NCBI GenBank assembly: GCA_965248835.1
Contig: CBDFLJ010000002.1
Location: forward strand, 1,728,001 to 1,792,000
DNA from: Alphaproteobacteria bacterium
GTDB lineage: Bacteria > Pseudomonadota > Alphaproteobacteria > MPNO01
DNA length: 64,000 bases
Direction: 5' to 3'
This document shows positions 1 through 64,000 of the stretch, one piece after another. The translations under genes were made by a program, and so were the position numbers. Below the pieces are notes generated by a model. The model made no database searches and had not been told where the DNA came from. It saw only the letters and a list, made by a program, of their open reading frames with translations. Position 1 is the stretch's first letter; each line of letters opens with the position of its first letter.

Positions 1-30
1 TCGCACTTATGTGCAATTCAACATAAGACC
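1..30. mobile_element. Putative IS terminal inverted repeat (IS1595-like) interrupting the toprim gene
   Basis: AT-rich imperfect palindrome CTTATGT-gcaattca-ACATAAG abuts the conserved TDAATxEHGDLLDLI motif where a Trp codon is expected; minus strand reads GGTCTTATGTTGAATT. Confidence 0.4.
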
Positions 31-840
31 GATGCCGCGACGGCCGAGCACGGCGACCTCCTCGATCTCATCGGCCATCGTGTGAATGCGCCGACGCTGC
101 GCACGGCGCTCGACGAGGCCCGCGCCTTCCTCGTCCGGCCGGCTCCGCCGCCCGGAGGCGAGGGCGGCGCCTACGACGCGGCGGAAGCGGCGCGGCGCCT
201 GTGGCGGCGTTGCCGCGCCATCGACGGCACCCATGCCGAGAGCTATCTCCGCGCCCGCGGCCTCGCGCGCTGCCGCTTCGCGGCGCTGCGCTTCCACCCC
301 GAGCTTCGCTACCGCGAAGGCGCCTCCGTCCGCCCCCTGCCGGCGCTGGTCGCCGCCGTCACCGGCGACGACGACGCCGTCTGCGGCGTGCAGCGCACCT
401 GGCTCGACCCCCGCTCACCCGCCAAGGCGGGTGTCGCGGCGCCTCGCAAGGCGCTCGGGCGCATCTTCGGACGCGCCGTTCGCTTCGGCGCCATTCCCGC
501 CGACGGTCTCGCTTCGCTCGTCGTCGGCGAGGGCATCGAGACCGTGCTCTCGCTGGTCACCGCCGTACCGGAAATCACCGCCGCCGCGGCGCTCTCCGCC
601 GGCAGCCTCGGCGCCTTCTCGGCCCCGCCCGGCGTCGCGCGCCTCGTCATCGCCCGCGACAACGATCCCGAAGGGGAACGAGCGGCCGAACGCCTCGCCC
701 GGCGCTGCGCTCAGGTCTCCGTCACCGCCGCCGTCATCGTCCCCGAGCACGCCGACTTCAACGACGACCTCGTCACCCTCGGCGCCGACGCGCTCCGCGC
801 GCGGCTCGCGCCCCTGTTCCGCGCCGGGGCCTGCGAGTGA
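28..840 (+). CDS. ICE/plasmid toprim-domain (primase-like) protein, 5' part missing or interrupted
   Basis: TDAATAEHGDLLDLI at 28 is in frame with ORF 82..840; AESYLRARGL, LRFHP, VGEGIET, IARDND and DFNDDL toprim motifs. Confidence 0.8.
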   Translation, partial: TDAATAEHGDLLDLIGHRVNAPTLRTALDEARAFLVRPAPPPGGEGGAYDAAEAARRLWRRCRAIDGTHAESYLRARGLARCRFAALRFHPELRYREGASVRPLPALVAAVTGDDDAVCGVQRTWLDPRSPAKAGVAAPRKALGRIFGRAVRFGAIPADGLASLVVGEGIETVLSLVTAVPEITAAAALSAGSLGAFSAPPGVARLVIARDNDPEGERAAERLARRCAQVSVTAAVIVPEHADFNDDLVTLGADALRARLAPLFRAGACE

Positions 841-884
841 GAGAGAGCGCCCGTGCGGGCGAGCGCAATCAGGGGAGAGAGAGC

Positions 885-1202
885 ATGGCCCGCATCGTCA
901 ATCTCGGGCACGAGCCGGACGCAGAAGCCGCCGGCGCCGTGCGCATCGACCGCCGCACGCAGTGGGGCAACCGATTCCGCATCGGACCCGACGGCAACCG
1001 CGAGCAGGTCATCGCGCGTTATCGCGCCGACCTTTGGCGGCGCATCCGCGCGGGCGAGTTGGCGCTTGACCGTCTCGCTGCGCTCGACGGCGAGCGCCTC
1101 GCCTGCTGGTGCGCGCCCCACCCCTGCCACGGCGACGTGCTCGTCCGCGCCGCGGCCTGGGCCGCCGCCGTGCTCAAGGCCCGCGAGGGGAGAGTGAAGT
1201 GA
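885..1202 (+). CDS. DUF4326 family protein
   Basis: RIDRRTQWGNRF...LACWCAPHPCHGDVL signature; GGAGAG RBS before ATG 885. Confidence 0.85.
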   Translation: MARIVNLGHEPDAEAAGAVRIDRRTQWGNRFRIGPDGNREQVIARYRADLWRRIRAGELALDRLAALDGERLACWCAPHPCHGDVLVRAAAWAAAVLKAREGRVK

Positions 1203-1273
1203 GCGGGGAGCGAATGGCGCGGAGAGCGAGAGGGAGTTCCGCCGCGACACCATCACGCAACCAGGAGCCCGGC

Positions 1274-1477
1274 ATGAGTCACGTCACTTTCAAGCGCATC
1301 GATCCGCACGAGTCTCGCATCTTTTCCGAGGGCGACCATGTCGGCGACGTTTATCGCCAGCGCGACATCCTCATCCAGGCCCGCACCCGGTCGATGGTGG
1401 CCAGCCGAGGCGAGACGCCCTTGCGAAGCCGTGCCACGAAGGACGGATCGCCGGCCGCGTCGAGCCCCAGCAGATAG
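1274..1477 (+). pseudogene. Small hypothetical gene, probably 3'-truncated
   Basis: AGGAG RBS plus ATG (MSHVTFKRIDPHESRIF...); runs head-on into the minus-strand gene. Confidence 0.35.
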
Positions 1478-1722
1478 GCCTTGGTCCGGGTGACGGAGAG
1501 GAACGCCTCGATCTCGCGCCGGAAGGCAGGGCCGATCGGCGCCTCGCCCATGAAGACGAGCAGCCGGTCCGCGGTATCGAGCCGGAGCGAGCGCCCGCGC
1601 GCCAGCGAGGCAATGAAGCCGGGGTCGCCCAGCGCAACCTCACCGAAGCGCCGGCCGCTGATCCGGTGGCGCTCGATGTAGCCTTCGACGGTTCGGCGCA
1701 GGGTTATCGTGTGGGTATCCAT
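1351..1722 (-). CDS. Tandem double Cro-like HTH protein
   Basis: Two internal repeats: FGEVALGDPGFIASLARGRSLRLDTADRL and LGLDAAGDPSFVARLRKGVSPRLATIDRV; divergent from a CI-like repressor. Confidence 0.7.
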   Translation of the reverse strand: MDTHTITLRRTVEGYIERHRISGRRFGEVALGDPGFIASLARGRSLRLDTADRLLVFMGEAPIGPAFRREIEAFLSVTRTKAYLLGLDAAGDPSFVARLRKGVSPRLATIDRVRAWMRMSRWR

Positions 1723-1813
1723 GGGACGGGAACGTAAACGGAACGAATTGCGTTGACAATAGGATGAGTTAGTGAATATCCTGCACAACACGACAGACCT
1801 GCGAGGACCTGCT
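1723..1813. promoter_or_regulatory. Divergent promoter/operator region of a CI/Cro-like switch
   Basis: TTGACA at 1753-1758; inverted repeat AGGAT(1761-1765)...ATCCT(1778-1782); GGAACG repeats. Confidence 0.5.
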
Positions 1814-2506
1814 ATGGAAAGCGATCCGATACGGGAAAAGATTAAGGACCTGCTCCGGCGCCGCGACCTCAACATGAGGGAGGCCTCGGTCCGGATGGGG
1901 AGGAACGTCACCTACCTCCACCAGTTCCTCACCCGCGGTCAGCCCAGGGTGCTGGGCTACAAGGACAGCGAGACCCTCGCCGAGCTGCTCGGCTGCGATG
2001 TCGACGAACTCCGCCACGACACCGTGCCCAGGCGAAAGCAATCAAAGAGAAAGCGCCGCCCGGCCCCGGCCGGGCTTCCCGGCGTGCCGCTCTCGAGCGT
2101 GCCCGAGATGGAGGTCGAGGCGTCGGCGGGACCGGGCGCGCTCGCCGACGAGTTCGTCATCGAGAAGGCGCGCTGGTTCCTGCCCGAGGGGATGATCCGT
2201 TACGAGGGCGATGCGAGCCCGGACGATCTCCGCATACTCAGGGTGCGGGGAAATTCGATGGAACCCGAGCTGCGCGAGGGCGACCGGCTCATGGTTGATA
2301 CCGCCCGGCGGATCCCGGCTACCGGGGAGATGTTCGTCCTATGGGACGGCACCGGCCTCGTCGTCAAGCGGGTCGAGCATGTGCGCGACGCCGCCCCGCC
2401 CCGTCTCCGGCTGAAATCCACGAATTCGGACTATGACGACTACACCTGCGATCCCGAGGAGGCCCACATCGTCGGTAAGGTGCTGTGGACCGTGAGACGT
2501 GTGTGA
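1814..2506 (+). CDS. CI/LexA-like repressor: N-terminal HTH plus S24 autopeptidase
   Basis: ASAGPG cleavage-type motif, VRGNSMEP (catalytic Ser), LVVKRV (catalytic Lys), IVGKVLW C-terminus. Confidence 0.9.
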   Translation: MESDPIREKIKDLLRRRDLNMREASVRMGRNVTYLHQFLTRGQPRVLGYKDSETLAELLGCDVDELRHDTVPRRKQSKRKRRPAPAGLPGVPLSSVPEMEVEASAGPGALADEFVIEKARWFLPEGMIRYEGDASPDDLRILRVRGNSMEPELREGDRLMVDTARRIPATGEMFVLWDGTGLVVKRVEHVRDAAPPRLRLKSTNSDYDDYTCDPEEAHIVGKVLWTVRRV

Positions 2507-2750
2507 GAGGCGGCGGAACTGACGGACCAGCGAGCTACCAAACAGAACCTCACACCCGTTCAACCGATGATCCGGCCAAAAGCGCTGCCGCTATCGTCTC
2601 TAGGCTCCCCCATCAGGTTTTGGATCGGTTCAGTCCGTTCCGAGCATCATCACCAGACGTCAAGGCTGGATAAAGCGGTCGCTATATTGCCAATTCTGTA
2701 GTATTTTTCACTTTACGTTCAGCAGACCCGACTGAGAGGCAAGGCGGTCG

Positions 2751-2963
2751 ATGGTTGACACCGACGTCATGACCGTGCGCGAGGTGGCTGAGTACCTGAA
2801 GGTCAAGGAGCGCACGATTTATCGATTGGTTGCCGGAGCAGGCATACCGGCATTCAAGGTGGGCGGTTCCTGGCGGTTCAGGAAGGGAGAAATCGACCAG
2901 TGGACCGAATCACACGCAATCGGGCCGGATGACGCGGTGGATAGGGCGGAGCGGTCGCAATGA
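2751..2963 (+). CDS. Excisionase-like HTH_17 DNA-binding protein, first gene of the defence operon
   Basis: MTVREVAEYLKVKERTIYRL...IPAFKVGGSWRF; ATGA overlap with the next gene. Confidence 0.9.
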   Translation: MVDTDVMTVREVAEYLKVKERTIYRLVAGAGIPAFKVGGSWRFRKGEIDQWTESHAIGPDDAVDRAERSQ

Positions 2964-5900
2964 CAGTCCCAACGATTTTCGAGGCATGCCGTCCACGGGA
3001 GGACGTCCTCAAAGGGGCGATCACCGAAGCCGACTTTGCCGCGGATCTGGCGCAGGTCATCGTCGGCAAGGGAAATGTCGAATATCTCGACCCGGTACGC
3101 TTCTTCGCCAACACCTATCCCACGAGGGGCCTCAAGAACCTGCTCGCCAACGTGTGCCGCCGTCTGACCGGCGCTGGCGGCGAAGTCGCGGCAATCTTCC
3201 GTCTCGATACGTCCTACGGTGGCGGCAAGACTCACGGGCTTATCGCGCTGACGCACGCCGCGCACGGTATGAAGGGTGTCGCGAATGTCGGGGAGTTCAT
3301 CGACCCTTCACTGCTACCCGATAGTCGTGTTCGCGTTGCGGCCTTCGATGGTGAAAACGCCGATCCTGCCAACGGCCGGGCCATGGGCGAGGGCGTTCTC
3401 GCTTACACGCCCTGGGGAGAAATCGCTTACGCGCTCGCCGGCAAGGATGGATATGAGCGGGTCCGCAAGAGCGATGAGAGCCGCATCGCGCCCGGCGCCG
3501 AGACCCTGCGCGAGCTGTTCGGCGGCGATCCGACGCTGATCCTGCTGGACGAGCTTTCCGTTTATCTGCGCAAGGTGCGCAACCTTGAGGACGCCCGCGA
3601 TCAGTTGACGGCGTTCCTGACCTCGTTGTTCAAGGCCGTCGAAAGCGCGCCTAATGCCGCCATGGTCTATACGCTGGCGATCGGCAAGGACGGCCGGGCA
3701 ACCGACGCCTATAACGAAGAAAACCAGTTTATCGCCGACAACATGGCGGAAGCGGAGAGCGTTTCCGCTCGCAAGGCAACGCTTTTGAACCCCACCGAGG
3801 AGGACGAAACGGTTCAGGTCCTCCGCCGTCGGCTGTTTGAATCCATTGACGAGACAAAAATTCCGGCGGTTGCCGATGCGTACCGGGCTCTGTGGGGGAC
3901 CAATAGAGAGTCCCTGGCCGACGATGCGGCCCGTTCCGAAACCGTCGAGGCATTCCGGTCGAGTTACCCGCTGCATCCGGAAGTCCTGGAAACCCTGACC
4001 GGCAAGACAGCGACGCTCGGCAATTTTCAGCGCGTACGCGGCATGCTGCGGTTGCTGGCGCGAACAATCTCGCATCTTTGGGAACAGAAGCCTGAGGACG
4101 CGACGGCAATTCACCTTCACCATATCGATCCGGGCTACGAGCAGATCCGCCAGGAGATCGTCACGCGCCTCGGGCAGACCGCTTACCTGCCGGCCATTAC
4201 TAACGACATCGCCGCCGGATCGGTCGAAAAGAAGGCATTAGCAGAAGAGATCGACGCCGAGCACCACGGCGGCATGGCCCCCTATGCCGTCTATGTCGCC
4301 CGAACCATCTTTATGCATACGCTCGCCTTCAATGACCCGCTCAAGGGGGTTTCGCCGGAACGGTTACGCTATTCACTCCTTGGCCCCGCGACGGACATCA
4401 GCTTCATCGAGGAAGCGCGCAAGAAGTTCATTGCCGAGTCCGCCTACCTCGACGACCGTCCCGGAGCGCCGATGCGCTTCCTCGCCGAAGCCAATCTTCG
4501 GCAAATCATTCGCCGCGAGGAACAGCATGTCGATGCCGGGCAAGCCCGCGCCGAGCTCAACGACCGCATCCGCCAGATATTCGGCGGCAGGACATTTGAC
4601 ACGGTCCCGTTTCCGGGAGGGCCGTTCGACGTTCCCGACGAGGTCGGCGACGGCCGCCCGAAGCTCGTCGTACTGGCCTATGACGGGGTCACCATCGGCG
4701 GCACCGTGGAGAGCGTCCCTGAACTCATCGAACGGATTTACTCGCGTAAGGGCTCCGAGGGTTCCGACCTGAGGGCCTTGCGCAACAATCTGGTGTTCGT
4801 GGTCGCCGACGAGGCCCGCCGGGAGGAAATGCGGCGCAAGAGCTATCAGCGTCTGGCTTTGCGGGAGCTCAAGAAGCCCGAGCGACTGCTCGATCTCGCC
4901 GACCACCAGCAGGCCCAGATACGTGAACTGGAGGCAAGATCAGAACAGGAACTCGCGATCGCCATCCAACAGTGCTACCGACATGTTTTCTACCCGTCTC
5001 GCAATCGAGTCGGCGAAAGTGTGGCCGACTTGGCCCACTCGGCAGTCGATGTCCATTCCACTTCCGATCAGCCTGGGGCGGGCCAACAGCAGATTGTGCG
5101 GGCGTTGCGCGATCTAAAAAAGTTGCGCCTGTCCGAGGACGAACCGGATTCTCCCTCCTATGTGCGGGATCGCACGCCCCTCAAGAAAGGCCAGATCACG
5201 ACGCTTGCGCTGCGCGACGAGTTTCGGCGCGATCCAGCACTGCCCATCCTGGTCGGCGACGACATTTTCATTCGCGGAGTCCGGCGCGGCATCGAGCAAA
5301 GCGAGTACGTGTATCAGCGCGGTGAGTTGATGTTCGGCCCCGGAGACCCGCCGGCCAGCATCATGATCGATGAGCAGTCCGTGGTCTTCACCATGGTCTG
5401 CGCGAAAAATCTCGCCGTCTGGCCCCGGCCGAAGCCGGGGGAGCCTGTACCGGACAAGGACAAAGGCAAACCGGCGGATGATCCGGGCGCGATACCCGGC
5501 GGCGGGTCTGGCGCCGACGCGGGAACCGAGCCCATTGGAGGGCATCCTGTTGGGGGAGCACCCGGATCTATTTCCGCCGAAGGCGTTCTCAAGGAAGCGC
5601 TGGTTCAGTTGTGGGAACAGGCCCGGGCCAAGGATGTCGAGAATGTCGGGATTTTGACTATCCGCATGTTCGAGGCTGGCGACGCCTTCCGTCTTCTGGG
5701 CGCCGTAGGCGCCGTATCTGGAGCGGAGAAGACCGTCACCATTACGGGCGGCTATGAGACCCGCGAGGGCGGCTCGTTCGAGCTGGAGTTTCGAGGACCG
5801 GTACCCGACGCCCAACCGGTAAAGGAGTTCCTTGAACCCCAACTGCGGGACGCAACTTCCAAGAATCTCCAGGCGGGTTTCGAGTTGACGTTTGCCGAAG

Positions 5901-6004
5901 GTCTTTCGATGCGCGGCGACGCAGCCGAGAAGTTCACCGAACGCCTTTCCAAGTTTGCGAGCGGGGCTGCGTACGTGTCGGCCACGGCGGAGGTAAAGGC
6001 GTAG
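2960..6004 (+). CDS. DUF499-family AAA+ ATPase (BrxC/PglY-related)
   Basis: EADFAADL, FFANTYPTRGL, Walker A TSYGGGKTH, Walker B LILLDE, SYPLHPE, FQRVRGMLRL. Confidence 0.9.
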   Translation: MTVPTIFEACRPREDVLKGAITEADFAADLAQVIVGKGNVEYLDPVRFFANTYPTRGLKNLLANVCRRLTGAGGEVAAIFRLDTSYGGGKTHGLIALTHAAHGMKGVANVGEFIDPSLLPDSRVRVAAFDGENADPANGRAMGEGVLAYTPWGEIAYALAGKDGYERVRKSDESRIAPGAETLRELFGGDPTLILLDELSVYLRKVRNLEDARDQLTAFLTSLFKAVESAPNAAMVYTLAIGKDGRATDAYNEENQFIADNMAEAESVSARKATLLNPTEEDETVQVLRRRLFESIDETKIPAVADAYRALWGTNRESLADDAARSETVEAFRSSYPLHPEVLETLTGKTATLGNFQRVRGMLRLLARTISHLWEQKPEDATAIHLHHIDPGYEQIRQEIVTRLGQTAYLPAITNDIAAGSVEKKALAEEIDAEHHGGMAPYAVYVARTIFMHTLAFNDPLKGVSPERLRYSLLGPATDISFIEEARKKFIAESAYLDDRPGAPMRFLAEANLRQIIRREEQHVDAGQARAELNDRIRQIFGGRTFDTVPFPGGPFDVPDEVGDGRPKLVVLAYDGVTIGGTVESVPELIERIYSRKGSEGSDLRALRNNLVFVVADEARREEMRRKSYQRLALRELKKPERLLDLADHQQAQIRELEARSEQELAIAIQQCYRHVFYPSRNRVGESVADLAHSAVDVHSTSDQPGAGQQQIVRALRDLKKLRLSEDEPDSPSYVRDRTPLKKGQITTLALRDEFRRDPALPILVGDDIFIRGVRRGIEQSEYVYQRGELMFGPGDPPASIMIDEQSVVFTMVCAKNLAVWPRPKPGEPVPDKDKGKPADDPGAIPGGGSGADAGTEPIGGHPVGGAPGSISAEGVLKEALVQLWEQARAKDVENVGILTIRMFEAGDAFRLLGAVGAVSGAEKTVTITGGYETREGGSFELEFRGPVPDAQPVKEFLEPQLRDATSKNLQAGFELTFAEGLSMRGDAAEKFTERLSKFASGAAYVSATAEVKA

Positions 6005-6484
6005 ATGGCTCGCCTGGAACGCATTTCCCTCGTCGATACACCGGGCTCGGCGCCCCAGTACGAACTCCGGGTGCGCAATCACGGCCCGGGGGATGCCGAG
6101 TACGAAATCTGGCAGATGCCTGCATCGGCGACACCGCAGGTGACTTCCGCGATACGCGTTGCCGGGCTTCGCGGCCGTAATTTCGATCTCGTCGAGCACC
6201 GGGTGCTCAAGCGTCTAGCACGGGCCGGAATTAAGCTCGGTTCTGGGACAGACAACAAGAAGCGCGGCTACACACTGACTGAGGACTTAGCGTTGATCTT
6301 GGGGTTGCTGTTCCGCAGCCTCGCCCCCATGCGCAATCGCGACAACATGCGTGCAGTCGCTGAAGGTATCGAGGCCATGGCGCGCGAGGAGGCCGCGTAC
6401 TGGTTAGGTATGGCCATACATAGAAAGAACCCGCGCCGAGTGTTGACGGCGCTCCGGTTTCTGCTGACGAATCCGAAACGATGA
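6005..6484 (+). CDS. Small accessory protein of the DUF499 system (DUF3780-like position)
   Basis: Starts directly after the DUF499 stop; C-terminal EAMAREEAAYWLGM...VLTALRFLL resembles the DUF3780-type EERWWL...ALR tail. Confidence 0.65.
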   Translation: MARLERISLVDTPGSAPQYELRVRNHGPGDAEYEIWQMPASATPQVTSAIRVAGLRGRNFDLVEHRVLKRLARAGIKLGSGTDNKKRGYTLTEDLALILGLLFRSLAPMRNRDNMRAVAEGIEAMAREEAAYWLGMAIHRKNPRRVLTALRFLLTNPKR

Positions 6485-7632
6485 TCGGGCAGGCGAACAT
6501 GCAAACGACACAGGGCAGGGAACCAATGGAAGATACGCAACCCGGCCAGTCGTTCGGGCACGAAGAGCCCGAGGGTCTGGATGATAAAGGCGAGTCGTTT
6601 GGTGATTACCCCATCGACGATCTCTTGATCCGCCATGACAGTCGAACGATTCATGACGTCATGCGTCGGATAGATCAGGGCAACTACATCATGGACCCTG
6701 ATTTTCAGCGCGATTTCATCTGGCCGGAAGACAAGCAAAGCAAGCTGATCGAATCGGTTATCATGCGTATTCCCCTGCCTGTGTTCTACATGGCGGAGGA
6801 CGGTGACGGAAGAATGGTGGTGGTAGACGGTTTGCAGCGCCTATCTACCTTTCACCGGTTTGTGAGCGATAAGTTGCGGCTGCGTCTACCGAATCGGACT
6901 GAACTCAACGGCAAACGATTCTCGGACCTGACGTCAAAACTCCAGAACCGCGTGGAGGACTGCAATCTAATCTTTTACAACATTGATTCGAAGGTGGGAG
7001 AACGTGCCCGTCTGGACATCTTCGAGAGGGTCAATAGCGGAGAGCCCCTCAGCAGGCAACAGATGCGCAACTGTCTGTTCATGGGAAGGGCGACCCGGTT
7101 CCTAAAGGAAGAAGCACAAACCGATATTTTCCTTAAGGCAACGGGCGCTAGCCTAAATAAAAAAACAATGCGGGATCGGGAGTTTGTCAATCGGTTTTGC
7201 GCTTTTCAGCTTCTCGATCTCGATGAGTATCATGGAGACATGGATGAGTTCCTTGCCAACTGCTTAACGAAAATGAACCAATCGGCGGAATCATATCTAT
7301 CGCAGTTGTCCGATAAATTTCACAGGGGCCTTGCAAATAACCTTTTGCTGTTCGATCAACATGCATTCAGAAAACATGAACCGGGACAGGAACGTCGCGT
7401 CGTTCTCAATGCATCCTTTTGGGATGTAATGTGCACCGGTTTGTCGCGTTACACCGAAGATCATGTAGAAGTATACGTGGAACCTCTTCGCCAAGCCATT
7501 TATAAACTGCTTGGAGACGAGAGTTTTAATACCGCTATTACTTACTCCACAAACAATACCAAAAGTGTTGGCCTTCGGTTTGAGATGAGCCTGCAAAAAT
7601 TCGAGGAGATTCTGGGTGCTCACACGGATTGA
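6481..7632 (+). CDS. DUF262 (ParB-like/GmrS-type) protein, Menshen NsnA-like
   Basis: PDFQRDFIW, SKLIES, RIPLP, VVDGLQRLST, IFERVNSG; start could be 6526. Confidence 0.9.
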   Translation: MIGQANMQTTQGREPMEDTQPGQSFGHEEPEGLDDKGESFGDYPIDDLLIRHDSRTIHDVMRRIDQGNYIMDPDFQRDFIWPEDKQSKLIESVIMRIPLPVFYMAEDGDGRMVVVDGLQRLSTFHRFVSDKLRLRLPNRTELNGKRFSDLTSKLQNRVEDCNLIFYNIDSKVGERARLDIFERVNSGEPLSRQQMRNCLFMGRATRFLKEEAQTDIFLKATGASLNKKTMRDREFVNRFCAFQLLDLDEYHGDMDEFLANCLTKMNQSAESYLSQLSDKFHRGLANNLLLFDQHAFRKHEPGQERRVVLNASFWDVMCTGLSRYTEDHVEVYVEPLRQAIYKLLGDESFNTAITYSTNNTKSVGLRFEMSLQKFEEILGAHTD

Positions 7633-8776
7633 TCTGCGGTATTTCAAATGTTTCAAAATGTTGAAGCTGCCATTGCGTCCGCTGACCCTGCTGTCCGGCG
7701 CCAATGCCTCCGGAAAATCGTCGGTGATGCAGGCCCTCGTTCTTCTGCATCAGACGATGCGCGCACATGAATGGTCGTCACGCCTGATGCTCAATGGCGC
7801 CGCTGTTCGACTCGGCACCGCGGCGGATGTGATCGACCAAGTTTACGGGCGCCGCAATTGCGAGATTGCGCTGCTGGACGACCCTGCGGCGCGGTTTCAA
7901 TGGGAATTTGAAGGGGACCGCAACGAGATGTCCATGGTGGTGCGAAGGGCTTGCGGGGAGACGGCCGACGGCGCCCGCTGGGACGCCAACGAATCGCAGT
8001 CGTTTCACCACTTGCTGCCGGCGCCACCAAGCGGCCATTCGTTGACCAACCGCCTATGCGGGCTCACCTACCTGACCGCCGAGAGACTGGGGCCGCGCGA
8101 GCACTACATGTTTGACGATCCGCAGCTAACGCCCGTTGTCGGCTCACGAGGGGAATACGCTGTCAGCATTCTTCACTCCGGCCGAGACGCCCCTGTGCTG
8201 GATCGCCTGGAGCTTCAGGGCACACCGCCCACTCGTTTTCGGCAAGTGGAAGAACGGATGCGCCACTTTTTTCCGGGTTGTGTGTTAGCGATTGAGCAGG
8301 TTCCGCGTGCGAACGCCGTAACGTTAGGAATTCGTATATCCAGCGGTATGGATTTTCAACGCCCTGTTCATACGGGTTTTGGGTTGACTCAGGTTCTCCC
8401 AATCGTCGTCGCGGCCTTATCCGCGAATAGCGATGACCTGCTGTTAGTCGAGAATCCCGAAGTGCATCTACATCCCACCGGACAGGCGGCGATTGGGGGA
8501 TTTCTGGCTGAAGTCGCATCGGCAGGCGTGCAGGTCATAATCGAGACACATAGTGACCATGTGTTGAATGGCATCAGGCGGGCCGTCAAAAACCGCACGC
8601 TGACCAGCGAACATGTCGCGTTACATTTTTTCCGGCCGCGCCGTGAAGACCAGACGGACTGCGGGCCACAAGTTCAGAGCCCGATCCTGGACGCCGACGG
8701 CAACATCGACAGTTGGCCGGATGGGTTTTTTGATCAGTTCGACAAGGACATGAATTATTTCGCGGGCTGGAATTGA
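7616..8776 (+). CDS. ABC/SMC-type ATPase with DUF3696-like C-terminus, Menshen NsnB-like
   Basis: Walker A GANASGKSS, signature GFGLTQVLP, ENPEVHLHP, IIETHSDH, DGNIDSWPDGFFDQ. Confidence 0.9.
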   Translation: MLTRIDLRYFKCFKMLKLPLRPLTLLSGANASGKSSVMQALVLLHQTMRAHEWSSRLMLNGAAVRLGTAADVIDQVYGRRNCEIALLDDPAARFQWEFEGDRNEMSMVVRRACGETADGARWDANESQSFHHLLPAPPSGHSLTNRLCGLTYLTAERLGPREHYMFDDPQLTPVVGSRGEYAVSILHSGRDAPVLDRLELQGTPPTRFRQVEERMRHFFPGCVLAIEQVPRANAVTLGIRISSGMDFQRPVHTGFGLTQVLPIVVAALSANSDDLLLVENPEVHLHPTGQAAIGGFLAEVASAGVQVIIETHSDHVLNGIRRAVKNRTLTSEHVALHFFRPRREDQTDCGPQVQSPILDADGNIDSWPDGFFDQFDKDMNYFAGWN

Positions 8777-8777
8777 T

Positions 8778-9740
8778 ATGGACCTCCTTGCCAATGACCT
8801 ATCGATCCACGAGCAATTTCACGACATAGAGTCGTTTCGCGACGCGCTTGCACGCTTGGTGTCCATGCGCAACACAGTTCGTCGCTTCGGTCGGGAGGTT
8901 TATTGCCATCATGCGCTCCTGAACGCCAGCCCGATTTCGGGTGTTCGGATGCAACAAGCAATTGGGCGCCTTGCTGACAAGAACGAGAAGCGAGCCGCGA
9001 TGGGGTGGCTGACGTCCGCCAGTTCGTCATGGGACGATCTACGCCAGCATGGCGCCGACGACTGGCTCGAATGCCGTGACGATATCGTCACGGATACCGC
9101 GATCGGCGAGGCCGCATTTCGAACGCTGCATAGCGTTGAATGTGGGCTGATTAGCGTCACACCTTCCAATTGGGATTTCTCGCCCGTCGAAGTGAATTGG
9201 AAGCGGGAATCGGAGGAATTGGACGACAAGACCGCAGCCCTCAAAAACTGGCGAAACGCAATTACGCTGGAAGAAGGGCTCCGCGATGCGACGGCGCCGA
9301 TTCAGACATGGGGCGATTTACGTGAAGCTTCGACGAACTGGTTTGAAAGCCTGACAATCTCTGGCAACTGTTTCGAACCGCTCGACGGAGTTCCGTTCGC
9401 ACGAAGCTCGGCGGATCGCATTCTCGTTTTGCTCGGCATTCTAAATAAATTGGCGCAAGCGTTCGATCCGGGCGGCGCGCGTACACCCGAAGGCCATCAA
9501 ATCTACCAAGACCACTTCACGGGCGATGGCGCATGGTTCTCAGACTCATCGAATGCCGAGAAGAATAACTTCCGCGAGGAATTGACATTTCCACATCCGA
9601 ACGATCCGGGAAAGGCGCTGTTTTGTACATGGCATGGCAAAGTGCGCCACATGACACTCCGCTTGCATTATTGCTGGTCCGGGACGGCGGGCGATCGGGT
9701 TCTCGTCGTGTATGCCGGTCCAAAGATCACGAAACAGTGA
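8778..9740 (+). CDS. Putative effector (Menshen NsnC position) with a possible RelE-like C-terminal domain
   Basis: Third gene of the DUF262-ATPase triad; C-terminal WHGKVRHMTLRLHY...VLVVYAGPKITK pattern. Confidence 0.6.
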   Translation: MDLLANDLSIHEQFHDIESFRDALARLVSMRNTVRRFGREVYCHHALLNASPISGVRMQQAIGRLADKNEKRAAMGWLTSASSSWDDLRQHGADDWLECRDDIVTDTAIGEAAFRTLHSVECGLISVTPSNWDFSPVEVNWKRESEELDDKTAALKNWRNAITLEEGLRDATAPIQTWGDLREASTNWFESLTISGNCFEPLDGVPFARSSADRILVLLGILNKLAQAFDPGGARTPEGHQIYQDHFTGDGAWFSDSSNAEKNNFREELTFPHPNDPGKALFCTWHGKVRHMTLRLHYCWSGTAGDRVLVVYAGPKITKQ

Positions 9741-9744
9741 GGCG

Positions 9745-12714
9745 ATGATGGAGGCCAAGGAACGACGTTCGACAGAGACCCGCTTAATCGAACGTTGGCT
9801 ACCGATTGCCGCGCTCGGCGAGGAAAGCGTCCGGGAGCGACGGTCGATGACCGCGTTGCCGCCGATCTACTATCTGCATGTCTGGTGGGCGCGGGCGCCG
9901 TTGGTGGCTTCCCGCGCCGCGATTCTGGCCTCCCTGCTACCGGAAGATTCGGATAGGGAGAAGTTTCTGCATGTGCTTGGCATCCACGGGGATCCCGCGG
10001 CTACCAGACGCAGGATTGATATCGCCAAAAGAAACAAGGAAAACCTTGGGCCAAACCCCTACGGCTACAAGCGGGCGTTTACGTATACGCCGACAGAAGA
10101 AGACAGGGACTGGGCCGAGCTTACTGTAGGGAGCGCGCTAAAGGGCCTATTCGTGCTCGACCCGACCGCGGGAGGGGGAAGTATTCCATTTGAAACCGGG
10201 CGCCTAGGGCTGACTTCGATCGCCAATGACCTGAATCCTGTCGCCGCTCTGCTTCTCCGGGCCACTGTCGATTGGCCCGCACGATACGGTTCTGCGCTGC
10301 TTGAACAGTTCGGCACATTGGCGCGCGAGTTTGTCTGTCGAGCCGAACCGAAATACGAACGTGTTTTCCCCGTGGAGTCCGAAGGTATCCGCATTGAAGG
10401 CTATCTCTGGGCTCGCACCATCACCTGTCCCTACTGCGACGGCCTTGTGCCCTTGTCACCGAACTGGCGTTTGGCACCCGACGGAACCGGTGTGCGGGTC
10501 CGACCTCACCTTGCCACCGGTCCAGGCTCAGATGGTCGGGTCTGTTCGTTCGAGATCGTCGACTCTGTCGCTGAACAATCACAAGGAACCGTTTCCGGAG
10601 GCGATGGAGTCTGTCCCTATTTAGATTGCGGCCGCGTCATAGACGGGGATGAAATCAAGCGGCAGGCCCAGGCTGGGAAGATGGGAGAGCAGTTGCTCGC
10701 AATCGTCTACAAAAGGCGTGTCGAGAAAATCCTAAAGTCGGGAAAACGCGGAAAGGACAAATGGGTACGCGGCTACCGCGCGCCGCGACCAGAGGACGAT
10801 AACAGTGTCGAGATAAGAGCGAAGCTCGACGAGAAGCTGCCCGAGTGGGAAGCCTTGGATTTTGTTCCGAGCGAGAAGTTTCCAGAAATCAGTAACGACG
10901 ACCGACCAATCCAGTATGGCATGCCCCTGTGGCGCGACCTGTTTTCTCCGCGTCAGCTTCTGTGCCACGGAACGAGTGTCGAAATATTTCGAGAAATGCT
11001 CGACGCGGATCGTGCTGACGGAAGTCTCGATGAAGTCCGGCGAGCGGCATACGTGTATTTGGCTCTGACGCTCGATACCTTGCTGAACTACAACAATCGA
11101 GCTGGACGCTGGGACAATACCACCGGTAGGGTACGTTCTATTTTCGACCGACACGACTTTGCGTTCGTGTGGTCCTACGCTGAGATGGCACCCCTTGTCG
11201 CAGGCGTGGGATACGACTGGGCTATCGATAAGACCGCAAAGTGCATCAAAGAACTCGTTACCTTGGTTCGCCCCGACGTGGACCTGAACGCCGCCGATTT
11301 GTTCAGTCGTGACGGTGCAGAAGAATACACCTCACCGCCGATCACCATCACCGCCAAGCCCGGTGACAGTCTCGATCATATTGAGGACGCATCCGTAGAC
11401 GTAGTCGTCATAGACCCACCCTATTACGACAACGTCATGTATGCCGAGCTCTCAGATTTCTTCTACGTATGGCTCAAACGCACGGCCGGCCACGTTGTCC
11501 CCGAGCTATTCCGCCGCCAGCTAACCGACAAGGACAACGAGGCCGTCGCCAGTCCAGCCAAATTTCAAGGACAGAAAGGCGCCAAGGCGCTCGCAGGAAG
11601 AGACTACCAGGAACGCATGGCATCGATTTTCGCCGAGTGCAGCCGGACACTCAAACCGAATGGCATCATGACTCTGATGTTCACGCACAAGGCGAGCGGC
11701 GCCTGGGATGCGTTGACCAAGGGATTGATCGAAGCAGGTTTCGTCATCACCGCATCATGGCCTATCAATACCGCGGCCGAGGGAAGTCTTCATATCAAGG
11801 ACAAGGCGGCCGCCAAGACCACCATCTTTCTGGTTTGTCGACCCCGCGTGGACGACACGCAGGCGGAGTCGCAACTCTATTGGGAAGACGTAGAACCCTT
11901 GGTCGCCAAAGCGGTGCGAACGCGGGTCAAGGAGTACCAGGACGCAGGCATTTCGGGCGTTGACCTCTACCTCGCCTCTTTTGGACCGGCGCTTGAAGAG
12001 TTCTCGCGCCACTGGCCTCTCAAGCGAGGCACGCCGCGCGAGATTCCCGTGGAACGCCGCCGCCGGCGACAACAGGCCTTGTTCGAAGAGGAATGGGATC
12101 CTTATGCCGCAACACCGGAAGATGCCCTTGACGCGGCCCGCCGTGAGGTCAAGCGATGGCGTCTGGAACAGTTGACCCATCTAAAGGCGGATGCCGATCT
12201 CGATCCCGCAACAGCGTTTGTCGTCTTGGCGTGGGATGCCTTCAAGGCACCTGTGTTCTCTTATGACGAAGCGCTGAGGCTCGCCCGTGCGGTCGGCGTC
12301 GATCTCGACAGCGACATCATCGGCCGGTTGGCCGAGAAGAAAGGCAGTGACATCCAACTATGGGACAGCGCACGCCGGGCCGCCAAGGGAACACTCGGAC
12401 CTGTCGATGGCTCTCGAGGAATGATCGACGCGATCCATCACGCCGCCAACATGGCCCGCGTACGTTCCTTCGCCGCCGCGCAGGATGTTCTTGCAAAGGC
12501 ACTGGTTGATCAGGATCCGCATTTCTACGCGGCGCTTGAAGCCGTCCTTGAAGTTCTTCCGGTTTCAAAAACCTTCACAGGGATCGAACTCAAGGGCGAA
12601 GTTGCGGCCTCGGCGAGTGACTTCGAGGCGCTGTATAAACTCACCCGCCTCGCTTACAGCGACAAAATCGACGAGCCTGAACAGCTCAAACTTTGGCAAG
12701 ACGATGACGTCTGA
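9745..12714 (+). CDS. DUF1156-type N6-adenine DNA methyltransferase
   Basis: LHVWWARAPL, motif I VLDPTAGGGSIPFE, zinc ribbon CPYC/CPYLDC, motif IV IDPPYYD. Confidence 0.92.
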   Translation: MMEAKERRSTETRLIERWLPIAALGEESVRERRSMTALPPIYYLHVWWARAPLVASRAAILASLLPEDSDREKFLHVLGIHGDPAATRRRIDIAKRNKENLGPNPYGYKRAFTYTPTEEDRDWAELTVGSALKGLFVLDPTAGGGSIPFETGRLGLTSIANDLNPVAALLLRATVDWPARYGSALLEQFGTLAREFVCRAEPKYERVFPVESEGIRIEGYLWARTITCPYCDGLVPLSPNWRLAPDGTGVRVRPHLATGPGSDGRVCSFEIVDSVAEQSQGTVSGGDGVCPYLDCGRVIDGDEIKRQAQAGKMGEQLLAIVYKRRVEKILKSGKRGKDKWVRGYRAPRPEDDNSVEIRAKLDEKLPEWEALDFVPSEKFPEISNDDRPIQYGMPLWRDLFSPRQLLCHGTSVEIFREMLDADRADGSLDEVRRAAYVYLALTLDTLLNYNNRAGRWDNTTGRVRSIFDRHDFAFVWSYAEMAPLVAGVGYDWAIDKTAKCIKELVTLVRPDVDLNAADLFSRDGAEEYTSPPITITAKPGDSLDHIEDASVDVVVIDPPYYDNVMYAELSDFFYVWLKRTAGHVVPELFRRQLTDKDNEAVASPAKFQGQKGAKALAGRDYQERMASIFAECSRTLKPNGIMTLMFTHKASGAWDALTKGLIEAGFVITASWPINTAAEGSLHIKDKAAAKTTIFLVCRPRVDDTQAESQLYWEDVEPLVAKAVRTRVKEYQDAGISGVDLYLASFGPALEEFSRHWPLKRGTPREIPVERRRRRQQALFEEEWDPYAATPEDALDAARREVKRWRLEQLTHLKADADLDPATAFVVLAWDAFKAPVFSYDEALRLARAVGVDLDSDIIGRLAEKKGSDIQLWDSARRAAKGTLGPVDGSRGMIDAIHHAANMARVRSFAAAQDVLAKALVDQDPHFYAALEAVLEVLPVSKTFTGIELKGEVAASASDFEALYKLTRLAYSDKIDEPEQLKLWQDDDV

Positions 12715-12716
12715 CC

Positions 12717-15700
12717 ATGCTCAGCGATCACACATGGAAGCTCAAATACACCCCTGATGACGGCAATCTCGTCAAGCTGTTCTACATCCCAGCGCTTGAG
12801 GATGCCGAGCGTTATGATCGACTGACCGGGTACTTTAGCGCTCGCGCCCTGACACTGGCGGCACGCGGCATCGAAGGACTGGTCCGAAACGGCGGCCACA
12901 TGCGGCTCGTCGTCGGCTGTACCCTGGAACCGCCCGAGATCGAGGCGATCGCTCAAGGCGAGAATCTTCGCGGTCTCGTAGAGCAACATTTGGTGAGCGT
13001 GCCGCTCGCTCCACCAGATTCGGACTCTTCCGACGCTCTAGAACTGCTGGCCTGGATGATTGCGCGCGGTCATCTGGAAGTGAAGGTGGCCGTTCCTTGC
13101 GATGCCAACAAGAAGCCGGTTCCGGCAGACGGCATTTTTCATGAGAAAGCCGGCATTATCGAGGACCGGGGCGGTGACAAGATCGCCTGGAACGGCAGCC
13201 TCAACGAGACGGCGGCCGGCTGGCAGCACAACTGGGAGAGTATCAACGTCTACACGAGCTGGGGTACGGAGCCCCAACGGGCCTCGGACGAAGAGGCCAA
13301 TTTCGCACGCATCTGGGCCAACAAGGCACATCGCGTAATCGTGCTCGACGTACCTGATGCCGTACATCAGGACCTGATGCGTTTCATGCCCGAAACGGAT
13401 AAGCCTGCCCGCCTCAAAGAGCCGGAAGAAGCGCCCGAAAAGCCTCCCCCGAACATGGCAGCAGACGGAGAGAACAAACCCGAAGAACAATCCGCACTCC
13501 TGACTACCGATCTGAGGAGCCGTGTCTGGTCTTTCATTCAACACGCGCCTTGCTTGCCAAACGGGGGCGAGCGCGTTGGCGAGATTACCTCGGCGGTCAC
13601 ACCCTGGCCCCACCAAGTGAGGGCTTTTGAACGTCTCTATACCGATTGGCCCCCCAAGCTTCTTATCGCCGACGAAGTCGGCCTCGGCAAAACCATCCAG
13701 GCAGGACTGCTCTTGCGTCAGGCTTGGCTGGCCGGGCGCATCAAGCGGGTCCTGATCCTGGCGCCTAAAGCCGTTCTCCAACAGTGGCAGATCGAGTTAC
13801 GCGAAAAGTTCAACTTGAACTGGCCTATCTACGACGGCCAGAAGCTGATCTGGTATCCCTCGCCCGCGTGGCGTGGGCAAAACGAACGGATTGTCGACCG
13901 CCATAACTGGCATGACGAACCTGTGGTGATCGCGTCCAGTCACCTGATGCGGCGCCACGACCGCTCGGCCGCACTATTGGAGGAAGCCGAACCCTGGGAT
14001 CTGGTGGTGCTTGACGAAGCCCACCATGCCCGGAGACGCGCCGCGGGAAGCCAACAGGAAGGTGGGCCGAACGCCCTGCTGCGCCTGATGCAAGGGCTGA
14101 AGGACCGGACTCGGGGACTGGTGTTGCTCACCGCGACGCCCATGCAGGTCCACCCCATTGAGGTCTGGGACTTGCTGGACCTGCTCGGCCTGCCGCCCGA
14201 GTGGACCGCCGACGCGTTTCTCAAGTTCTTTGACGATATTGAGCAACCAAGCCCGTCATCGGATGCGCTGGACCGCATGGCCCAACTCTTTCAGTCGGTT
14301 GAACGCGAGTACGGCGAAGTCCAGACAGAGGACGCGCAACGTCTGGTCGAGCTGTCTCGTATGAAGGCCAACAAAGTACTCCGCGCGCTGCGCGATAATG
14401 CCAGCATTCCGCGGCGTCAATTGGAGACGGCAGAGCGCCGCGCCGCGATCAACATCATGCGGGCGCATACGCCGATTCGCCGCCTGGTATCGCGGCACAC
14501 TCGCGAACTGCTGCGACGGTATTTCAAGGCTGGAATGATGACCACACCCATCACCGATCGTCAGGTCGAGGATCGCTTTATCGAAATGACGTCGGAAGAA
14601 CGAGCGCTCTATGACGCGGTCGAGGATTACATTGCCAGCACCTATAACCAAGCCAGCGCCAAGGAGCGCACGGCGGTGGGTTTTGTCATGACAATCTACC
14701 GTCGCCGCCTCGCCAGCAGCTTTCTGGCCTTGCGCAACACGCTGCAAAACCATCTCAACGCCATTGCCACCGGCGGCCAGGCGCAATTAACGGGTCTGGA
14801 CGAGGACGCGCCGGACGATGAAGCGACGGACGAGATTCTGGATGCCGATGATGTGGCGGCTCTCGAGCGCGACGCTCTCGCCGCCGAAGAGGAGTCAGAC
14901 ATCCAGAGCCTTCTTGTCCGCATTGCCCAGTTGCCGCCGGATAGCAAACTCGAAAGCCTCAAGCACACCCTTCAAGAGCTACGCGGCGACGGATACGGCC
15001 AAGCGATGGTCTTCACCCAATACACCGACACCATGGACTTTCTGCGTGGAGATCTCCTGAAGCACGCGGATCTGACGCTGATGTGTTTCTCGGGGCGAGG
15101 GGGAGAAGTCCCGGCCGCGGACGGCACCTGGCGCCGGATCAGCCGCGACGATGCTAAACGGCGGTTCCGAGATGGCGAAGCCGATGTCCTGCTATGCACA
15201 GACGCGGCAGCTGAAGGGCTAAACTTTCAGTTCTGCGGCGCCCTGATCAATTACGACATGCCGTGGAACCCCATGCGGGTAGAACAACGCATCGGACGCA
15301 TCGACCGTCTCGGCCAGGAGCACGGCATCATCCGGATCGTCAACTTGCACTACGAGGGGACGGTCGAAACCGACGTCTATCGAGCGCTCAGGACACGCAT
15401 CGGCTTGTTCGAGTCTGTCGTTGGCCGACTGCAACCGATCCTGGCCCAATTACCCCAAACGATCTCGCAGAGCATTCTCTTGGGCAAGGACGCCGATATC
15501 CGCGATCGCGCGAACATTATGGATACCATCGAGCAGCAAGCCCGCGAAGCAGAGGGGCGCGGGTTCGATATCGACGCGGTGACGGAAGACGACCTCACCA
15601 TGCCATCGCGCCCGCCATCGCCCATAACCATGGATGATCTGGACAGGATCATTGGGTCATCGGACCTGATGCCGCCGGGAACTGACATCCAGCACATGGC

Positions 15701-15896
15701 GCATCGGGAATACGGATTGCTGGCTCCTGGCATGACTGAGAGCCTTCGCGTGACCACCGACCCGGCGTTTTTCGAGGAGCATGCTGAAAGCCTGGAGCTT
15801 TGGTCGCCGGGCAATGTGCTGTTTCAGGCCCCGGAGCTGATAACGCCAGATGATGCCCCCCAAGCGAGATCGCTCAATGAGGTGTTGGAGGATTGA
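12717..15896 (+). CDS. PLD-nuclease / SNF2 helicase fusion
   Basis: HEKAGIIED...GSLNET (HKD PLD motif); LIADEVGLGKT, LDEAHH, LLTATP, AEGLNFQ, PWNPMRVEQRIGRIDR. Confidence 0.92.
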   Translation: MLSDHTWKLKYTPDDGNLVKLFYIPALEDAERYDRLTGYFSARALTLAARGIEGLVRNGGHMRLVVGCTLEPPEIEAIAQGENLRGLVEQHLVSVPLAPPDSDSSDALELLAWMIARGHLEVKVAVPCDANKKPVPADGIFHEKAGIIEDRGGDKIAWNGSLNETAAGWQHNWESINVYTSWGTEPQRASDEEANFARIWANKAHRVIVLDVPDAVHQDLMRFMPETDKPARLKEPEEAPEKPPPNMAADGENKPEEQSALLTTDLRSRVWSFIQHAPCLPNGGERVGEITSAVTPWPHQVRAFERLYTDWPPKLLIADEVGLGKTIQAGLLLRQAWLAGRIKRVLILAPKAVLQQWQIELREKFNLNWPIYDGQKLIWYPSPAWRGQNERIVDRHNWHDEPVVIASSHLMRRHDRSAALLEEAEPWDLVVLDEAHHARRRAAGSQQEGGPNALLRLMQGLKDRTRGLVLLTATPMQVHPIEVWDLLDLLGLPPEWTADAFLKFFDDIEQPSPSSDALDRMAQLFQSVEREYGEVQTEDAQRLVELSRMKANKVLRALRDNASIPRRQLETAERRAAINIMRAHTPIRRLVSRHTRELLRRYFKAGMMTTPITDRQVEDRFIEMTSEERALYDAVEDYIASTYNQASAKERTAVGFVMTIYRRRLASSFLALRNTLQNHLNAIATGGQAQLTGLDEDAPDDEATDEILDADDVAALERDALAAEEESDIQSLLVRIAQLPPDSKLESLKHTLQELRGDGYGQAMVFTQYTDTMDFLRGDLLKHADLTLMCFSGRGGEVPAADGTWRRISRDDAKRRFRDGEADVLLCTDAAAEGLNFQFCGALINYDMPWNPMRVEQRIGRIDRLGQEHGIIRIVNLHYEGTVETDVYRALRTRIGLFESVVGRLQPILAQLPQTISQSILLGKDADIRDRANIMDTIEQQAREAEGRGFDIDAVTEDDLTMPSRPPSPITMDDLDRIIGSSDLMPPGTDIQHMAHREYGLLAPGMTESLRVTTDPAFFEEHAESLELWSPGNVLFQAPELITPDDAPQARSLNEVLED

Positions 15897-16505
15897 TGCC
15901 GATCAGAATTTGCCCACACGAATACGAGGAAGAATTGGGCGCCTGATTAGATAGTCGCCGCCATACCGTAAGCATTCGGCCAAGCCGTGACTGCCCGGAT
16001 AGGGGGAGGTAGCGAACGACCAGTGTGGCAGTAAACCGTTCGGCTCGACACTCGGACCTCAGCGCCGATCGGATCACGATTGACGCCGATCTCAACGATG
16101 TGATGACCAACATCAGAATGCTGCCGCGTACTGGAAATGCCTGACGATCCTGTACGCGCGGACGATGGCGAAGCCACGGGGCTGGTCCGGCCAGATACGG
16201 ACAGAACACCGGACTGCCGCTTCTCCGGCGCCGGCTATCCCGGCTCGACCGAACGGATACGACGAGCGAGGGCTCGCAATGGCCGAGACCAACATTCGCT
16301 CACAACCCCGAACTGATCCGTGGTGCCTCGTGTGCGTATCGGTCGCGAAGCTCCCTTCGGTCAAAATACCGGGACCGCTGGGACCGCGCTTGAATTCGCC
16401 GGCTCGGCCATGATGAGCGGGCCCCGCCTCAGCACCGCGGACCGTCCGCCCGGCCGCGCCACTACCGGCCCGACGACAGCGCCACCGCATCATCGGCCGA
16501 AGCGC

Positions 16506-17003
16506 TTAGCGCGCATGTTTCAACGCACTGTCCCAATGCTCGACGATCTTGCCGCCTTCGATGCGAAACATATCGAACCAAGTGGTCGTGTATGTCTTGG
16601 AGGCGTCGCTGGGGTCCGGATACCGCACCACGTGCGCCATCGTCACGAGATCGCGTTCGGCAGTGATCGAGACGATTTCGGCCTTGATCTTGGGTGCCAC
16701 CGGCAGGGGATCCATGCTGCCGAAATAGCCCACGAAGGCGGCGCGACCGGTCGGCACGTTGGGATTGTGCTGAACGTAATCCTCGACCATGTATTTCCCG
16801 GCTTGGTCGACTCGGTGCGCGTCCAGGACGATGCGCCAAAAGTCGAAGACGAGGCGCTTGTTCGCCGCAAGCGCCGGATCATCGCTCCGCAACATCGCTT
16901 GCTGGCTGGCACCGGCGGTCACCTCGACCTGGGCAAACGCCGGCGCAGACAACATGAGTAACGCGCACAACATGGCCAGGGAGAGCAGACTGGATATCCT
17001 CAT
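16506..17003 (-). CDS. Exported SnoaL/NTF2-fold protein
   Basis: Signal peptide; YVQHNPNV, WFDMFRIEGGKIVEHWD; AGGAGG RBS. Confidence 0.85.
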   Translation of the reverse strand: MRISSLLSLAMLCALLMLSAPAFAQVEVTAGASQQAMLRSDDPALAANKRLVFDFWRIVLDAHRVDQAGKYMVEDYVQHNPNVPTGRAAFVGYFGSMDPLPVAPKIKAEIVSITAERDLVTMAHVVRYPDPSDASKTYTTTWFDMFRIEGGKIVEHWDSALKHAR

Positions 17004-17410
17004 AGTGTGTTCCTCCTTTGTTTCGTCTTGGGCCGGATCGCAGAAAGACGGGCCTCGTGATTCCGAGTTTGCCCCAGCGTCGTCTCCAAGGCCATGCGAT
17101 TCAGGACCGCGTTCCCAATGGAGCCGTGCAAGGCGTCAATCTTCGAAGGGGAAACAAGCCGGAAACGACCGGATCCTACAATAGCCCATCTCCGGAACCG
17201 CCTGATGCGATGGCCCTGCGGTCAATAGCCAGTTGGGTTGAACGATCACGCGGGTCGGGTTAGGCTTTTCCGATGTCAAAGCGCACGATCACACGCCGGA
17301 TCGCCCTGGTTTCCGCCGCCGCGGGCGTCGTGGCACTGCCGTTCGTGTATTTCAGTCGCTCGAGCACTTTGGGCTACCCGTTTTCAGGCCCGGCCGCCGA
17401 TCGCGCCCTA

Positions 17411-18593
17411 GTCACCCGAATCTAAAGTTGGTGGCATAAGTTTTGATCGACGCGGAGGCAGAAGCGTTTGACGGCGGCGAGGATGTCGTCGGCTGATTTG
17501 GTCCATTTGAAGGGCTTGGGGTCTTCGTTGTGTTTTTCGATGAAGGCGCGGATGTCGGCTTCGAGCTGCTTCGTCGAGGTATGAACGCCGCGTCGCAGTT
17601 GCTTGCGCGTCAATTCGGCGAACCAGCGCTCGACCTGGTTGATCCAGGAGGCCGAGGTCGGCGTGAAGTGGACATGATAGTGCGGCCGCCGCGCCAGCCA
17701 GGCTCTGATCGCGGCGGTCTTGTGGGTGGCGTAGTTGTCCATGACGATGTGGATGTCGAGATCCTCGGGGACGCGGGCGTCGATCTGCTTCAGAAAGTCG
17801 AGGAACTCCCTGGCCCGGTGGCGCCTGTAGCACTTGCCGATGACGAAGCCCGTGGCGACATCGAGGGCGGCGAACAGCGAGGTCGTCCCGTGCCGGACGT
17901 AATTGTACGTCCGCCGCTCGGCCATGCCCGGCATCATCGGCAACACCGGCTGTTCGCGGTCGAGGGCCTGGATCTGGCTCTTTTCATCGACACAGAGCAC
18001 CAGCGCGCGGTCCGGCGGCGACAGATAGAGCCCGACGATGTCGCGGACCTTGTCGACGAACAGCGGATCGCTCGACAGTTTGAAGGTCTGCGAGCGGTGC
18101 GGCTGCAACCCGAAGGCCGTCCAGATGCGCCGGATCGTCGTGTGCGACAGCCCGGTCTCCCGGGCCATCGAGCGGAGCGACCAATGGGTCGCATCCGCCG
18201 GCGTCGCGTTGAGCGTCCGTTCAATGACCTGTGCCACTTGATCATCCTCGATGGTCCGCGGCCGCCCCGGCCGAGGCTCATCCGACAGTCCGTCGATGCG
18301 GTCCTTCAGGAAGCGGCGGCGCCACTTGCCGACCGTGTGCTCGTGCACGCCGAGCTCGGCAGCGACCGCCTTGTTGGTCAGACCAGCCGCGCAACGCAGG
18401 ATCATGCGGCAGCGGTCCGACACCGCGCGCGCGATCTGGCGACGGCGGAGCTGACGCTCGAGATACGACCGTTCTGCATCGCTCAGAACCAAAGCCGCAA
18501 CCGGCCGGCCAACGCCACGCACCATCGCAAACACCTCCAAAGCCCAACGACGATGGCCATCATATAGTGCAATTTACTTCAGTTCCAGGTGAC
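17411..18593 (-). mobile_element. IS630-family element
   Basis: Imperfect IRs GTCACCCGAATCTAAAGT / GTCACCTGGAACTGAAGT with TA on both sides. Confidence 0.9.
17422..18540 (-). CDS. IS630 transposase
   Basis: CVDEKSQIQAL, RHGTTSLFAAL, VMDNYATHK, SWINQVERWF. Confidence 0.92.
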   Translation of the reverse strand: MEVFAMVRGVGRPVAALVLSDAERSYLERQLRRRQIARAVSDRCRMILRCAAGLTNKAVAAELGVHEHTVGKWRRRFLKDRIDGLSDEPRPGRPRTIEDDQVAQVIERTLNATPADATHWSLRSMARETGLSHTTIRRIWTAFGLQPHRSQTFKLSSDPLFVDKVRDIVGLYLSPPDRALVLCVDEKSQIQALDREQPVLPMMPGMAERRTYNYVRHGTTSLFAALDVATGFVIGKCYRRHRAREFLDFLKQIDARVPEDLDIHIVMDNYATHKTAAIRAWLARRPHYHVHFTPTSASWINQVERWFAELTRKQLRRGVHTSTKQLEADIRAFIEKHNEDPKPFKWTKSADDILAAVKRFCLRVDQNLCHQL

Positions 18594-18595
18594 TA

Positions 18596-19432
18596 GGCTC
18601 CAGACTCATAACCAGCAAATGACGATGGCGGCGATGGTGACGGCGGCGGTGTAGGTCAGGGCGAGTTTGTCGTATCGGGTGGCGATCCGGCGCCAGTCCT
18701 TGAGCCGGGCGAAGGCACGTTCGATGACGTTGCGCAGACGGTAGGCCTGACGGTCGAACGGGTGATGCCGTTTGCGGGTCGGATTGTTGGGGATGACCGG
18801 GATGGTGCCCCGGTCGAGAAGCAGGTCGCGGAACGCGTCGCTGTCGTAGGCGGTATCGGCGATACACAGGCCGGGCGCCATCGCTCCGATCAGGCGCGCC
18901 GCCACCAGTGCGTCGCCGCGATGGCCCGCCCCGACGATCAGCCGTCGCGCCCGGCCGTGCTCGTCGACGGCGGCATGGATCTTGGTCGTGCGCCCACCCC
19001 GCGAGCGGCCGATCGCCTGGATCTCGGCCCCCCTTTTCCGCCTGCTGCCGAACGGTGTGCCTTGACATGGGTCGAATCCAGCATCACCGCCGCCGGCGGT
19101 CCACCAGCCTCCGCCAACCGCACAAAGACGCCCTGCCATACACCCTTGCGCGCCCAGCGGACAAAGCGGTTGTACAGCGTCTTGTGAGGGCCGTATTCCG
19201 CCGACGCATCCTTCCACCGGCAGCCCGATTGAAGAACATGGATGATCCCAGATATCACCCGCCGGTCGTCAACCCGCGGCACGCCCCGCGTGTCCGTCGG
19301 CAACAACGGCGCCAGACGTCCAAACTGCTCATCGCTCAGCCAAAAGCTCTCCGACATCCTCAAGCTCCCATGGTTTGGAAGCTTGAATCAGATCCAAACA
19401 GAATCATAAAGCGCTTTTATGGGTCCAGACCC
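18596..19432 (-). mobile_element. IS5-family (IS427 group) element with a frameshifted transposase (18606..19357)
   Basis: IRs GGCTCCAGACTCATAA / GGGTCTGGACCCATAA with TA flanks; orfA YGPHKTLYNRF and orfB RNVIERAFARLKDWRRIATRYDK joined at an A4G6 run. Confidence 0.9.
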
Positions 19433-20036
19433 TAGGGCTCGCCCCGCCGCTCGCATGCACGCGGGGCACGCGTAGCAAGACCGAGGGACCGTACTACACG
19501 CCGCAGACGCCACAGAGGGCCGACTTGCGAGAACCGGATGCGCGCGGTCAGCCGCTCGTCCTGCACGGATTAGTGCTTACCCCGGGCTGCCGCCCGGTCG
19601 CGGGCGCCGTGATCGACATCTGGCACAGCGACGGGGATGGCCGCTACGACAACTCGGGCTTTCGTTACCGCGGCCATCAATTCACCGACGCCGCGGGCGC
19701 GTTTCGTTTCGAGACCATCCGGCCCGCTCGCTACCCCGGGCGTACGCCGCATATCCACGTCAAGGTCCAAGGTGCGTCCACGCGCCTTCTCACCAGCCAG
19801 CTCTTCTTTCCCGACCTGCCGGACGAGAACGCCCGAGACGGAATCTTTCACGACGACCTCCTGCTCAACCTGAGCCGCGGCCCGGCGGGCTGGCTCGGGC
19901 GCTTCGACTTCGTGCTCTCGCCGGCCTGATACCGGGAACCCGAACCACTCCTCGAGCACGCATCTACAATCCCGCCACGACAACCACGGGCGAATTGACG
20001 TTGACGCACCAGATGCGGTGTCGGCCGCATCGAAAA

Positions 20037-20558
20037 TCAACGACAGCCGCTTGTAGGCTCGAACATGCGGCGCGCGATGCCGCCTTTGTCGAAAATTGCG
20101 TGCTTGGCCGCTCCCAGAATGTGCAGGGCCAGCAGAGGTATGAACAGATGCCCGGAGACATCATGCAGCTCTTCCATGAGTTCGTGGAAACCCCGGCTTG
20201 CTGTCATCGGTGAGGCAATGGCCACGCCAACTACGTCCAAGGGGCGGCCCTGCGACCAGGGCAACAGGTACCCGGTAATCACCGCGACGACGATGGCCAC
20301 CAGAAACCCCCACTGCACCACCCGCGCGCCGGCATTGAGCAGGAAAGCCTAATCAGGCAAAGCGACCATGCCGCGTCTCGCGCGATGCCACACGCGCCAC
20401 AGGAGAAAGACGCCGGCGATGGCGCCACCGCTCACGTGAATGACATACGCCGAGCTGCCGCGCTCCCGATCGTGGGTCAAGAACAACGCGACCACGAAGA
20501 TCGCCACAAGCCAGTGAAGAACGATCGATAGCGGTGAATAGCCGTCGCTGCGGTCCAT
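20037..20558 (-). pseudogene. Cytochrome b561-like gene with an in-frame TAG
   Basis: SIVLHWLVA...IHVSGG, then TAG at 20349-20351, continuing in frame to ELHDVSGH...LHILGAAKH. Confidence 0.8.
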
Positions 20559-20714
20559 GATGCCTCCATTTCCGATGCAGCGCTTAACGAGAGCCGGGCA
20601 ACATATACGTCGCCCTTTGTGCGCGATTCGTCTTGAAGCTTGCGACGGCCGCGGTCGGCGTCCTTCAGGTTTGTTACATTCCTCGAACGCGGGTCAAGTC
20701 GGTAGAACGCTTGA

Positions 20715-20748
20715 CGGCTCGGTTGGTCCGCCGCGCCCAACGAGCCGG
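20715..20748 (-). terminator. Hairpin downstream of the integrase fragment
   Basis: CGGCTCG-GTTGG...CCAAC-GAGCCG stem; no clear U-tract. Confidence 0.3.
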
Positions 20749-20753
20749 CCGCT

Positions 20754-21302
20754 TCAGTGGGGGATTATTGCGCCGCCGTCCTCACAGCGGCAGTCCTTCA
20801 GAATAAGCGCCGCGATGCTGTCGGCGATCCGGGCGGCTGATTCCTGCACCGAATCCCGCGCCAGATGGGCGTAACGCGCCGTCGTCTCGACCTGGGTGTG
20901 GCCCAGCAGCTTTCCGATCATCGGCAGGCTTTCGCCGAGCGCCAACGCGCGGCTCGCATACGAATGTCTGAGGTCATGAATGCGAACATCTTCCAGCCCG
21001 GCGCGCTCCCGGATGATGTCCCACGGATCGTTGACATTGCGCATCCAGGTGCCCTTGATCTTGCCTGGAATGACCCAGGGGTTGTCTGCAATGCGCGGCA
21101 GTTCCGCGAGTAGACGCGCCGCCTCCGGTGACAGGGAAATCGTCCTCGGGCCGGTTTTGCTGTCGCTCAAATGCAGCTCATTCGCGTCCAGATCCACGTC
21201 TTCCCAGCGCAACGTCAATATCTCGTTGCGCCGGCACCCGGTCAGCATCAGCAGCCGGATCGCCGCCACCGCATGCACCGAGACGCCGCGGCGGGTCCCC
21301 AT
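20754..21302 (-). pseudogene. Tyrosine integrase, C-terminal catalytic fragment
   Basis: TGCRRNE, SKTG, RIHDLRHSYAS, LLGH, TTARYAH; N-terminal domains replaced by IS-derived DNA. Confidence 0.88.
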
Positions 21303-21426
21303 GACGGGTGATTGTGTTGTAGCTTAGGCAGGAGCTGGTCCGGCTTCCCTGGCCCTTTGCGAGCCCCTGAAGCCCGACCGCAGGGCTCGCGACACGGGCG
21401 GCGTTGCCGATGCGCTGCATTACCTG

Positions 21427-21997
21427 GAGACCTCTAACAACCGGGGGATTTGACGAAGATTTCGGTGTGCTGTCCGACTTTCGCTGAGATCTGCGGTGTC
21501 GACGTCCGCAATCATCCGCCGTTTCGTTCTCGGCGGAGGGTTTTGGCGCTATTCGGGCGGACTCATGCCATGGCGGCGCTGCGCTCATGGAAGATCAGAC
21601 GCTGGAAATTATAAGCCAGGTTGGCGAGGCCGATCTTGGCCGCCGCCCGCTCGAGCCCGATGGTACGGACGAACAGGCCCATGCGATCCTTCTGCTGGGC
21701 GAAGACGTGCTCGACATGCGCACGGACCGCTGACTTGCGGGCATTGGCCCGGGCGGTCGCCTTGGGCATGGCCCGGCCCGGCGGCTTCTTGCGGTGGATG
21801 TGGGAGACCCGACCCTTGCCGGCCAGCCACGCCTCGTTGGCCTTCGAGCGATAGGCGCTGTCGGCCCACACGCCGGCGGCCAGATTGTCGCCGGTGACGA
21901 GATGACGCAACATCTTGCCGTCATGGCGGGCGGCATCGGTCACTGCCGAGCTGCGGATGAAGCCGTAGGCCCGGTCGATGACGATGTGATTCTTGTA
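21427..21997 (-). mobile_element. IS5-family remnant (3' half of transposase plus terminal IR)
   Basis: GYKNHIVID...WADSAY...VRAHVEHVF...NLAYNF ending at 21563; GAGACCTCTAA end. Confidence 0.8.
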
Positions 21998-23025
21998 CCC
22001 ATTCATGATGATGTGTGATTCCCTCTCACGACGTCGATATGTTGTGGGAGGCGGACATGGCATGGCGACGCGGGCAGGCATATTCGCAGGATCTGCGCGA
22101 TCGTGTTCTCTCAGCGGTGGATGGTGGGCTGGGCATCTATCGGGCGGCCGAGCTGTTCGATGTGAGCGTGTCCCACATCTACAAGGCGCTGGATCGTCGG
22201 CGCCGAACGGGCGAGAGCGGCGCGAACCCGAACCGGGGCCACCGCCGGCGCAAACTGTCGGCGGCGCAGGCGGTGGCACTGGCGGCGCATATCGCCGCAC
22301 ACCCGGACATCACCCTGGCGCGGTTGCAGGACTGGCTGGCGGCCGAGCACGCGGTGCGGCTGAGTGACGGCGCGATCTGGCAGGCGGTCGACCGGCTCGG
22401 CCTGTCGTTCAAAAAAACCCTGCGCGCCGCCGAGCACGATCGGCCCGACATGGCCGCCCGGCGCCGGGCCTGGCGGGCGGCGCAGGGCTGGATCGACCCA
22501 CGACGCCTGGTGTTGATTGATGAAAGCGGGGTGAACACCAAGATGACCCGGCGCTACGGCCGCGCGCCGGTCGGCCGTCGTCTGCACGCCGCGGGCCCCT
22601 TCGGTCACTGGAAGACCATGACCTTCGTCGCCGCGCTGCGACAGCGCGGGCTGAGCGCGCCCTGGGTGCTTGACGGCGCCATGGACGGCGACGCCTTCAG
22701 AACCTACACCGCCGAGATCCTCGCCCCGACGCTCACGCCAGGCGACATCGTGGTCATGGACAACCTGCCGGCCCACAAGGTCGCCGGCATCGCCGAGACC
22801 ATCGCCGGACAACAGGCCCAGCTCTTCTATCTGCCGCCGTACTCGCCCGACATGAACCCGATCGAACTCGCCTTCTCAAAGCTCAAGACCGCACTCAGGG
22901 CCGAGCCGGCACGCACCATCGACACGCTCTGGCGGCGCATCGGCACCATCCTTGATACCTTCACCCAAAGCGAATGCGCCAACTACTTCAATGCAACTGG
23001 TTATCAACTCTCAATATGAGAATGC
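21998..23025 (+). mobile_element. IS630-family element; transposase 22057..23019
   Basis: AYSQDLRDRVL, LIDESG, VVMDNLPAHK, YLPPYSPDMNPIE; left end at TA. Confidence 0.88.
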
Positions 23026-23159
23026 ACCAGCCCCACCAGGTAGCGCGCGATCGACAGACCGCGCCGGTCCGCGTTGCGGCGAACGGTCTCCCATTCCGCG
23101 TCCGTCGCCGAGATCGAGATGTGCTTGCTCGCCTTCCGGCCGCGCCGCGCTCGTCTCAT
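23026..23159 (-). pseudogene. Ribbon-helix-helix (MobC-like) gene 3, truncated by IS630
   Basis: KHISISATDAEWETVRRNADRRGLSIARYLV. Confidence 0.65.
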
Positions 23160-23467
23160 GCCGCCCGCTCCCGTGCAAGGACCGAGATCGCGCTCAGCAG
23201 GCTCAGCCCGCTGCCGCCCGGAAGCTCGCGCCGGAGAGCCTGCAAGAATGCCTGCACCTCGCGGACCCCGTCCCACAACGCCGCCTGTTCCTGTTCCGTC
23301 AGCACCAGGGGATGACGGTCCGGATCGTTGGCGAGCGCAAGCGCCAGCACATGGCGCGACACGGTCTTCCCCGCCGCCGCCGCACGTCCCCGGATCATCG
23401 CTTGCTCCGCCGGGTTGCAGTGCAGGCTCCGCTGCCGCCTGCCGGGCCGTCCCGCCTCCTCCGTCAC
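23156..23467 (-). CDS. Ribbon-helix-helix (MobC-like) protein 2
   Basis: RQRSLHCNPAEQAMIRGRAAAAGKTVSRHVL; overlapping start/stop codons on both sides. Confidence 0.7.
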   Translation of the reverse strand: MTEEAGRPGRRQRSLHCNPAEQAMIRGRAAAAGKTVSRHVLALALANDPDRHPLVLTEQEQAALWDGVREVQAFLQALRRELPGGSGLSLLSAISVLARERAA

Positions 23468-23835
23468 GGCCCGGCTTCCCCATCCGGCCCCGCCGCCTTC
23501 CAGCGGTTCGCCGCGCCGGGATCGGTCAGCCGGTCCAGCATGCCCTCCCGGTCGATCCATTCGTCCACCGCGTCGCAAGCGTCCTCCCAGGCCTCTCCGG
23601 CGCCGGCCTCGCGCAGCCGCCTCTCCTCCAGCCTGGACAGCACCAGCAGCTCGCGCACCGCCCGGCGCAGAACCTCCGGCGGCAGAGGCTCCCGATCCAG
23701 CGCACGATGGATCACGAAGCGCGACAGATCCATGCCGCTCGCCGTTGCCGCCCGGCCGATCCGTTCCCACTCCGCATCGGTCGCCATCACCGCGCGCTGG
23801 CGGCGCCCGCTGACATCCTCCTTCATCGTCGCCAT
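23464..23835 (-). CDS. Ribbon-helix-helix (MobC-like) protein 1
   Basis: RQRAVMATDAEWERIGRAATASGMDLSRFVIHRAL. Confidence 0.7.
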   Translation of the reverse strand: MATMKEDVSGRRQRAVMATDAEWERIGRAATASGMDLSRFVIHRALDREPLPPEVLRRAVRELLVLSRLEERRLREAGAGEAWEDACDAVDEWIDREGMLDRLTDPGAANRWKAAGPDGEAGP

Positions 23836-23909
23836 CCGCCCGAAACGGTTTGCAGCGGTTGCGACACACCGGATCCCGATCTCGGAGATATGTCCATCGA
23901 TATTCCTAT

Positions 23910-24194
23910 GATAATCCTCACAGAGACGAACGTATTGTGCCGGTTCTGTGTTGCTCACAGGGCCAACCTGTTCCTCCATCAGGATCATACGGATGTTCCA
24001 AGGCGAATTCCATTCCCCACTTCCCTGAATGCAACTATGCAGCGACACAGGATCCACATCTGTGTTATTCGAATCGGCCCCATCCTCTCTTGACAGGGAC
24101 CCTAAGCCATTGTAGTACCACAGTGATACAGGGAGACACTACGATCCTACGATACCGACAGAGTACTTAAAATCATGAATTCAGGGCTCACACC
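23910..24194. repeat. ~285 bp non-coding repeat, copy 1 (candidate oriT or structured RNA)
   Basis: Directly repeated at 45542-45824 with about 35 differences by manual alignment; AT-richer than its flanks. Confidence 0.9.
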
Positions 24195-24331
24195 ACCGAC
24201 CGGGACACGATCTGTCATACGAGAGGATGTGCCGAAATAGTGGCGTAAAATCCGTAGGTTATAGAAACGCCGCAGGAGATTTTCAAAGGCGCGCAGATCA
24301 TGAACCTGGCGGCGCCTGCGCGCCGTCCGGA

Positions 24332-24661
24332 TCAATCCTCGCGCGGCTCTGCCATCCAGGCCGGAATATCCCGCGCCCCATGCAGGACGCGCCAGACATC
24401 GATTTCCGTCTCCCTCTCGACATAGAAGATCAGATAGGGAGATTTCCCGATGGTCCGAAAGCGCAGGCCGGGAAGATCCAGTTCATGAGCATAGCGGGGC
24501 GAACCGAGCGCCGGCCGGTCGCCAATTTGGCGGAGGGCATCTTCCAGCGCGTCGATGAAGGCCAGCGCAACCGCCGGTCCCGCCTCGGCCAGATAATGCT
24601 CGATCGCCTCATCGACATCGTGCCGCGCCCGCTCGCGCAGGACAACCGGTTTCCCGGTCAC
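24332..24661 (-). CDS. parE: RelE/ParE-family toxin
   Basis: ARHDVDEAIEHY...PYLIFY...VWRVLHGARDI. Confidence 0.88.
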   Translation of the reverse strand: MTGKPVVLRERARHDVDEAIEHYLAEAGPAVALAFIDALEDALRQIGDRPALGSPRYAHELDLPGLRFRTIGKSPYLIFYVERETEIDVWRVLHGARDIPAWMAEPRED

Positions 24662-24897
24662 CGCCGGCCGGTTTCACGGGCCCGGCCGCGGAGCCGGTCG
24701 AAGTAGTCCGCATCGGCCGTGACAGCCCGCGGAGAGGCCGCGCCTTGGAGAAGCAGGCCGCGCAAGCGCTGACGGTCCTGATCCTTGCGGATCAGTTCGC
24801 GGACGTACTCGCTTGACGTGCTGTAGCCGCGCGCGCTGACCTGATCGTCCACGAAGGACTTGAGCGCCTCGGGAAGCGATATGTTCATCGTGGTCAT
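24658..24897 (-). CDS. parD: ParD-like (CC2985-type) antitoxin
   Basis: MNISLPEALKSFVDDQVSARGYSTSSEYVRELIR. Confidence 0.9.
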   Translation of the reverse strand: MTTMNISLPEALKSFVDDQVSARGYSTSSEYVRELIRKDQDRQRLRGLLLQGAASPRAVTADADYFDRLRGRARETGRR

Positions 24898-24903
24898 CGT
24901 GCG

Positions 24904-24932
24904 ATGCTAGCGGCTTTGGCAATTTTTGGCAA
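24904..24932 (-). promoter_or_regulatory. Sigma70 promoter with operator repeats for the TA operon (leaderless)
   Basis: Minus strand TTGCCA-17 nt-TAGCAT, with the ATG 6 nt downstream; repeated TTGCCAA boxes. Confidence 0.7.
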
Positions 24933-24951
24933 GAATTGCCGACGAGCGAAG

Positions 24952-26214
24952 TGACCTGCCCCCGTCGACTGGTCCAGTTTGGATGTTAGTGCATTGACGG
25001 TTTCTCCGCCAAGCTGGCCGCCCGGCGGAGCGTAGCGGAGCCGGGCGGCCAGCTTGGCGTGACGATCGTTTCCGGGGCCGGCGGCCGGTATCCCAGGCTG
25101 CTGTGCGGGCGGACGGCGTTGTAATGGCGTCGCCAGGATTCGATGAGAACCTGGGCTTCCTTGAGAGTGTAGAAGATCTCCCCGTTCAGGAGCTCGTCGC
25201 GCAGCCGCGCATTGAAGCTCTCGATATAGCCGTTCTCCCAAGGAGAACCGGGCTCGATGAAGGCGGTCCGGGCCCCGACCGCGGCAATCCATCCCCGGAC
25301 GGCCTCGGCGACAAACTCCGGGCCGTTGTCGGAGCGGATGTAGGCCGGGATGCCGCGCAGGATGAACAGATCCGTCAGCACATCGATGACATCGGTCGAG
25401 GAGAGCTTGCGCCGGACACGGATCGCCAGGCTCTCGCGGGTGAACTCGTCCAGGATGTTGAGCATGCGGAAGGCCCGGCCGTCATATGTCCGGTGATGGA
25501 CGAAGTCGTAGGACCAGACGTGGTCCGCCCGCTCGGCGCGCAGTCGGATGCAGGAACCGTCGTTCAGCCAGAGCCGGCCCCGTTTCGGTTGTTTGCCGGG
25601 CACCTTCAGCCCCTCGCGCCGCCACAGGCGCTCGACCCGCTTGTCGTTGACCTGCCAGCCGGCGTCGCGCAGCAGGGCCGCGATCCGCCGGTAGCCGTAA
25701 CGACCGTACCGACGGGCCAGCTCGATCATGTCCGCGACCAGGCGGTCCTCGTCGGCACGGCCGCGCGGGATGCGGCGCTGGGTCGAGCGATGCTGCCCCA
25801 GCACCCGGCAAGCCCGGCGCTCCGAGATCCCGAGCCGGTCGCAGACATGATCGATGCACTGACCGCGGCGCGAGGGGCTTAGAAGTTTCCCCCTGCGGCC
25901 TCCTTGAGGATCTGCTTGTCCAGAGTCAGGTCCGAGACCGCACGGCGCAGCCGCTCGTTCTCCTTCTCAAGCTCCTTCAGGCGGCGAAGCTGATCGCCGC
26001 TCATCCCGGCATACTCCTTGCGCCAGCGGTAATAGGTGACCTCGCTGATCCCGAGCTGTCGGATCGCGTCCGCCATCGACATGCCCTGGCCGTGCAACAC
26101 CTCAGCCTGCCGCAGCAGGCTCACGATCTCCTCCGGCTTGTACCGCTTCCTTGCCATCTCCGGTCCTCCTCATTCCATAACCCAAGGATGGACCAATTCC
26201 ATGGGGGAGGATCA
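24952..26214 (-). mobile_element. IS3-family (IS407 group) element; orfA 25879..26157, orfB 24986..~25880
   Basis: TG...CA ends with IRs; 4 bp target duplication GAAG; WSYDF, RSDNGPEF, ENGYIESFN. Confidence 0.93.
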
Positions 26215-26219
26215 GAAGC

Positions 26220-26355
26220 GTGAGCTATTTCGAGAAGGACGGCTACTACGCCAAGGCCGGCCCGGCGCACCACGAGGCGAGCGCCCGGGCCGGCAACGGC
26301 GCGGCGGCGCTCGGGCAGGCCGGCCCGGTCGAGCCGGAGGCGTTCCAGAGGGTCC
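26220..26355 (+). pseudogene. MOBF/TrwC relaxase N-terminal fragment
   Basis: VSYFEKDGYYAK...ASARAGNGAAALGQAGPVEPEAFQRV matches the TrwC catalytic-Tyr region (DxYY...W.G.GA..LGL.G.V). Confidence 0.75.
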
Positions 26356-26490
26356 GAGTTGTGTCCAGGATTTTCTGCAATTTGGTCACGGCACCGGATG
26401 AGTTTGTAGCCGGCATGCCCTGGTGCGGCGCCATCACACGCAAGCGCCAGGGCAGGCCGGGCCGCCGTCAGGCGGCTTTCTTCAGAGCAG
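26356..26490 (-). mobile_element. IS256-like 3' end remnant
   Basis: GAGTTGTGTCCAGGATTTTCTGCA terminus; ...KKAA-stop on the minus strand. Confidence 0.5.
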
Positions 26491-26698
26491 CGGCGCCAAC
26501 GCGGTCCGACACCGGCTTCTCGTGTGCGCCCGAGAACCAAACGGCGGACGAGTAAGCCTGTCAACGCTGATCAACGGATCGAAAGTCCGACAACAAACCG
26601 AAAGCTTCGTCAGATCCGCCGGTTGTTGGAGGTCTCCACTTAGCCCTTCTCCTTTCGATTGCTTCCGCTGTCTCGCGAAATACGCGAGGCTTCACCGC

Positions 26699-28000
26699 CT
26701 ACCTCGCCAAGCCCGGCAGATACGAAGCGATCCCGGGGAACAGGATCAGGAGAAGGATACCCGTGACCAGGGGCAGGATGAAGATCAGCGAGCCGCTGAT
26801 CACCTCGCCAAGCTCCGCGTCGGGAACCACCGACTTCAGGACGAACAGGTTGAAGCCGATCGGCGGCGAAATTGCGGCGATTTCAATATTTATCGTGACA
26901 AGTACCCCGAACCATACCGGGTCATAGCCCATCGCCAGAATTGCCGGGAAGAATACCGGCACGATGATGACGAGAACGCTCATGGGATCCATGAACATTC
27001 CGAGGACCATCAGCAGCAGGTTGATCAGGATGACGATCAACCAGGACGGCAGATCCAGAGCAATCAAGGCTTTTGCCATTCCCTGAGGCACGCCCAGCCG
27101 AGTCAGCATGAAGGCGCTGAACAGGCCGCCGATCAGGAGCAGCATGAACATGGCCGTCGTCTGCACGGTGTTGGCAAGGATCCGACCGGTGATCTCGCGG
27201 TTCAGCTTTCGGGAAAGCGCGGCGATGGCCAGTGCGCCGGCAGCCCCCACCGCACCGGCTTCGGTGGGGGTCGCTACACCGAAATAGATTGACCCCAGGA
27301 CCATGAATGAAAGTGTGAGAACGGGGAATACCACCCTGAGAGACTGGAGTCGTTCGGACCAGGGCGCCTTTCCTGCGAGCTTCGGCGCGAGCCGAGGGCG
27401 GGCCAAAACCACGAGCACGACGGTCGCAGAGAGCAATCCGGCGATCATGACGCCAGGTAGCAATCCGGCGATGAAAAGATCGCCGACGGACGTTTCCGTG
27501 ATCACTCCGTACAGGATCATCGCTATACTGGGAGGTATCAGGATCCCGAGCGTTCCGCCCGCCGCTGTCACGCCGAAGGCGAGGCGCCGGTCATATCCGT
27601 GGCGCACCATCTCCGGGACGGCCATCGCGCCAATGGTGGCAGACGTCACCGGGCTGGACCCGCACACCGACGAAAATCCGGTACAGGCAAATATCGTGCC
27701 AACGGCGAGCGAACCGGGAACACGGTGCAGCCAAAGTTGCGCTGCGCGGAACAGATCTCTTCCGATCCCGGTGACGGCCAGCGCCTCGCCCATCATGATG
27801 AACAAGGGAACGACAGTTAGGATGAAGTAGCTCGACGTCGAAAAGGCGACGGTAGCAATATGGGCGACCGCGTAAGGCGAAACAAACAGGTAAGTGCCGA
27901 TTATGCCAATCAATCCGGTTGCAACGGCGACGGGTACACCCGTCGCTAGAAACGCAACCAGTGCGATTGCAAAGACAAGAAAGCTCGCGAACGCCTCCAC
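26699..28000 (-). CDS. dctM: TRAP transporter large permease
   Basis: GGTLGILIPPSI, ATPTEAG, ISPPIGFNLF. Confidence 0.93.
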   Translation of the reverse strand: MEAFASFLVFAIALVAFLATGVPVAVATGLIGIIGTYLFVSPYAVAHIATVAFSTSSYFILTVVPLFIMMGEALAVTGIGRDLFRAAQLWLHRVPGSLAVGTIFACTGFSSVCGSSPVTSATIGAMAVPEMVRHGYDRRLAFGVTAAGGTLGILIPPSIAMILYGVITETSVGDLFIAGLLPGVMIAGLLSATVVLVVLARPRLAPKLAGKAPWSERLQSLRVVFPVLTLSFMVLGSIYFGVATPTEAGAVGAAGALAIAALSRKLNREITGRILANTVQTTAMFMLLLIGGLFSAFMLTRLGVPQGMAKALIALDLPSWLIVILINLLLMVLGMFMDPMSVLVIIVPVFFPAILAMGYDPVWFGVLVTINIEIAAISPPIGFNLFVLKSVVPDAELGEVISGSLIFILPLVTGILLLILFPGIASYLPGLAR

Positions 28001-28513
28001 CTATTGTTCACCGGTTTTGCGGAAGGCCGCCGCAACAATCACCAACATCGTGAGGATGAACTGGGCCACGCCAACCGGACCGATCACCCATATGTACTTC
28101 ACCTTCATTGGTATGGTCGATGCCGGAAAGGGATTGTCGTCGACAAATGCCTCTACCGTCTCGTTCAGCAGCATCGCGAACAGGACCGCACCAAACATGA
28201 CCGTCAGCGCGCCACCGAGAACGACGAAACCGCCTCGGAACCGCGGCGAGATGAACTGGCCGAATAGATCAACGGAAACGTGACTGCCTGCTTCCAGCGC
28301 CGGCGCCAGAGCGAGAAAAAACAAATAAACCAGCATGAAGGAACAGACATCCAAGACCCAAGCGCTTGGATCGTTGAACGCGTAGCGTCGTATGACGTCC
28401 TGCAGGATCACGATCATGATCGCCGCCGCAAGCCCGCCGCTGACGGCCAGAAACACAGCATTTATGCCGCGGGTGATCCGTGAGGTCGCGGCAAACCACG
28501 CGGATGCCGCCAT
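28001..28513 (-). CDS. dctQ: TRAP transporter small permease
   Basis: DVIRRY, HVSVDL, four TM segments. Confidence 0.9.
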   Translation of the reverse strand: MAASAWFAATSRITRGINAVFLAVSGGLAAAIMIVILQDVIRRYAFNDPSAWVLDVCSFMLVYLFFLALAPALEAGSHVSVDLFGQFISPRFRGGFVVLGGALTVMFGAVLFAMLLNETVEAFVDDNPFPASTIPMKVKYIWVIGPVGVAQFILTMLVIVAAAFRKTGEQ

Positions 28514-28551
28514 AGGCGGGCCCTGGGGGCGGTGCGGTCGTTTCGGACGTC

Positions 28552-29547
28552 CTACCAGTGCGGCTCAAGTATTTTCCGAACGCGTTTGCCGTCGTCTCCT
28601 GATACGCTGTCCATCTTGTCGAAGACCGGTCGTATGGCGTCCACAAAGGCCGCCTTTTCACCCTCGTCGAGCGAATAGACATCGCCCCCGGCCTGGCCGA
28701 TCTTGCTCCTTAACACCGGTTGCAGGGGTTCCAGGTGACGCGCCGCTACAGCTTCGGCTTCGATCGCTATTCGCTCGATAGCCGTCTGATCGGCCGTGGC
28801 AATCTTGCCCCATATCCTCTTGTTCGCGATGTAGATCAAGACATTCACCGGCACGCCCAGATTGACAATTTTCGGCGCGACCTCGTAGAGCTTGAACGCG
28901 TAGGTGATCTCGTGGTTGCTCAGAACACAGTCAAGTGTACCGTTCTGCAACGCGATGTATTGCTCCGCAGGATCGGTCGCCACCGGGTTGGCACCGAGCG
29001 CGCGAATCTGTTCGACCTGCCAGCGCCCCGCCGTGCGGACCCGAAGCTTCTTCCAGTCGGAGGGTTTCTTGAGATGCCGGTCGCGGCAGTTCACCGTCCC
29101 GCCGAACGATGGTTGCATCCACAGATATTTGACGCCCTGGGCATCGAACAGCCTGTCGAGGATCGGTCTGAGTTGAGCGGCGACCTTGAGCCATGATGCC
29201 GCGTCGTTAGGCATCCCCGCTTCACCCTCGACATATGACAGCGCCGGAATTCTGCTGGACTCCACACCCGCTGCCGTCGTGCCGACATGGACTGCGCCGT
29301 TGCGGACCGCCTTGAAGGTTTCGGTAATCTTTCCGAGCGCTCCCGAATAGAACGGGCGCAGCTCGACTCGGCCCTTTGTCTGTTTCTTCGTCTCGTCCAT
29401 CCAGAATTTGACGGCATGCGTCCATGCACTGCGTTCCGAATGCCATATGGACATATCAAGGGTTGCCGCACCTGACGAGAACGGCACGGCGAAAGCCAGC
29501 ATTCCCGTAAAGATGGCAGACACGACGACTTTTCTTCGAACGGCCAT
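28552..29547 (-). CDS. dctP: TRAP substrate-binding protein
   Basis: Signal peptide, DWKKLRVRT, EQYIALQNGTLD; GGGAG RBS. Confidence 0.9.
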   Translation of the reverse strand: MAVRRKVVVSAIFTGMLAFAVPFSSGAATLDMSIWHSERSAWTHAVKFWMDETKKQTKGRVELRPFYSGALGKITETFKAVRNGAVHVGTTAAGVESSRIPALSYVEGEAGMPNDAASWLKVAAQLRPILDRLFDAQGVKYLWMQPSFGGTVNCRDRHLKKPSDWKKLRVRTAGRWQVEQIRALGANPVATDPAEQYIALQNGTLDCVLSNHEITYAFKLYEVAPKIVNLGVPVNVLIYIANKRIWGKIATADQTAIERIAIEAEAVAARHLEPLQPVLRSKIGQAGGDVYSLDEGEKAAFVDAIRPVFDKMDSVSGDDGKRVRKILEPHW

Positions 29548-29737
29548 GGCTTTCTCCCTAGGAATCTTATGCGTTACACACATCATGCACCACCAAATAC
29601 CCTTGCCGCAACCGGAGGTGGCCTCGCCTTTTCGGGATGGTGGTTCGGTGGAGGTGTAACTCACCTAACAACGACTTCTCGGTAATAGGCCACTGGCGTA
29701 GGATCGCAGCCTCTCCCTGTGAAGTCGTTTATCTACA

Positions 29738-29992
29738 ATGACTTACCGTCCATTTCGATTCGAGCGGGTAGCGGCGGTGAGCGGTGACGGCGGCGGGCGC
29801 CGCCAGCGCGCCGTGATGGCGACCGATGCCGCGTGGGAACGGATCGGCCGGGCGGGCGCTGCGGGCAGCATGGAGCTGTCACGCTTCGTGGTCCGTCGCA
29901 CGCTCGAGCGAGACGCGCTGCCGCCGCGGGTGCTGCGCCGGGCGGCGCGCCAGATGCTGGTGCCTTCCGAGCTTGATGAGAGGCGCCTTTGA
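29738..29992 (+). pseudogene. Degenerate second copy of RHH gene 1
   Basis: RRQRAVMATDAAWERIGRAG...ELSRFVV...VLRRA is homologous to 23464..23835, inverted and truncated. Confidence 0.8.
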
Positions 29993-30150
29993 AAACGCCA
30001 TTGTAATCATCGACGAGAATTTTTTTGCGCGAGCAGCGGTTGAACCGAAGACACGCGATTCGCGGAAGAGAAGCTCCATCACACGTGCGCACCGGAAGAA
30101 ATTGAGCCCAGCGGACCTCAACGAAAGGAACGCAACCTTCCGGCGAAGAC

Positions 30151-31507
30151 AGAGGTGGCGCCGGAAAATCGGACAGGTAGCTAAGGTGTATTCCACCGCC
30201 TGACGGAGGAATACAGATGAGCAGCAAACGACGCAGATTTTCAGGGGAGCTGAAGGCGAAGGTGGCGTTGGCGGCGCTTCGGGGCGACCGGACGCTTCAG
30301 GAGATCGCCTCGCAGCATCAGGTTCATCCGAACCAGGTAGGCGCCTGGAAGCGCCAGGCGATGGAGGGTCTGGTGGAGGTATTCTCGAAGGGCGCCGAGC
30401 GTCGGGTCCGGGACCATGAGAGCGAGGTCCGCGATCTTCACGCCAAGATCGGGGAGCTGATCGTGGAGCGGGATTTTTTATCGCGCGGGTCCGGTCGATG
30501 AGCCGGTCGGAGCGCCGCGCGATGGTTGTGCGCGACCACCCGGCGCTGAACCTGAGCCGGCAATGCCGCCTGCTGTCGCTCGGGCGTTCCTCGCTCTACT
30601 ACAAGCCCAAGGGCGAGAGCGCGGAGACGCTCGTGCTGATGCGGCGGATCGACGAGTTGTTCCTGAAGTACCCGTTTTACGGCGCCCGTCGGATGGCACT
30701 TCACCTGCGCCGCAAGGGCGTGTGCATCGGCCGGCGCCGGGCCGGGCGGCTGATGCGCCTGATGGGACTTCAGGCAATCTATCGGGCGCCGCGCACCAGC
30801 GATCCGCACCCCGAGCACCGGGTCTGGCCCTATCTGCTCAGGAGCTTGACGATCGAACGACCGAACCATGTCTGGTGTGCCGACATCACCTACATCCCGG
30901 TGCAGCGCGGCTTCCTTTACCTGGTGGCGATCATGGACTGGGCGAGCCGGTTCGTCCTGGCCTGGCGGCTGTCGAACACGCTGGACGCGAGCTTCTGCAC
31001 AGACGCGCTCGACGAGGCCCTGGCCCGGCATGGCGCACCGGAGATATTCAACACCGACCAGGGCAGCCAGTTCACCAGCTTCGCCTTCACCGGGCGCTTG
31101 CAGGCGCCCGGCATCCGGGTCTCGATGGATGGCAGGGGCCGGTGCATGGACAATATCTTTATCGAGCGGCTGTGGCGTTCACTCAAATACGAGGCGATCT
31201 ATCTCCACGAGATCGCCGACGGCTTCACGGCCCGGCGACTGATCGCTGAATGGGTCAGCTTCTACAACACCGAGAGGCCGCACTCGGCGCTGGGTGGGAG
31301 AACCCCGGCCGAGGCCTGGCGAGGCGAGACGCCTGTGGATATGATGGACAAGCCGCTTCGCGCCTTGCCCTTGAACGCATGCGTTCAAGCCCCACAGGCG
31401 CAGCAACAACAGGAAGATCGCATGAAAGGGATTCTGGCGGCCTGAGAAACAACCGGAATACACCTTAACTCAGCCGCCAGGCTGTCCGAAAAGGCGAGGC
31501 CTCCTCA
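30151..31507 (+). mobile_element. IS3-family element; orfA 30217..30501, orfB 30498..31445
   Basis: IRs xGAGGTGGCG...TCGGACAG / TGAGGAGGCC...TCGGACAG; WCADITY, NTDQGSQF, ERLWRSLKYE; no target duplication. Confidence 0.92.
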
Positions 31508-31618
31508 TTCCGGCCTCGACCGTGTTGAGGAAGCGGATGAATTCTTGATGGCGATGACGCTGCATGTTGCGGCCGATGACCGTGCCGTCGAGGACGTTCA
31601 GGGCGGCGAACAGCGTGG
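31508..31618 (-). mobile_element. Internal IS630 transposase fragment
   Basis: [31 protein letters not shown]. Confidence 0.75.
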
Positions 31619-31853
31619 AGCATTATTCCTCCGCCGTTAACAGTCGGGGCCGATCAAATCCCTCTCCACGCGAAAGTCCGCCTATCGGATATGGCCCGTG
31701 TTTGTTTCCATTCGGCAATCGCCCACTCGCGGCCGCGACGTACGACAAAATTAGCCAACCAACTGCCCAGATCCAAAATCCAGAAATTCCCGAGCCACAT
31801 CCCCCGCGATTGCGGCACAGCTCCGCGGCCGTTCGTGGCAAGAAATTTGCTGT

Positions 31854-33119
31854 TCAGTGACTCGCGGCGGTCGAGTCCTGGACTCGGTGTTGGGCACTGA
31901 TCGGTTCTTGTCCCGGCGCGACCACTTCATTGCGGGCCGCCACCGGAACAATTCGATTATCCGGGTCGCGAATTATTCCTGGCGGGTCTTCTCCTCGTTG
32001 GAGGGCAGCGAGCGCCTCTCGCAACGATCTTCGTACCATCACGATCCCTTGATCTGTCGTCGCCAGATTCTCGAGTGCATGGACGGTGATCGGGCCTTGG
32101 CTGACCTGGGCCTCACGATCGTCTGGGCGCCTTTGAGTGTCCTCGTAGTCCCTAATCGGATCTTGGAAGACGTTGGAGCGTCCCGGCGCCGCTTCCGCCC
32201 AAACTGATCCGTCGGTTCCGCCGTCATCCGAGACCTTCAAGGTCTCGATATGAAATCCGATCGTATGGGTGTTGTCGACGGGCACCCACCAACCGATATA
32301 GCGGCCGCGTTCCAATTGCGGTGTCTTTCCGGTCTCGGTCTGCGGCGGCAACGACCTCGAGTTGGGTACGAAGTTCTCGCCGACGCGGCGAAACAGATTC
32401 TCGTTGGGCAGGACCGCGTCGCGGACGTACTGGACGCTGATCGGCGTCCGAAGAAACGTCACGTCCGGGCGCGCCGCGTAGGCCTCGGTGAACTGAAGCC
32501 CGCTGTGCAGGGAGTGGAGGAAATAGGTGTGGTACGGGTCGGTCCCGTTCTCTTGGATCTGCAACCAGTTGCATTCGGCGACCACGCCGCGGCTGACGTT
32601 GCGATAGGCATGAAGCTTGAAGCCTTCCTGCAACCAGATGTCGTAGATGGGGAATTCCGGCTTCTTGTCCGGCGGCCCCATATAAGCGAACACGAGCCCG
32701 CCGTACTCGTGCACCGGATACCAGGGCTGTCGGACTTTGGTATAGTAGTCGCTGTGTCGTGGCTCGCCCGGCTGTTCCAGGCAATGCCCTTCGACGTCGA
32801 ACTTCCAGCCGTGATAGCAGCAACGGATACCGTCGTCCTCGAGCCGGCCGTATTCAAGGGACGTGCCGCGATGACAGCATTTGAGGCCGAGGACGCCGGC
32901 GCGGCCGCTGCCGCTGCCGTCACGGAATACCACCAGATCCTCACAAAGAATTCTTATCCGCTTCGGCAAGTCCTGGAGCTCTGCCGACAACGCCACGGGC
33001 TGCCAATAGCGCCGCAGCAGTTCCCCCATCGGCGTTCCGAAATCCACGTGGGTCAGCGTCTCGTCCTCTTTCGGGACGACGGCAATTCTGCCGTAGCCGG
33101 AACCGTCCACACCCGCCAT
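31854..33119 (-). CDS. Rieske non-heme iron oxygenase (phthalate 4,5-dioxygenase/LigXa-like)
   Basis: GTPMGELLRRYWQP, CCHRG...CCYHGW, ENGTDPYHTYFLH. Confidence 0.92.
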   Translation of the reverse strand: MAGVDGSGYGRIAVVPKEDETLTHVDFGTPMGELLRRYWQPVALSAELQDLPKRIRILCEDLVVFRDGSGSGRAGVLGLKCCHRGTSLEYGRLEDDGIRCCYHGWKFDVEGHCLEQPGEPRHSDYYTKVRQPWYPVHEYGGLVFAYMGPPDKKPEFPIYDIWLQEGFKLHAYRNVSRGVVAECNWLQIQENGTDPYHTYFLHSLHSGLQFTEAYAARPDVTFLRTPISVQYVRDAVLPNENLFRRVGENFVPNSRSLPPQTETGKTPQLERGRYIGWWVPVDNTHTIGFHIETLKVSDDGGTDGSVWAEAAPGRSNVFQDPIRDYEDTQRRPDDREAQVSQGPITVHALENLATTDQGIVMVRRSLREALAALQRGEDPPGIIRDPDNRIVPVAARNEVVAPGQEPISAQHRVQDSTAASH

Positions 33120-33415
33120 CCGATTGCTCCTTGTATCGGCGCCTTCCCAACCACGCAAAAATCGGAAGTCGATCGCCGGTTCGGAAAGCTTATTTGGCTG
33201 GCAATTGGGTGTCAAACCGGACCGCTGGAGACACTTTGGAGGGTTAATCCTAGCCTGTGGAGAATTGGTCCGAGGCCACCTCAGTCCATTCATCTCGTGC
33301 ACAAATGCGATTGCGCCCGTCTCCGATTCCATTAGACTTCTAATCAAGAAGCGGGCACGCGCTGCGAAGCCTGCGTAGTTTGGCAACCGAAGAACGAGGG
33401 AGGCTCGCTGACACA

Positions 33416-34387
33416 ATGTTGGAACACCGATTGATTATCGCCCTTTCCGCCATCGGCGTGGTGGCCGGATCCATGACGGGGATGGCCGCGGGGTTCCCCG
33501 AAAAGGACATTACATTTGTCATTCCCAACCGCCCGGGCGGGGGATTCGACGTCTACGCCCGGGCCACGGCGCGGTTCATGCAGAAGTATCTACCCAACAA
33601 GGTCCACGTCGTGCCGAAGAATATGGTGGGCGCCGGCGGCCGAAAGGGAACGACTGCGGTCTACCGTTCCAAGCCCGACGGCTACACCTTCGTCATCCTC
33701 AACATCCCGGGAATCGTGATCCCGCAGATCCTGGGTCAGAAGGTCGCCTACGACATCGGCAAGTTGACCTTCATTGGGCGCCTGTCGAGCGATAAGTACG
33801 CGATCGTCGTTCGCAAGAATTCGAGGTTCAAGTCCATCGCGGACCTTCAGAAGGCGGCCACGCCGACCAAGTTCGTCAGCCTGTCGCCGGGCATGACGCA
33901 GTACGTGTCATCCAAGATCTCGACCTCGGCCCTCGGCATCAAGGCCGCGGAGGTCTCAGGGTATCGCGGGATCCGAGGCATGCTGGTGGCGTTGATACGC
34001 GGCGACGGCGATGCCGCCGTCACAGCCGTGCAGACGGCGATCCCGTTCTTTGAGTCGGGCGACGTGGTTCCGCTCGCCTTCCTCAGTGCCAAGAGCCTGT
34101 ATGCGGGCGTACCGACGGCGAACGACGTTGGAAACTCCAAGCTCGGCTTCCTAGGGCTCGAACGCATCATCGCGGGTCCACCCGGCATTCCCGAGGACCG
34201 GCGACGCATACTCGAGACGGCCATCGAAAAGGCCGCCAAGAGCCCGGAGATGATCGCGTGGGCGAAAAAGGCCAAGCGCGACATCAAATGGGCCAACGGC
34301 GCCGAAGCGCAGCGCATCGTCGAGGGCGCGACCGAATTCTATCTCGGATACAAACAGTTCCTCGGGAAGAAAAAGAAGAAAAAATAG
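33416..34387 (+). CDS. tctC: Tripartite tricarboxylate transporter substrate-binding protein (Bug/TctC)
   Basis: PGGGFDVYAR, NMVGAGG, KPDGYT. Confidence 0.9.
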   Translation: MLEHRLIIALSAIGVVAGSMTGMAAGFPEKDITFVIPNRPGGGFDVYARATARFMQKYLPNKVHVVPKNMVGAGGRKGTTAVYRSKPDGYTFVILNIPGIVIPQILGQKVAYDIGKLTFIGRLSSDKYAIVVRKNSRFKSIADLQKAATPTKFVSLSPGMTQYVSSKISTSALGIKAAEVSGYRGIRGMLVALIRGDGDAAVTAVQTAIPFFESGDVVPLAFLSAKSLYAGVPTANDVGNSKLGFLGLERIIAGPPGIPEDRRRILETAIEKAAKSPEMIAWAKKAKRDIKWANGAEAQRIVEGATEFYLGYKQFLGKKKKKK

Positions 34388-34505
34388 CGACAGCTGATCG
34401 GCCCGGTCGCAACATCTCGGGGCACCCCGTGACGGCGGTTTGATTGCCCCTTAGAACGGTCGACGGCAACGCGCGCATCACCTCGACGAGGAGTGCCGCT
34501 GTGTC

Positions 34506-36497
34506 ATGATTGAGGCCGCCGCAACCGGGCTCGAACATTTTCTGACGCTTGAGGCGCTCCTCTATCTCGTGCTCGGCTCAGCCATCGGGCTCACCTTCGG
34601 GGCGATCCCCGGCCTCGGCGGGCCGACCGCGCTGGCGCTTTTGATCCCCTTGACGTTCGGAATGGACAGTTTTGCGGCCATCAGCCTGTTCGGCGGCGTG
34701 ATGGGCGCCGTGCCGTTCGGCGGCTCGATAACGGCGATCCTGCTCAATACGCCGGGCACGGCGCCCAACGCCGCGACATGCTTCGATGGCTATCCAATGG
34801 CGCGAAAAGGACAGGCCGGACGGGCGATCGGCGCCGCCGGTGCGGCGTCGGCGATCGGCGGACTCCTCGGCATCTTCGTGCTCGTTGGATTCATGCCCAT
34901 ACTACGCGAGCTCGTCCTGCTGTTCGGCCCGCCGGAATTCCTGATGCTCGCGCTTCTCGGTCTCAGCGCGGTGGCGGTGGCAACGCCGGGCCAGTTGCTG
35001 CGCGGTCTCATGATGGGGGGCGTCGGTCTGATGCTCGCCCTCGTGGGGTTCGACCGGGTTCATGGCGGACTTCGCTATACCTTCGGCATCGAATATCTGT
35101 GGGACGGCGTGCGTCTCATTCCGGCCTTGATCGGCTTGTTCGCATTGGCCGAGATCATCAACATCTCGGTGCGCGGCGGATCGGTGGCGACGACCGAGGT
35201 CAATACACGAATTCACGGAGTCAGCTCGGGTATCGCCGACGTCTTCCGGCACTACAAGACTCTGATCCGAGGATCGGTGATTGGCGCGTTCGTCGGCGCG
35301 GTCCCTGGAGTCGGCGGCACCGTCGCCTCCTTTCTATCCTATTCGACGACGGTGCAGTTTTCTCGCGAACCGGAGAGCTTCGGCACCGGCAACGTCGAAG
35401 GTGTCATCGCGCCCGAATCGTCGAATAATGCCAAGGACGGCGGCTCTTTGATCCCCACCCTGGCATTCGGGATTCCCGGCAGCACTGAAATGGCGGTTTT
35501 TCTGGGCGCGCTCGTCCTCCATGGCATACAGCCGGGCCCGCTCCTCATCCTCGACAATCCGGACGTCATTTTCACCCTGATCTACGCCCTGTCGTTCGCT
35601 TGCATTTTCGCCTCGCTTTTCGGATTCGCGACGGCCCGCTACCTCGTCCGGATTACCGAGGTCGATGCCCAGATCCTTTCTGTGGTGGTTCCGGTGGTGG
35701 CGCTCGTCGGGGCCTACGCGTTGCGCAACAGTTTCGGCGACGTGTTGACGGCAGTCGTGTTCGGCATCGTCGGCTATCTGATGATCCGGCTTGAGTTCCC
35801 CCGGCTCACGCTGGTGATCGCGCTCGTGCTCGGCAGCCTCGCCGAGGTAAGCTTCTTTCAGAGCTCGCGGATCCTCAGCGACGACTGGCTCGCCATGATG
35901 TCGCGTCCCGCGGTCGGCGTGCTCGCGCTCCTGATTCTGGTCAGCCTTTCGGTCCCCGCTATCCAGCGGATCCTTCGCCGGCGAAAAGAGGCCCGAGACG
36001 CGCGCGCGGCGGCGGAGCCAAACCCCATCATTGTCAGCCGGGGCGAATGGGCATTTTCGGGGCTCGTACTCCTGTTTATCGCGGTCTATCTCATCGACTC
36101 TTACACCTACACGGAGGACGAACGAAAGGTTCCACTGCTCGTCGCCTGGGCGACTCTGGGAATCTTCGTGCTCGACGTTCTCGTGATGTCGAAGACGCGC
36201 GTCGGGCGGATGGTGGCGGTTGCGTTCCCACGAGTGCGTGGGCCGATCGATCACAGCCCACCGAAATTGGCAGGCTCATTGTTCGTCTGGTTCGCGGGTC
36301 TCGCAGCCGGAATCTATCTGGTCGGATTCCTCGTCGTGATACCGCTCTTCGCCGTCGCGTCCCTGATGTTGCGTGGCGGACGACGGCCCGGCGCGGCCGT
36401 GATCCTTTCGGCGAGCTTGTTCGCGGCCGTCTGGATCGTGTTCGAGTGGTTGATGGGCTACGAGCTCTATCGAGGAATCCTGCTGGGAGCGGTCTGA
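34506..36497 (+). CDS. tctA: TctA permease with a fused C-terminal TctB-like domain
   Basis: GAIPGLG, AILLNTPG, APESSNNA, IPTLAFGIPGS, plus about 170 aa of extra TM region. Confidence 0.88.
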   Translation: MIEAAATGLEHFLTLEALLYLVLGSAIGLTFGAIPGLGGPTALALLIPLTFGMDSFAAISLFGGVMGAVPFGGSITAILLNTPGTAPNAATCFDGYPMARKGQAGRAIGAAGAASAIGGLLGIFVLVGFMPILRELVLLFGPPEFLMLALLGLSAVAVATPGQLLRGLMMGGVGLMLALVGFDRVHGGLRYTFGIEYLWDGVRLIPALIGLFALAEIINISVRGGSVATTEVNTRIHGVSSGIADVFRHYKTLIRGSVIGAFVGAVPGVGGTVASFLSYSTTVQFSREPESFGTGNVEGVIAPESSNNAKDGGSLIPTLAFGIPGSTEMAVFLGALVLHGIQPGPLLILDNPDVIFTLIYALSFACIFASLFGFATARYLVRITEVDAQILSVVVPVVALVGAYALRNSFGDVLTAVVFGIVGYLMIRLEFPRLTLVIALVLGSLAEVSFFQSSRILSDDWLAMMSRPAVGVLALLILVSLSVPAIQRILRRRKEARDARAAAEPNPIIVSRGEWAFSGLVLLFIAVYLIDSYTYTEDERKVPLLVAWATLGIFVLDVLVMSKTRVGRMVAVAFPRVRGPIDHSPPKLAGSLFVWFAGLAAGIYLVGFLVVIPLFAVASLMLRGGRRPGAAVILSASLFAAVWIVFEWLMGYELYRGILLGAV

Positions 36498-36525
36498 TGG
36501 GTGCATTTCATAGGAGGACATCGAC

Positions 36526-37587
36526 GTGCCGCTGGTCATAACCGACGATGACGCACGACGCCTGCTTTCGATGAGCGAATGCGTGGACGCCATGCGGGTA
36601 TGCTTCCGCGATTTCGCCGATGGCAAGACGGTCAGCCTGCCCCGCGTACGCTATACGGTCGACTCGCCCGATCCGGAGCGGAGCTACTACGCCAACGTTC
36701 ACGTCGGGGCGGTCCCCAGCTTTGGCATGGCGTGCGTCCGCGCCGGCTCACATCTGATCGAGAAGGCGGGATACGACGATAGTCGCCGCCGCATGCGGAA
36801 TCCCGAACCGTTCAACTGGACTGTCGTGATCCTTTACGACATTGCGACCTCCGAGCCAGTCGCGTTCATGCACGAATCATACGTCAGCGGCGTCCGGGTC
36901 GGCGCCACGTCGGGCGCTGCCGTCGCCGAGGTGACGCGGGAGGATGCCGCGTGCCTCGGTCTCCTGGGCACCGGACGTCAGGCCATGGCGCACCTCGAGG
37001 CGATCTGCGGCGTGCGGCCCATCCGTCTCGTCAAGGTCTATAGCCCCAATAGGACACATCTGGAGAGCTTCGTTGCCCGCGCCCAACGCGACGACTGCGA
37101 GGTGGTAGCCGCTGCCAACGAACGCGAGGTCGTCTCCGGTGCGAATATTGTTTGTTGCGCCACCAACACCACCAGCCCCGTGCTCTTTGGCGACTGGCTT
37201 GAGGACGGTCAAATGGTCATTTCGATTGTCAATTCAGACACTACGGGAACGCGGCGCGAAGTCGACGAGGCGACCTTCGCCCGTAGTACCGACATCATCA
37301 TCAACGACTGGGACAGCGTTCACGCCAACAAGCAGATCGAACTCCTTGAGGCGATCGAGAAAGGCCTGGTCGACAGGAACCGCGTTCACCTGCTGGGCGA
37401 CGTGTTCAACGGGCGCGCCGCGGTCAAGACGGGCTCCGACGGCATCGTCTACTTCAAGAACAACACTGGTCTCGCTATGCAGTTCGCGGCCGTCGGCGCG
37501 CTGATCTACCCCAAACTCAGCGCCGAAGGCACCGACCGCATCATTCCTCGCGAATGGTTGGCGAGCGAGCAGTACGGTATCGGCTAA
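36526..37587 (+). CDS. Ornithine cyclodeaminase / mu-crystallin family protein
   Basis: VRVGATSG, LLGTGRQA, RREVD, FKNNTGLAMQ. Confidence 0.88.
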   Translation: MPLVITDDDARRLLSMSECVDAMRVCFRDFADGKTVSLPRVRYTVDSPDPERSYYANVHVGAVPSFGMACVRAGSHLIEKAGYDDSRRRMRNPEPFNWTVVILYDIATSEPVAFMHESYVSGVRVGATSGAAVAEVTREDAACLGLLGTGRQAMAHLEAICGVRPIRLVKVYSPNRTHLESFVARAQRDDCEVVAAANEREVVSGANIVCCATNTTSPVLFGDWLEDGQMVISIVNSDTTGTRREVDEATFARSTDIIINDWDSVHANKQIELLEAIEKGLVDRNRVHLLGDVFNGRAAVKTGSDGIVYFKNNTGLAMQFAAVGALIYPKLSAEGTDRIIPREWLASEQYGIG

Positions 37588-37637
37588 ACGCTGCGACACC
37601 CATCTGTCGAATCGACGCCGAAACCCACGGACCGCTG

Positions 37638-38726
37638 TCAGATAGTGAACTGCTCCTCCTCGGGGAACTCGCCAGCCATGAACAGGTCGCCGGGGAGTTC
37701 GGTGCCAATGCCGCGCTCGCGCGCGACCTCGATCACTCGCTTGCACACGGCGGCAAACTGAATGCCCATTCCAACGTTGTTATTGTGCAGGGTAATCTGG
37801 CTGTCGCCCAATCGGCCAGGGAACGTGCGCGTGCAGAGCTCGGACAACTCGTTGACGTGCTCCCAGGTGATGTAGCCCTTGCGCACTGGGTTCATGATTT
37901 CCGGCTGCATGTCCTGTTTAACTTGCGAGAGCGAGTTGACGATGATCACGTCGGCGCGGCGGGCCACGTCGTCGTCGAGCTCGCGCCGGGCGTCAAATCG
38001 GGGCGCCCCGATCATGCCCGTGAGGTGCATGCCGTCCTCGAGCCACTCACCCTTGATGAACGGGTCGATAGCCGTTGTCGCCGTAAATACGACGTCAGAA
38101 CCCCGTACCGCTTCCTCAGCCGAGGTTACTGGATTGGCCTCGACGTTGAACCGCCGCGACACCCAGGCGGCAAATTTCTCCCGCCTCTCCGGCCGCACGG
38201 AATACACCTTGATCGTCTTGATATCGGGCCGCACGGTCATCAATGCTGTGACCTGACCCACGGCCTGCTGGCCGGCACCGATCAGGCCGGCGATCTGGGC
38301 ATTCGCGCGCACCAGGTATTTCGCGGCGACGCCGGTGGTGGCGCCGACCCGCAACGGCGAGATCGCCTCGTCCTGAACGATCCCCAAGAGCTTCCGTGTG
38401 CTCATCTGCCAGACCATGACCAACCCTGTCATGCCGCCGCGATATTGCTTCCGCTTCTCGCCCCCGATGACAGGGAACGTGACATGTCGCGAGCCCAACC
38501 GTACCGCGCAAACGTCTTGGCAAAGGACGGCGCCTGGAATGACGTTGAGGAAATACCATGTCGGCTCGTCCATGTCCGGCAGCGGGATGTGCAACCGGCG
38601 CCGGTTGATGACCTGCGCGTTGTTGTGCCCGAGATCAGCATAGGCCTCTTCGACCAGCTCGATAGCCTCATCCATGCTGACAAGGCCACGGACTTCTTCG
38701 TTCCGAAGGATGAGTACGGTATCCAT
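37638..38726 (-). CDS. Ornithine cyclodeaminase / mu-crystallin family protein
   Basis: LRVGATTG, LIGAGQQA, RRELD, HNNNVGMGIQ. Confidence 0.88.
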   Translation of the reverse strand: MDTVLILRNEEVRGLVSMDEAIELVEEAYADLGHNNAQVINRRRLHIPLPDMDEPTWYFLNVIPGAVLCQDVCAVRLGSRHVTFPVIGGEKRKQYRGGMTGLVMVWQMSTRKLLGIVQDEAISPLRVGATTGVAAKYLVRANAQIAGLIGAGQQAVGQVTALMTVRPDIKTIKVYSVRPERREKFAAWVSRRFNVEANPVTSAEEAVRGSDVVFTATTAIDPFIKGEWLEDGMHLTGMIGAPRFDARRELDDDVARRADVIIVNSLSQVKQDMQPEIMNPVRKGYITWEHVNELSELCTRTFPGRLGDSQITLHNNNVGMGIQFAAVCKRVIEVARERGIGTELPGDLFMAGEFPEEEQFTI

Positions 38727-38867
38727 GACCAAGTTCCTTCCGCCCAGTTGAAAGTCGTACTGCGGTCGTGAAATCCTGATGGAGGCACCCTGCAGTCCAT
38801 CGAACTTCACTAAAGCATAGGGGTTCGATCGGGTAGTTTGCACCACGATGACGCGAGAAACATCTAA

Positions 38868-40480
38868 CCTGGATTATTCACTCCGACCCTGATTTTGGGT
38901 TGGTGGGCATGGCGTAACTCGTTGTCATCGTGTAGAAATTCGTTGTCGAGGCGCGTTTCTTCGCGAACAACGAACCGCCACACCCACCATGACGGACGAT
39001 AGCCTTTTTGCCTTTGATCTGCCAGCCGTCCGGCGCAAGAAAGTGCGCGCTGCCTTCGACGGCGGCCTGATCTCCTCTGACGGTGGCCTGGTTCTGCTGC
39101 GCGAGGCGGAACGCCGTCTGGGCCTGGCCGGTCTGCTGGCCGGGTGCATTCGGGATCGTCGCGATCCGGCGCTGATCACCCACACGCTGGCCGAGATGGT
39201 GCGCTTTCGCATGTTCGCGATCGCCTGCGGCTACGAGGATGCCGACGATTGCGACCGCTTGCGATCGGACCCTCTGTTCAAGCTTGCGGTGGGGCAGGCG
39301 CCGGAAAGCGGCCGCGAGTTGTGTTCGCAACCGACCATGTGTCGGCTGGAGAACATGCCCTCGCGGATCGAGGCGGCGCGGATGACGGCGGCGCTGGTCG
39401 ATATCTTCTGCCGCAGCTTCCCCGCGCCTCCCGCCACCATCACCCTGGACATCGACGACACCTGCGATCCGGTGCATGGCCACCAGCAGCTGTCGCTGTT
39501 CAACGCCCATTACGACACCCGCTGCTTCCTGCCCATCCACGTCTACCATGTCGAGAGCGGCAAGCCGGTGGCGGTTCTCCTGCGCCCGGGCAAGACACCC
39601 TCGGGAGCCGAGGTTCGCAGCGTCCTCAAGCATCTGGTCCGCCGCATCCGCCGGCACTGGCCGCGCACCCGCATCGTCTTCCGGGGAGACTCCCACTACG
39701 GCCGGCCGGAGGCCATGGCCTGGTGCGAGGACAACGGCGTCGATTACATCTTCGGCCTGTCGGGCAACAGCGTGCTGCGCGCTCTGGCGGACGAGGCGGC
39801 CGACGACCTCAAGGTGCGCCGCGCCAAAGCCGGCGCCGAAAAGATGCGGACCTTTGCCGCCTTCGCCTACGCCGCCGGCTCCTGGAAGCGCAACCGCCGG
39901 GTCGTCGCCCGTCTCGAGGCCACCCCCCGCGGCTTCGATGCCCGCACCATCGTCACCTCGCTGAGCGGCGAAGCGCGCCGGCTCTATGAAGAGAGCTACT
40001 GTGCCCGCGGCCAGGCCGAAAACCTGATCAAGCTGCACAAGACCCAACTCGCCTCCGACCGAACCTCTTGCCAGAGCCCGACCGCCAACCAGCTCAGGCT
40101 GGTCCTGCACACCTGCGCCTACTGGCTGATGCTCGCCCTGCGCAGCGCCATTCCACAAGCAGCGCCTCTCGCCAGAGCCGAGTTCGCAACCCTCAGGCTG
40201 TGCCTGATCAAGATCGGCGCCCGCGTCGTCGAAAAGGCCGCCCGCGTCCGCATCCACTTCGCCTCGGCCTGCCCCGACGCCGCGCTCTTCCGCTTGCTGG
40301 CGGGCCGCCTCGCAACCGCCGGACCCTGAACACAGGGGCCGCGTGTCCCACGAACCCGACGATCTTCAACCCCAAACGCCTGACAAGACAAAGACCGAAA
40401 ACAGACGCACCACCGCGTCAGCCACCCGTTCGCGCCACGCCCGCAGCATCGAAAATCACCGACAGGATGAATAGATCGGG
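38868..40480 (+). mobile_element. IS1380-family element; transposase 38989..40329
   Basis: IRs CCTGGATTATTCA / CCCGATCTATTCA with CTAA/CTAG flanks; SSDGG, GYEDADD, RGDSHY, YCARGQAENLIK. Confidence 0.93.
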
Positions 40481-40636
40481 CTAGCGTCGCGCGATGGGGC
40501 AGGTCAGCCCCCTGTACGTCAGTCCTCTTGCATGTCGAGCCGTTCCGCGCCACGCTCAAGAAACCGGGAGGAACCCAAATGGATAATCCCGGCTTAAATC
40601 TGCCGTCTGCGAGCAGTCCTTAGGGGGAGGTCGACC

Positions 40637-41854
40637 ATGAAACGCCTGAACATACTACTGATGTTGTGCGCCTGCTTTGCGATGTTTAACGCCAACGCGC
40701 AGAGCCCGATCCTGATCGGTGATATCAGTTCGATGAGCGGCCCGCTCGCGATCGCCGGCGTCCCCGGGCGTCAGGGCACCATCTTGGCCGTGGAACAGAT
40801 CAACAAGGCGGGCGGCGTGTTGGGTCGTCAGATCAGGCTCCTCACACGCGACGATAAGACCCAACCCGAGGAGGCCGGCAAGCTCTTCAGCGAGGTTGCG
40901 GCGCTGGGTGTCCTGGCCGTCATAGGCTCGACCGGGAGCGGGACGTCAAAGGCAATGAACGCACGCGCGCGCGAGCTGAAGCTGCCGTTCTTCACGATCG
41001 TTGGCTACTCGCGCTTCCTCACCGAGGAGGCGGGGCACCGCTACTTCTTCCGGCTCATCACGAATGATCGCGTACTGGGCCAAGGCATGGCCGAAGCGAT
41101 GTCCAAGCAGTCGGCGAAAACGTACTGCACGATCGGCCTCGACTACGCGTACGGGCGCGACATCACGAAGGTCTTCATGGAGCACCTGACGAAGCTCAAG
41201 CCCTCCGCCAAGCTCATGTCGGGCTGCGAGTTCTGGGTATCGTTCGGCACCACGGATTTCACGCCGATTCTCACCGCCATGCTCTCGCGCCGGCCGGACG
41301 CGGTCATGTTCGGCGGGCTGGTCGCAGCGAGCGCACCGGCATTCGTCAAGCAGGGCAAGGCGTTCGGGCTCTTCAAGAGGTCTGTGGGCGTGCATCCCTC
41401 GATCGGCATGCCGGTCAACAACGCGGGCCTCACCCGCAAGGAGGACATCCCCGAGGGCATCTACACCGGTAGCGACTACCTCTATCCACCACTCGATAAC
41501 CCCGCGAACAATGCTTTCTTCAAGGCCTACAAGGCGCGCTGGAATCAGGTCCCGTTCGAGGAGTCGCTCAACGCTTACACGACGATTCGCTTTATGGCCA
41601 AGGCGATCGAAAAGGCCGGCAAGGTCGATCGCGAGGCGATGATCGACGCCGCCGAGGGGCTGTCGATCGACCACCCGGTGATGGGCACCATTGTCGTGCG
41701 CGAATTCGACCACCAGTCGACCGCCGGCTGGTGGTTTGGCTACCTCAACTGGGACCCGACCAACAACCGCGCCGGCATGCGCGATGCGAAGCTCGTCAAG
41801 TCGGAGGGCTACCTGCCGACAAAGGAGGAAATCGAGAAGCTGCGCTCCAAGTAG
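40637..41854 (+). CDS. Branched-chain amino acid-type ABC substrate-binding protein
   Basis: Signal peptide, INKAGGVLGR, RDDKTQPE, DYAYG. Confidence 0.9.
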   Translation: MKRLNILLMLCACFAMFNANAQSPILIGDISSMSGPLAIAGVPGRQGTILAVEQINKAGGVLGRQIRLLTRDDKTQPEEAGKLFSEVAALGVLAVIGSTGSGTSKAMNARARELKLPFFTIVGYSRFLTEEAGHRYFFRLITNDRVLGQGMAEAMSKQSAKTYCTIGLDYAYGRDITKVFMEHLTKLKPSAKLMSGCEFWVSFGTTDFTPILTAMLSRRPDAVMFGGLVAASAPAFVKQGKAFGLFKRSVGVHPSIGMPVNNAGLTRKEDIPEGIYTGSDYLYPPLDNPANNAFFKAYKARWNQVPFEESLNAYTTIRFMAKAIEKAGKVDREAMIDAAEGLSIDHPVMGTIVVREFDHQSTAGWWFGYLNWDPTNNRAGMRDAKLVKSEGYLPTKEEIEKLRSK

Positions 41855-41863
41855 CAACAACCG

Positions 41864-42736
41864 ATGCTTATCGGTCTGCAGATCGTGAGCGGGCTTGTGT
41901 CCGCCGCGATCCTGTTCCTTCTCGCCTCTGGGCTGTCGCTGATCTTCGGCGTCTGCCGCGTGCTCAATCTTGCGCACGGGACGTTCTTCATGCTCGCGGC
42001 GTATCTCGCGTTCGCGGTGACGAACCAGCTCCACGAGGCGGGGGTGAGCTTTTGGTTGGCGCTTGCGTTCGCCCCGCTCGCGCTTGCGGGCATTGGCATG
42101 GCTCTCGAGGTGCTGATCTTCCGCAAGCTCTACGGCAAGGATATCCTCGTCCAGCTTCTGCCTACGATCGCCATCATATTCATCCTGGCGGACGTGATCC
42201 GCTTCATATGGGGGCTCGAGAGCAAGACCGTGCCATTCCCGAGCGGCCTGCCGCCGGCGATCACGATCTTCGACGTGATCTTCCCGAGCTACTATGCGGT
42301 GATTGTCGGCGCGGGCGCGGCGATCGCAGTGGGACTGTGGGCGGTGGTCTACCGGACGCGCTGGGGCACGCTCGTGCGGGCAGTCGCTCAGGACCGCGAC
42401 ATGAGCGCGGCGCTTGGCATAAACGAGACGGCGATCTACACCGGCGTCTTCGCGCTCGCGGCGTGGCTTGCCGGCACCGCCGGCGTGCTCTCCTCGCCGC
42501 TCGCCGGCGCCGCGCTCGGCAGTGATCTCGAAGCGGTGATCAACGCGTTCGTTGTCGTGGTCGTCGGCGGGCTGACGAGCATTCCCGGGGCGCTTCTGGC
42601 GGCGATCTTGATCGGCATGGTGCAGTCGTTCGGCATTCTCGTGATCCCGCAATTCGCCATGGCGTTCGTCTTCGGGCTCATGGCGCTGGTGCTGATCCTG
42701 CGGCCGAACGGACTGCTGGGACGGAAGGAACTCTGA
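41864..42736 (+). CDS. livH: HAAT ABC permease
   Basis: ASGLSLIFG..VLNLAHG, VVVGGLTSIPG, RPNGLLG. Confidence 0.88.
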   Translation: MLIGLQIVSGLVSAAILFLLASGLSLIFGVCRVLNLAHGTFFMLAAYLAFAVTNQLHEAGVSFWLALAFAPLALAGIGMALEVLIFRKLYGKDILVQLLPTIAIIFILADVIRFIWGLESKTVPFPSGLPPAITIFDVIFPSYYAVIVGAGAAIAVGLWAVVYRTRWGTLVRAVAQDRDMSAALGINETAIYTGVFALAAWLAGTAGVLSSPLAGAALGSDLEAVINAFVVVVVGGLTSIPGALLAAILIGMVQSFGILVIPQFAMAFVFGLMALVLILRPNGLLGRKEL

Positions 42737-42738
42737 CG

Positions 42739-43641
42739 GTGCGCCGGGCTGCGCTTCCCGCACTGATCGTCGCCCTCGCGGTATTGCCGTTCGTGGCGCC
42801 CCAGGTCGTGGTCATCTACACGACGGACCTGCTGATCTTCACGTTGTTCGCGCTGAGCCTCAATCTCGTCGTGGGCTACGCCGGCATGCTGTCGATGGGC
42901 CATGCGGCGTTCTTCGCGACCGGTGGCTACACCGCGGGGTTGCTGGTCACGCACCTCGGCGTTGCGATGCTGCCCGCTCTTATCGCCGGGCCGGTGCTCG
43001 CGGCGGCGGCGGCGCTCGTGATCGGCTATTTCTGCGTGCGGCTCACGCATGCCTATTTCATCATGCTGACGCTGGCGTTCGGCCAGCTCGTCTATACCGT
43101 GTTCTGGAAGTGGCACAGCGCCACCGGTGGAGACGACGGGCTGACCGGGATTATGCCGCACCCGTTGCTCGCTTCACAGACGGCCTACTACATGTTCGTG
43201 CTCGTGATCGTGCTCGCCTGCGCCTGGGCGCTGTATCGCATCGGCCGCTCGCCGTTCGGCAGCGCGCTGCTCGCGATCAAGGACAATCCGCGGCGCGCCG
43301 CATTTCTCGGTATCGATGTGAGGCGGACGCAGCTCGCGGCGTTCACCGTGGCGGGGACCTTCGCGGGCATCGCAGGCGTCCTACAGGCGTTCTTTCAGCG
43401 TGGTATGTTCCCGACCTCGGCGCATTGGCTGCTCTCGGCCGATGGCTTCGTCGCGGTGTGCATTGGCGGCGCCAACTACTTCTTCGGCCCGGTCGTCGGT
43501 GCGGTGCTGCTGAAGCTGGTGCAGCTCCTGGGGCCGCGGGTCACCGAGTACTGGCTCTTCATACTCGGGTCGTTCATCCTCTTCGTCGCGCTCGTCCGGC
43601 CCGCGGGCCTGCTGAGCCTGATCCGCCGACAGCCGGCATGA
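42739..43641 (+). CDS. livM: HAAT ABC permease
   Basis: GYAGMLSMGHAAF, YFIMLTLAF, TGGDDG. Confidence 0.88.
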   Translation: MRRAALPALIVALAVLPFVAPQVVVIYTTDLLIFTLFALSLNLVVGYAGMLSMGHAAFFATGGYTAGLLVTHLGVAMLPALIAGPVLAAAAALVIGYFCVRLTHAYFIMLTLAFGQLVYTVFWKWHSATGGDDGLTGIMPHPLLASQTAYYMFVLVIVLACAWALYRIGRSPFGSALLAIKDNPRRAAFLGIDVRRTQLAAFTVAGTFAGIAGVLQAFFQRGMFPTSAHWLLSADGFVAVCIGGANYFFGPVVGAVLLKLVQLLGPRVTEYWLFILGSFILFVALVRPAGLLSLIRRQPA

Positions 43642-44393
43642 GCGATAGCGTCCTGATCGTCGAGGATCTGTCGCGCAACTTCGGCGGCGTGCAGGCGGTG
43701 AAAGACGTGAACCTGAACGTTCCCACCGGCCAGATGCGCGCCGTGATCGGGCCGAACGGGGCCGGCAAGAGCACGTTCTTCAACCTGCTCACCGGCTCCA
43801 TACCGTGCAATTCCGGCCGGATCCTCTTCCAGGGAAAGGACGTCACCGGCCTGCCGCCGCATTCGTTGTGCCGGCTGGGGCTCGGGCGCACGTTTCAGAT
43901 CAACAGCATCTTCGCCAGCGCCACCGTGCTCGAGAACGTGCAGGTGGCGCTGCTCGCACACCGGCGCAAGATCTGGAACATGTGGACGGCGGCGGACACG
44001 CTCTTCGTGCGCGAGGCCGAGGCGCTGCTAACGACGCTCGGGCTCGAGGATCGCGCGAGACAGCTGGGATCGGAACTGTCCTACGGCGATCGGCGGCGCC
44101 TCGAGGTCGCCCTCGCGCTGGCGTGCGAACCGCAGCTTCTGCTGCTGGACGAGCCGACCGCCGGAATGTCGATCCCCGACAAACCCGGCATGGTGGAACT
44201 GATCCGCAACATCAGTCGTGAGCGCGGCGTGACGGTAATTCTGATTGAGCATGACATGGACATCGTCTTTTCGGTCGCCGACGAGATCACCGTGCTGCAC
44301 CAGGGCGCGGTCGTCGCGCACGGCACGCCGCAAGAAATCAGGGCGAACGAAGAGGTCCAGCGGATCTATCTCGGCGAGGACGCGGATGCTTGA
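43638..44393 (+). CDS. livG: HAAT ABC ATPase
   Basis: GPNGAGKST, LSYGD, LLDEPTAG, IEHDM. Confidence 0.9.
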   Translation: MSDSVLIVEDLSRNFGGVQAVKDVNLNVPTGQMRAVIGPNGAGKSTFFNLLTGSIPCNSGRILFQGKDVTGLPPHSLCRLGLGRTFQINSIFASATVLENVQVALLAHRRKIWNMWTAADTLFVREAEALLTTLGLEDRARQLGSELSYGDRRRLEVALALACEPQLLLLDEPTAGMSIPDKPGMVELIRNISRERGVTVILIEHDMDIVFSVADEITVLHQGAVVAHGTPQEIRANEEVQRIYLGEDADA

Positions 44394-45084
44394 GCTGCAG
44401 GACGCCTATGCCGGCTACGGCGACGGGCATGCGCTGTTCGGCGTGTCGATCTCGGTAAAACCGGGCGAGGCGGTCGGCTTGCTGGGCCGCAACGGCGCCG
44501 GGAAAAGCACGACACTCAAGACCATCATGGGCCTCGTGCCGCTCGCCCGCGGGCGCCTCACGTTCCTTGACCGCGATGTGTCGGGCATGCGCACCTTCGA
44601 GCGCAGCCAGCTCGGGCTCGGCTATGTCCCGGAGGATCGGCGGATTTTCCCCGAGCTCACCGTGCGTGAGAACCTCGACACGGCGGTGAAGCCCGCGACC
44701 GATGGTACCCCATGGACCCGGGATCGCGTGTTCGACCTCTTCCCGGCGCTCGGCGGGATGCAGAAACGCGCGGGCGGGCTGCTGTCGGGCGGCGAGCAGC
44801 AGATGCTGTCGATCGCGCGCACCCTGATGGGCAATCCGCGCCTGCTGTTGCTCGACGAGCCCTCGGAAGGGCTCGCGCCGCTGGTGATCGGATTGCTCCG
44901 CACGCAGATCAGGCGGCTGAAGCAGGAGGGCCTCACGATCATGCTGTGCGAGCAGAACCTCCGCTTCGCGATGGCGATCTGCGACCGCGTGTACGTGATC
45001 GATACAGGGCAGATCGGCTTCGCTGGAACGTTCGAAGAGCTGGAAAGCAATCCAGAGGTGAAGCGCGCGCACCTGATGGTGTAA
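44386..45084 (+). CDS. livF: HAAT ABC ATPase
   Basis: GRNGAGKST, LSGGEQQM, LLDEPSEGLAP. Confidence 0.9.
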   Translation: MLELQDAYAGYGDGHALFGVSISVKPGEAVGLLGRNGAGKSTTLKTIMGLVPLARGRLTFLDRDVSGMRTFERSQLGLGYVPEDRRIFPELTVRENLDTAVKPATDGTPWTRDRVFDLFPALGGMQKRAGGLLSGGEQQMLSIARTLMGNPRLLLLDEPSEGLAPLVIGLLRTQIRRLKQEGLTIMLCEQNLRFAMAICDRVYVIDTGQIGFAGTFEELESNPEVKRAHLMV

Positions 45085-45225
45085 TCGGCGATCAAAATGC
45101 CGATGAACTCGCCCCCGGCCCAAAAGCGAACCTTCACCGGTTCGAAAGCGGGAATGAAGCGCTGTGATTTGACAGGCCGGAAATCGATGAACCAATATCC
45201 TTTGTCGTGAGCCCGACACCGAGCC

Positions 45226-45530
45226 CTATTCGATGAGCGCGATCACCTCGCACAGCATTAGCGTGTTTCCGATCAAGTGATCGTTGACGATGATGTGGCG
45301 TGCCGGGCGCGCGTTCTCGTCCGGGCAGGTTTCTATCCACTTGGCGTTGATCACGTCCTTGGGGACCGAGCTTGCGACGTAGAAGGTCAGGCGGACGATG
45401 GCGTCGATCGTCGCACCCCCTTCTTCGAGGATCCGGAACAAATTGTGGAACATCAGCGCGCATTGGGCTTCGGCGTCGTCGGGGATGGAGTCGCGTTCCG
45501 GATCGAGGCCGAAATGCCGCCGTTGACACT
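45226..45530 (-). pseudogene. RidA-family (2-aminomuconate deaminase-like) gene, 5'-truncated or frameshifted
   Basis: LDPERDSIPDDAEAQCALMFHNL...INAKW...RPARH...CEVIA; no intact start, abuts repeat copy 2. Confidence 0.7.
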
Positions 45531-45541
45531 CGGAGGTATCG

Positions 45542-45824
45542 GATAATCCTCACAAGGACGAACCTATTGTGCCGTTTCTGTGTTGCTCACGGGGCCAGTC
45601 TGTTCCTCCATCAGGATCATACAGATGTTCCAAGGCGAATTCCATTTCCCACTTCCGCGAATGCAACTATTCAGCGACACAGGATCCATCTGTGTTATTC
45701 GAATCGGCCCCATCCGCCCTTGACTGGGACCCTAAGCCATTGTAGTACCACTCTGATACAGGGAAAGACTACGACCCTACAATACTGTCAGAGTACCTTG
45801 AACCACGAATATTGGGTGCACACC
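45542..45824. repeat. ~285 bp non-coding repeat, copy 2
   Basis: Direct repeat of 23910-24194. Confidence 0.9.
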
Positions 45825-45858
45825 TTAAGCACCTGTCCGATTTTCCGGGGCCACCTCA
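45821..45858 (-). mobile_element. Solo IS3 left terminal repeat at the island boundary
   Basis: Reverse complement TGAGGTGGCCCCGGAAAATCGGACAGGTGCTTAAGGTG is 33/38 identical to 30151-30188. Confidence 0.8.
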
Positions 45859-46079
45859 CGAGTGAATGGACCGGGAGAGCCGGGCGGACGCCGAGCGCGC
45901 AAGCCTTTGGCGCCGGTCCCGGGCAGCACCGGAGCATCGAAGCTTCACCCTCGGCCGGTCGCGCCGTAAACTCGTGCGGTCATGGCCAACGCCTGCCACG
46001 CCCGACCGGCTGCGCCCGCCGCCCGCGCCGGGTTCGGTTGTAACCGACGGCACGCCATGCTGCCGGGGTTCGACAGGCC

Positions 46080-47159
46080 ATGAGCGGCACCGCGCATCCC
46101 GCCGAGGTCGAAATCGTCCGCGGCCCGATGGTCGAAAGCCGGCATGTGGTGCACTACGCGGTGGTCGATACCGCCGGCAAGGTGGTCATGGCCGGTGGCG
46201 ACGTCGAGGCGCCGCTCTATCCGCGCTCCGCGGTGAAGCCGATCCAGGCGCTGGCGTTCGTCGAGACCGGCGCGGCCGAGACATTCGGTTTGGGCGCACC
46301 GCACATCGCCCTTGCCTGCGGCAGCCATGGCGGGGAGGAGCGGCATACCGAGACGGTGCTTGCCTGGCTCGGGCGGATCGACTGCACCGAGGCCGACCTT
46401 GACTGCGGCATCCATCAGCCGCTGAACGAGGAGGCGGCACGCGCCCTGGCCCACGCGGGCCGCGCACCCGGCGCGGCGCACAACAACTGCTCGGGCAAGC
46501 ACACGGGCTTCCTCAGCTTTTGCCGTGCCAGCGGTTCGCCGTTGACCGGCTACACCCGCATCGATCACCCGGTCCAGCAGCGCGTGCTGGGCATCCTGGA
46601 ACAGATGTGCGGGCTCGACCTGTCCCACACGGCCCGGGCGACCGACGGGTGCGGCATCCCGGTGATCGCGCTGCCGCTCGGCAACCTCGCCCTTGCCATG
46701 GCGCGTCTGGCCGATCCGTCCGATCAGCCGGACCGGCGCGCGCACGCCATCGGCCGGATCCGCATCGCCATGACCGCCGAGCCGTTCCATGTCGCCGGCA
46801 CCGACCGGTTCGACACCGCGATCATCGAGGCCTTCGGCGGAAGGGTCCTGGTCAAGGCCGGCGCCGAAGGTGTGTCCTGTGCGAGCCTTCCGGAACAGGG
46901 GCTGGGCATCGCCGTCAAAGCGCTCGACGGCGCCAAGCGGGCCGCCGAGGTCGTGATGGCGACGCTTCTCGGCCACCTCGCAGCGCCCGGCCCCGACGAG
47001 CGCGCTATCCTCGACCAATGGAGCCGACGGAAACGCCGCAACCACGCGGGGACGGTGGTCGGTCAGATCAGGATCTCCGCCGAAAACGCGGTGCGGCCTC
47101 CGATCCCGACCGATGCAGGCCCGCAGGACCGAACGCCTCCCGGAGCACGATCGCCATGA
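46080..47159 (+). CDS. L-asparaginase II (Rhizobium AnsA type)
   Basis: PRSAVKP, NNCSGKH, DGCG, KAGAEG. Confidence 0.9.
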   Translation: MSGTAHPAEVEIVRGPMVESRHVVHYAVVDTAGKVVMAGGDVEAPLYPRSAVKPIQALAFVETGAAETFGLGAPHIALACGSHGGEERHTETVLAWLGRIDCTEADLDCGIHQPLNEEAARALAHAGRAPGAAHNNCSGKHTGFLSFCRASGSPLTGYTRIDHPVQQRVLGILEQMCGLDLSHTARATDGCGIPVIALPLGNLALAMARLADPSDQPDRRAHAIGRIRIAMTAEPFHVAGTDRFDTAIIEAFGGRVLVKAGAEGVSCASLPEQGLGIAVKALDGAKRAAEVVMATLLGHLAAPGPDERAILDQWSRRKRRNHAGTVVGQIRISAENAVRPPIPTDAGPQDRTPPGARSP

Positions 47160-47491
47160 CGCCCGACAATCTCGTCACCCTGGACCTCGCCAGGTTCACC
47201 AGCCGCGATATCGACAAGGTCGAAGCCCTGTCCGACAAGCTCAAGCTGATGCACCGCTGGTACCGATCCGAGCGCCGCTCGGTATCGGGCAGCGACCAGA
47301 TCGCGATCTTTTCCGGCGACCGGTCCAACATGCCCTATGCGAGCTATCGTATCGCCCGGCAGAACGACGGCGCCTACCACCTGAGCGATCACCGGACCGG
47401 GCGCTTGCTGGCCACCGCGCGCTCGATCGACCCGATCCTGGCGGCGATCCCGGGCGACTTCTACCATGCCGGTCCGCGCCGGCGGCAATAG
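47156..47491 (+). CDS. Hypothetical protein
   Basis: ATGA overlap with asparaginase, GGAG RBS, native codon bias. Confidence 0.7.
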   Translation: MTPDNLVTLDLARFTSRDIDKVEALSDKLKLMHRWYRSERRSVSGSDQIAIFSGDRSNMPYASYRIARQNDGAYHLSDHRTGRLLATARSIDPILAAIPGDFYHAGPRRRQ

Positions 47492-47532
47492 CGACACGGC
47501 CGGGCATTGTTGCGCACACACCCGTGGGATAG

Positions 47533-48081
<549 letters not shown>

Positions 48082-48107
48082 CCGGCTCGCGCCGATCGGA
48101 CCATGCC

Positions 48108-49307
48108 CTAATGCCTGGACAGCGCCGGGGTGCCCTTGCGCAGGACGGCCATGGCGGCGTCCAGACCCTCGAGCGTCAGCGGGTACATACGCGCGGTCAT
48201 GAGCTGGTGGGTCATGCGCAATGACGGCGTCGACATCCAGCGTTGGACCGGGGTCGGGTTGATCCACACCGCATCGGGGTAGCCGGCCAGCATCCGGCGC
48301 AGCCACAGCTCGCCCGGCTCCTCGTTCCAATGCTCGATCGAGCCGCCCACTTCGGTGATCTCGAACGGGCTCATGGTCGCATCGCCGACGAAGATCACCT
48401 TGTAGTCCGGACCGTAGGTGTTGAGGATCTCCCAGGTCGGGATCCATTCATTGTATCCCCGCCGGTTCTCGCGCCACACCCGCTCGTAGATGAAATTGTG
48501 GAAGTAGAAATATTCCAGATGCTTGAGCTCGCTGCGCGCGGCCGAGAACAGCTCTTCGGAAACCCTGATAAAACTGTCCATCGAGCCGCCGATGTCGAAG
48601 AAGATCAGCGCCTTGATCCTGTTCTTACGCTCGGCCCGCATCCTTATGTCGAGCCAACCGGCGTTGTCGGCGGTCGCGCGGATCGTGGCGTCGAGATCGA
48701 ATTCGTCTTCCGCGCCGTCGCGGACGAATTTCCGCAAGCGCCGCAAGGCGATTTTTATGTTGCGCGTGCCGATCTCCGCGGTGCCGGACAGGCTGCGGAA
48801 CTCCCGTTTCTCCCAGACCTTGGTCGCGCTCTTGCCGCCGCCCTCGCCGCCGATGCGCACCCCGGCCGGGTTGCGGCCCGAATTGCCGAACGGCGAGGTC
48901 CCGCCGGTGCCGATCCAGCGGTTGCCGCCTTCGTGGCGGCCCTGCTGCTCCTGCAGCCGCTTGGCGAGTTCCTCCATCAGCTCCTGGAAGCTCATCGCCT
49001 CGAGCTTGGCGAGCTCTTCGGCGTCGAACACCCGCTCCGCCACGGCGCGCAGCCAGTCTTCGGGCACGACATTGGAGAAGATGTCCTCGGTCTGGTGCAT
49101 CGCACCCTTGAAGAAGTTCTCGAACACCTTGTCGTAGACGTCGAAATACTTCTCGTCCTTCACCATCGCCGCGCGCGCGAGGTAGTAGAAGCCGTCGACA
49201 TCGGCGTCGCCCTCCCCCTTGGACAGGGCCTCCAGCAACATCAGGTATTCGCGGATGGTAACCGGCACGCGGGCTGCGCGTAGCTGGAAGAAGAAGTCGA
49301 CGAACAC
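48108..49307 (-). CDS. VWA/CoxE-like protein
   Basis: WIGTGGTSPFG, DIGGSMD, YFHN, VGDATMSP. Confidence 0.9.
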   Translation of the reverse strand: MFVDFFFQLRAARVPVTIREYLMLLEALSKGEGDADVDGFYYLARAAMVKDEKYFDVYDKVFENFFKGAMHQTEDIFSNVVPEDWLRAVAERVFDAEELAKLEAMSFQELMEELAKRLQEQQGRHEGGNRWIGTGGTSPFGNSGRNPAGVRIGGEGGGKSATKVWEKREFRSLSGTAEIGTRNIKIALRRLRKFVRDGAEDEFDLDATIRATADNAGWLDIRMRAERKNRIKALIFFDIGGSMDSFIRVSEELFSAARSELKHLEYFYFHNFIYERVWRENRRGYNEWIPTWEILNTYGPDYKVIFVGDATMSPFEITEVGGSIEHWNEEPGELWLRRMLAGYPDAVWINPTPVQRWMSTPSLRMTHQLMTARMYPLTLEGLDAAMAVLRKGTPALSRH

Positions 49308-49321
49308 GGCGCCCGCCCCGC

Positions 49322-50164
49322 CTAAGCTCCCGGGCGCCGGGACAGGAAGGCGAGCCGCTCGAACATGTGGACATCCTGCTCGTTCTTGAGCAGCGCTCCG
49401 TGGAGCTTGGGGATCGCCTTGGTCGAATCCTCGCGCAATTCCTCGGGCGACATGTCCTCGGCCAGCAGCAGCTTGATCCAATCGAGCAACTCCGAGGTCG
49501 AGGGCTTCTTCTTCAGCCCGTTGACCTCACGGACCGTGAAGAAGGTATCGAGCGCCTCTTTCAGAAGCGCCTTCTTGATGTCGGGGAAATGGACGCCGAC
49601 GATCCGCTCCATCGTCTCGGTGTCGGGAAAGCGGATGTAGTGGAAGAAGCACCGCCTGAGAAAGGCGTCCGGCAGCTCCTTTTCGTTGTTGGAAGTGATG
49701 ATCACCGCCGGCCGGTGGGTCGCCTTGATCGTCTCCTGGGTCTCGTAGACGTAGAACTCCATCCGGTCGAGCTCGCGCAGCAAATCGTTGGGGAACTCGA
49801 TATCGGCCTTGTCGATCTCGTCGATCAGCAGAACCGCCGGGCTGACCGAGGTGAAGGACTCCCACAGCATGCCGCGCTTGATGTAGTTGCGGATGTCCTT
49901 GACCCGCTCCTCGCCGAGCTGGGAATCGCGCAGGCGCGAGACGGCGTCGTACTCGTAGAGCCCGTGCTGCGCCTTGGTGGTCGATTTGATGTGCCATTCG
50001 AAGAACGGCCGGCTGAGCGCATCCGCGACCTCCTGTGCGAGCAGCGTCTTGCCCGTCCCCGGCTCCCCCTTGACGAGCAGCGGCCGTTCGAGCGTGATGG
50101 CGGCGTTGACCGCTGTCATCAGGTCCTCGGTGGCGATATAGGTATCGGTGCCGGTGAACTTCAT
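49322..50164 (-). CDS. MoxR-family AAA ATPase
   Basis: GEPGTGKT, IDEIDKAD, LPDAFLRRC. Confidence 0.92.
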   Translation of the reverse strand: MKFTGTDTYIATEDLMTAVNAAITLERPLLVKGEPGTGKTLLAQEVADALSRPFFEWHIKSTTKAQHGLYEYDAVSRLRDSQLGEERVKDIRNYIKRGMLWESFTSVSPAVLLIDEIDKADIEFPNDLLRELDRMEFYVYETQETIKATHRPAVIITSNNEKELPDAFLRRCFFHYIRFPDTETMERIVGVHFPDIKKALLKEALDTFFTVREVNGLKKKPSTSELLDWIKLLLAEDMSPEELREDSTKAIPKLHGALLKNEQDVHMFERLAFLSRRPGA

Positions 50165-50280
50165 GAAAGACAACCACCCAGCCTTGTTCGGAACGCGGCG
50201 CGACCGCCGCGGCGCAACCTAAATTACGCCCCCTGGGCGATCAAGCCTCGCCCGGGCAGAGCACCGGAAGGAATGCTGCC

Positions 50281-50742
50281 TTGTCCAGCTTGATGATCGC
50301 ACTTCACGTCCTGGCCGCCATCGTCTGGGTCGGCGGCATGGCGTTCGCGCTGATGGTGCTGCGCCCGGCCGCCGGGCCGCTCGAGCCGCCGCAGCGCCTG
50401 GCGCTGTGGCAGCGCGTCTTCGAGCGCTTCTTCGTCTGGGTGTGGGCGGCGGTGATCCTGCTGCCGGCGACCGGGCTGTGGCTGATTTTCTTTCAACACG
50501 GCGGATTCGCGGGCCTGCCGCTCCACCTGCATCTGATGCATGGGATCGGCTGGATCATGGTGCTGCTCTTCCTGCACCTGTGGTTCGTCCCCTACCGGCG
50601 GTTCAAGAAGGCGCTGGCCGCAAACGAGGTGCCGGCCGCGGCCCAGGCGCTCGACCAGATCCGCAAAATCGTCGCGACCAACCTGACGATCGGTCTGATC
50701 AACGCGGTGATCGGTAGCTCGGGCAGCTACTGGACGGGGTAG
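50281..50742 (+). CDS. CopD-like membrane protein
   Basis: LHVLAAIVWVGGM, four TM segments. Confidence 0.8.
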   Translation: MSSLMIALHVLAAIVWVGGMAFALMVLRPAAGPLEPPQRLALWQRVFERFFVWVWAAVILLPATGLWLIFFQHGGFAGLPLHLHLMHGIGWIMVLLFLHLWFVPYRRFKKALAANEVPAAAQALDQIRKIVATNLTIGLINAVIGSSGSYWTG

Positions 50743-50775
50743 GAGGCCGCATTTTCGGCACCCGGGAGAGCATGC

Positions 50776-51384
50776 TTGAACGAATCCGATGTCGAAATCT
50801 CCCGGACCGAGAGGGTCCATGACGGATATCTGAAGGTCGACAGGCACCATCTGAGGCACCGGCGCCAGGACGGCGGCTGGACCGAACCCATGATCCGGGA
50901 GTCGATCGAGCGCGGTCATGCGGTGGCCGGCCTGCCCTACGACCCGGTGCGCGAGGAGATGGTGCTGATCGAGCAGTTCCGCATCGGGGCGCTCGCCGCC
51001 GGACTGCCGCCGTGGCAGATCGAGATCATTGCCGGCATCATCGAGCCCGGCGAGTCGCCCACCGCCGTGGCCCGGCGCGAATCCATCGAAGAGGCCGGCT
51101 GCGCGGTGAGCGCGCTGGTGCCGGCCTGCCGTTTCCTGACCAGCCCCGGGGTGATGTCGGAAACCGTCGAGATCTTCATCGGCCGGACCGATACCAACGG
51201 TATCGGCGGCGTCTACGGCGTCCGCGAGGAGGGCGAGGACATAAGGGCGTTCGCGCTGGGGTTCGAGGATGCGATGGCGCTGCTGGACTCCGGCCGCATC
51301 GAGAACGCGCCGGCGATCGCCGGGCTGCTGTGGCTAGGCCGTCACAAGGACAGACTCCGGCGGCGCTGGCTGGCTGAAGAATAG
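50776..51384 (+). CDS. nudF: ADP-ribose pyrophosphatase (NUDIX)
   Basis: EQFR, AGIIEPGES...ARRESIEEAG, EGEDI. Confidence 0.88.
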   Translation: MNESDVEISRTERVHDGYLKVDRHHLRHRRQDGGWTEPMIRESIERGHAVAGLPYDPVREEMVLIEQFRIGALAAGLPPWQIEIIAGIIEPGESPTAVARRESIEEAGCAVSALVPACRFLTSPGVMSETVEIFIGRTDTNGIGGVYGVREEGEDIRAFALGFEDAMALLDSGRIENAPAIAGLLWLGRHKDRLRRRWLAEE

Positions 51385-51509
51385 CGGAAACGGCGGCTCC
51401 AACAGGCTAGGCGGCCGGATTTCAAGGCTCCGCGGTGCAGCCCTCGACGGCGTTAACCAAAAATGCAAGGTTAGCCGGCGCTGGATAGGTTTGGGACAAG
51501 GAAAAAGCG

Positions 51510-52376
51510 GTGGCGGAGTTCGTTGAACCGGATGCGCTGGTCAGCACGAAATGGCTCGCGAAGCGGCTGAGCGAGCCGGAAATTCGCGTTGTCGACTCGA
51601 CGTGGTTCCTGCCCAATGTCGACCGCTCGGGCGGGGCGGAATTCGAAGCCGCCCACATCCCAGGCGCGCGTTACTGGGACATTGACGAGATCGCCGATCC
51701 GGGCGATCCGCGCCCGCATATGCTGCCGAGTCCGGCGGACTTCGAGGCCCAAATGGCGCGGCTCGGGATCGGCGCGGACACGCGCGTCGTGGTCTATGAC
51801 CGGGTCGGCATGATGACCGTCGGTCGGGTGTGGTGGATGCTGCGCTATTTCGGCCATGACGCGGTCTCGATCCTCGATGGCGGGTTCGCGAAGTGGACCG
51901 CCGAGGACCGGCCGGTCGAGAAAGAACCCGGCGTCTCGGCCGGCGCGCCGACGGTGTTCTTGGCCAGGCCGCGGCCGCACATGGTGCGCAGCCTCGACCA
52001 GGTCGCCAGCCTGCTCGAGCGGCCGGAGGAGCAGATCCTCGATGCCCGCTCGCCCGGCCGGTTCAGCGCCGCCGAGCCCGAGCCGCGGCCGGGGTGTCGC
52101 GCCGGCCATATCCCGGGGAGCATGAACCTGCCCTACAACGCCCTGGTCGATCCCGAGACCGGCACGATCCGCCCGGCCCAGGCCCTGTGCTGTCTGTTCG
52201 ACGGCGCCGGCGTCGATGTCGCCAAGCCGGTGGTGACGACGTGCGGCTCGGGCGTGACGGCCTGCATGCTGGCCTTCGGGCTCCATTTGTTGGGCCACGA
52301 TCGGGTCGCGGTCTATGACGGCTCGTGGTCGGAATGGGGCGCGCGGACCGACACGCCGATCGAGCCGGCGCCATGA
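51510..52376 (+). CDS. sseA: 3-mercaptopyruvate sulfurtransferase
   Basis: HIPGA, CGSGVTAC, YDGSWSEWG. Confidence 0.93.
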   Translation: MAEFVEPDALVSTKWLAKRLSEPEIRVVDSTWFLPNVDRSGGAEFEAAHIPGARYWDIDEIADPGDPRPHMLPSPADFEAQMARLGIGADTRVVVYDRVGMMTVGRVWWMLRYFGHDAVSILDGGFAKWTAEDRPVEKEPGVSAGAPTVFLARPRPHMVRSLDQVASLLERPEEQILDARSPGRFSAAEPEPRPGCRAGHIPGSMNLPYNALVDPETGTIRPAQALCCLFDGAGVDVAKPVVTTCGSGVTACMLAFGLHLLGHDRVAVYDGSWSEWGARTDTPIEPAP

Positions 52377-53542
52377 AGGAAGACACGATCATCACCTCCG
52401 TGGGGCGCGACCCCGCGGCGAATCACGGCATCGTCAACCCGCCGGTCTACCACGCCTCGACGATCACGCATGCCAGCGTTGCCGCGCTCGGCGCCGCCCG
52501 CGAGCGCCGGTTCGAGCCCGGCGTCTACACCTACGGCCGACACGGAACGCCGACCCACACGGCGCTCGAGGAAGCGGTCGCGGCAATCGAGGGCGGCGCG
52601 CGTGCGGTCTGCATGGGCTCCGGGCTTGCCGCCATCAACGCCGCGATCCTGGCCTTCGTCGAGGCCGGCGACCACGTCCTGATGGTCGATTCGGTCTACG
52701 GGCCGGCGCGCCGGTTCTGCGATGCCTTTCTCGGCCGGTTCTCGGTCGAGACGACCTATTACGACCCCTGCATCGGTGCCGGGATCGCCGCCCTGATCCG
52801 GCCCAACACCAAGGTCGTCTATGTCGAGTCTCCCGGCTCGCTGACATTCGAGGTCCAGGACATCCCGGCGATCGCCGAGGCGGCGCATGCCGCCGGCGCG
52901 GCCGTGGTCATGGACAACACCTGGGGGGCCGGGCTCTATTTCAAGCCGTTCGAGCATGGCGTCGACGTCTCCGTCCAGGCCGCGACCAAGTACATCGTCG
53001 GGCATTCCGACGTCATGATGGGCACGATCACCACAACCGAAGCGCTGTGGCAGCAGGTGCGCCAGGCGGCGTCGGACCTCGGCGCCTCCTCGGGACCCGA
53101 TGACGTCTATCTCGCACTGCGGGGCTTGCGGACGCTGTCGGTGCGGTTGAAGCGCCACCAGGAGACCGGGATCACGCTCGCGCGCTGGCTGCAGAACCGG
53201 CTCGAAATCCGGCGGGTGATGCACCCTGCCCTGCCCGAGGACCCGGGCCATGCGCTCTGGCAGCGCGATTTCCGCGGCGCCTGCGGATTGTTCGGCGTCG
53301 TGCTCGGCGCGTACTCCGCCACGGCGATCGCCGCCATGCTCGACGGCATGGAGCATTTCGCCATGGGGGCGAGTTGGGGCGGATTCGAGAGTCTGATCCT
53401 GCCGACCAACCCGGCCGGGGTCCGCACGGCGAAGGCCTGGACCGAGGGACCGACGATCCGGATTCATGCCGGGCTGGAAGATCCCGAGGACCTGATCGCC
53501 GATCTCGAGCGCGGGCTCGCGCGGCTCACCGCTTCGGATTGA
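52373..53542 (+). CDS. metC: Cystathionine beta-lyase
   Basis: [36 protein letters not shown]. Confidence 0.93.
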
Positions 53543-53578
53543 GCCCGCTTCGCCTTCGCTTCGGCGCAATCGGGCCTT

Positions 53579-53607
53579 AAATTGGAGCGCACCAAATTGG
53601 AGCGCAC
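53579..53607. repeat. 14 bp tandem direct repeat upstream of hisI
   Basis: AAATTGGAGCGCAC at 53579-53592 and 53594-53607. Confidence 0.8.
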
Positions 53608-53627
53608 TGCGGCGCGGGAAGGCAACG

Positions 53628-54032
53628 ATGAACATATCCGAGGTCGGGATCGCCGAAGCCTTGAAGGAAATCGTCTTCGACGGCGACGGGCTGGTCCCGG
53701 CGATCGCCCAGCAGCATGATACGGGCGAGGTCCTGATGATGGCCTGGATGAGCGCGGAGTCGGTCGCGGAGTCCTTGCGCACCGGGCGGGTATGCTATTT
53801 CTCCCGCTCCCGCCAAGCGTTGTGGCGCAAAGGGGAGACCTCGGGACAGACCCAGCGGCTGGTCGCCTTCCGCCTCGACTGCGACGGCGATACGGTTCTG
53901 CTCGCGGTCGACCAGAAGGGCGTCGCCTGCCATACCGGCCGGCGGCGGTGCTTCTACCGCCTCGCCGGCGCGGACGGTCTTGCCGTCGTCGAGGATGTCG
54001 AGATCGAACCCGGGGAGCTCTACGGCCGATGA
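53628..54032 (+). CDS. hisI: Phosphoribosyl-AMP cyclohydrolase
   Basis: [25 protein letters not shown]. Confidence 0.95.
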
Positions 54033-55105
54033 CCGAAACCCGCGTCCCGCCCGAGCCCGAGGAGATCGTCCAGACCTCGCTGCTCACCGGTTTCCTGGGC
54101 AGCGGCAAGACGACGCTGATCAATGCGCTGCTCAAGCACCCGGACATGTCCGAGACCGCGGTGCTGGTCAACGAGTTCGGCGAGATCGGGCTCGACCATC
54201 ACCTGATCGAGCAGATCGACGAGGACACGGTGCTGCTCAATGCCGGATGCCTGTGCTGCACCGTGCGCGACGACTTGGCGCGTGCGCTGCGCGAGCTGTT
54301 CATCAAGCGCGTCAAGGGCGAGGTGCCGGCGTTCTCGCGCGTCCTGATCGAGACCACCGGGCTGGCCGATCCGGCGCCCGTCATCCACACCTTGATGACC
54401 GACCGCGTGATCGCCAACCGGTTCGCGCTCGACGGCGTGCTCACGACCGTCGATGGCGTCAACGCCGACCTCCAGTTCGAGCGCCACCGCGAGTCGGTCA
54501 AGCAGGCTGCGGTCGCAGACCGGATCGTCATCACCAAGTGCGATCTGGCCGAGGCGGACGACCTCGATCGGCTGGAGCAAAGCCTGCGCGCGCTCAACCC
54601 GGGGGCGGCGATCCTGCGCGTCGAGCACGGCGACATCCACCCCGACGCGCTGTTCGATACCGGGCTCTACAACCCCGAAACCAAGAGCCTGGATGTCCAG
54701 CGCTGGCTGCGCGACGAGGCCTATGCCGATCAGAGCCGCGACGACCAGGGACATCATCATCACCAGCACGACGTCAACCGCCATGACGAGTCGATCCGCG
54801 CCTACTGCGTCCGCTACGATGAGCCGCTCGACTGGGAGGCCTTCGTCGGCTGGATCCGAACCCTGATCGCCACCCACGGCGAGTGCCTGCTGCGCATCAA
54901 GGGCATCGTCCACGTCGCCGGCCGGGACAAGCCGATCGCCATCCACGGCGTCCAGCACCTGTTCCACGACCCGGCGGAGCTCCCGGACTGGCCCGACCAG
55001 GACCGGCGCACGCGGATCGTCTTCATCACCCAGAATCTCGAGCAGGGCGTGGTCGAAGAGCTGCTGGAGGACTGCCGCAGGCGATCGATCGGCGCGCAGC
55101 GCTGA
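54029..55105 (+). CDS. CobW/COG0523 metal-binding GTPase
   Basis: [23 protein letters not shown], His-rich stretch. Confidence 0.92.
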
Positions 55106-55129
55106 TCCGGCCGCTGGACAAATCGATAT

Positions 55130-55945
55130 ATGATATCAATCAGTCCCCTTAACCGGTTGAAAAAACGTTTTTTTTCTTTCGTTTTTCCAGGTTTGGCGGT
55201 GCTTTGGCTGGGACTGGTGGCCGTGCCGGACCGGGCGCGGGCCGCCGATGTCCTTGTGTTCGCCGCAGCAAGCCTTATCAACGGGTTGGAAGAAATTTCT
55301 GCGGATTTCAGTGATCAATACGGGATAAAGGTTTCGGTTTCCTATCAATCGAGCGGCATCCTTGCGCGCCAGATCGCGCGGGGGGCCCCGGCTCAGGTCT
55401 TCGTCTCGGCCAACAAGGCATGGATCGATTATCTCGTCTCGCGCGGTTACCTGCGTTCGGGAGAAATCGGTGTTTTCGCCCGGAACCGTCTGGTTCTCGT
55501 TACCAATCGAGAGTCCGAATTCCCCGCGGGGCTGAGCCTTTCCGAGGCGCTGACCCGGCATCTTGGCCGCGGCCCGCTGGCCATCGGCAATCCCGGTCAC
55601 GTCCCTGCCGGCGAGTACGCCAGGACCGCCCTGGTGCAACTCGGACTGTGGGACGGCGTGCTCCGGAGGACCGCCCAGGCTAGCAACGTGCGCGAGGCCC
55701 TGGCCTATATCGAACGCGGCGCGGCGCCGTTGGGCATCGTCTATGCCAGCGACAGCACGGCGAGCGAACGGGTCAGGATCGTGGCCGCCTTTCCGCCCGG
55801 TAGCCATCCCGCGATCGCCTATTGGGCGGGGCTCGTCGCCGGTCCCGCGGCGCGGCGCGAAGGCCGGGACTTCTTCGCCTTCCTGTTCTCACCGGTATCG
55901 GGCTCGATCCTCGCGCGCCACGGGTTTCAGGCGCCGGGCGGCTGA
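55130..55945 (+). CDS. modA: Molybdate ABC substrate-binding protein (start may be TTG 55157)
   Basis: FAAASL, SSGILARQI, VPAGEYA, GIVYASD. Confidence 0.9.
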   Translation: MISISPLNRLKKRFFSFVFPGLAVLWLGLVAVPDRARAADVLVFAAASLINGLEEISADFSDQYGIKVSVSYQSSGILARQIARGAPAQVFVSANKAWIDYLVSRGYLRSGEIGVFARNRLVLVTNRESEFPAGLSLSEALTRHLGRGPLAIGNPGHVPAGEYARTALVQLGLWDGVLRRTAQASNVREALAYIERGAAPLGIVYASDSTASERVRIVAAFPPGSHPAIAYWAGLVAGPAARREGRDFFAFLFSPVSGSILARHGFQAPGG

Positions 55946-55954
55946 ACCACGGCG

Positions 55955-56641
55955 ATGCTGAGCCCACTGGAGACCGAGGCCCTGTTGCTGAGCCTGCGGG
56001 TCGCCTTCTGGTCGGTGCTGTGCAGCCTGCCGCCCGGGATCGCGCTCGCCTGGCTGCTCGCGCGGCGGGAATTCTACGGCAAACCCTTGCTCGATGCGCT
56101 GATCCATCTGCCGCTGGTGGTCCCGCCCGTGGTGGTGGGCTATGTGCTGCTGGTGCTGTTTTCCCGCAGCGGACCGATCGGCGGCCTGCTGGACCGGGCC
56201 TTCGGCATAACGGTCGCGTTCACTTGGCAGGGCGCGGCGCTGGCTGCGGCGATCATGGGCTTCCCCCTGATGGTCCGCGCAATCCGGCTTTCCTACGAGG
56301 CGATCGACCCGCGCCTGGAACAGGCCGCACGAACGCTGGGCGCGGCCAAGCTCGACGTGTTCGCGACCGTGACGCTGCCGCTGCTGGCCAACGGGATCAT
56401 CGCCGGGCTGGTGCTGGCGTTTGCCCGCAGCCTCGGCGAGTTCGGCGCAACGATCGTTTTCGTCTCCTCCATTCCGGGCGAGACCCGGACCCTGCCGTTG
56501 GCGCTCTACGGCCTCGCCCAGACGCCCGGCGGAGAGGCCGGCGCGATGCGGCTTGCGATCATCGCCGCCCTGCTCGCGCTGGCCGCGATGCTTGCCTCGG
56601 CCTGGCTCGCCAGGCGGTTCGTCACCGGCAGCCGAGGCTGA
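55955..56641 (+). CDS. modB: Molybdate ABC permease
   Basis: LPLVVPPVVVG, FARSLGEFGAT. Confidence 0.93.
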   Translation: MLSPLETEALLLSLRVAFWSVLCSLPPGIALAWLLARREFYGKPLLDALIHLPLVVPPVVVGYVLLVLFSRSGPIGGLLDRAFGITVAFTWQGAALAAAIMGFPLMVRAIRLSYEAIDPRLEQAARTLGAAKLDVFATVTLPLLANGIIAGLVLAFARSLGEFGATIVFVSSIPGETRTLPLALYGLAQTPGGEAGAMRLAIIAALLALAAMLASAWLARRFVTGSRG

Positions 56642-56645
56642 TCCG

Positions 56646-57755
56646 ATGACGTCCAGGATCGAGATCGATGTCGACAAGCGCCTGGGCGATTTCTCGCTCA
56701 CGGCCAGCTTCGCCGCGGACGCGACCGGCGTGATCGCGCTGTTCGGCGCTTCGGGTGCCGGCAAGACCAGCGTGATCGACATGATCGCCGGTCTGGTTCG
56801 GCCCGACCGCGGGCGGATCGTGATCGGCGATCGGGTGCTGTTCGATTCCGCCGCCGGGATCGATCGTCCCCCGGAGGCGCGCCGGGCCGGCTATGTGTTC
56901 CAGGACGCCCGCCTGTTCCCGCATCTGAAGGTTGCCGCCAACCTCGAATACGGCCGGCGCCGGGCGCCGCGCGAGGAGCGCGTGGTCTCGTTCGACCAGG
57001 TGGTCGGCGTGCTCGATCTCGCTCACCTGCTCGAACGGCGTACCCGGCATCTTTCCGGCGGCGAGCGTCAGCGGGTCGCCATCGGCCGCGCGCTCCTGAC
57101 CAGCCCGCGGATCCTGCTGATGGACGAGCCCTTGGCTTCCCTCGATCCGGCGCGGCGGATGGAGATCCTGCCGCTGATCGAGCATCTGCGGGATTCCTTT
57201 GCCATTCCGATCGTCTATGTCAGCCACCGGTTCGAGGAGATCGTCCGGCTGGCCGACACGCTGGTGCTGATGCGCGACGGCACGGTGCCGGCAGCCGGAC
57301 CGTTGGAGGAGATGATCAGCCGGCTCGACGACCGCGCGACCGAGACCCACCAGATGGCGGGCAGCGTGATCCACGCCCGAGTCCTCGAGCGCGGCGGGCT
57401 GCACGGCTCGGCCAAGCTGAGCTTCGGCGGCGGGACGATGGTGGTGCCCGATCCCGACCTTGCGCTGGGCGCACCGCTCAGGGTTCACGTCCGTTCGCGG
57501 GACGTCTCGATCGCGCTGTCGCGGCCGGGCGATATCAGCGTCCAGAACATCTTTGCCGGCACGATCGCGGAGGTCCGCGAGTCCACCGGCCCCCATGTCG
57601 ATGTCAGCGTCCGACTCGACGGCCCGGACGGAACGGTCCTGTGGGCGCGGCTGACGCGGCATTCCACCGTCGTGCTCGGGCTCCGCGCCGGGCAGGCGGT
57701 GCATGCGCTGGTCAAGGCGGTGGCGATCGACCCGCTGGGCGGCGGCCGTGCGTAA
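56646..57755 (+). CDS. modC: Molybdate ABC ATPase with TOBE domain
   Basis: GASGAGKT, FQDARLFPHL, LSGGE, ALVKAV. Confidence 0.93.
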   Translation: MTSRIEIDVDKRLGDFSLTASFAADATGVIALFGASGAGKTSVIDMIAGLVRPDRGRIVIGDRVLFDSAAGIDRPPEARRAGYVFQDARLFPHLKVAANLEYGRRRAPREERVVSFDQVVGVLDLAHLLERRTRHLSGGERQRVAIGRALLTSPRILLMDEPLASLDPARRMEILPLIEHLRDSFAIPIVYVSHRFEEIVRLADTLVLMRDGTVPAAGPLEEMISRLDDRATETHQMAGSVIHARVLERGGLHGSAKLSFGGGTMVVPDPDLALGAPLRVHVRSRDVSIALSRPGDISVQNIFAGTIAEVRESTGPHVDVSVRLDGPDGTVLWARLTRHSTVVLGLRAGQAVHALVKAVAIDPLGGGRA

Positions 57756-58365
57756 GCCCGGCTCGATGCGCGCGCTGGAGGCGCTCGGGCGCGTCCGGCT
57801 GTCGCGTTCCTTCTACATGCGCGATTTCCTCTACAGCGAGATCGCAGCCCATTACGGGCTCTCCAACGTCCCCGACGATCCGGACCTCGCCATCGAAGCC
57901 GGTCGCCGGCTTTGCGAGACCTTGCTCGAGCCGCTCAGGGCGACCTTCGGCGCGATCGCCATTCGCTCGGCGCTGCGGTCCTGTGCGGTCAACGCCTTCG
58001 GCAACGCGAACGGCCTGAACTGCGCTTCGAACCCGGCGAGCTACGCGGGCCATATCTGGGACCGCCGCGATGAAGACGGCTGCATGGGTGCGACCGCATG
58101 CATCGTCGTGCCATGGTTCGCCGACCGCTACGCGCGCACCGGTGACTGGCGGCCGATGGCGTGGTTCATCCACGACCATCTGCCATACGCCAGCCTGTGC
58201 TTCTTTCCCAGGCTCGCGGCCTTCAACATCCAGTGGCACGAGCGCCCGAAACGGCGCATCGACAGCTACGCCCCGCCGAAGGGCTGCCTGACCCGCCCCG
58301 GCATGCCCGGCCACGACGCCGATCACGCCGGCCGGTACACCGGCTTCCCCCCGCTGCGGGTGTAA
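57748..58365 (+). CDS. Conserved hypothetical protein, peptidase M15-like
   Basis: GRVRLSRSFYMRDFLYSEIA, LLEPL, IRSA.RS..VN, HIWD. Confidence 0.7.
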   Translation: MRKPGSMRALEALGRVRLSRSFYMRDFLYSEIAAHYGLSNVPDDPDLAIEAGRRLCETLLEPLRATFGAIAIRSALRSCAVNAFGNANGLNCASNPASYAGHIWDRRDEDGCMGATACIVVPWFADRYARTGDWRPMAWFIHDHLPYASLCFFPRLAAFNIQWHERPKRRIDSYAPPKGCLTRPGMPGHDADHAGRYTGFPPLRV

Positions 58366-58387
58366 GGATTTCAGATCGGCAATCGTC

Positions 58388-59359
58388 TCAGGCTGCGGCC
58401 TTCAGGCGGACACGGTCGTGCTGCGCGAGCAGGTCGATCTCCGGGCCGACGGGGACGATGCCGGTCGGGTTGACGTTCTTCTGGCCGCCGTAGTAGCCGC
58501 GCTTGATGCCGTCTATGTCGGTCGCCGCGGCGATCCCGGGGAGCTGGTAGAGCTCGCGCAGGTAGTTGGACAGGTTGTGGTAGTCGCTGATCCGCTTCTT
58601 GTTGCATTTGAAGTGGCTGAAATAGACCACATCGAAGCGCACCAGGGTCGGATAGAACCGCCAATCGGCCTCGGTCAGCCACTCGCCGCACAGGTAGCGG
58701 CGCTCCGCCAGCACCTCTTCGAGGTGGTCGAGCGTGTCGAACAGCTTGTGATAGGCTTCCTCGTAGGCGTCCTGCGACTTGGCGAATCCGGCGCGGTAGA
58801 CGCCGTTGTTGACCGTCGCGTAGATCCTTTCGTTGAAGACGTCGATCTCGCCGCGCAGATCTTCCGGGTAAAGGTCGAGCGCGCGGGCGCCGAGCCCGTC
58901 GAACTCGGTGTTGAGCATCCGGATGATCTCCGAGGACTCGTTGTTGAGGATCTTCCATTCCTGCTTGTCGAACAGCGTGGGCACGGTCACCCGGCCGGTA
59001 TAGTCGGGGTCCGTCGCGACATAGGCCTGGTGCAGCTCGAAAACGCCGTCGATCGGCTCGAGGTCGCGCCCGATCCCTTGCGAATAGGCCCAGCTCCGGG
59101 TTCGCGGCAGGTCGGACAGGGTGATCGAGATCATGTCCTCCAGACCCTTCAGGCGGCGAACGATCTGGGTGCGGTGCGCCCACGGACACGATGGGGCGAG
59201 GAACAGGTGATAGCGGCCGGGCTCGGCCTTGTAGCCCGACGAACCGTCGGCGGTGATCCGCACGCGGAACACCGATTCCGGCCGCACGAAGGCGCCGCCC
59301 TCCGGGTTGCGGTACGCCGCGTCGTCGTCGACCCAGGTCCCTCCGATCACCATGCCCAT
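58388..59359 (-). CDS. yqjG: Glutathionyl-hydroquinone reductase (YqjG-type GST)
   Basis: CPWAHR, TVPTL, NNESSEI, NNGVY, TLVRFD, NPTGIVP. Confidence 0.92.
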   Translation of the reverse strand: MGMVIGGTWVDDDAAYRNPEGGAFVRPESVFRVRITADGSSGYKAEPGRYHLFLAPSCPWAHRTQIVRRLKGLEDMISITLSDLPRTRSWAYSQGIGRDLEPIDGVFELHQAYVATDPDYTGRVTVPTLFDKQEWKILNNESSEIIRMLNTEFDGLGARALDLYPEDLRGEIDVFNERIYATVNNGVYRAGFAKSQDAYEEAYHKLFDTLDHLEEVLAERRYLCGEWLTEADWRFYPTLVRFDVVYFSHFKCNKKRISDYHNLSNYLRELYQLPGIAAATDIDGIKRGYYGGQKNVNPTGIVPVGPEIDLLAQHDRVRLKAAA

Positions 59360-59514
59360 GTCTGTGCTCTCCCGTCTGGCGGCGTCGCTGCCGTGTCTTC
59401 CCCGAAGTTATGTTCGCCGCCCGGCGAAGACAAACCGGCCCACGCCGGGCCGGCTTGACCCCGCCAGCACCGGGCCGCTTACTGTGGCAGGAACTTTCGA
59501 AGGGGGATTGCGGG

Positions 59515-60729
59515 TTGGCCGAGCGGATCATCATCGCCGGTGCCGGACCGGTCGGGATGGTGCTCACCTTGGCGCTCTACAAGCGCGGCGTTCCGGTCAC
59601 GCTGGTGGAGCGCGAGCCGGCCCCGGTCGAGGATCAGCGCGCGGCCTCGATCCAACCCACCTCGGTGGTGATGCTCGACGATCTCGGCGTCGCGGCCGAG
59701 GCGATCGAAAAGGGCTTCAAGGCACCCTACTTCCACTACCGCGACCGCGTCTCGGGCGAGATCGTCGCCGCCTTCGACCACGGTCTTCTGAAGGACGACA
59801 TCCGCTTTCCCTTTGTCGTCCAGTACGAGCAGTTCAAGCTGGTCGAAACCATCATCGGCCACATCGGCAAGACCGACCTGGTCGATTACCGCTTCGACCG
59901 GACGGTCTCCGGCTTCGAGCAATCCGCCGACCGGGTACGGGTCACCATCACCGACGACCGCGGCGACGCCGAGATCCTGGAGGGTCTCTACCTCGTCGGC
60001 TGCGACGGCGGGACATCGCTGGTGCGCAAGGAGGCCGGCATCGCGTTCGTCGGCTTCACCTACTCCGAGCGTTTCGTGAAGATCGCAACGACGTTTGATT
60101 TCTTCGGCACCGAGCGCGGTTATTGCATGCGCAACTTCCTGTCCGATCCCCAGGAGTGGGCGAACCTGTTCCACGTCCCCGGCCGGGGGCCGCCGGGGAT
60201 CTGGCGCATGGTCTTTCCGACCCGTGTGGGCGAGACCGACGCGGAATGCCTGAGCGATGAGGGCGTCCAGGCGCGGCTGCAGAAATTCTTCCCCAAGACG
60301 GGCGACTACCCGGTCGCTTATACCGGGCTCTATTTCGTCCACCAGCGGGTCGCGGAGACCTTCAACAAGGGCCGGGTGCTGCTGGCCGGCGATGCCGCGC
60401 ACGTCAACAACCCGATCGGCGGGCTGGGCATGAACGGCGGCATCCACGATGCGGTGAACCTCGCCGACAAGCTCGCCCGGGTCGTCCAGGACGGCGCGCC
60501 CGAAACCCTGTTCGACCTCTACACCCGCCAGCGGCGCAAGGCGCAGCTGGACGGCGTCCAGGCCGAGACCATCGCCAACAAGAAGCTGATGGAGGCGCGC
60601 GATCCGGCGGTCCGCAAGACTCAACTCGACGCCATGCGGCGGACGGCCGAGGACCCGGTGCTGGCCCGCCGCTATCTCCGCCGCTCCTCGCTGATCGAAA
60701 GCCTGGCGGCGGCCGACGCCGTCGCCTGA
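59515..60729 (+). CDS. FAD-dependent monooxygenase (MhpA/PHBH-like)
   Basis: GAGPVG, GCDGG, LAGDAAH.N.P.GG.GMN. Confidence 0.9.
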   Translation: MAERIIIAGAGPVGMVLTLALYKRGVPVTLVEREPAPVEDQRAASIQPTSVVMLDDLGVAAEAIEKGFKAPYFHYRDRVSGEIVAAFDHGLLKDDIRFPFVVQYEQFKLVETIIGHIGKTDLVDYRFDRTVSGFEQSADRVRVTITDDRGDAEILEGLYLVGCDGGTSLVRKEAGIAFVGFTYSERFVKIATTFDFFGTERGYCMRNFLSDPQEWANLFHVPGRGPPGIWRMVFPTRVGETDAECLSDEGVQARLQKFFPKTGDYPVAYTGLYFVHQRVAETFNKGRVLLAGDAAHVNNPIGGLGMNGGIHDAVNLADKLARVVQDGAPETLFDLYTRQRRKAQLDGVQAETIANKKLMEARDPAVRKTQLDAMRRTAEDPVLARRYLRRSSLIESLAAADAVA

Positions 60730-60752
60730 ACCCAACCCGCACGGAGACCATC

Positions 60753-61910
60753 ATGGATTTCGAGCTGCCCGAAGAGCTCCGGATGATGAAGGACACGCTG
60801 CGGCGCTTCATCGACACCGAGGTCATCCCGATCGAGCGCGAGGCCTATGACGGCCACGAGATGGTCCCCGAAATGCGCGACAAGCTGCAGGCCAGGGCCC
60901 GCGAGCTCGGCATCTGGATGATCGACGTGCCCGAGGAATATGGCGGCATGGGGCTCGGCCTGCTCGCCCGGGTGCTGGTCTGGGAGGAGACCGGGCGCAC
61001 CATCGCCTTCCCGCGACGCAAGCCGTGGATCTTCGGCCATGACGTCAGCCCGATCCTGCTTCAGTTCCTCCGCGAAGACCAGAAGGACAAGTATCTCTGG
61101 CCCTGCCTGCGCGGCGAGAAATATGCCGCCTTCGCCCAGACCGAACCCGATGCCGGCGGCGACCCGGCGAGCATGCGGACCACCGCCGAGCGCGACGGCG
61201 ATCACTATGTGATCAACGGCATGAAGCGGTTCATCACCGGAGCCGACAGGGCGGATTTCGCCCAGGTCGTCTGCGTGACCGACAAGGAAAAGGGTGCGCG
61301 CGGCGGCATCTCGTGCATCCTGGTCGACATGGACACACCGGGCGTCGAGGTCATTCGGCGCCAGGAGACGATGATGGACGACCTGCCCTGCGAGGTCGGC
61401 TTCCAGGACGTCCGCGTGCCGGTGGAAAACCTGATCGGCAACGAGGGCGACGGCTTCCGCATGGCGCAGAACTGGATCACCTTCGGCCGCATGCGCCACG
61501 GCGCCCTGGGACTGGGCACGATGGAACGCTCGCTCGAGCTCGCCGCGTCCTATGCCAAGCAGCGCGTGACCTTCGGCCAGCCGCTTGCCGAACGCCAGTC
61601 GGTGCAGTGGATGCTGGTCGACACCTATGCCGAGATGCACCAGCTCCGGCTGATGCTCTACGACGCCGCCGCGCGCTACGACAGCGGCCAGGACATCCGC
61701 TATCTGACCTACATGTGCAAGTATATCGGCGACCGGCTGGGCTTCACCGCCGCCGACCGCTGCATGCAGATCCACGGCGGCATCGGGCTGACCACCGATC
61801 TGCCGATCGAGAAGCTGTGGCGCGACACCCGCTCGTTCATGATCACCGAAGGCCCGGAGGACATCCTGAAGATGGCGCTCGCCCGCCAGGTGCTGCGCGA
61901 ATACGGTTGA
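60753..61910 (+). CDS. Acyl-CoA dehydrogenase family protein
   Basis: FAQTEPDAGGD, NGMKRFIT, RVTFG, QIHGGIG. Confidence 0.92.
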   Translation: MDFELPEELRMMKDTLRRFIDTEVIPIEREAYDGHEMVPEMRDKLQARARELGIWMIDVPEEYGGMGLGLLARVLVWEETGRTIAFPRRKPWIFGHDVSPILLQFLREDQKDKYLWPCLRGEKYAAFAQTEPDAGGDPASMRTTAERDGDHYVINGMKRFITGADRADFAQVVCVTDKEKGARGGISCILVDMDTPGVEVIRRQETMMDDLPCEVGFQDVRVPVENLIGNEGDGFRMAQNWITFGRMRHGALGLGTMERSLELAASYAKQRVTFGQPLAERQSVQWMLVDTYAEMHQLRLMLYDAAARYDSGQDIRYLTYMCKYIGDRLGFTAADRCMQIHGGIGLTTDLPIEKLWRDTRSFMITEGPEDILKMALARQVLREYG

Positions 61911-62806
61911 GCCGGCCCGCCCCATCGGGCGGATCGGGCAATCTGCGCGCGATCGCGTTGATGCTGGTGGCGACGATCGCCTTCACCGTGATGCACGCCT
62001 CCATCCGCCAGGTCGCCCGGGACCTCCACCCGTTCGAGGTCGCATTCTTCCGCAACTTTTTCGGGCTGATCTTCCTTGCGCCCTATTTCTTCCGCTACGG
62101 AACGGCATCCCTGCGGACGGCGAACCTCAAGCTCCACAGCCTGCGCGCGGTCTTCAACCTGGCCTCGATGCTGTGTTTCTTCTACGCACTCACCATCGCA
62201 CCGTTCGCCGATGTGACGGCGCTGACCTTCACCGCGCCGATCTTCGCCAGCGCGCTTGCCGTGCCGATCCTGAAGGAGACCGTACGGCCGGTCCGCTGGG
62301 TGGCGATCGCGCTCGGCTTCCTGGGCGCGCTGGTCGTGCTGCGGCCGGGTCTGGGCACCGTCGGGTTGGGGCCGATCCTCGCGGTGAGCGCGGCGCTGAT
62401 CTGGGGCTTCGCCATGCTGGTGATCAAGACGCTGACCCGGACCGAGTCCTCCATCACGATCACCGCCTACATGATGATCTACCTGACGCCGATGTCGCTG
62501 GTCGCGGCAATCCCGTTCTGGACCTGGCCGTCGCTCGAGCAGTACGGGCTGCTGCTGTTCCTCGCGGTGCTGGGGACCACCGGTCACCTGTTCCTCAACC
62601 AGGCGCTCAAAGAAGGCGAGACGTCGGTCGTCGCCCCGGTCGATTTCGTCCGCCTGATCTGGGCCGCGGCGATCGGCTACCTGATCTTCGGCGAGTTCCC
62701 CGACACGCTGACCTGGATCGGCGGCGGCATGATCTGCGCCGGCGCCGCCCTGATCGCATACCGCGAGGGGCGGCGCGCCGGGCCGGGTGCTAAGATGCGC
62801 GATTGA
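61907..62806 (+). CDS. DMT/EamA transporter
   Basis: EVAFFR, ten TM segments; start uncertain. Confidence 0.88.
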   Translation: MSRPAPSGGSGNLRAIALMLVATIAFTVMHASIRQVARDLHPFEVAFFRNFFGLIFLAPYFFRYGTASLRTANLKLHSLRAVFNLASMLCFFYALTIAPFADVTALTFTAPIFASALAVPILKETVRPVRWVAIALGFLGALVVLRPGLGTVGLGPILAVSAALIWGFAMLVIKTLTRTESSITITAYMMIYLTPMSLVAAIPFWTWPSLEQYGLLLFLAVLGTTGHLFLNQALKEGETSVVAPVDFVRLIWAAAIGYLIFGEFPDTLTWIGGGMICAGAALIAYREGRRAGPGAKMRD

Positions 62807-62954
62807 GACGGGGAGGGAGAGGTCATGGAAAACATCCGGATCGGCGAAATCGCGTAAGCCAAGCTGGGATTGTCCCTGCATCCACCGCAGCACGGACGCA
62901 AATGATGCAACCAACTTTTCCAGCGGCGGGTTGTCGGTTGGCCAGGGTTTGCCC

Positions 62955-63875
62955 GTGACCGGCAATAACACAAGGCACCGCCATGGACATGCCGGCGACA
63001 GGCACGGCAGCAACGTCCGGCGCATCTTTTGGGCTCTGCTGCTGACCGGCAGCTTCATGTTCGTCGAGGCGGTCGGCGGCGTGATCTCGGGATCCCTGGC
63101 GCTGCTTGCCGATGCCGCCCACATGCTTGTCGATACGGTGTCCCTGTTGTTTGCATGGATCGCCTTCAAGCTGAGCCGCCGCCCCGCCGACAAGGCACGC
63201 ACTTACGGCTATCACCGCTTTCCGGTTCTCGCCGCCTTCACCAACGGCATCAGCCTGATATTCATCGTCGGCTGGATTTTCATCGAGGCGGTCGGCCGGC
63301 TCATCGACCCGACCGAGGTGCTTGCGGCCCCGATGCTGGCTGTGGCGGGGCTGGGACTTGTCGTCAATGCCACCGCGTTCGTGGTGCTTCATGGAGCCGA
63401 CCGCAACAACCTCAATGTCCGCGGCGCCCTCTTGCACGTGCTGGGCGACATGCTCGGTTCGGTTGCCGCAGTCAGCGCGGCGCTGATCATCATGATGACC
63501 GGCTGGATGCCGATCGATCCGCTACTCTCGATCCTGGTCGGGCTGCTGGTGCTGCGCAGTGCCTGGTTTCTGGTGAAGGATGCGGCGCATGTGCTGCTCG
63601 AAGGCGTTCCCGGGCAATTGGACGTCCGCGAAATCGGTCCGGATCTGGTCTCGCATATCGCTGTCGTCGAGGATGTGCATCACGTGCACGCCTGGTCCTT
63701 GTCGCAAGACCGGTCATTGCTGACCCTGCACGCACGAATCATCGAGGGCGCCAACCCGGATTCGGCGGTTGCCGAGATTCGGTCACGCTTGGCGCAGCGT
63801 TTCGATATCAGCCACGTCACGGTGCAAATCGAGTTGGAAGGCTGCACCGACGATCCCGTCGCCGCGCTTGGGTGA
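62955..63875 (+). CDS. Cation diffusion facilitator (CzcD/ZitB-like)
   Basis: SLALLADAAHM, HVLGD, HHVHAW, HVTVQIE; start uncertain. Confidence 0.9.
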   Translation: MTGNNTRHRHGHAGDRHGSNVRRIFWALLLTGSFMFVEAVGGVISGSLALLADAAHMLVDTVSLLFAWIAFKLSRRPADKARTYGYHRFPVLAAFTNGISLIFIVGWIFIEAVGRLIDPTEVLAAPMLAVAGLGLVVNATAFVVLHGADRNNLNVRGALLHVLGDMLGSVAAVSAALIIMMTGWMPIDPLLSILVGLLVLRSAWFLVKDAAHVLLEGVPGQLDVREIGPDLVSHIAVVEDVHHVHAWSLSQDRSLLTLHARIIEGANPDSAVAEIRSRLAQRFDISHVTVQIELEGCTDDPVAALG

Positions 63876-64000
63876 ACACCGCGCCGTGGCGGAAGCCAGA
63901 GAGCGGAATTCAGCGCGCGCTTCCCGCCGACCTGGGCCGTCGCATCCGGGTGATTATGAACAGCGCCAATGCAGCCACGACGATGGACGGACCCGACGGC

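Follow-up and report, generated by a model that had tools for sequence, protein, structure and literature searches.

Does an anti-phage system that is embedded in the operon of another defence system guard its host operon, or does it merely travel with it? The question is raised by one end of the window (the whole 64-kb stretch of DNA analysed here), where eight intact, closely packed ORFs fill positions 2751-15896 of the + strand, each found where the sequence-only reading had placed it. The nesting is confirmed as genuine: a full three-gene Menshen system lies within a restriction-like operon of the MANTIS/Hma type. From 5' to 3', the genes are:

2751..2963, + strand: HTH_17 protein, 70 aa (Pfam HTH_17, 1.9e-17; PADLOC mad1, 3.3e-7)
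2960..6004, + strand: DUF499 AAA+ ATPase, 1014 aa, MtsA/HmaC-like (Pfam DUF499, 2.1e-39; PADLOC HmaC, 2e-98, and DUF499, 2.4e-41)
6005..6484, + strand: DUF7680 protein, 159 aa (Pfam DUF7680, 1e-44)
6481..7632, + strand: NsnA, 383 aa, sensor subunit of Menshen, containing a ParB/DUF262 (GmrSD_N) domain (PADLOC NsnA, 4.8e-110; Pfam GmrSD_N, 3.2e-23)
7616..8776, + strand: NsnB, 386 aa, ABC-type ATPase with a DUF3696 C-terminus (PADLOC NsnB, 1.5e-101; Pfam AAA_15, AAA_21 and DUF3696, 9.2e-15)
8778..9740, + strand: NsnC, 320 aa, putative effector with a PIN-like N-domain and a RelE/ParE/YoeB-like (BECR) C-domain (PADLOC NsnC, PDLC03896, 2.4e-106, full length; AF2 model)
9745..12714 (ORF open from 9712), + strand: DUF1156 N6-adenine methyltransferase, MtsC/HmaB-like (Pfam DUF1156, 1.4e-13; PADLOC HmaB, 2.4e-72, and DUF1156_MTase, 2.9e-42)
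12717..15896, + strand: PLD(HKD)-SNF2 helicase-nuclease, 1059 aa, MtsD-like effector (SNF2-rel_dom, 3.7e-23; Helicase_C, 1.6e-19; PLDc_2, 2.9e-6; PADLOC BrxHI, 5.2e-77, and PLD_Helicase, 1.3e-74)

The claim that these co-oriented genes overlap or nearly abut stands, as every coordinate and junction could be read directly. The HTH_17 and DUF499 genes share an ATGA overlap (2960-2963), as do the DUF7680 and NsnA genes (6481-6484), and NsnA and NsnB overlap by 17 nt (7616-7632), with GTG as the start codon of NsnB. Elsewhere a stop is closely followed by a start: 6004 and 6005 (DUF499/DUF7680), 8776 and 8778 (NsnB/NsnC), 9740 and 9745 (NsnC and the methylase ATG), and 12714 and 12717 (methylase/helicase). 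NsnABC thus sits between the DUF7680 gene and the methylase gene on the common strand, with junctions that overlap or span at most 4 nt. A methylase start at 9712, which would overlap NsnC by 29 nt, was rejected; 9745 is preferred because the N-terminus conserved in two related loci, L001 and L002, fits it. All eight proteins align over their full length to relatives and contain the expected motifs. Judged from gene spacing alone, the inner and outer genes are probably co-transcribed. Between 2000 and 16600, a sigma-70 promoter scan found one site (4.8 expected), with a consensus that may not suit the host organism, and an intrinsic terminator scan found 15 sites (14.2 expected); inside the operon, neither kind of signal rises above shuffles.

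By their domain content, the outer genes are a MANTIS-like (Gao_RL / type-2 DUF499 BREX-related / Hma-related) system, and the DUF499/methylase/PLD-helicase operon recognized in the sequence-only reading is borne out by Pfam and PADLOC matches for each gene. The ATPase contains a Walker A-like GGGKT (residues 86-91) and a Walker B LILLDE (at 193), and a PDB sequence search with it found no match. The methylase has a DPPY motif at residue 568 (numbered from 9712) and an N6_N4_Mtase match (4.2e-4) that lies below Pfam's cut-off. In the helicase we find HEK..D..GSLN at residue 142, GLGKT at 322 and DEAH at 433; its PLDc_2 score is 27.6 bits (cut-off 27), and it matches RapA among PDB sequences (3e-39). 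The HTH_17 protein is a candidate operon regulator occupying the MtsR position, and its gene has tblastn matches at the equivalent position in 9 of 80 loci.

MANTIS, formerly Gao_RL or Gao_29, is described as a type-2, DUF499-centred BREX-related system with the genes MtsR, MtsA, MtsB, MtsC and MtsD. In P. aeruginosa it is reported to carry out ATP-dependent hemimethylation of asymmetric sites and to restrict unmodified DNA. The outer system of the window has the same components in an equivalent order (a regulator, a DUF499 AAA+ ATPase, a small protein, a DUF1156 N6-methylase with DPPY and a PLD/HKD-SF2 helicase), and it too would be methylation-based and restriction-like. It differs in having an HTH_17 rather than an Arc/CopG regulator, an ATPase and a methylase that score higher on the PADLOC Hma than on the Gao_RL models, three extra genes between the small gene and the methylase, and a small protein of the DUF7680 family with no detectable similarity to DUF3780/MtsB. 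We rejected the outer system as a canonical Hma: it shares a PLD N-domain helicase and a small gene with type-2 BR/MANTIS, whereas Hma as described has a helicase of the DUF3883/REase type and no small gene. The slot in the window is instead bounded by DUF7680 and the methylase.

The small gene had been called DUF3780-like, and here the sequence-only reading was wrong, as the protein belongs to a different Pfam family. DUF3780 gave no match to it at E values up to 10 and none to 23 diverse members of the DUF7680 family at E up to 1, and hhalign of the two families gave a probability of 0.2-0.3, the DUF3780 side being a shallow template of two sequences, so that a distant kinship is still conceivable. 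The AF2 model (pLDDT 50.9) is too low in confidence for comparison with the published DUF3780/MtsB fold, and a PDB sequence search found no match (best E 0.37, a ribosomal protein). On these sequence comparisons DUF7680 is a positional analogue only of MtsB. Standalone DUF3780 (MtsB) is reported in 98% of type-2 BR taxa (NAR 2026). DUF7680 has 2704 homologues in 515 clusters at 50% identity, and the best 120 of the 2704 are at least 77% identical to the window's protein. The DUF7680-bearing relative of MANTIS is widespread, and no name for it was found in the literature searched. By eye, a stretch resembling 'EE..(Y/W)WL(F)GMA' can be seen in both the DUF7680 and the DUF3780 consensus; we do not count it as evidence.

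The inner genes form the complete Menshen triad that had been claimed, matching NsnA, NsnB and NsnC of PADLOC in A-B-C order. NsnA has a DGLQR motif at residue 116, and NsnB has a Walker A, GANASGKS, at residue 28. NsnC has no Pfam match, and its AF2 model (pLDDT 89.3) gave no Foldseek match in the PDB at E up to 1e-3. With VIA-align, residues 1-172 of that model resemble PIN folds (Z 5.1-5.4) and residues ~190-320 resemble RelE/ParE/YafQ/YoeB (Z 5.5-6.0), both at middling scores. Relatives of NsnC in viral contigs were sought and none found. The triad agrees with Menshen as described by Li et al. (NAR 2025; PMC12065111) in its ParB-DUF262 NsnA, its NsnB ABC ATPase with DUF3696, its gene order and, as modelled, an NsnC with an inactive-PIN-like N-domain and a BECR-type nuclease C-domain. 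There is no structural difference; only the context, within a MANTIS-like operon, is unlike.

The embedding recurs in other bacteria, and it is facultative, as homologous host operons carry other cargo or none. We surveyed 80 DUF7680-anchored loci, drawn from 302 confirmed relatives, of which 77 were informative (categories overlap). The slot between DUF7680 and the methylase holds a full Menshen triad in 12 and a partial one in 8 of the 77, in several phyla, which answers the concern that the nesting might be a one-off. The full triads all lie on the operon strand. Other occupants are Septu genes (20 loci), STAND-TPR NTPases (12) and an unnamed three-gene X1-X3 cassette (10), besides TIR-SLOG and others; in 8 loci the slot is empty. 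At several loci the cassette borders retain relics of the flanking genes, in the form of 3' fragments of DUF7680 and 5' fragments of the methylase gene. The window and L002 resemble each other at the right-hand junction. Among 400 further genomes from the window's phylum, 9 contained an NsnC relative; this sampling frame differs from that of the census. Menshen or its remnants in 20/77 loci is far more than expected of a random slot filler at this genomic frequency, and some functional preference is therefore possible.

Host operon and cargo have different histories in the trees, which were made with FastTree only. The DUF499 tree has 71 rows, 14 of them labelled Menshen. Explaining this label takes 12 changes, at least 8 of them forced by the starred branches; shuffled labels need 12.1 on average and require no more than 12 in 293 of 500 shuffles, so Menshen is not clustered. 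Near-identical DUF499 proteins accompany different cargo (L055 and L050, L025 and L009, L007 and L056, and the window and L001, whose slot is empty). On the Menshen tree, the embedded copies do cluster (6 changes against 11.3 when shuffled, with 0/500 shuffles as low), in a group of 19 with support 92, not starred. Four copies from outside MANTIS-like operons (L101, L102, L107 and L109) are nested among them and sit in other defence contexts. In Mantel-type tests on 13 loci (6 for the methylase), DUF499 pairwise divergence tracks that of DUF7680 (r 0.53, p 0.007) and not that of NsnA (r 0.18) or NsnB (r 0.00); neighbouring genes correlate across the cassette borders (DUF7680-NsnA 0.44; methylase-NsnC 0.56, n 6). 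Because Menshen is unclustered on the DUF499 tree and has close relatives outside such operons, we regard the slot as an exchangeable cargo site and not as part of a fixed composite.

Several arrangements of this general kind are known. PrrC within type I RM is a second module whose complementary or triggered action is experimentally supported. For BREX with embedded BrxU (GmrSD) or PARIS, complementary or triggered action is also reported to have experimental support (cited in Payne et al. 2024, bioRxiv 10.1101/2024.01.29.577857). In these cases, as in the window, a second, mechanistically different module lies inside a methylation-based operon; unlike them, the window's cargo is interchangeable, and any such action of it would be a prediction. 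Payne et al. describe Septu as common inside Hma and other systems as occasional, and they state the backup hypothesis. Their loci resemble ours in having a known defence system on the same strand between helicase, methylase and DUF499-ATPase core genes, with Septu as a frequent occupant and ABC-ATPase and GmrSD-like cargo too. NAR 2026 describes 'auxiliary and backup effectors' within BREX-related loci centred on DUF499, and Li et al. report that 27.9% of the operons that encode Menshen show a link to BREX, RM systems or methylases. The partners given are BREX, RM of types I and III, and pairs with methylases, and their text names no MANTIS-like operon. The suggestion of an undescribed composite system finds no support in this literature, in which embedded systems in Hma, BREX and RM operons, the backup idea and the link of Menshen to BREX, RM and methylases are already in print. 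Since related bacteria have the slot empty or occupied by different defence genes, the locus is an already described kind of 'embedded' arrangement. The discovery is incremental, with architecture, phenomenon and hypothesis all published.

We think it probable, at roughly 0.7, that the operon carries two autonomous anti-phage systems, with Menshen in an exchangeable cargo slot and neither system needing the other. The outer five genes would constitute a MANTIS-like, BREX-related system of the restriction-modification type. By analogy with MANTIS of P. aeruginosa, the ATPase and the small protein could load and activate the methylase, which would then mark host DNA, while DNA left unmarked could be attacked by the helicase-nuclease; applying this mechanism here is an extrapolation, the small gene being DUF7680 and not MtsB. 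In the inner system, NsnA (ParB/DUF262) would act as sensor, the NsnB ABC ATPase as transducer and NsnC, PIN-like and RelE-like, as an RNase effector. According to a published bioinformatic proposal, Menshen probably works by cleaving nucleic acid (likely RNA) and arresting growth. The position of Menshen would follow from the slot between the DUF7680 and methylase genes being an exchangeable cargo site, where cassettes might be swapped among related operons by recombination via the conserved flanking genes. Embedding would give co-transfer and probably co-transcription, and hence a second, mechanistically different layer of defence.

A different possibility is that Menshen stays silent while the outer system works, and is triggered to cause abortive infection once the outer ATPase, methylase or helicase is blocked by an anti-restriction protein or DNA mimic of a phage. 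Analogies are offered by PrrC in type I RM and, in BREX, by BrxU/GmrSD or PARIS, and such a role is proposed for embedded systems generally (Payne et al., a preprint; NAR 2026). The triads run in the same direction as the operon and are closely joined to it, a single Menshen sublineage turns up repeatedly in one particular slot (full triads in 12 and partial ones in 8 of 77 loci) and clusters on its own tree, and the RNase-toxin-like fold predicted for NsnC would suit abortive infection. However, Septu, STAND NTPases, TIR-SLOG, other cargo or nothing fill the slot as readily, and Menshen is scattered on the DUF499 tree. Its four close relatives named above have no MANTIS-like genes nearby, and of 44 metagenome loci whose sequence extends 700 nt or more upstream of NsnA, only 1 has DUF7680 there. 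We consider a guard or backup role unlikely. Obligate dependence of the inner on the outer system also appears unlikely, because near-identical outer systems have an empty slot or unrelated cargo, Menshen is unclustered and relatives occur elsewhere; and binding between inner and outer proteins has a poor prior because the cargo is swapped.

A quite improbable alternative, raised by Li et al. (2025) for methylase-linked Menshen, is that NsnA reads the methylation made by the outer methylase to tell self from non-self. Menshen does lie directly upstream of the methylase, NsnC and methylase divergence correlate, the linkage frequency of 27.9% fits, and outside MANTIS-like operons L107 and L109 adjoin BREX genes or an N6_N4 methylase. 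Yet L101 and L102 have no methylase in the available flank, L077 has an intact Menshen followed only by 5' methylase fragments, and a methylase of the DUF1156 type, the only type searched, adjoins none of 8 NsnABC loci of the window's phylum, in flanks of up to 10 kb, several ending at contig ends. Recombination-limited linkage alone would also yield the correlation between adjacent genes. We are doubtful of a broader reading, in which one Menshen sublineage, whose RelE-like effector is NsnC of type PDLC03896, has specialised as the preferred second layer of the DUF7680-type system, spread via the DUF7680/methylase flanks and wired to its host by anti-restriction triggers or by the methyl mark, with the outer system an undescribed MANTIS variant that uses the unrelated DUF7680 in the MtsB role. 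A chance insertion of a mobile Menshen cassette with no wider pattern is barely credible: the low GC of NsnA and the empty slot of L001, the closest outer-system relative, would fit it, but the census, with 12 further loci from several phyla and remnants in 8, refutes it, and the similarity of the right-hand junction to that of L002 also speaks against it.

Clean, compact and fully intact, the locus exemplifies the embedding of one defence system in a restriction operon of the BREX-related kind, and nature supplies controls for it in near-identical outer operons with an empty slot, Septu or other cargo. With this set, whether embedded systems merely travel with the host operon or guard it becomes directly testable. 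The DUF7680-methylase slot is also a rich source of candidate defence cargo, including the recurrent unnamed three-gene cassette.

The inner genes had been thought AT-richer than the outer ones, which is clearly true of NsnA only (GC 0.495), given that NsnB (0.582) equals the methylase (0.581); NsnC is at 0.560, and DUF499, DUF7680 and the helicase are at 0.620, 0.610 and 0.603. A separate history of the inner module is upheld by the lower GC and by the empty slot of L001. As no tRNA was found within the 64-kb window, no attachment site was identified. The description of the surroundings as a decaying island is right in part: downstream (3') of the operon are transposase ORFs of the IS630, IS5 and IS3 types, together with fragments of an integrase (182 aa) and a dioxygenase (134 aa). 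In all 12 of the other embedded loci, too, NsnA has the lowest GC of the genes.

The composite at 2751-15896 is real, intact and compact. Eight plus-strand open reading frames occupy this region, with the ends of neighbouring genes overlapping or lying a few bases apart. Direct reading confirmed the coordinates and junctions of the tight, co-oriented eight-gene array described in the sequence-only reading. Two junctions are ATGA overlaps (2960-2963, HTH/DUF499; 6481-6484, DUF7680/NsnA), the TAG of DUF499 is followed directly by the ATG of DUF7680 (6004/6005), NsnA and NsnB overlap by 17 nt (7616-7632), and spacers of 1 nt (8776/8778), 4 nt (9740/9745) and 2 nt (12714/12717) separate the other genes. 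This spacing suggests that the operon is co-transcribed.

Genes of the composite operon, with family matches and motifs
2751-2963, plus: HTH_17 protein (Pfam)
2960-6004, plus: DUF499 ATPase (PADLOC HmaC 2e-98, DUF499 2.4e-41; GGGKT and LILLDE motifs)
6005-6484, plus: DUF7680 protein (Pfam 1e-44)
6481-7632, plus: NsnA (PADLOC 4.8e-110; GmrSD_N/DUF262; DGLQR motif)
7616-8776, plus: NsnB (PADLOC 1.5e-101; AAA_15/21 and DUF3696; GANASGKS motif)
8778-9740, plus: NsnC (PADLOC PDLC03896 2.4e-106; without a Pfam family)
9745-12714, plus: DUF1156 methylase (PADLOC HmaB 2.4e-72; DPPY motif)
12717-15896, plus: PLD and SNF2 helicase (PLD_Helicase 1.3e-74, BrxHI 5.2e-77; HEK..GSLN, GLGKT and DEAH motifs)

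Each of the eight proteins aligns over its full length with relatives and every expected motif was found; the genes all look intact. The methylase reading frame is open from 9712, and its conserved N-terminus (T-D/E-T-R-L-I-E-R-W...) lines up with the methylases of the homologous loci L001 and L002 only if translation begins at the 9745 ATG; this start, proposed earlier, is therefore likelier than 9712.

PADLOC scores assign NsnA, NsnB and NsnC to Menshen. An AF2 model of NsnC, built on a 22-sequence alignment (pLDDT 89.3), had no Foldseek match at E up to 1e-3. Exhaustive VIA-align searches gave matches with middling Z scores, to PIN-domain proteins for residues 1-172 (2mdt, Z 5.4; 2dok, 5.3; 1o4w, 5.1) and to RelE/ParE/YafQ/YoeB toxins for residues ~190-320 (6x0a and 4q2u, Z 6.0; 3bpq and 7v6w, 5.9). 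In the NsnC alignment, invariant C-terminal residues fall in the H286-G-K288, R295 and H297 region. The predicted folds agree with the published layout of NsnC, an inactive PIN N-terminal domain and a BECR-type RNase C-terminal domain, in the text of Li et al. 2025 (PMC12065111), where the proposed roles are sensor for NsnA, transducer for NsnB and effector for NsnC. By analogy, the inner system would act as this sensor-transducer-RNase chain.

The outer system resembles MANTIS, the new name of Gao_RL (10.64898/2026.09.23.753747). As described in the text of that source, MANTIS comprises MtsA (a DUF499 AAA+ ATPase), MtsB (a small protein found only in BR type 2), MtsC (an N6-methylase), MtsD (a PLD-SF2 helicase-nuclease) and an optional repressor, MtsR; MtsA and MtsB load and activate MtsC, leading to hemimethylation of asymmetric 6-bp sites, and restriction requires all four proteins (10.64898/2026.09.23.753747). 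Such systems are classed as type-2 DUF499-centred BREX-related, with DUF3780 in 98% of type-2 taxa, and 'Hma' is placed in the same broad family (NAR 2026, PMC12839542). The window operon shares gene order and the PLD-helicase with MANTIS, but its small gene encodes DUF7680 where MANTIS has MtsB/DUF3780. This gene had been called DUF3780-like, a label that has to be dropped: the family is DUF7680, and DUF3780 was not matched even at E up to 10. Nor did DUF3780 turn up, with E values up to 1 allowed, in searches with 23 diverse members of the DUF7680 family, and hhalign of the two families gave probabilities of 0.2 and 0.3, with the DUF3780 side consisting of two sequences only (L180 and L181). 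The AF2 prediction for DUF7680 had a pLDDT of 50.9, too low for a structural comparison. Because no link between DUF7680 and DUF3780 was found, we term the outer system MANTIS-like; it appears to be a relative rather than a strict member, and may well work as MANTIS does. DUF7680 is both widespread and strongly conserved: a search with an E cut-off of 1e-3 found 2704 homologues, of which the top 120 are at least 77% identical, and the family forms 515 clusters at 50% identity. The name 'DUF7680' was absent from the literature searched, and a MANTIS relative with this small protein seems not to have been described under a name of its own.

Nesting of Menshen in this operon recurs, and the slot between the DUF7680 and methylase genes is a site of variable cargo. 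An alignment of 20 DUF7680 homologues, scanned against one genome per GTDB species, found at least 586 matching stretches, at least 302 of which encode a relative, and the best 80 (L001-L080) were taken with 10-kb flanks. These loci span Acidobacteriota, several proteobacterial classes, Binatia, Latescibacterota, Longimicrobiales and other groups. Across these best 80 of at least 302 loci, from several phyla, DUF7680 identity is 68-92%, which is unusually conserved. To assign slot contents, the eight window proteins served as tblastn queries, 143 slot ORFs from L002-L041 were run through PADLOC, labels were carried over by blastp to the full set of 343 slot ORFs, and 18 cargo ORFs chosen as representatives were compared with Pfam. 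Three loci end at a contig end and 77 are informative.

Contents of the slot in the 77 informative loci (categories overlap)
Full NsnABC triad: 12
Partial Menshen: 8
Septu gene: 20
STAND-type AAA_16+TPR NTPase: 12
Recurrent unnamed X1-X2-X3 cassette: 10
TIR+SLOG pair: 3
PDC-M38/AbiL-like: 3
GHKL ATPase pair: 2
Empty slot (gap of 200 nt or less): 8
Short gap without a gene: 3
Other or unknown content: 13

The survey of slot occupants thus bears out the nesting as a recurrent arrangement. By tblastn, the full triads (L002, L004, L005, L021, L022, L025, L037, L044, L052, L055, L063 and L077) lie on the operon strand in every case, and NsnA starts within about 125 nt of DUF7680 in 10 of the 12. 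Among the partial copies, L007 is cut by a contig end and L011, L012, L013, L029, L039, L058 and L061 are truncated. Two further loci have Menshen beside the operon, not inside it (L031, after the helicase; L051, upstream).

The divergence of Menshen does not follow that of the outer genes. In a FastTree tree of DUF499 from the window and 70 loci with an ORF of at least 90% full length (10 loci without one, including L006, L029, L030, L060 and L067, are omitted), the Menshen label on 14 rows required 12 changes, at least 8 of them forced by starred branches; the mean of shuffled labels was 12.1, and 293 of 500 shuffles were as low. Near-identical DUF499 proteins can go with different cargo, as in L055 (Menshen) versus L050 (other; branches 0.014 and 0.02), L025 versus L009, and L007 versus L056, and the window's nearest DUF499 relative, L001 (89% identity), has an empty slot. 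Pairwise identities across 13 embedded loci (Spearman with permutation) correlated between DUF499 and DUF7680 (0.53, p 0.007), were borderline between DUF499 and NsnC (0.34, p 0.056), and showed no correlation of DUF499 with NsnA (0.18, p 0.20) or NsnB (0.00, p 0.49). Adjoining genes correlated across the slot borders (DUF7680-NsnA, 0.44, p 0.016; methylase-NsnC, 0.56, p 0.029, n=6). This pattern points to a mosaic shaped by recombination.

Relic gene pieces fit cassette exchange through conserved flanks. Cassette borders carry pieces of the 3' end of DUF7680 in L003, L004, L008, L029 and L058 (duplicated fragments at L003:10519-10701, L004:19159-19311, L029:14312-14443 and L058:13796-13922), and 5' methylase pieces lie within or after the cargo in L016, L028, L042, L059 and L077 (fragments at L042:12514-12651 and L077:13784-14006). 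They resemble scars left when operons with different cargo recombined. We postulate that cargo is exchanged and stacked by homologous recombination through these flanks. In L077 (10476-14006), an intact Menshen triad is followed by only short 5' methylase fragments, with no helicase match within 6 kb; here the embedded Menshen seems to have outlived its host operon.

The sequence-only reading proposed that the inner module is a guard, triggered when the outer system is inhibited. By analogy this is plausible, and guard or backup is the standing hypothesis for embedded systems (Payne preprint, 10.1101/2024.01.29.577857; NAR 2026, PMC12839542). Obligate dependence of the inner system on the outer is disfavoured, because the cargo appears interchangeable and some slots are empty. 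The claim of an undescribed composite goes too far. Embedded genes have been reported in 62.7% of 1,485 Hma systems, about 22.8% of these genes belonging to known systems and 96.7% being co-oriented (Payne preprint, 10.1101/2024.01.29.577857); 'auxiliary and backup' nucleases and effectors are embedded in BR loci (NAR 2026, PMC12839542); and Menshen is linked to BREX, RM systems and methylases in 27.9% of operons (Li et al. 2025, PMC12065111). Menshen inside Gao_RL/MANTIS is not named in the text of the literature searched, whose figures and supplements may well list it. The by-products may outweigh the headline: a MANTIS-like variant of DUF7680 type that the literature does not name, a slot rich in candidate cargo, and natural 'with and without' pairs suited to testing the guard hypothesis.

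Several other occupants of the slot stand out. The X1-X2-X3 cassette (about 230, 200-240 and 360 aa; L008:10705-13200, also L003, L009, L017, L029, L038, L045, L054, L056 and L060) has no Pfam or PADLOC family for its first two genes, and its third has weak matches to metallo-beta-lactamases (Lactamase_B 4.9e-6 and 1e-7) and to LmuA/RTasMBL. By 'guilt by embedding', it is a candidate unnamed defence system. Other cargo, including TIR_2+SLOG pairs and HATPase_c_3 (GHKL/MORC-like) ATPase pairs, lies at L017:10640-12651, L052:13808-15816, L058:10707-11879, L016:10580-14091 and L048:10578-14095. More is found in L026, L033, L036, L041, L042, L044, L046, L049, L061, L062 and L064, including large AAA_16+TPR STAND NTPases, which often have a ~430-530-aa AAA ATPase before them. 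Giant HTH_3 proteins (1360-1400 aa) occur in L035, L033 and L074. L019 and L020, near the two ends of one chromosome record, are almost identical DUF499-DUF7680-PtuA copies (DUF499 branch lengths 0.0012 and 0), which points to either recent duplication or faulty assembly at the chromosome ends.

Menshen also occurs outside MANTIS-like operons. A search of 400 further genomes from the window's phylum found an NsnC relative in 9 (30-46% identity), and none of eight NsnABC loci from this phylum (flanks up to 10 kb, several ending at contig ends) had DUF499, DUF7680 or a DUF1156 methylase nearby; one, L093, had weak helicase matches. When metagenomes were scanned with the NsnC alignment, 311 relatives came up; among the best 80, only L105, nearly identical to L055, had DUF7680 upstream and the methylase downstream. 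In 44 of these 80 the sequence before NsnA runs to 700 nt or more, and L105 alone among them has a DUF7680 match. Nothing was found in a scan of viral contigs for NsnC relatives. In a FastTree tree of concatenated NsnA, NsnB and NsnC (36 rows), a group of 19 (support 92, not starred) brings together the 14 embedded copies, the copy beside the operon in L051 and four copies whose flanks have no MANTIS-like genes, and the other 17 non-MANTIS copies fall outside it. The embedded label required 6 changes versus a shuffled mean of 11.3, and none of 500 shuffles was as low. The four outsiders adjoin a Y-family polymerase gene (L101), lie within a defence island with AAA_21+RloB and a KAP NTPase (L102), upstream of AbiE and BrxA/BrxB (L107), or downstream of a Cas3-like helicase and an N6_N4 methylase (L109). 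The grouping of embedded copies with these outsiders suggests that a single Menshen sublineage passes between MANTIS-like operons and enters other defence settings as well. In two metagenome loci, at L134:3317-6186 and L136:70-2939, distant methylase and helicase relatives (23-25% identity) lie upstream of Menshen (NsnC 45% identity), which may be embedded in, or adjoin, another BREX-related subtype.

The inner module had been thought AT-richer than the outer genes. This holds clearly for NsnA (GC 0.495) and marginally for NsnB (0.582) and NsnC (0.560); the other genes are at 0.581 (methylase), 0.596 (HTH), 0.603 (helicase), 0.610 (DUF7680) and 0.620 (DUF499), and the window is at 0.634 overall, with 0.70-0.75 over its first 1.5 kb. 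NsnA is the lowest-GC gene in all 12 other embedded-triad loci, regardless of host GC, and low GC is therefore a property of the cassette, not a local accident.

The window's assembly has 2 contigs, with a reported completeness of 100% and contamination of 9.51%; it may be a metagenome-assembled genome, and the island's host assignment is to be taken with caution. No tRNA was found within the window. The surroundings fit the decaying island described earlier, a mobile island with decayed parts, in the transposase ORFs and the integrase and dioxygenase fragments.

Features around the operon
1-840, cut by the window edge: DUF7146/Toprim_3 primase-like ORF, upstream
Within 1-2506: DUF4326 ORF, upstream
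1772-2506: S24 (LexA/UmuD-like) peptidase ORF, upstream
Downstream: SnoaL-like gene
17422-18540, minus, and 22015-23019, plus: IS630-type transposase ORFs, downstream
18606-19217, minus, and 21563-22300, minus: IS5/IS4-type transposase ORFs, downstream
19525-19929: dioxygenase fragment, 134 aa, downstream
20754-21302, minus: Phage_integrase fragment (truncated tyrosine integrase), 182 aa, downstream
24986-25804, minus, and 30498-31445, plus: IS3-type transposase ORFs, downstream
26699-29664, minus: TRAP transporter DctPQM, apparently intact, between IS copies

The stretch at 16500-31500 is rich in IS elements. The upstream primase-like, DUF4326 and S24 ORFs look like a module for replication and regulation from an integrative element, which may carry the defence operon.
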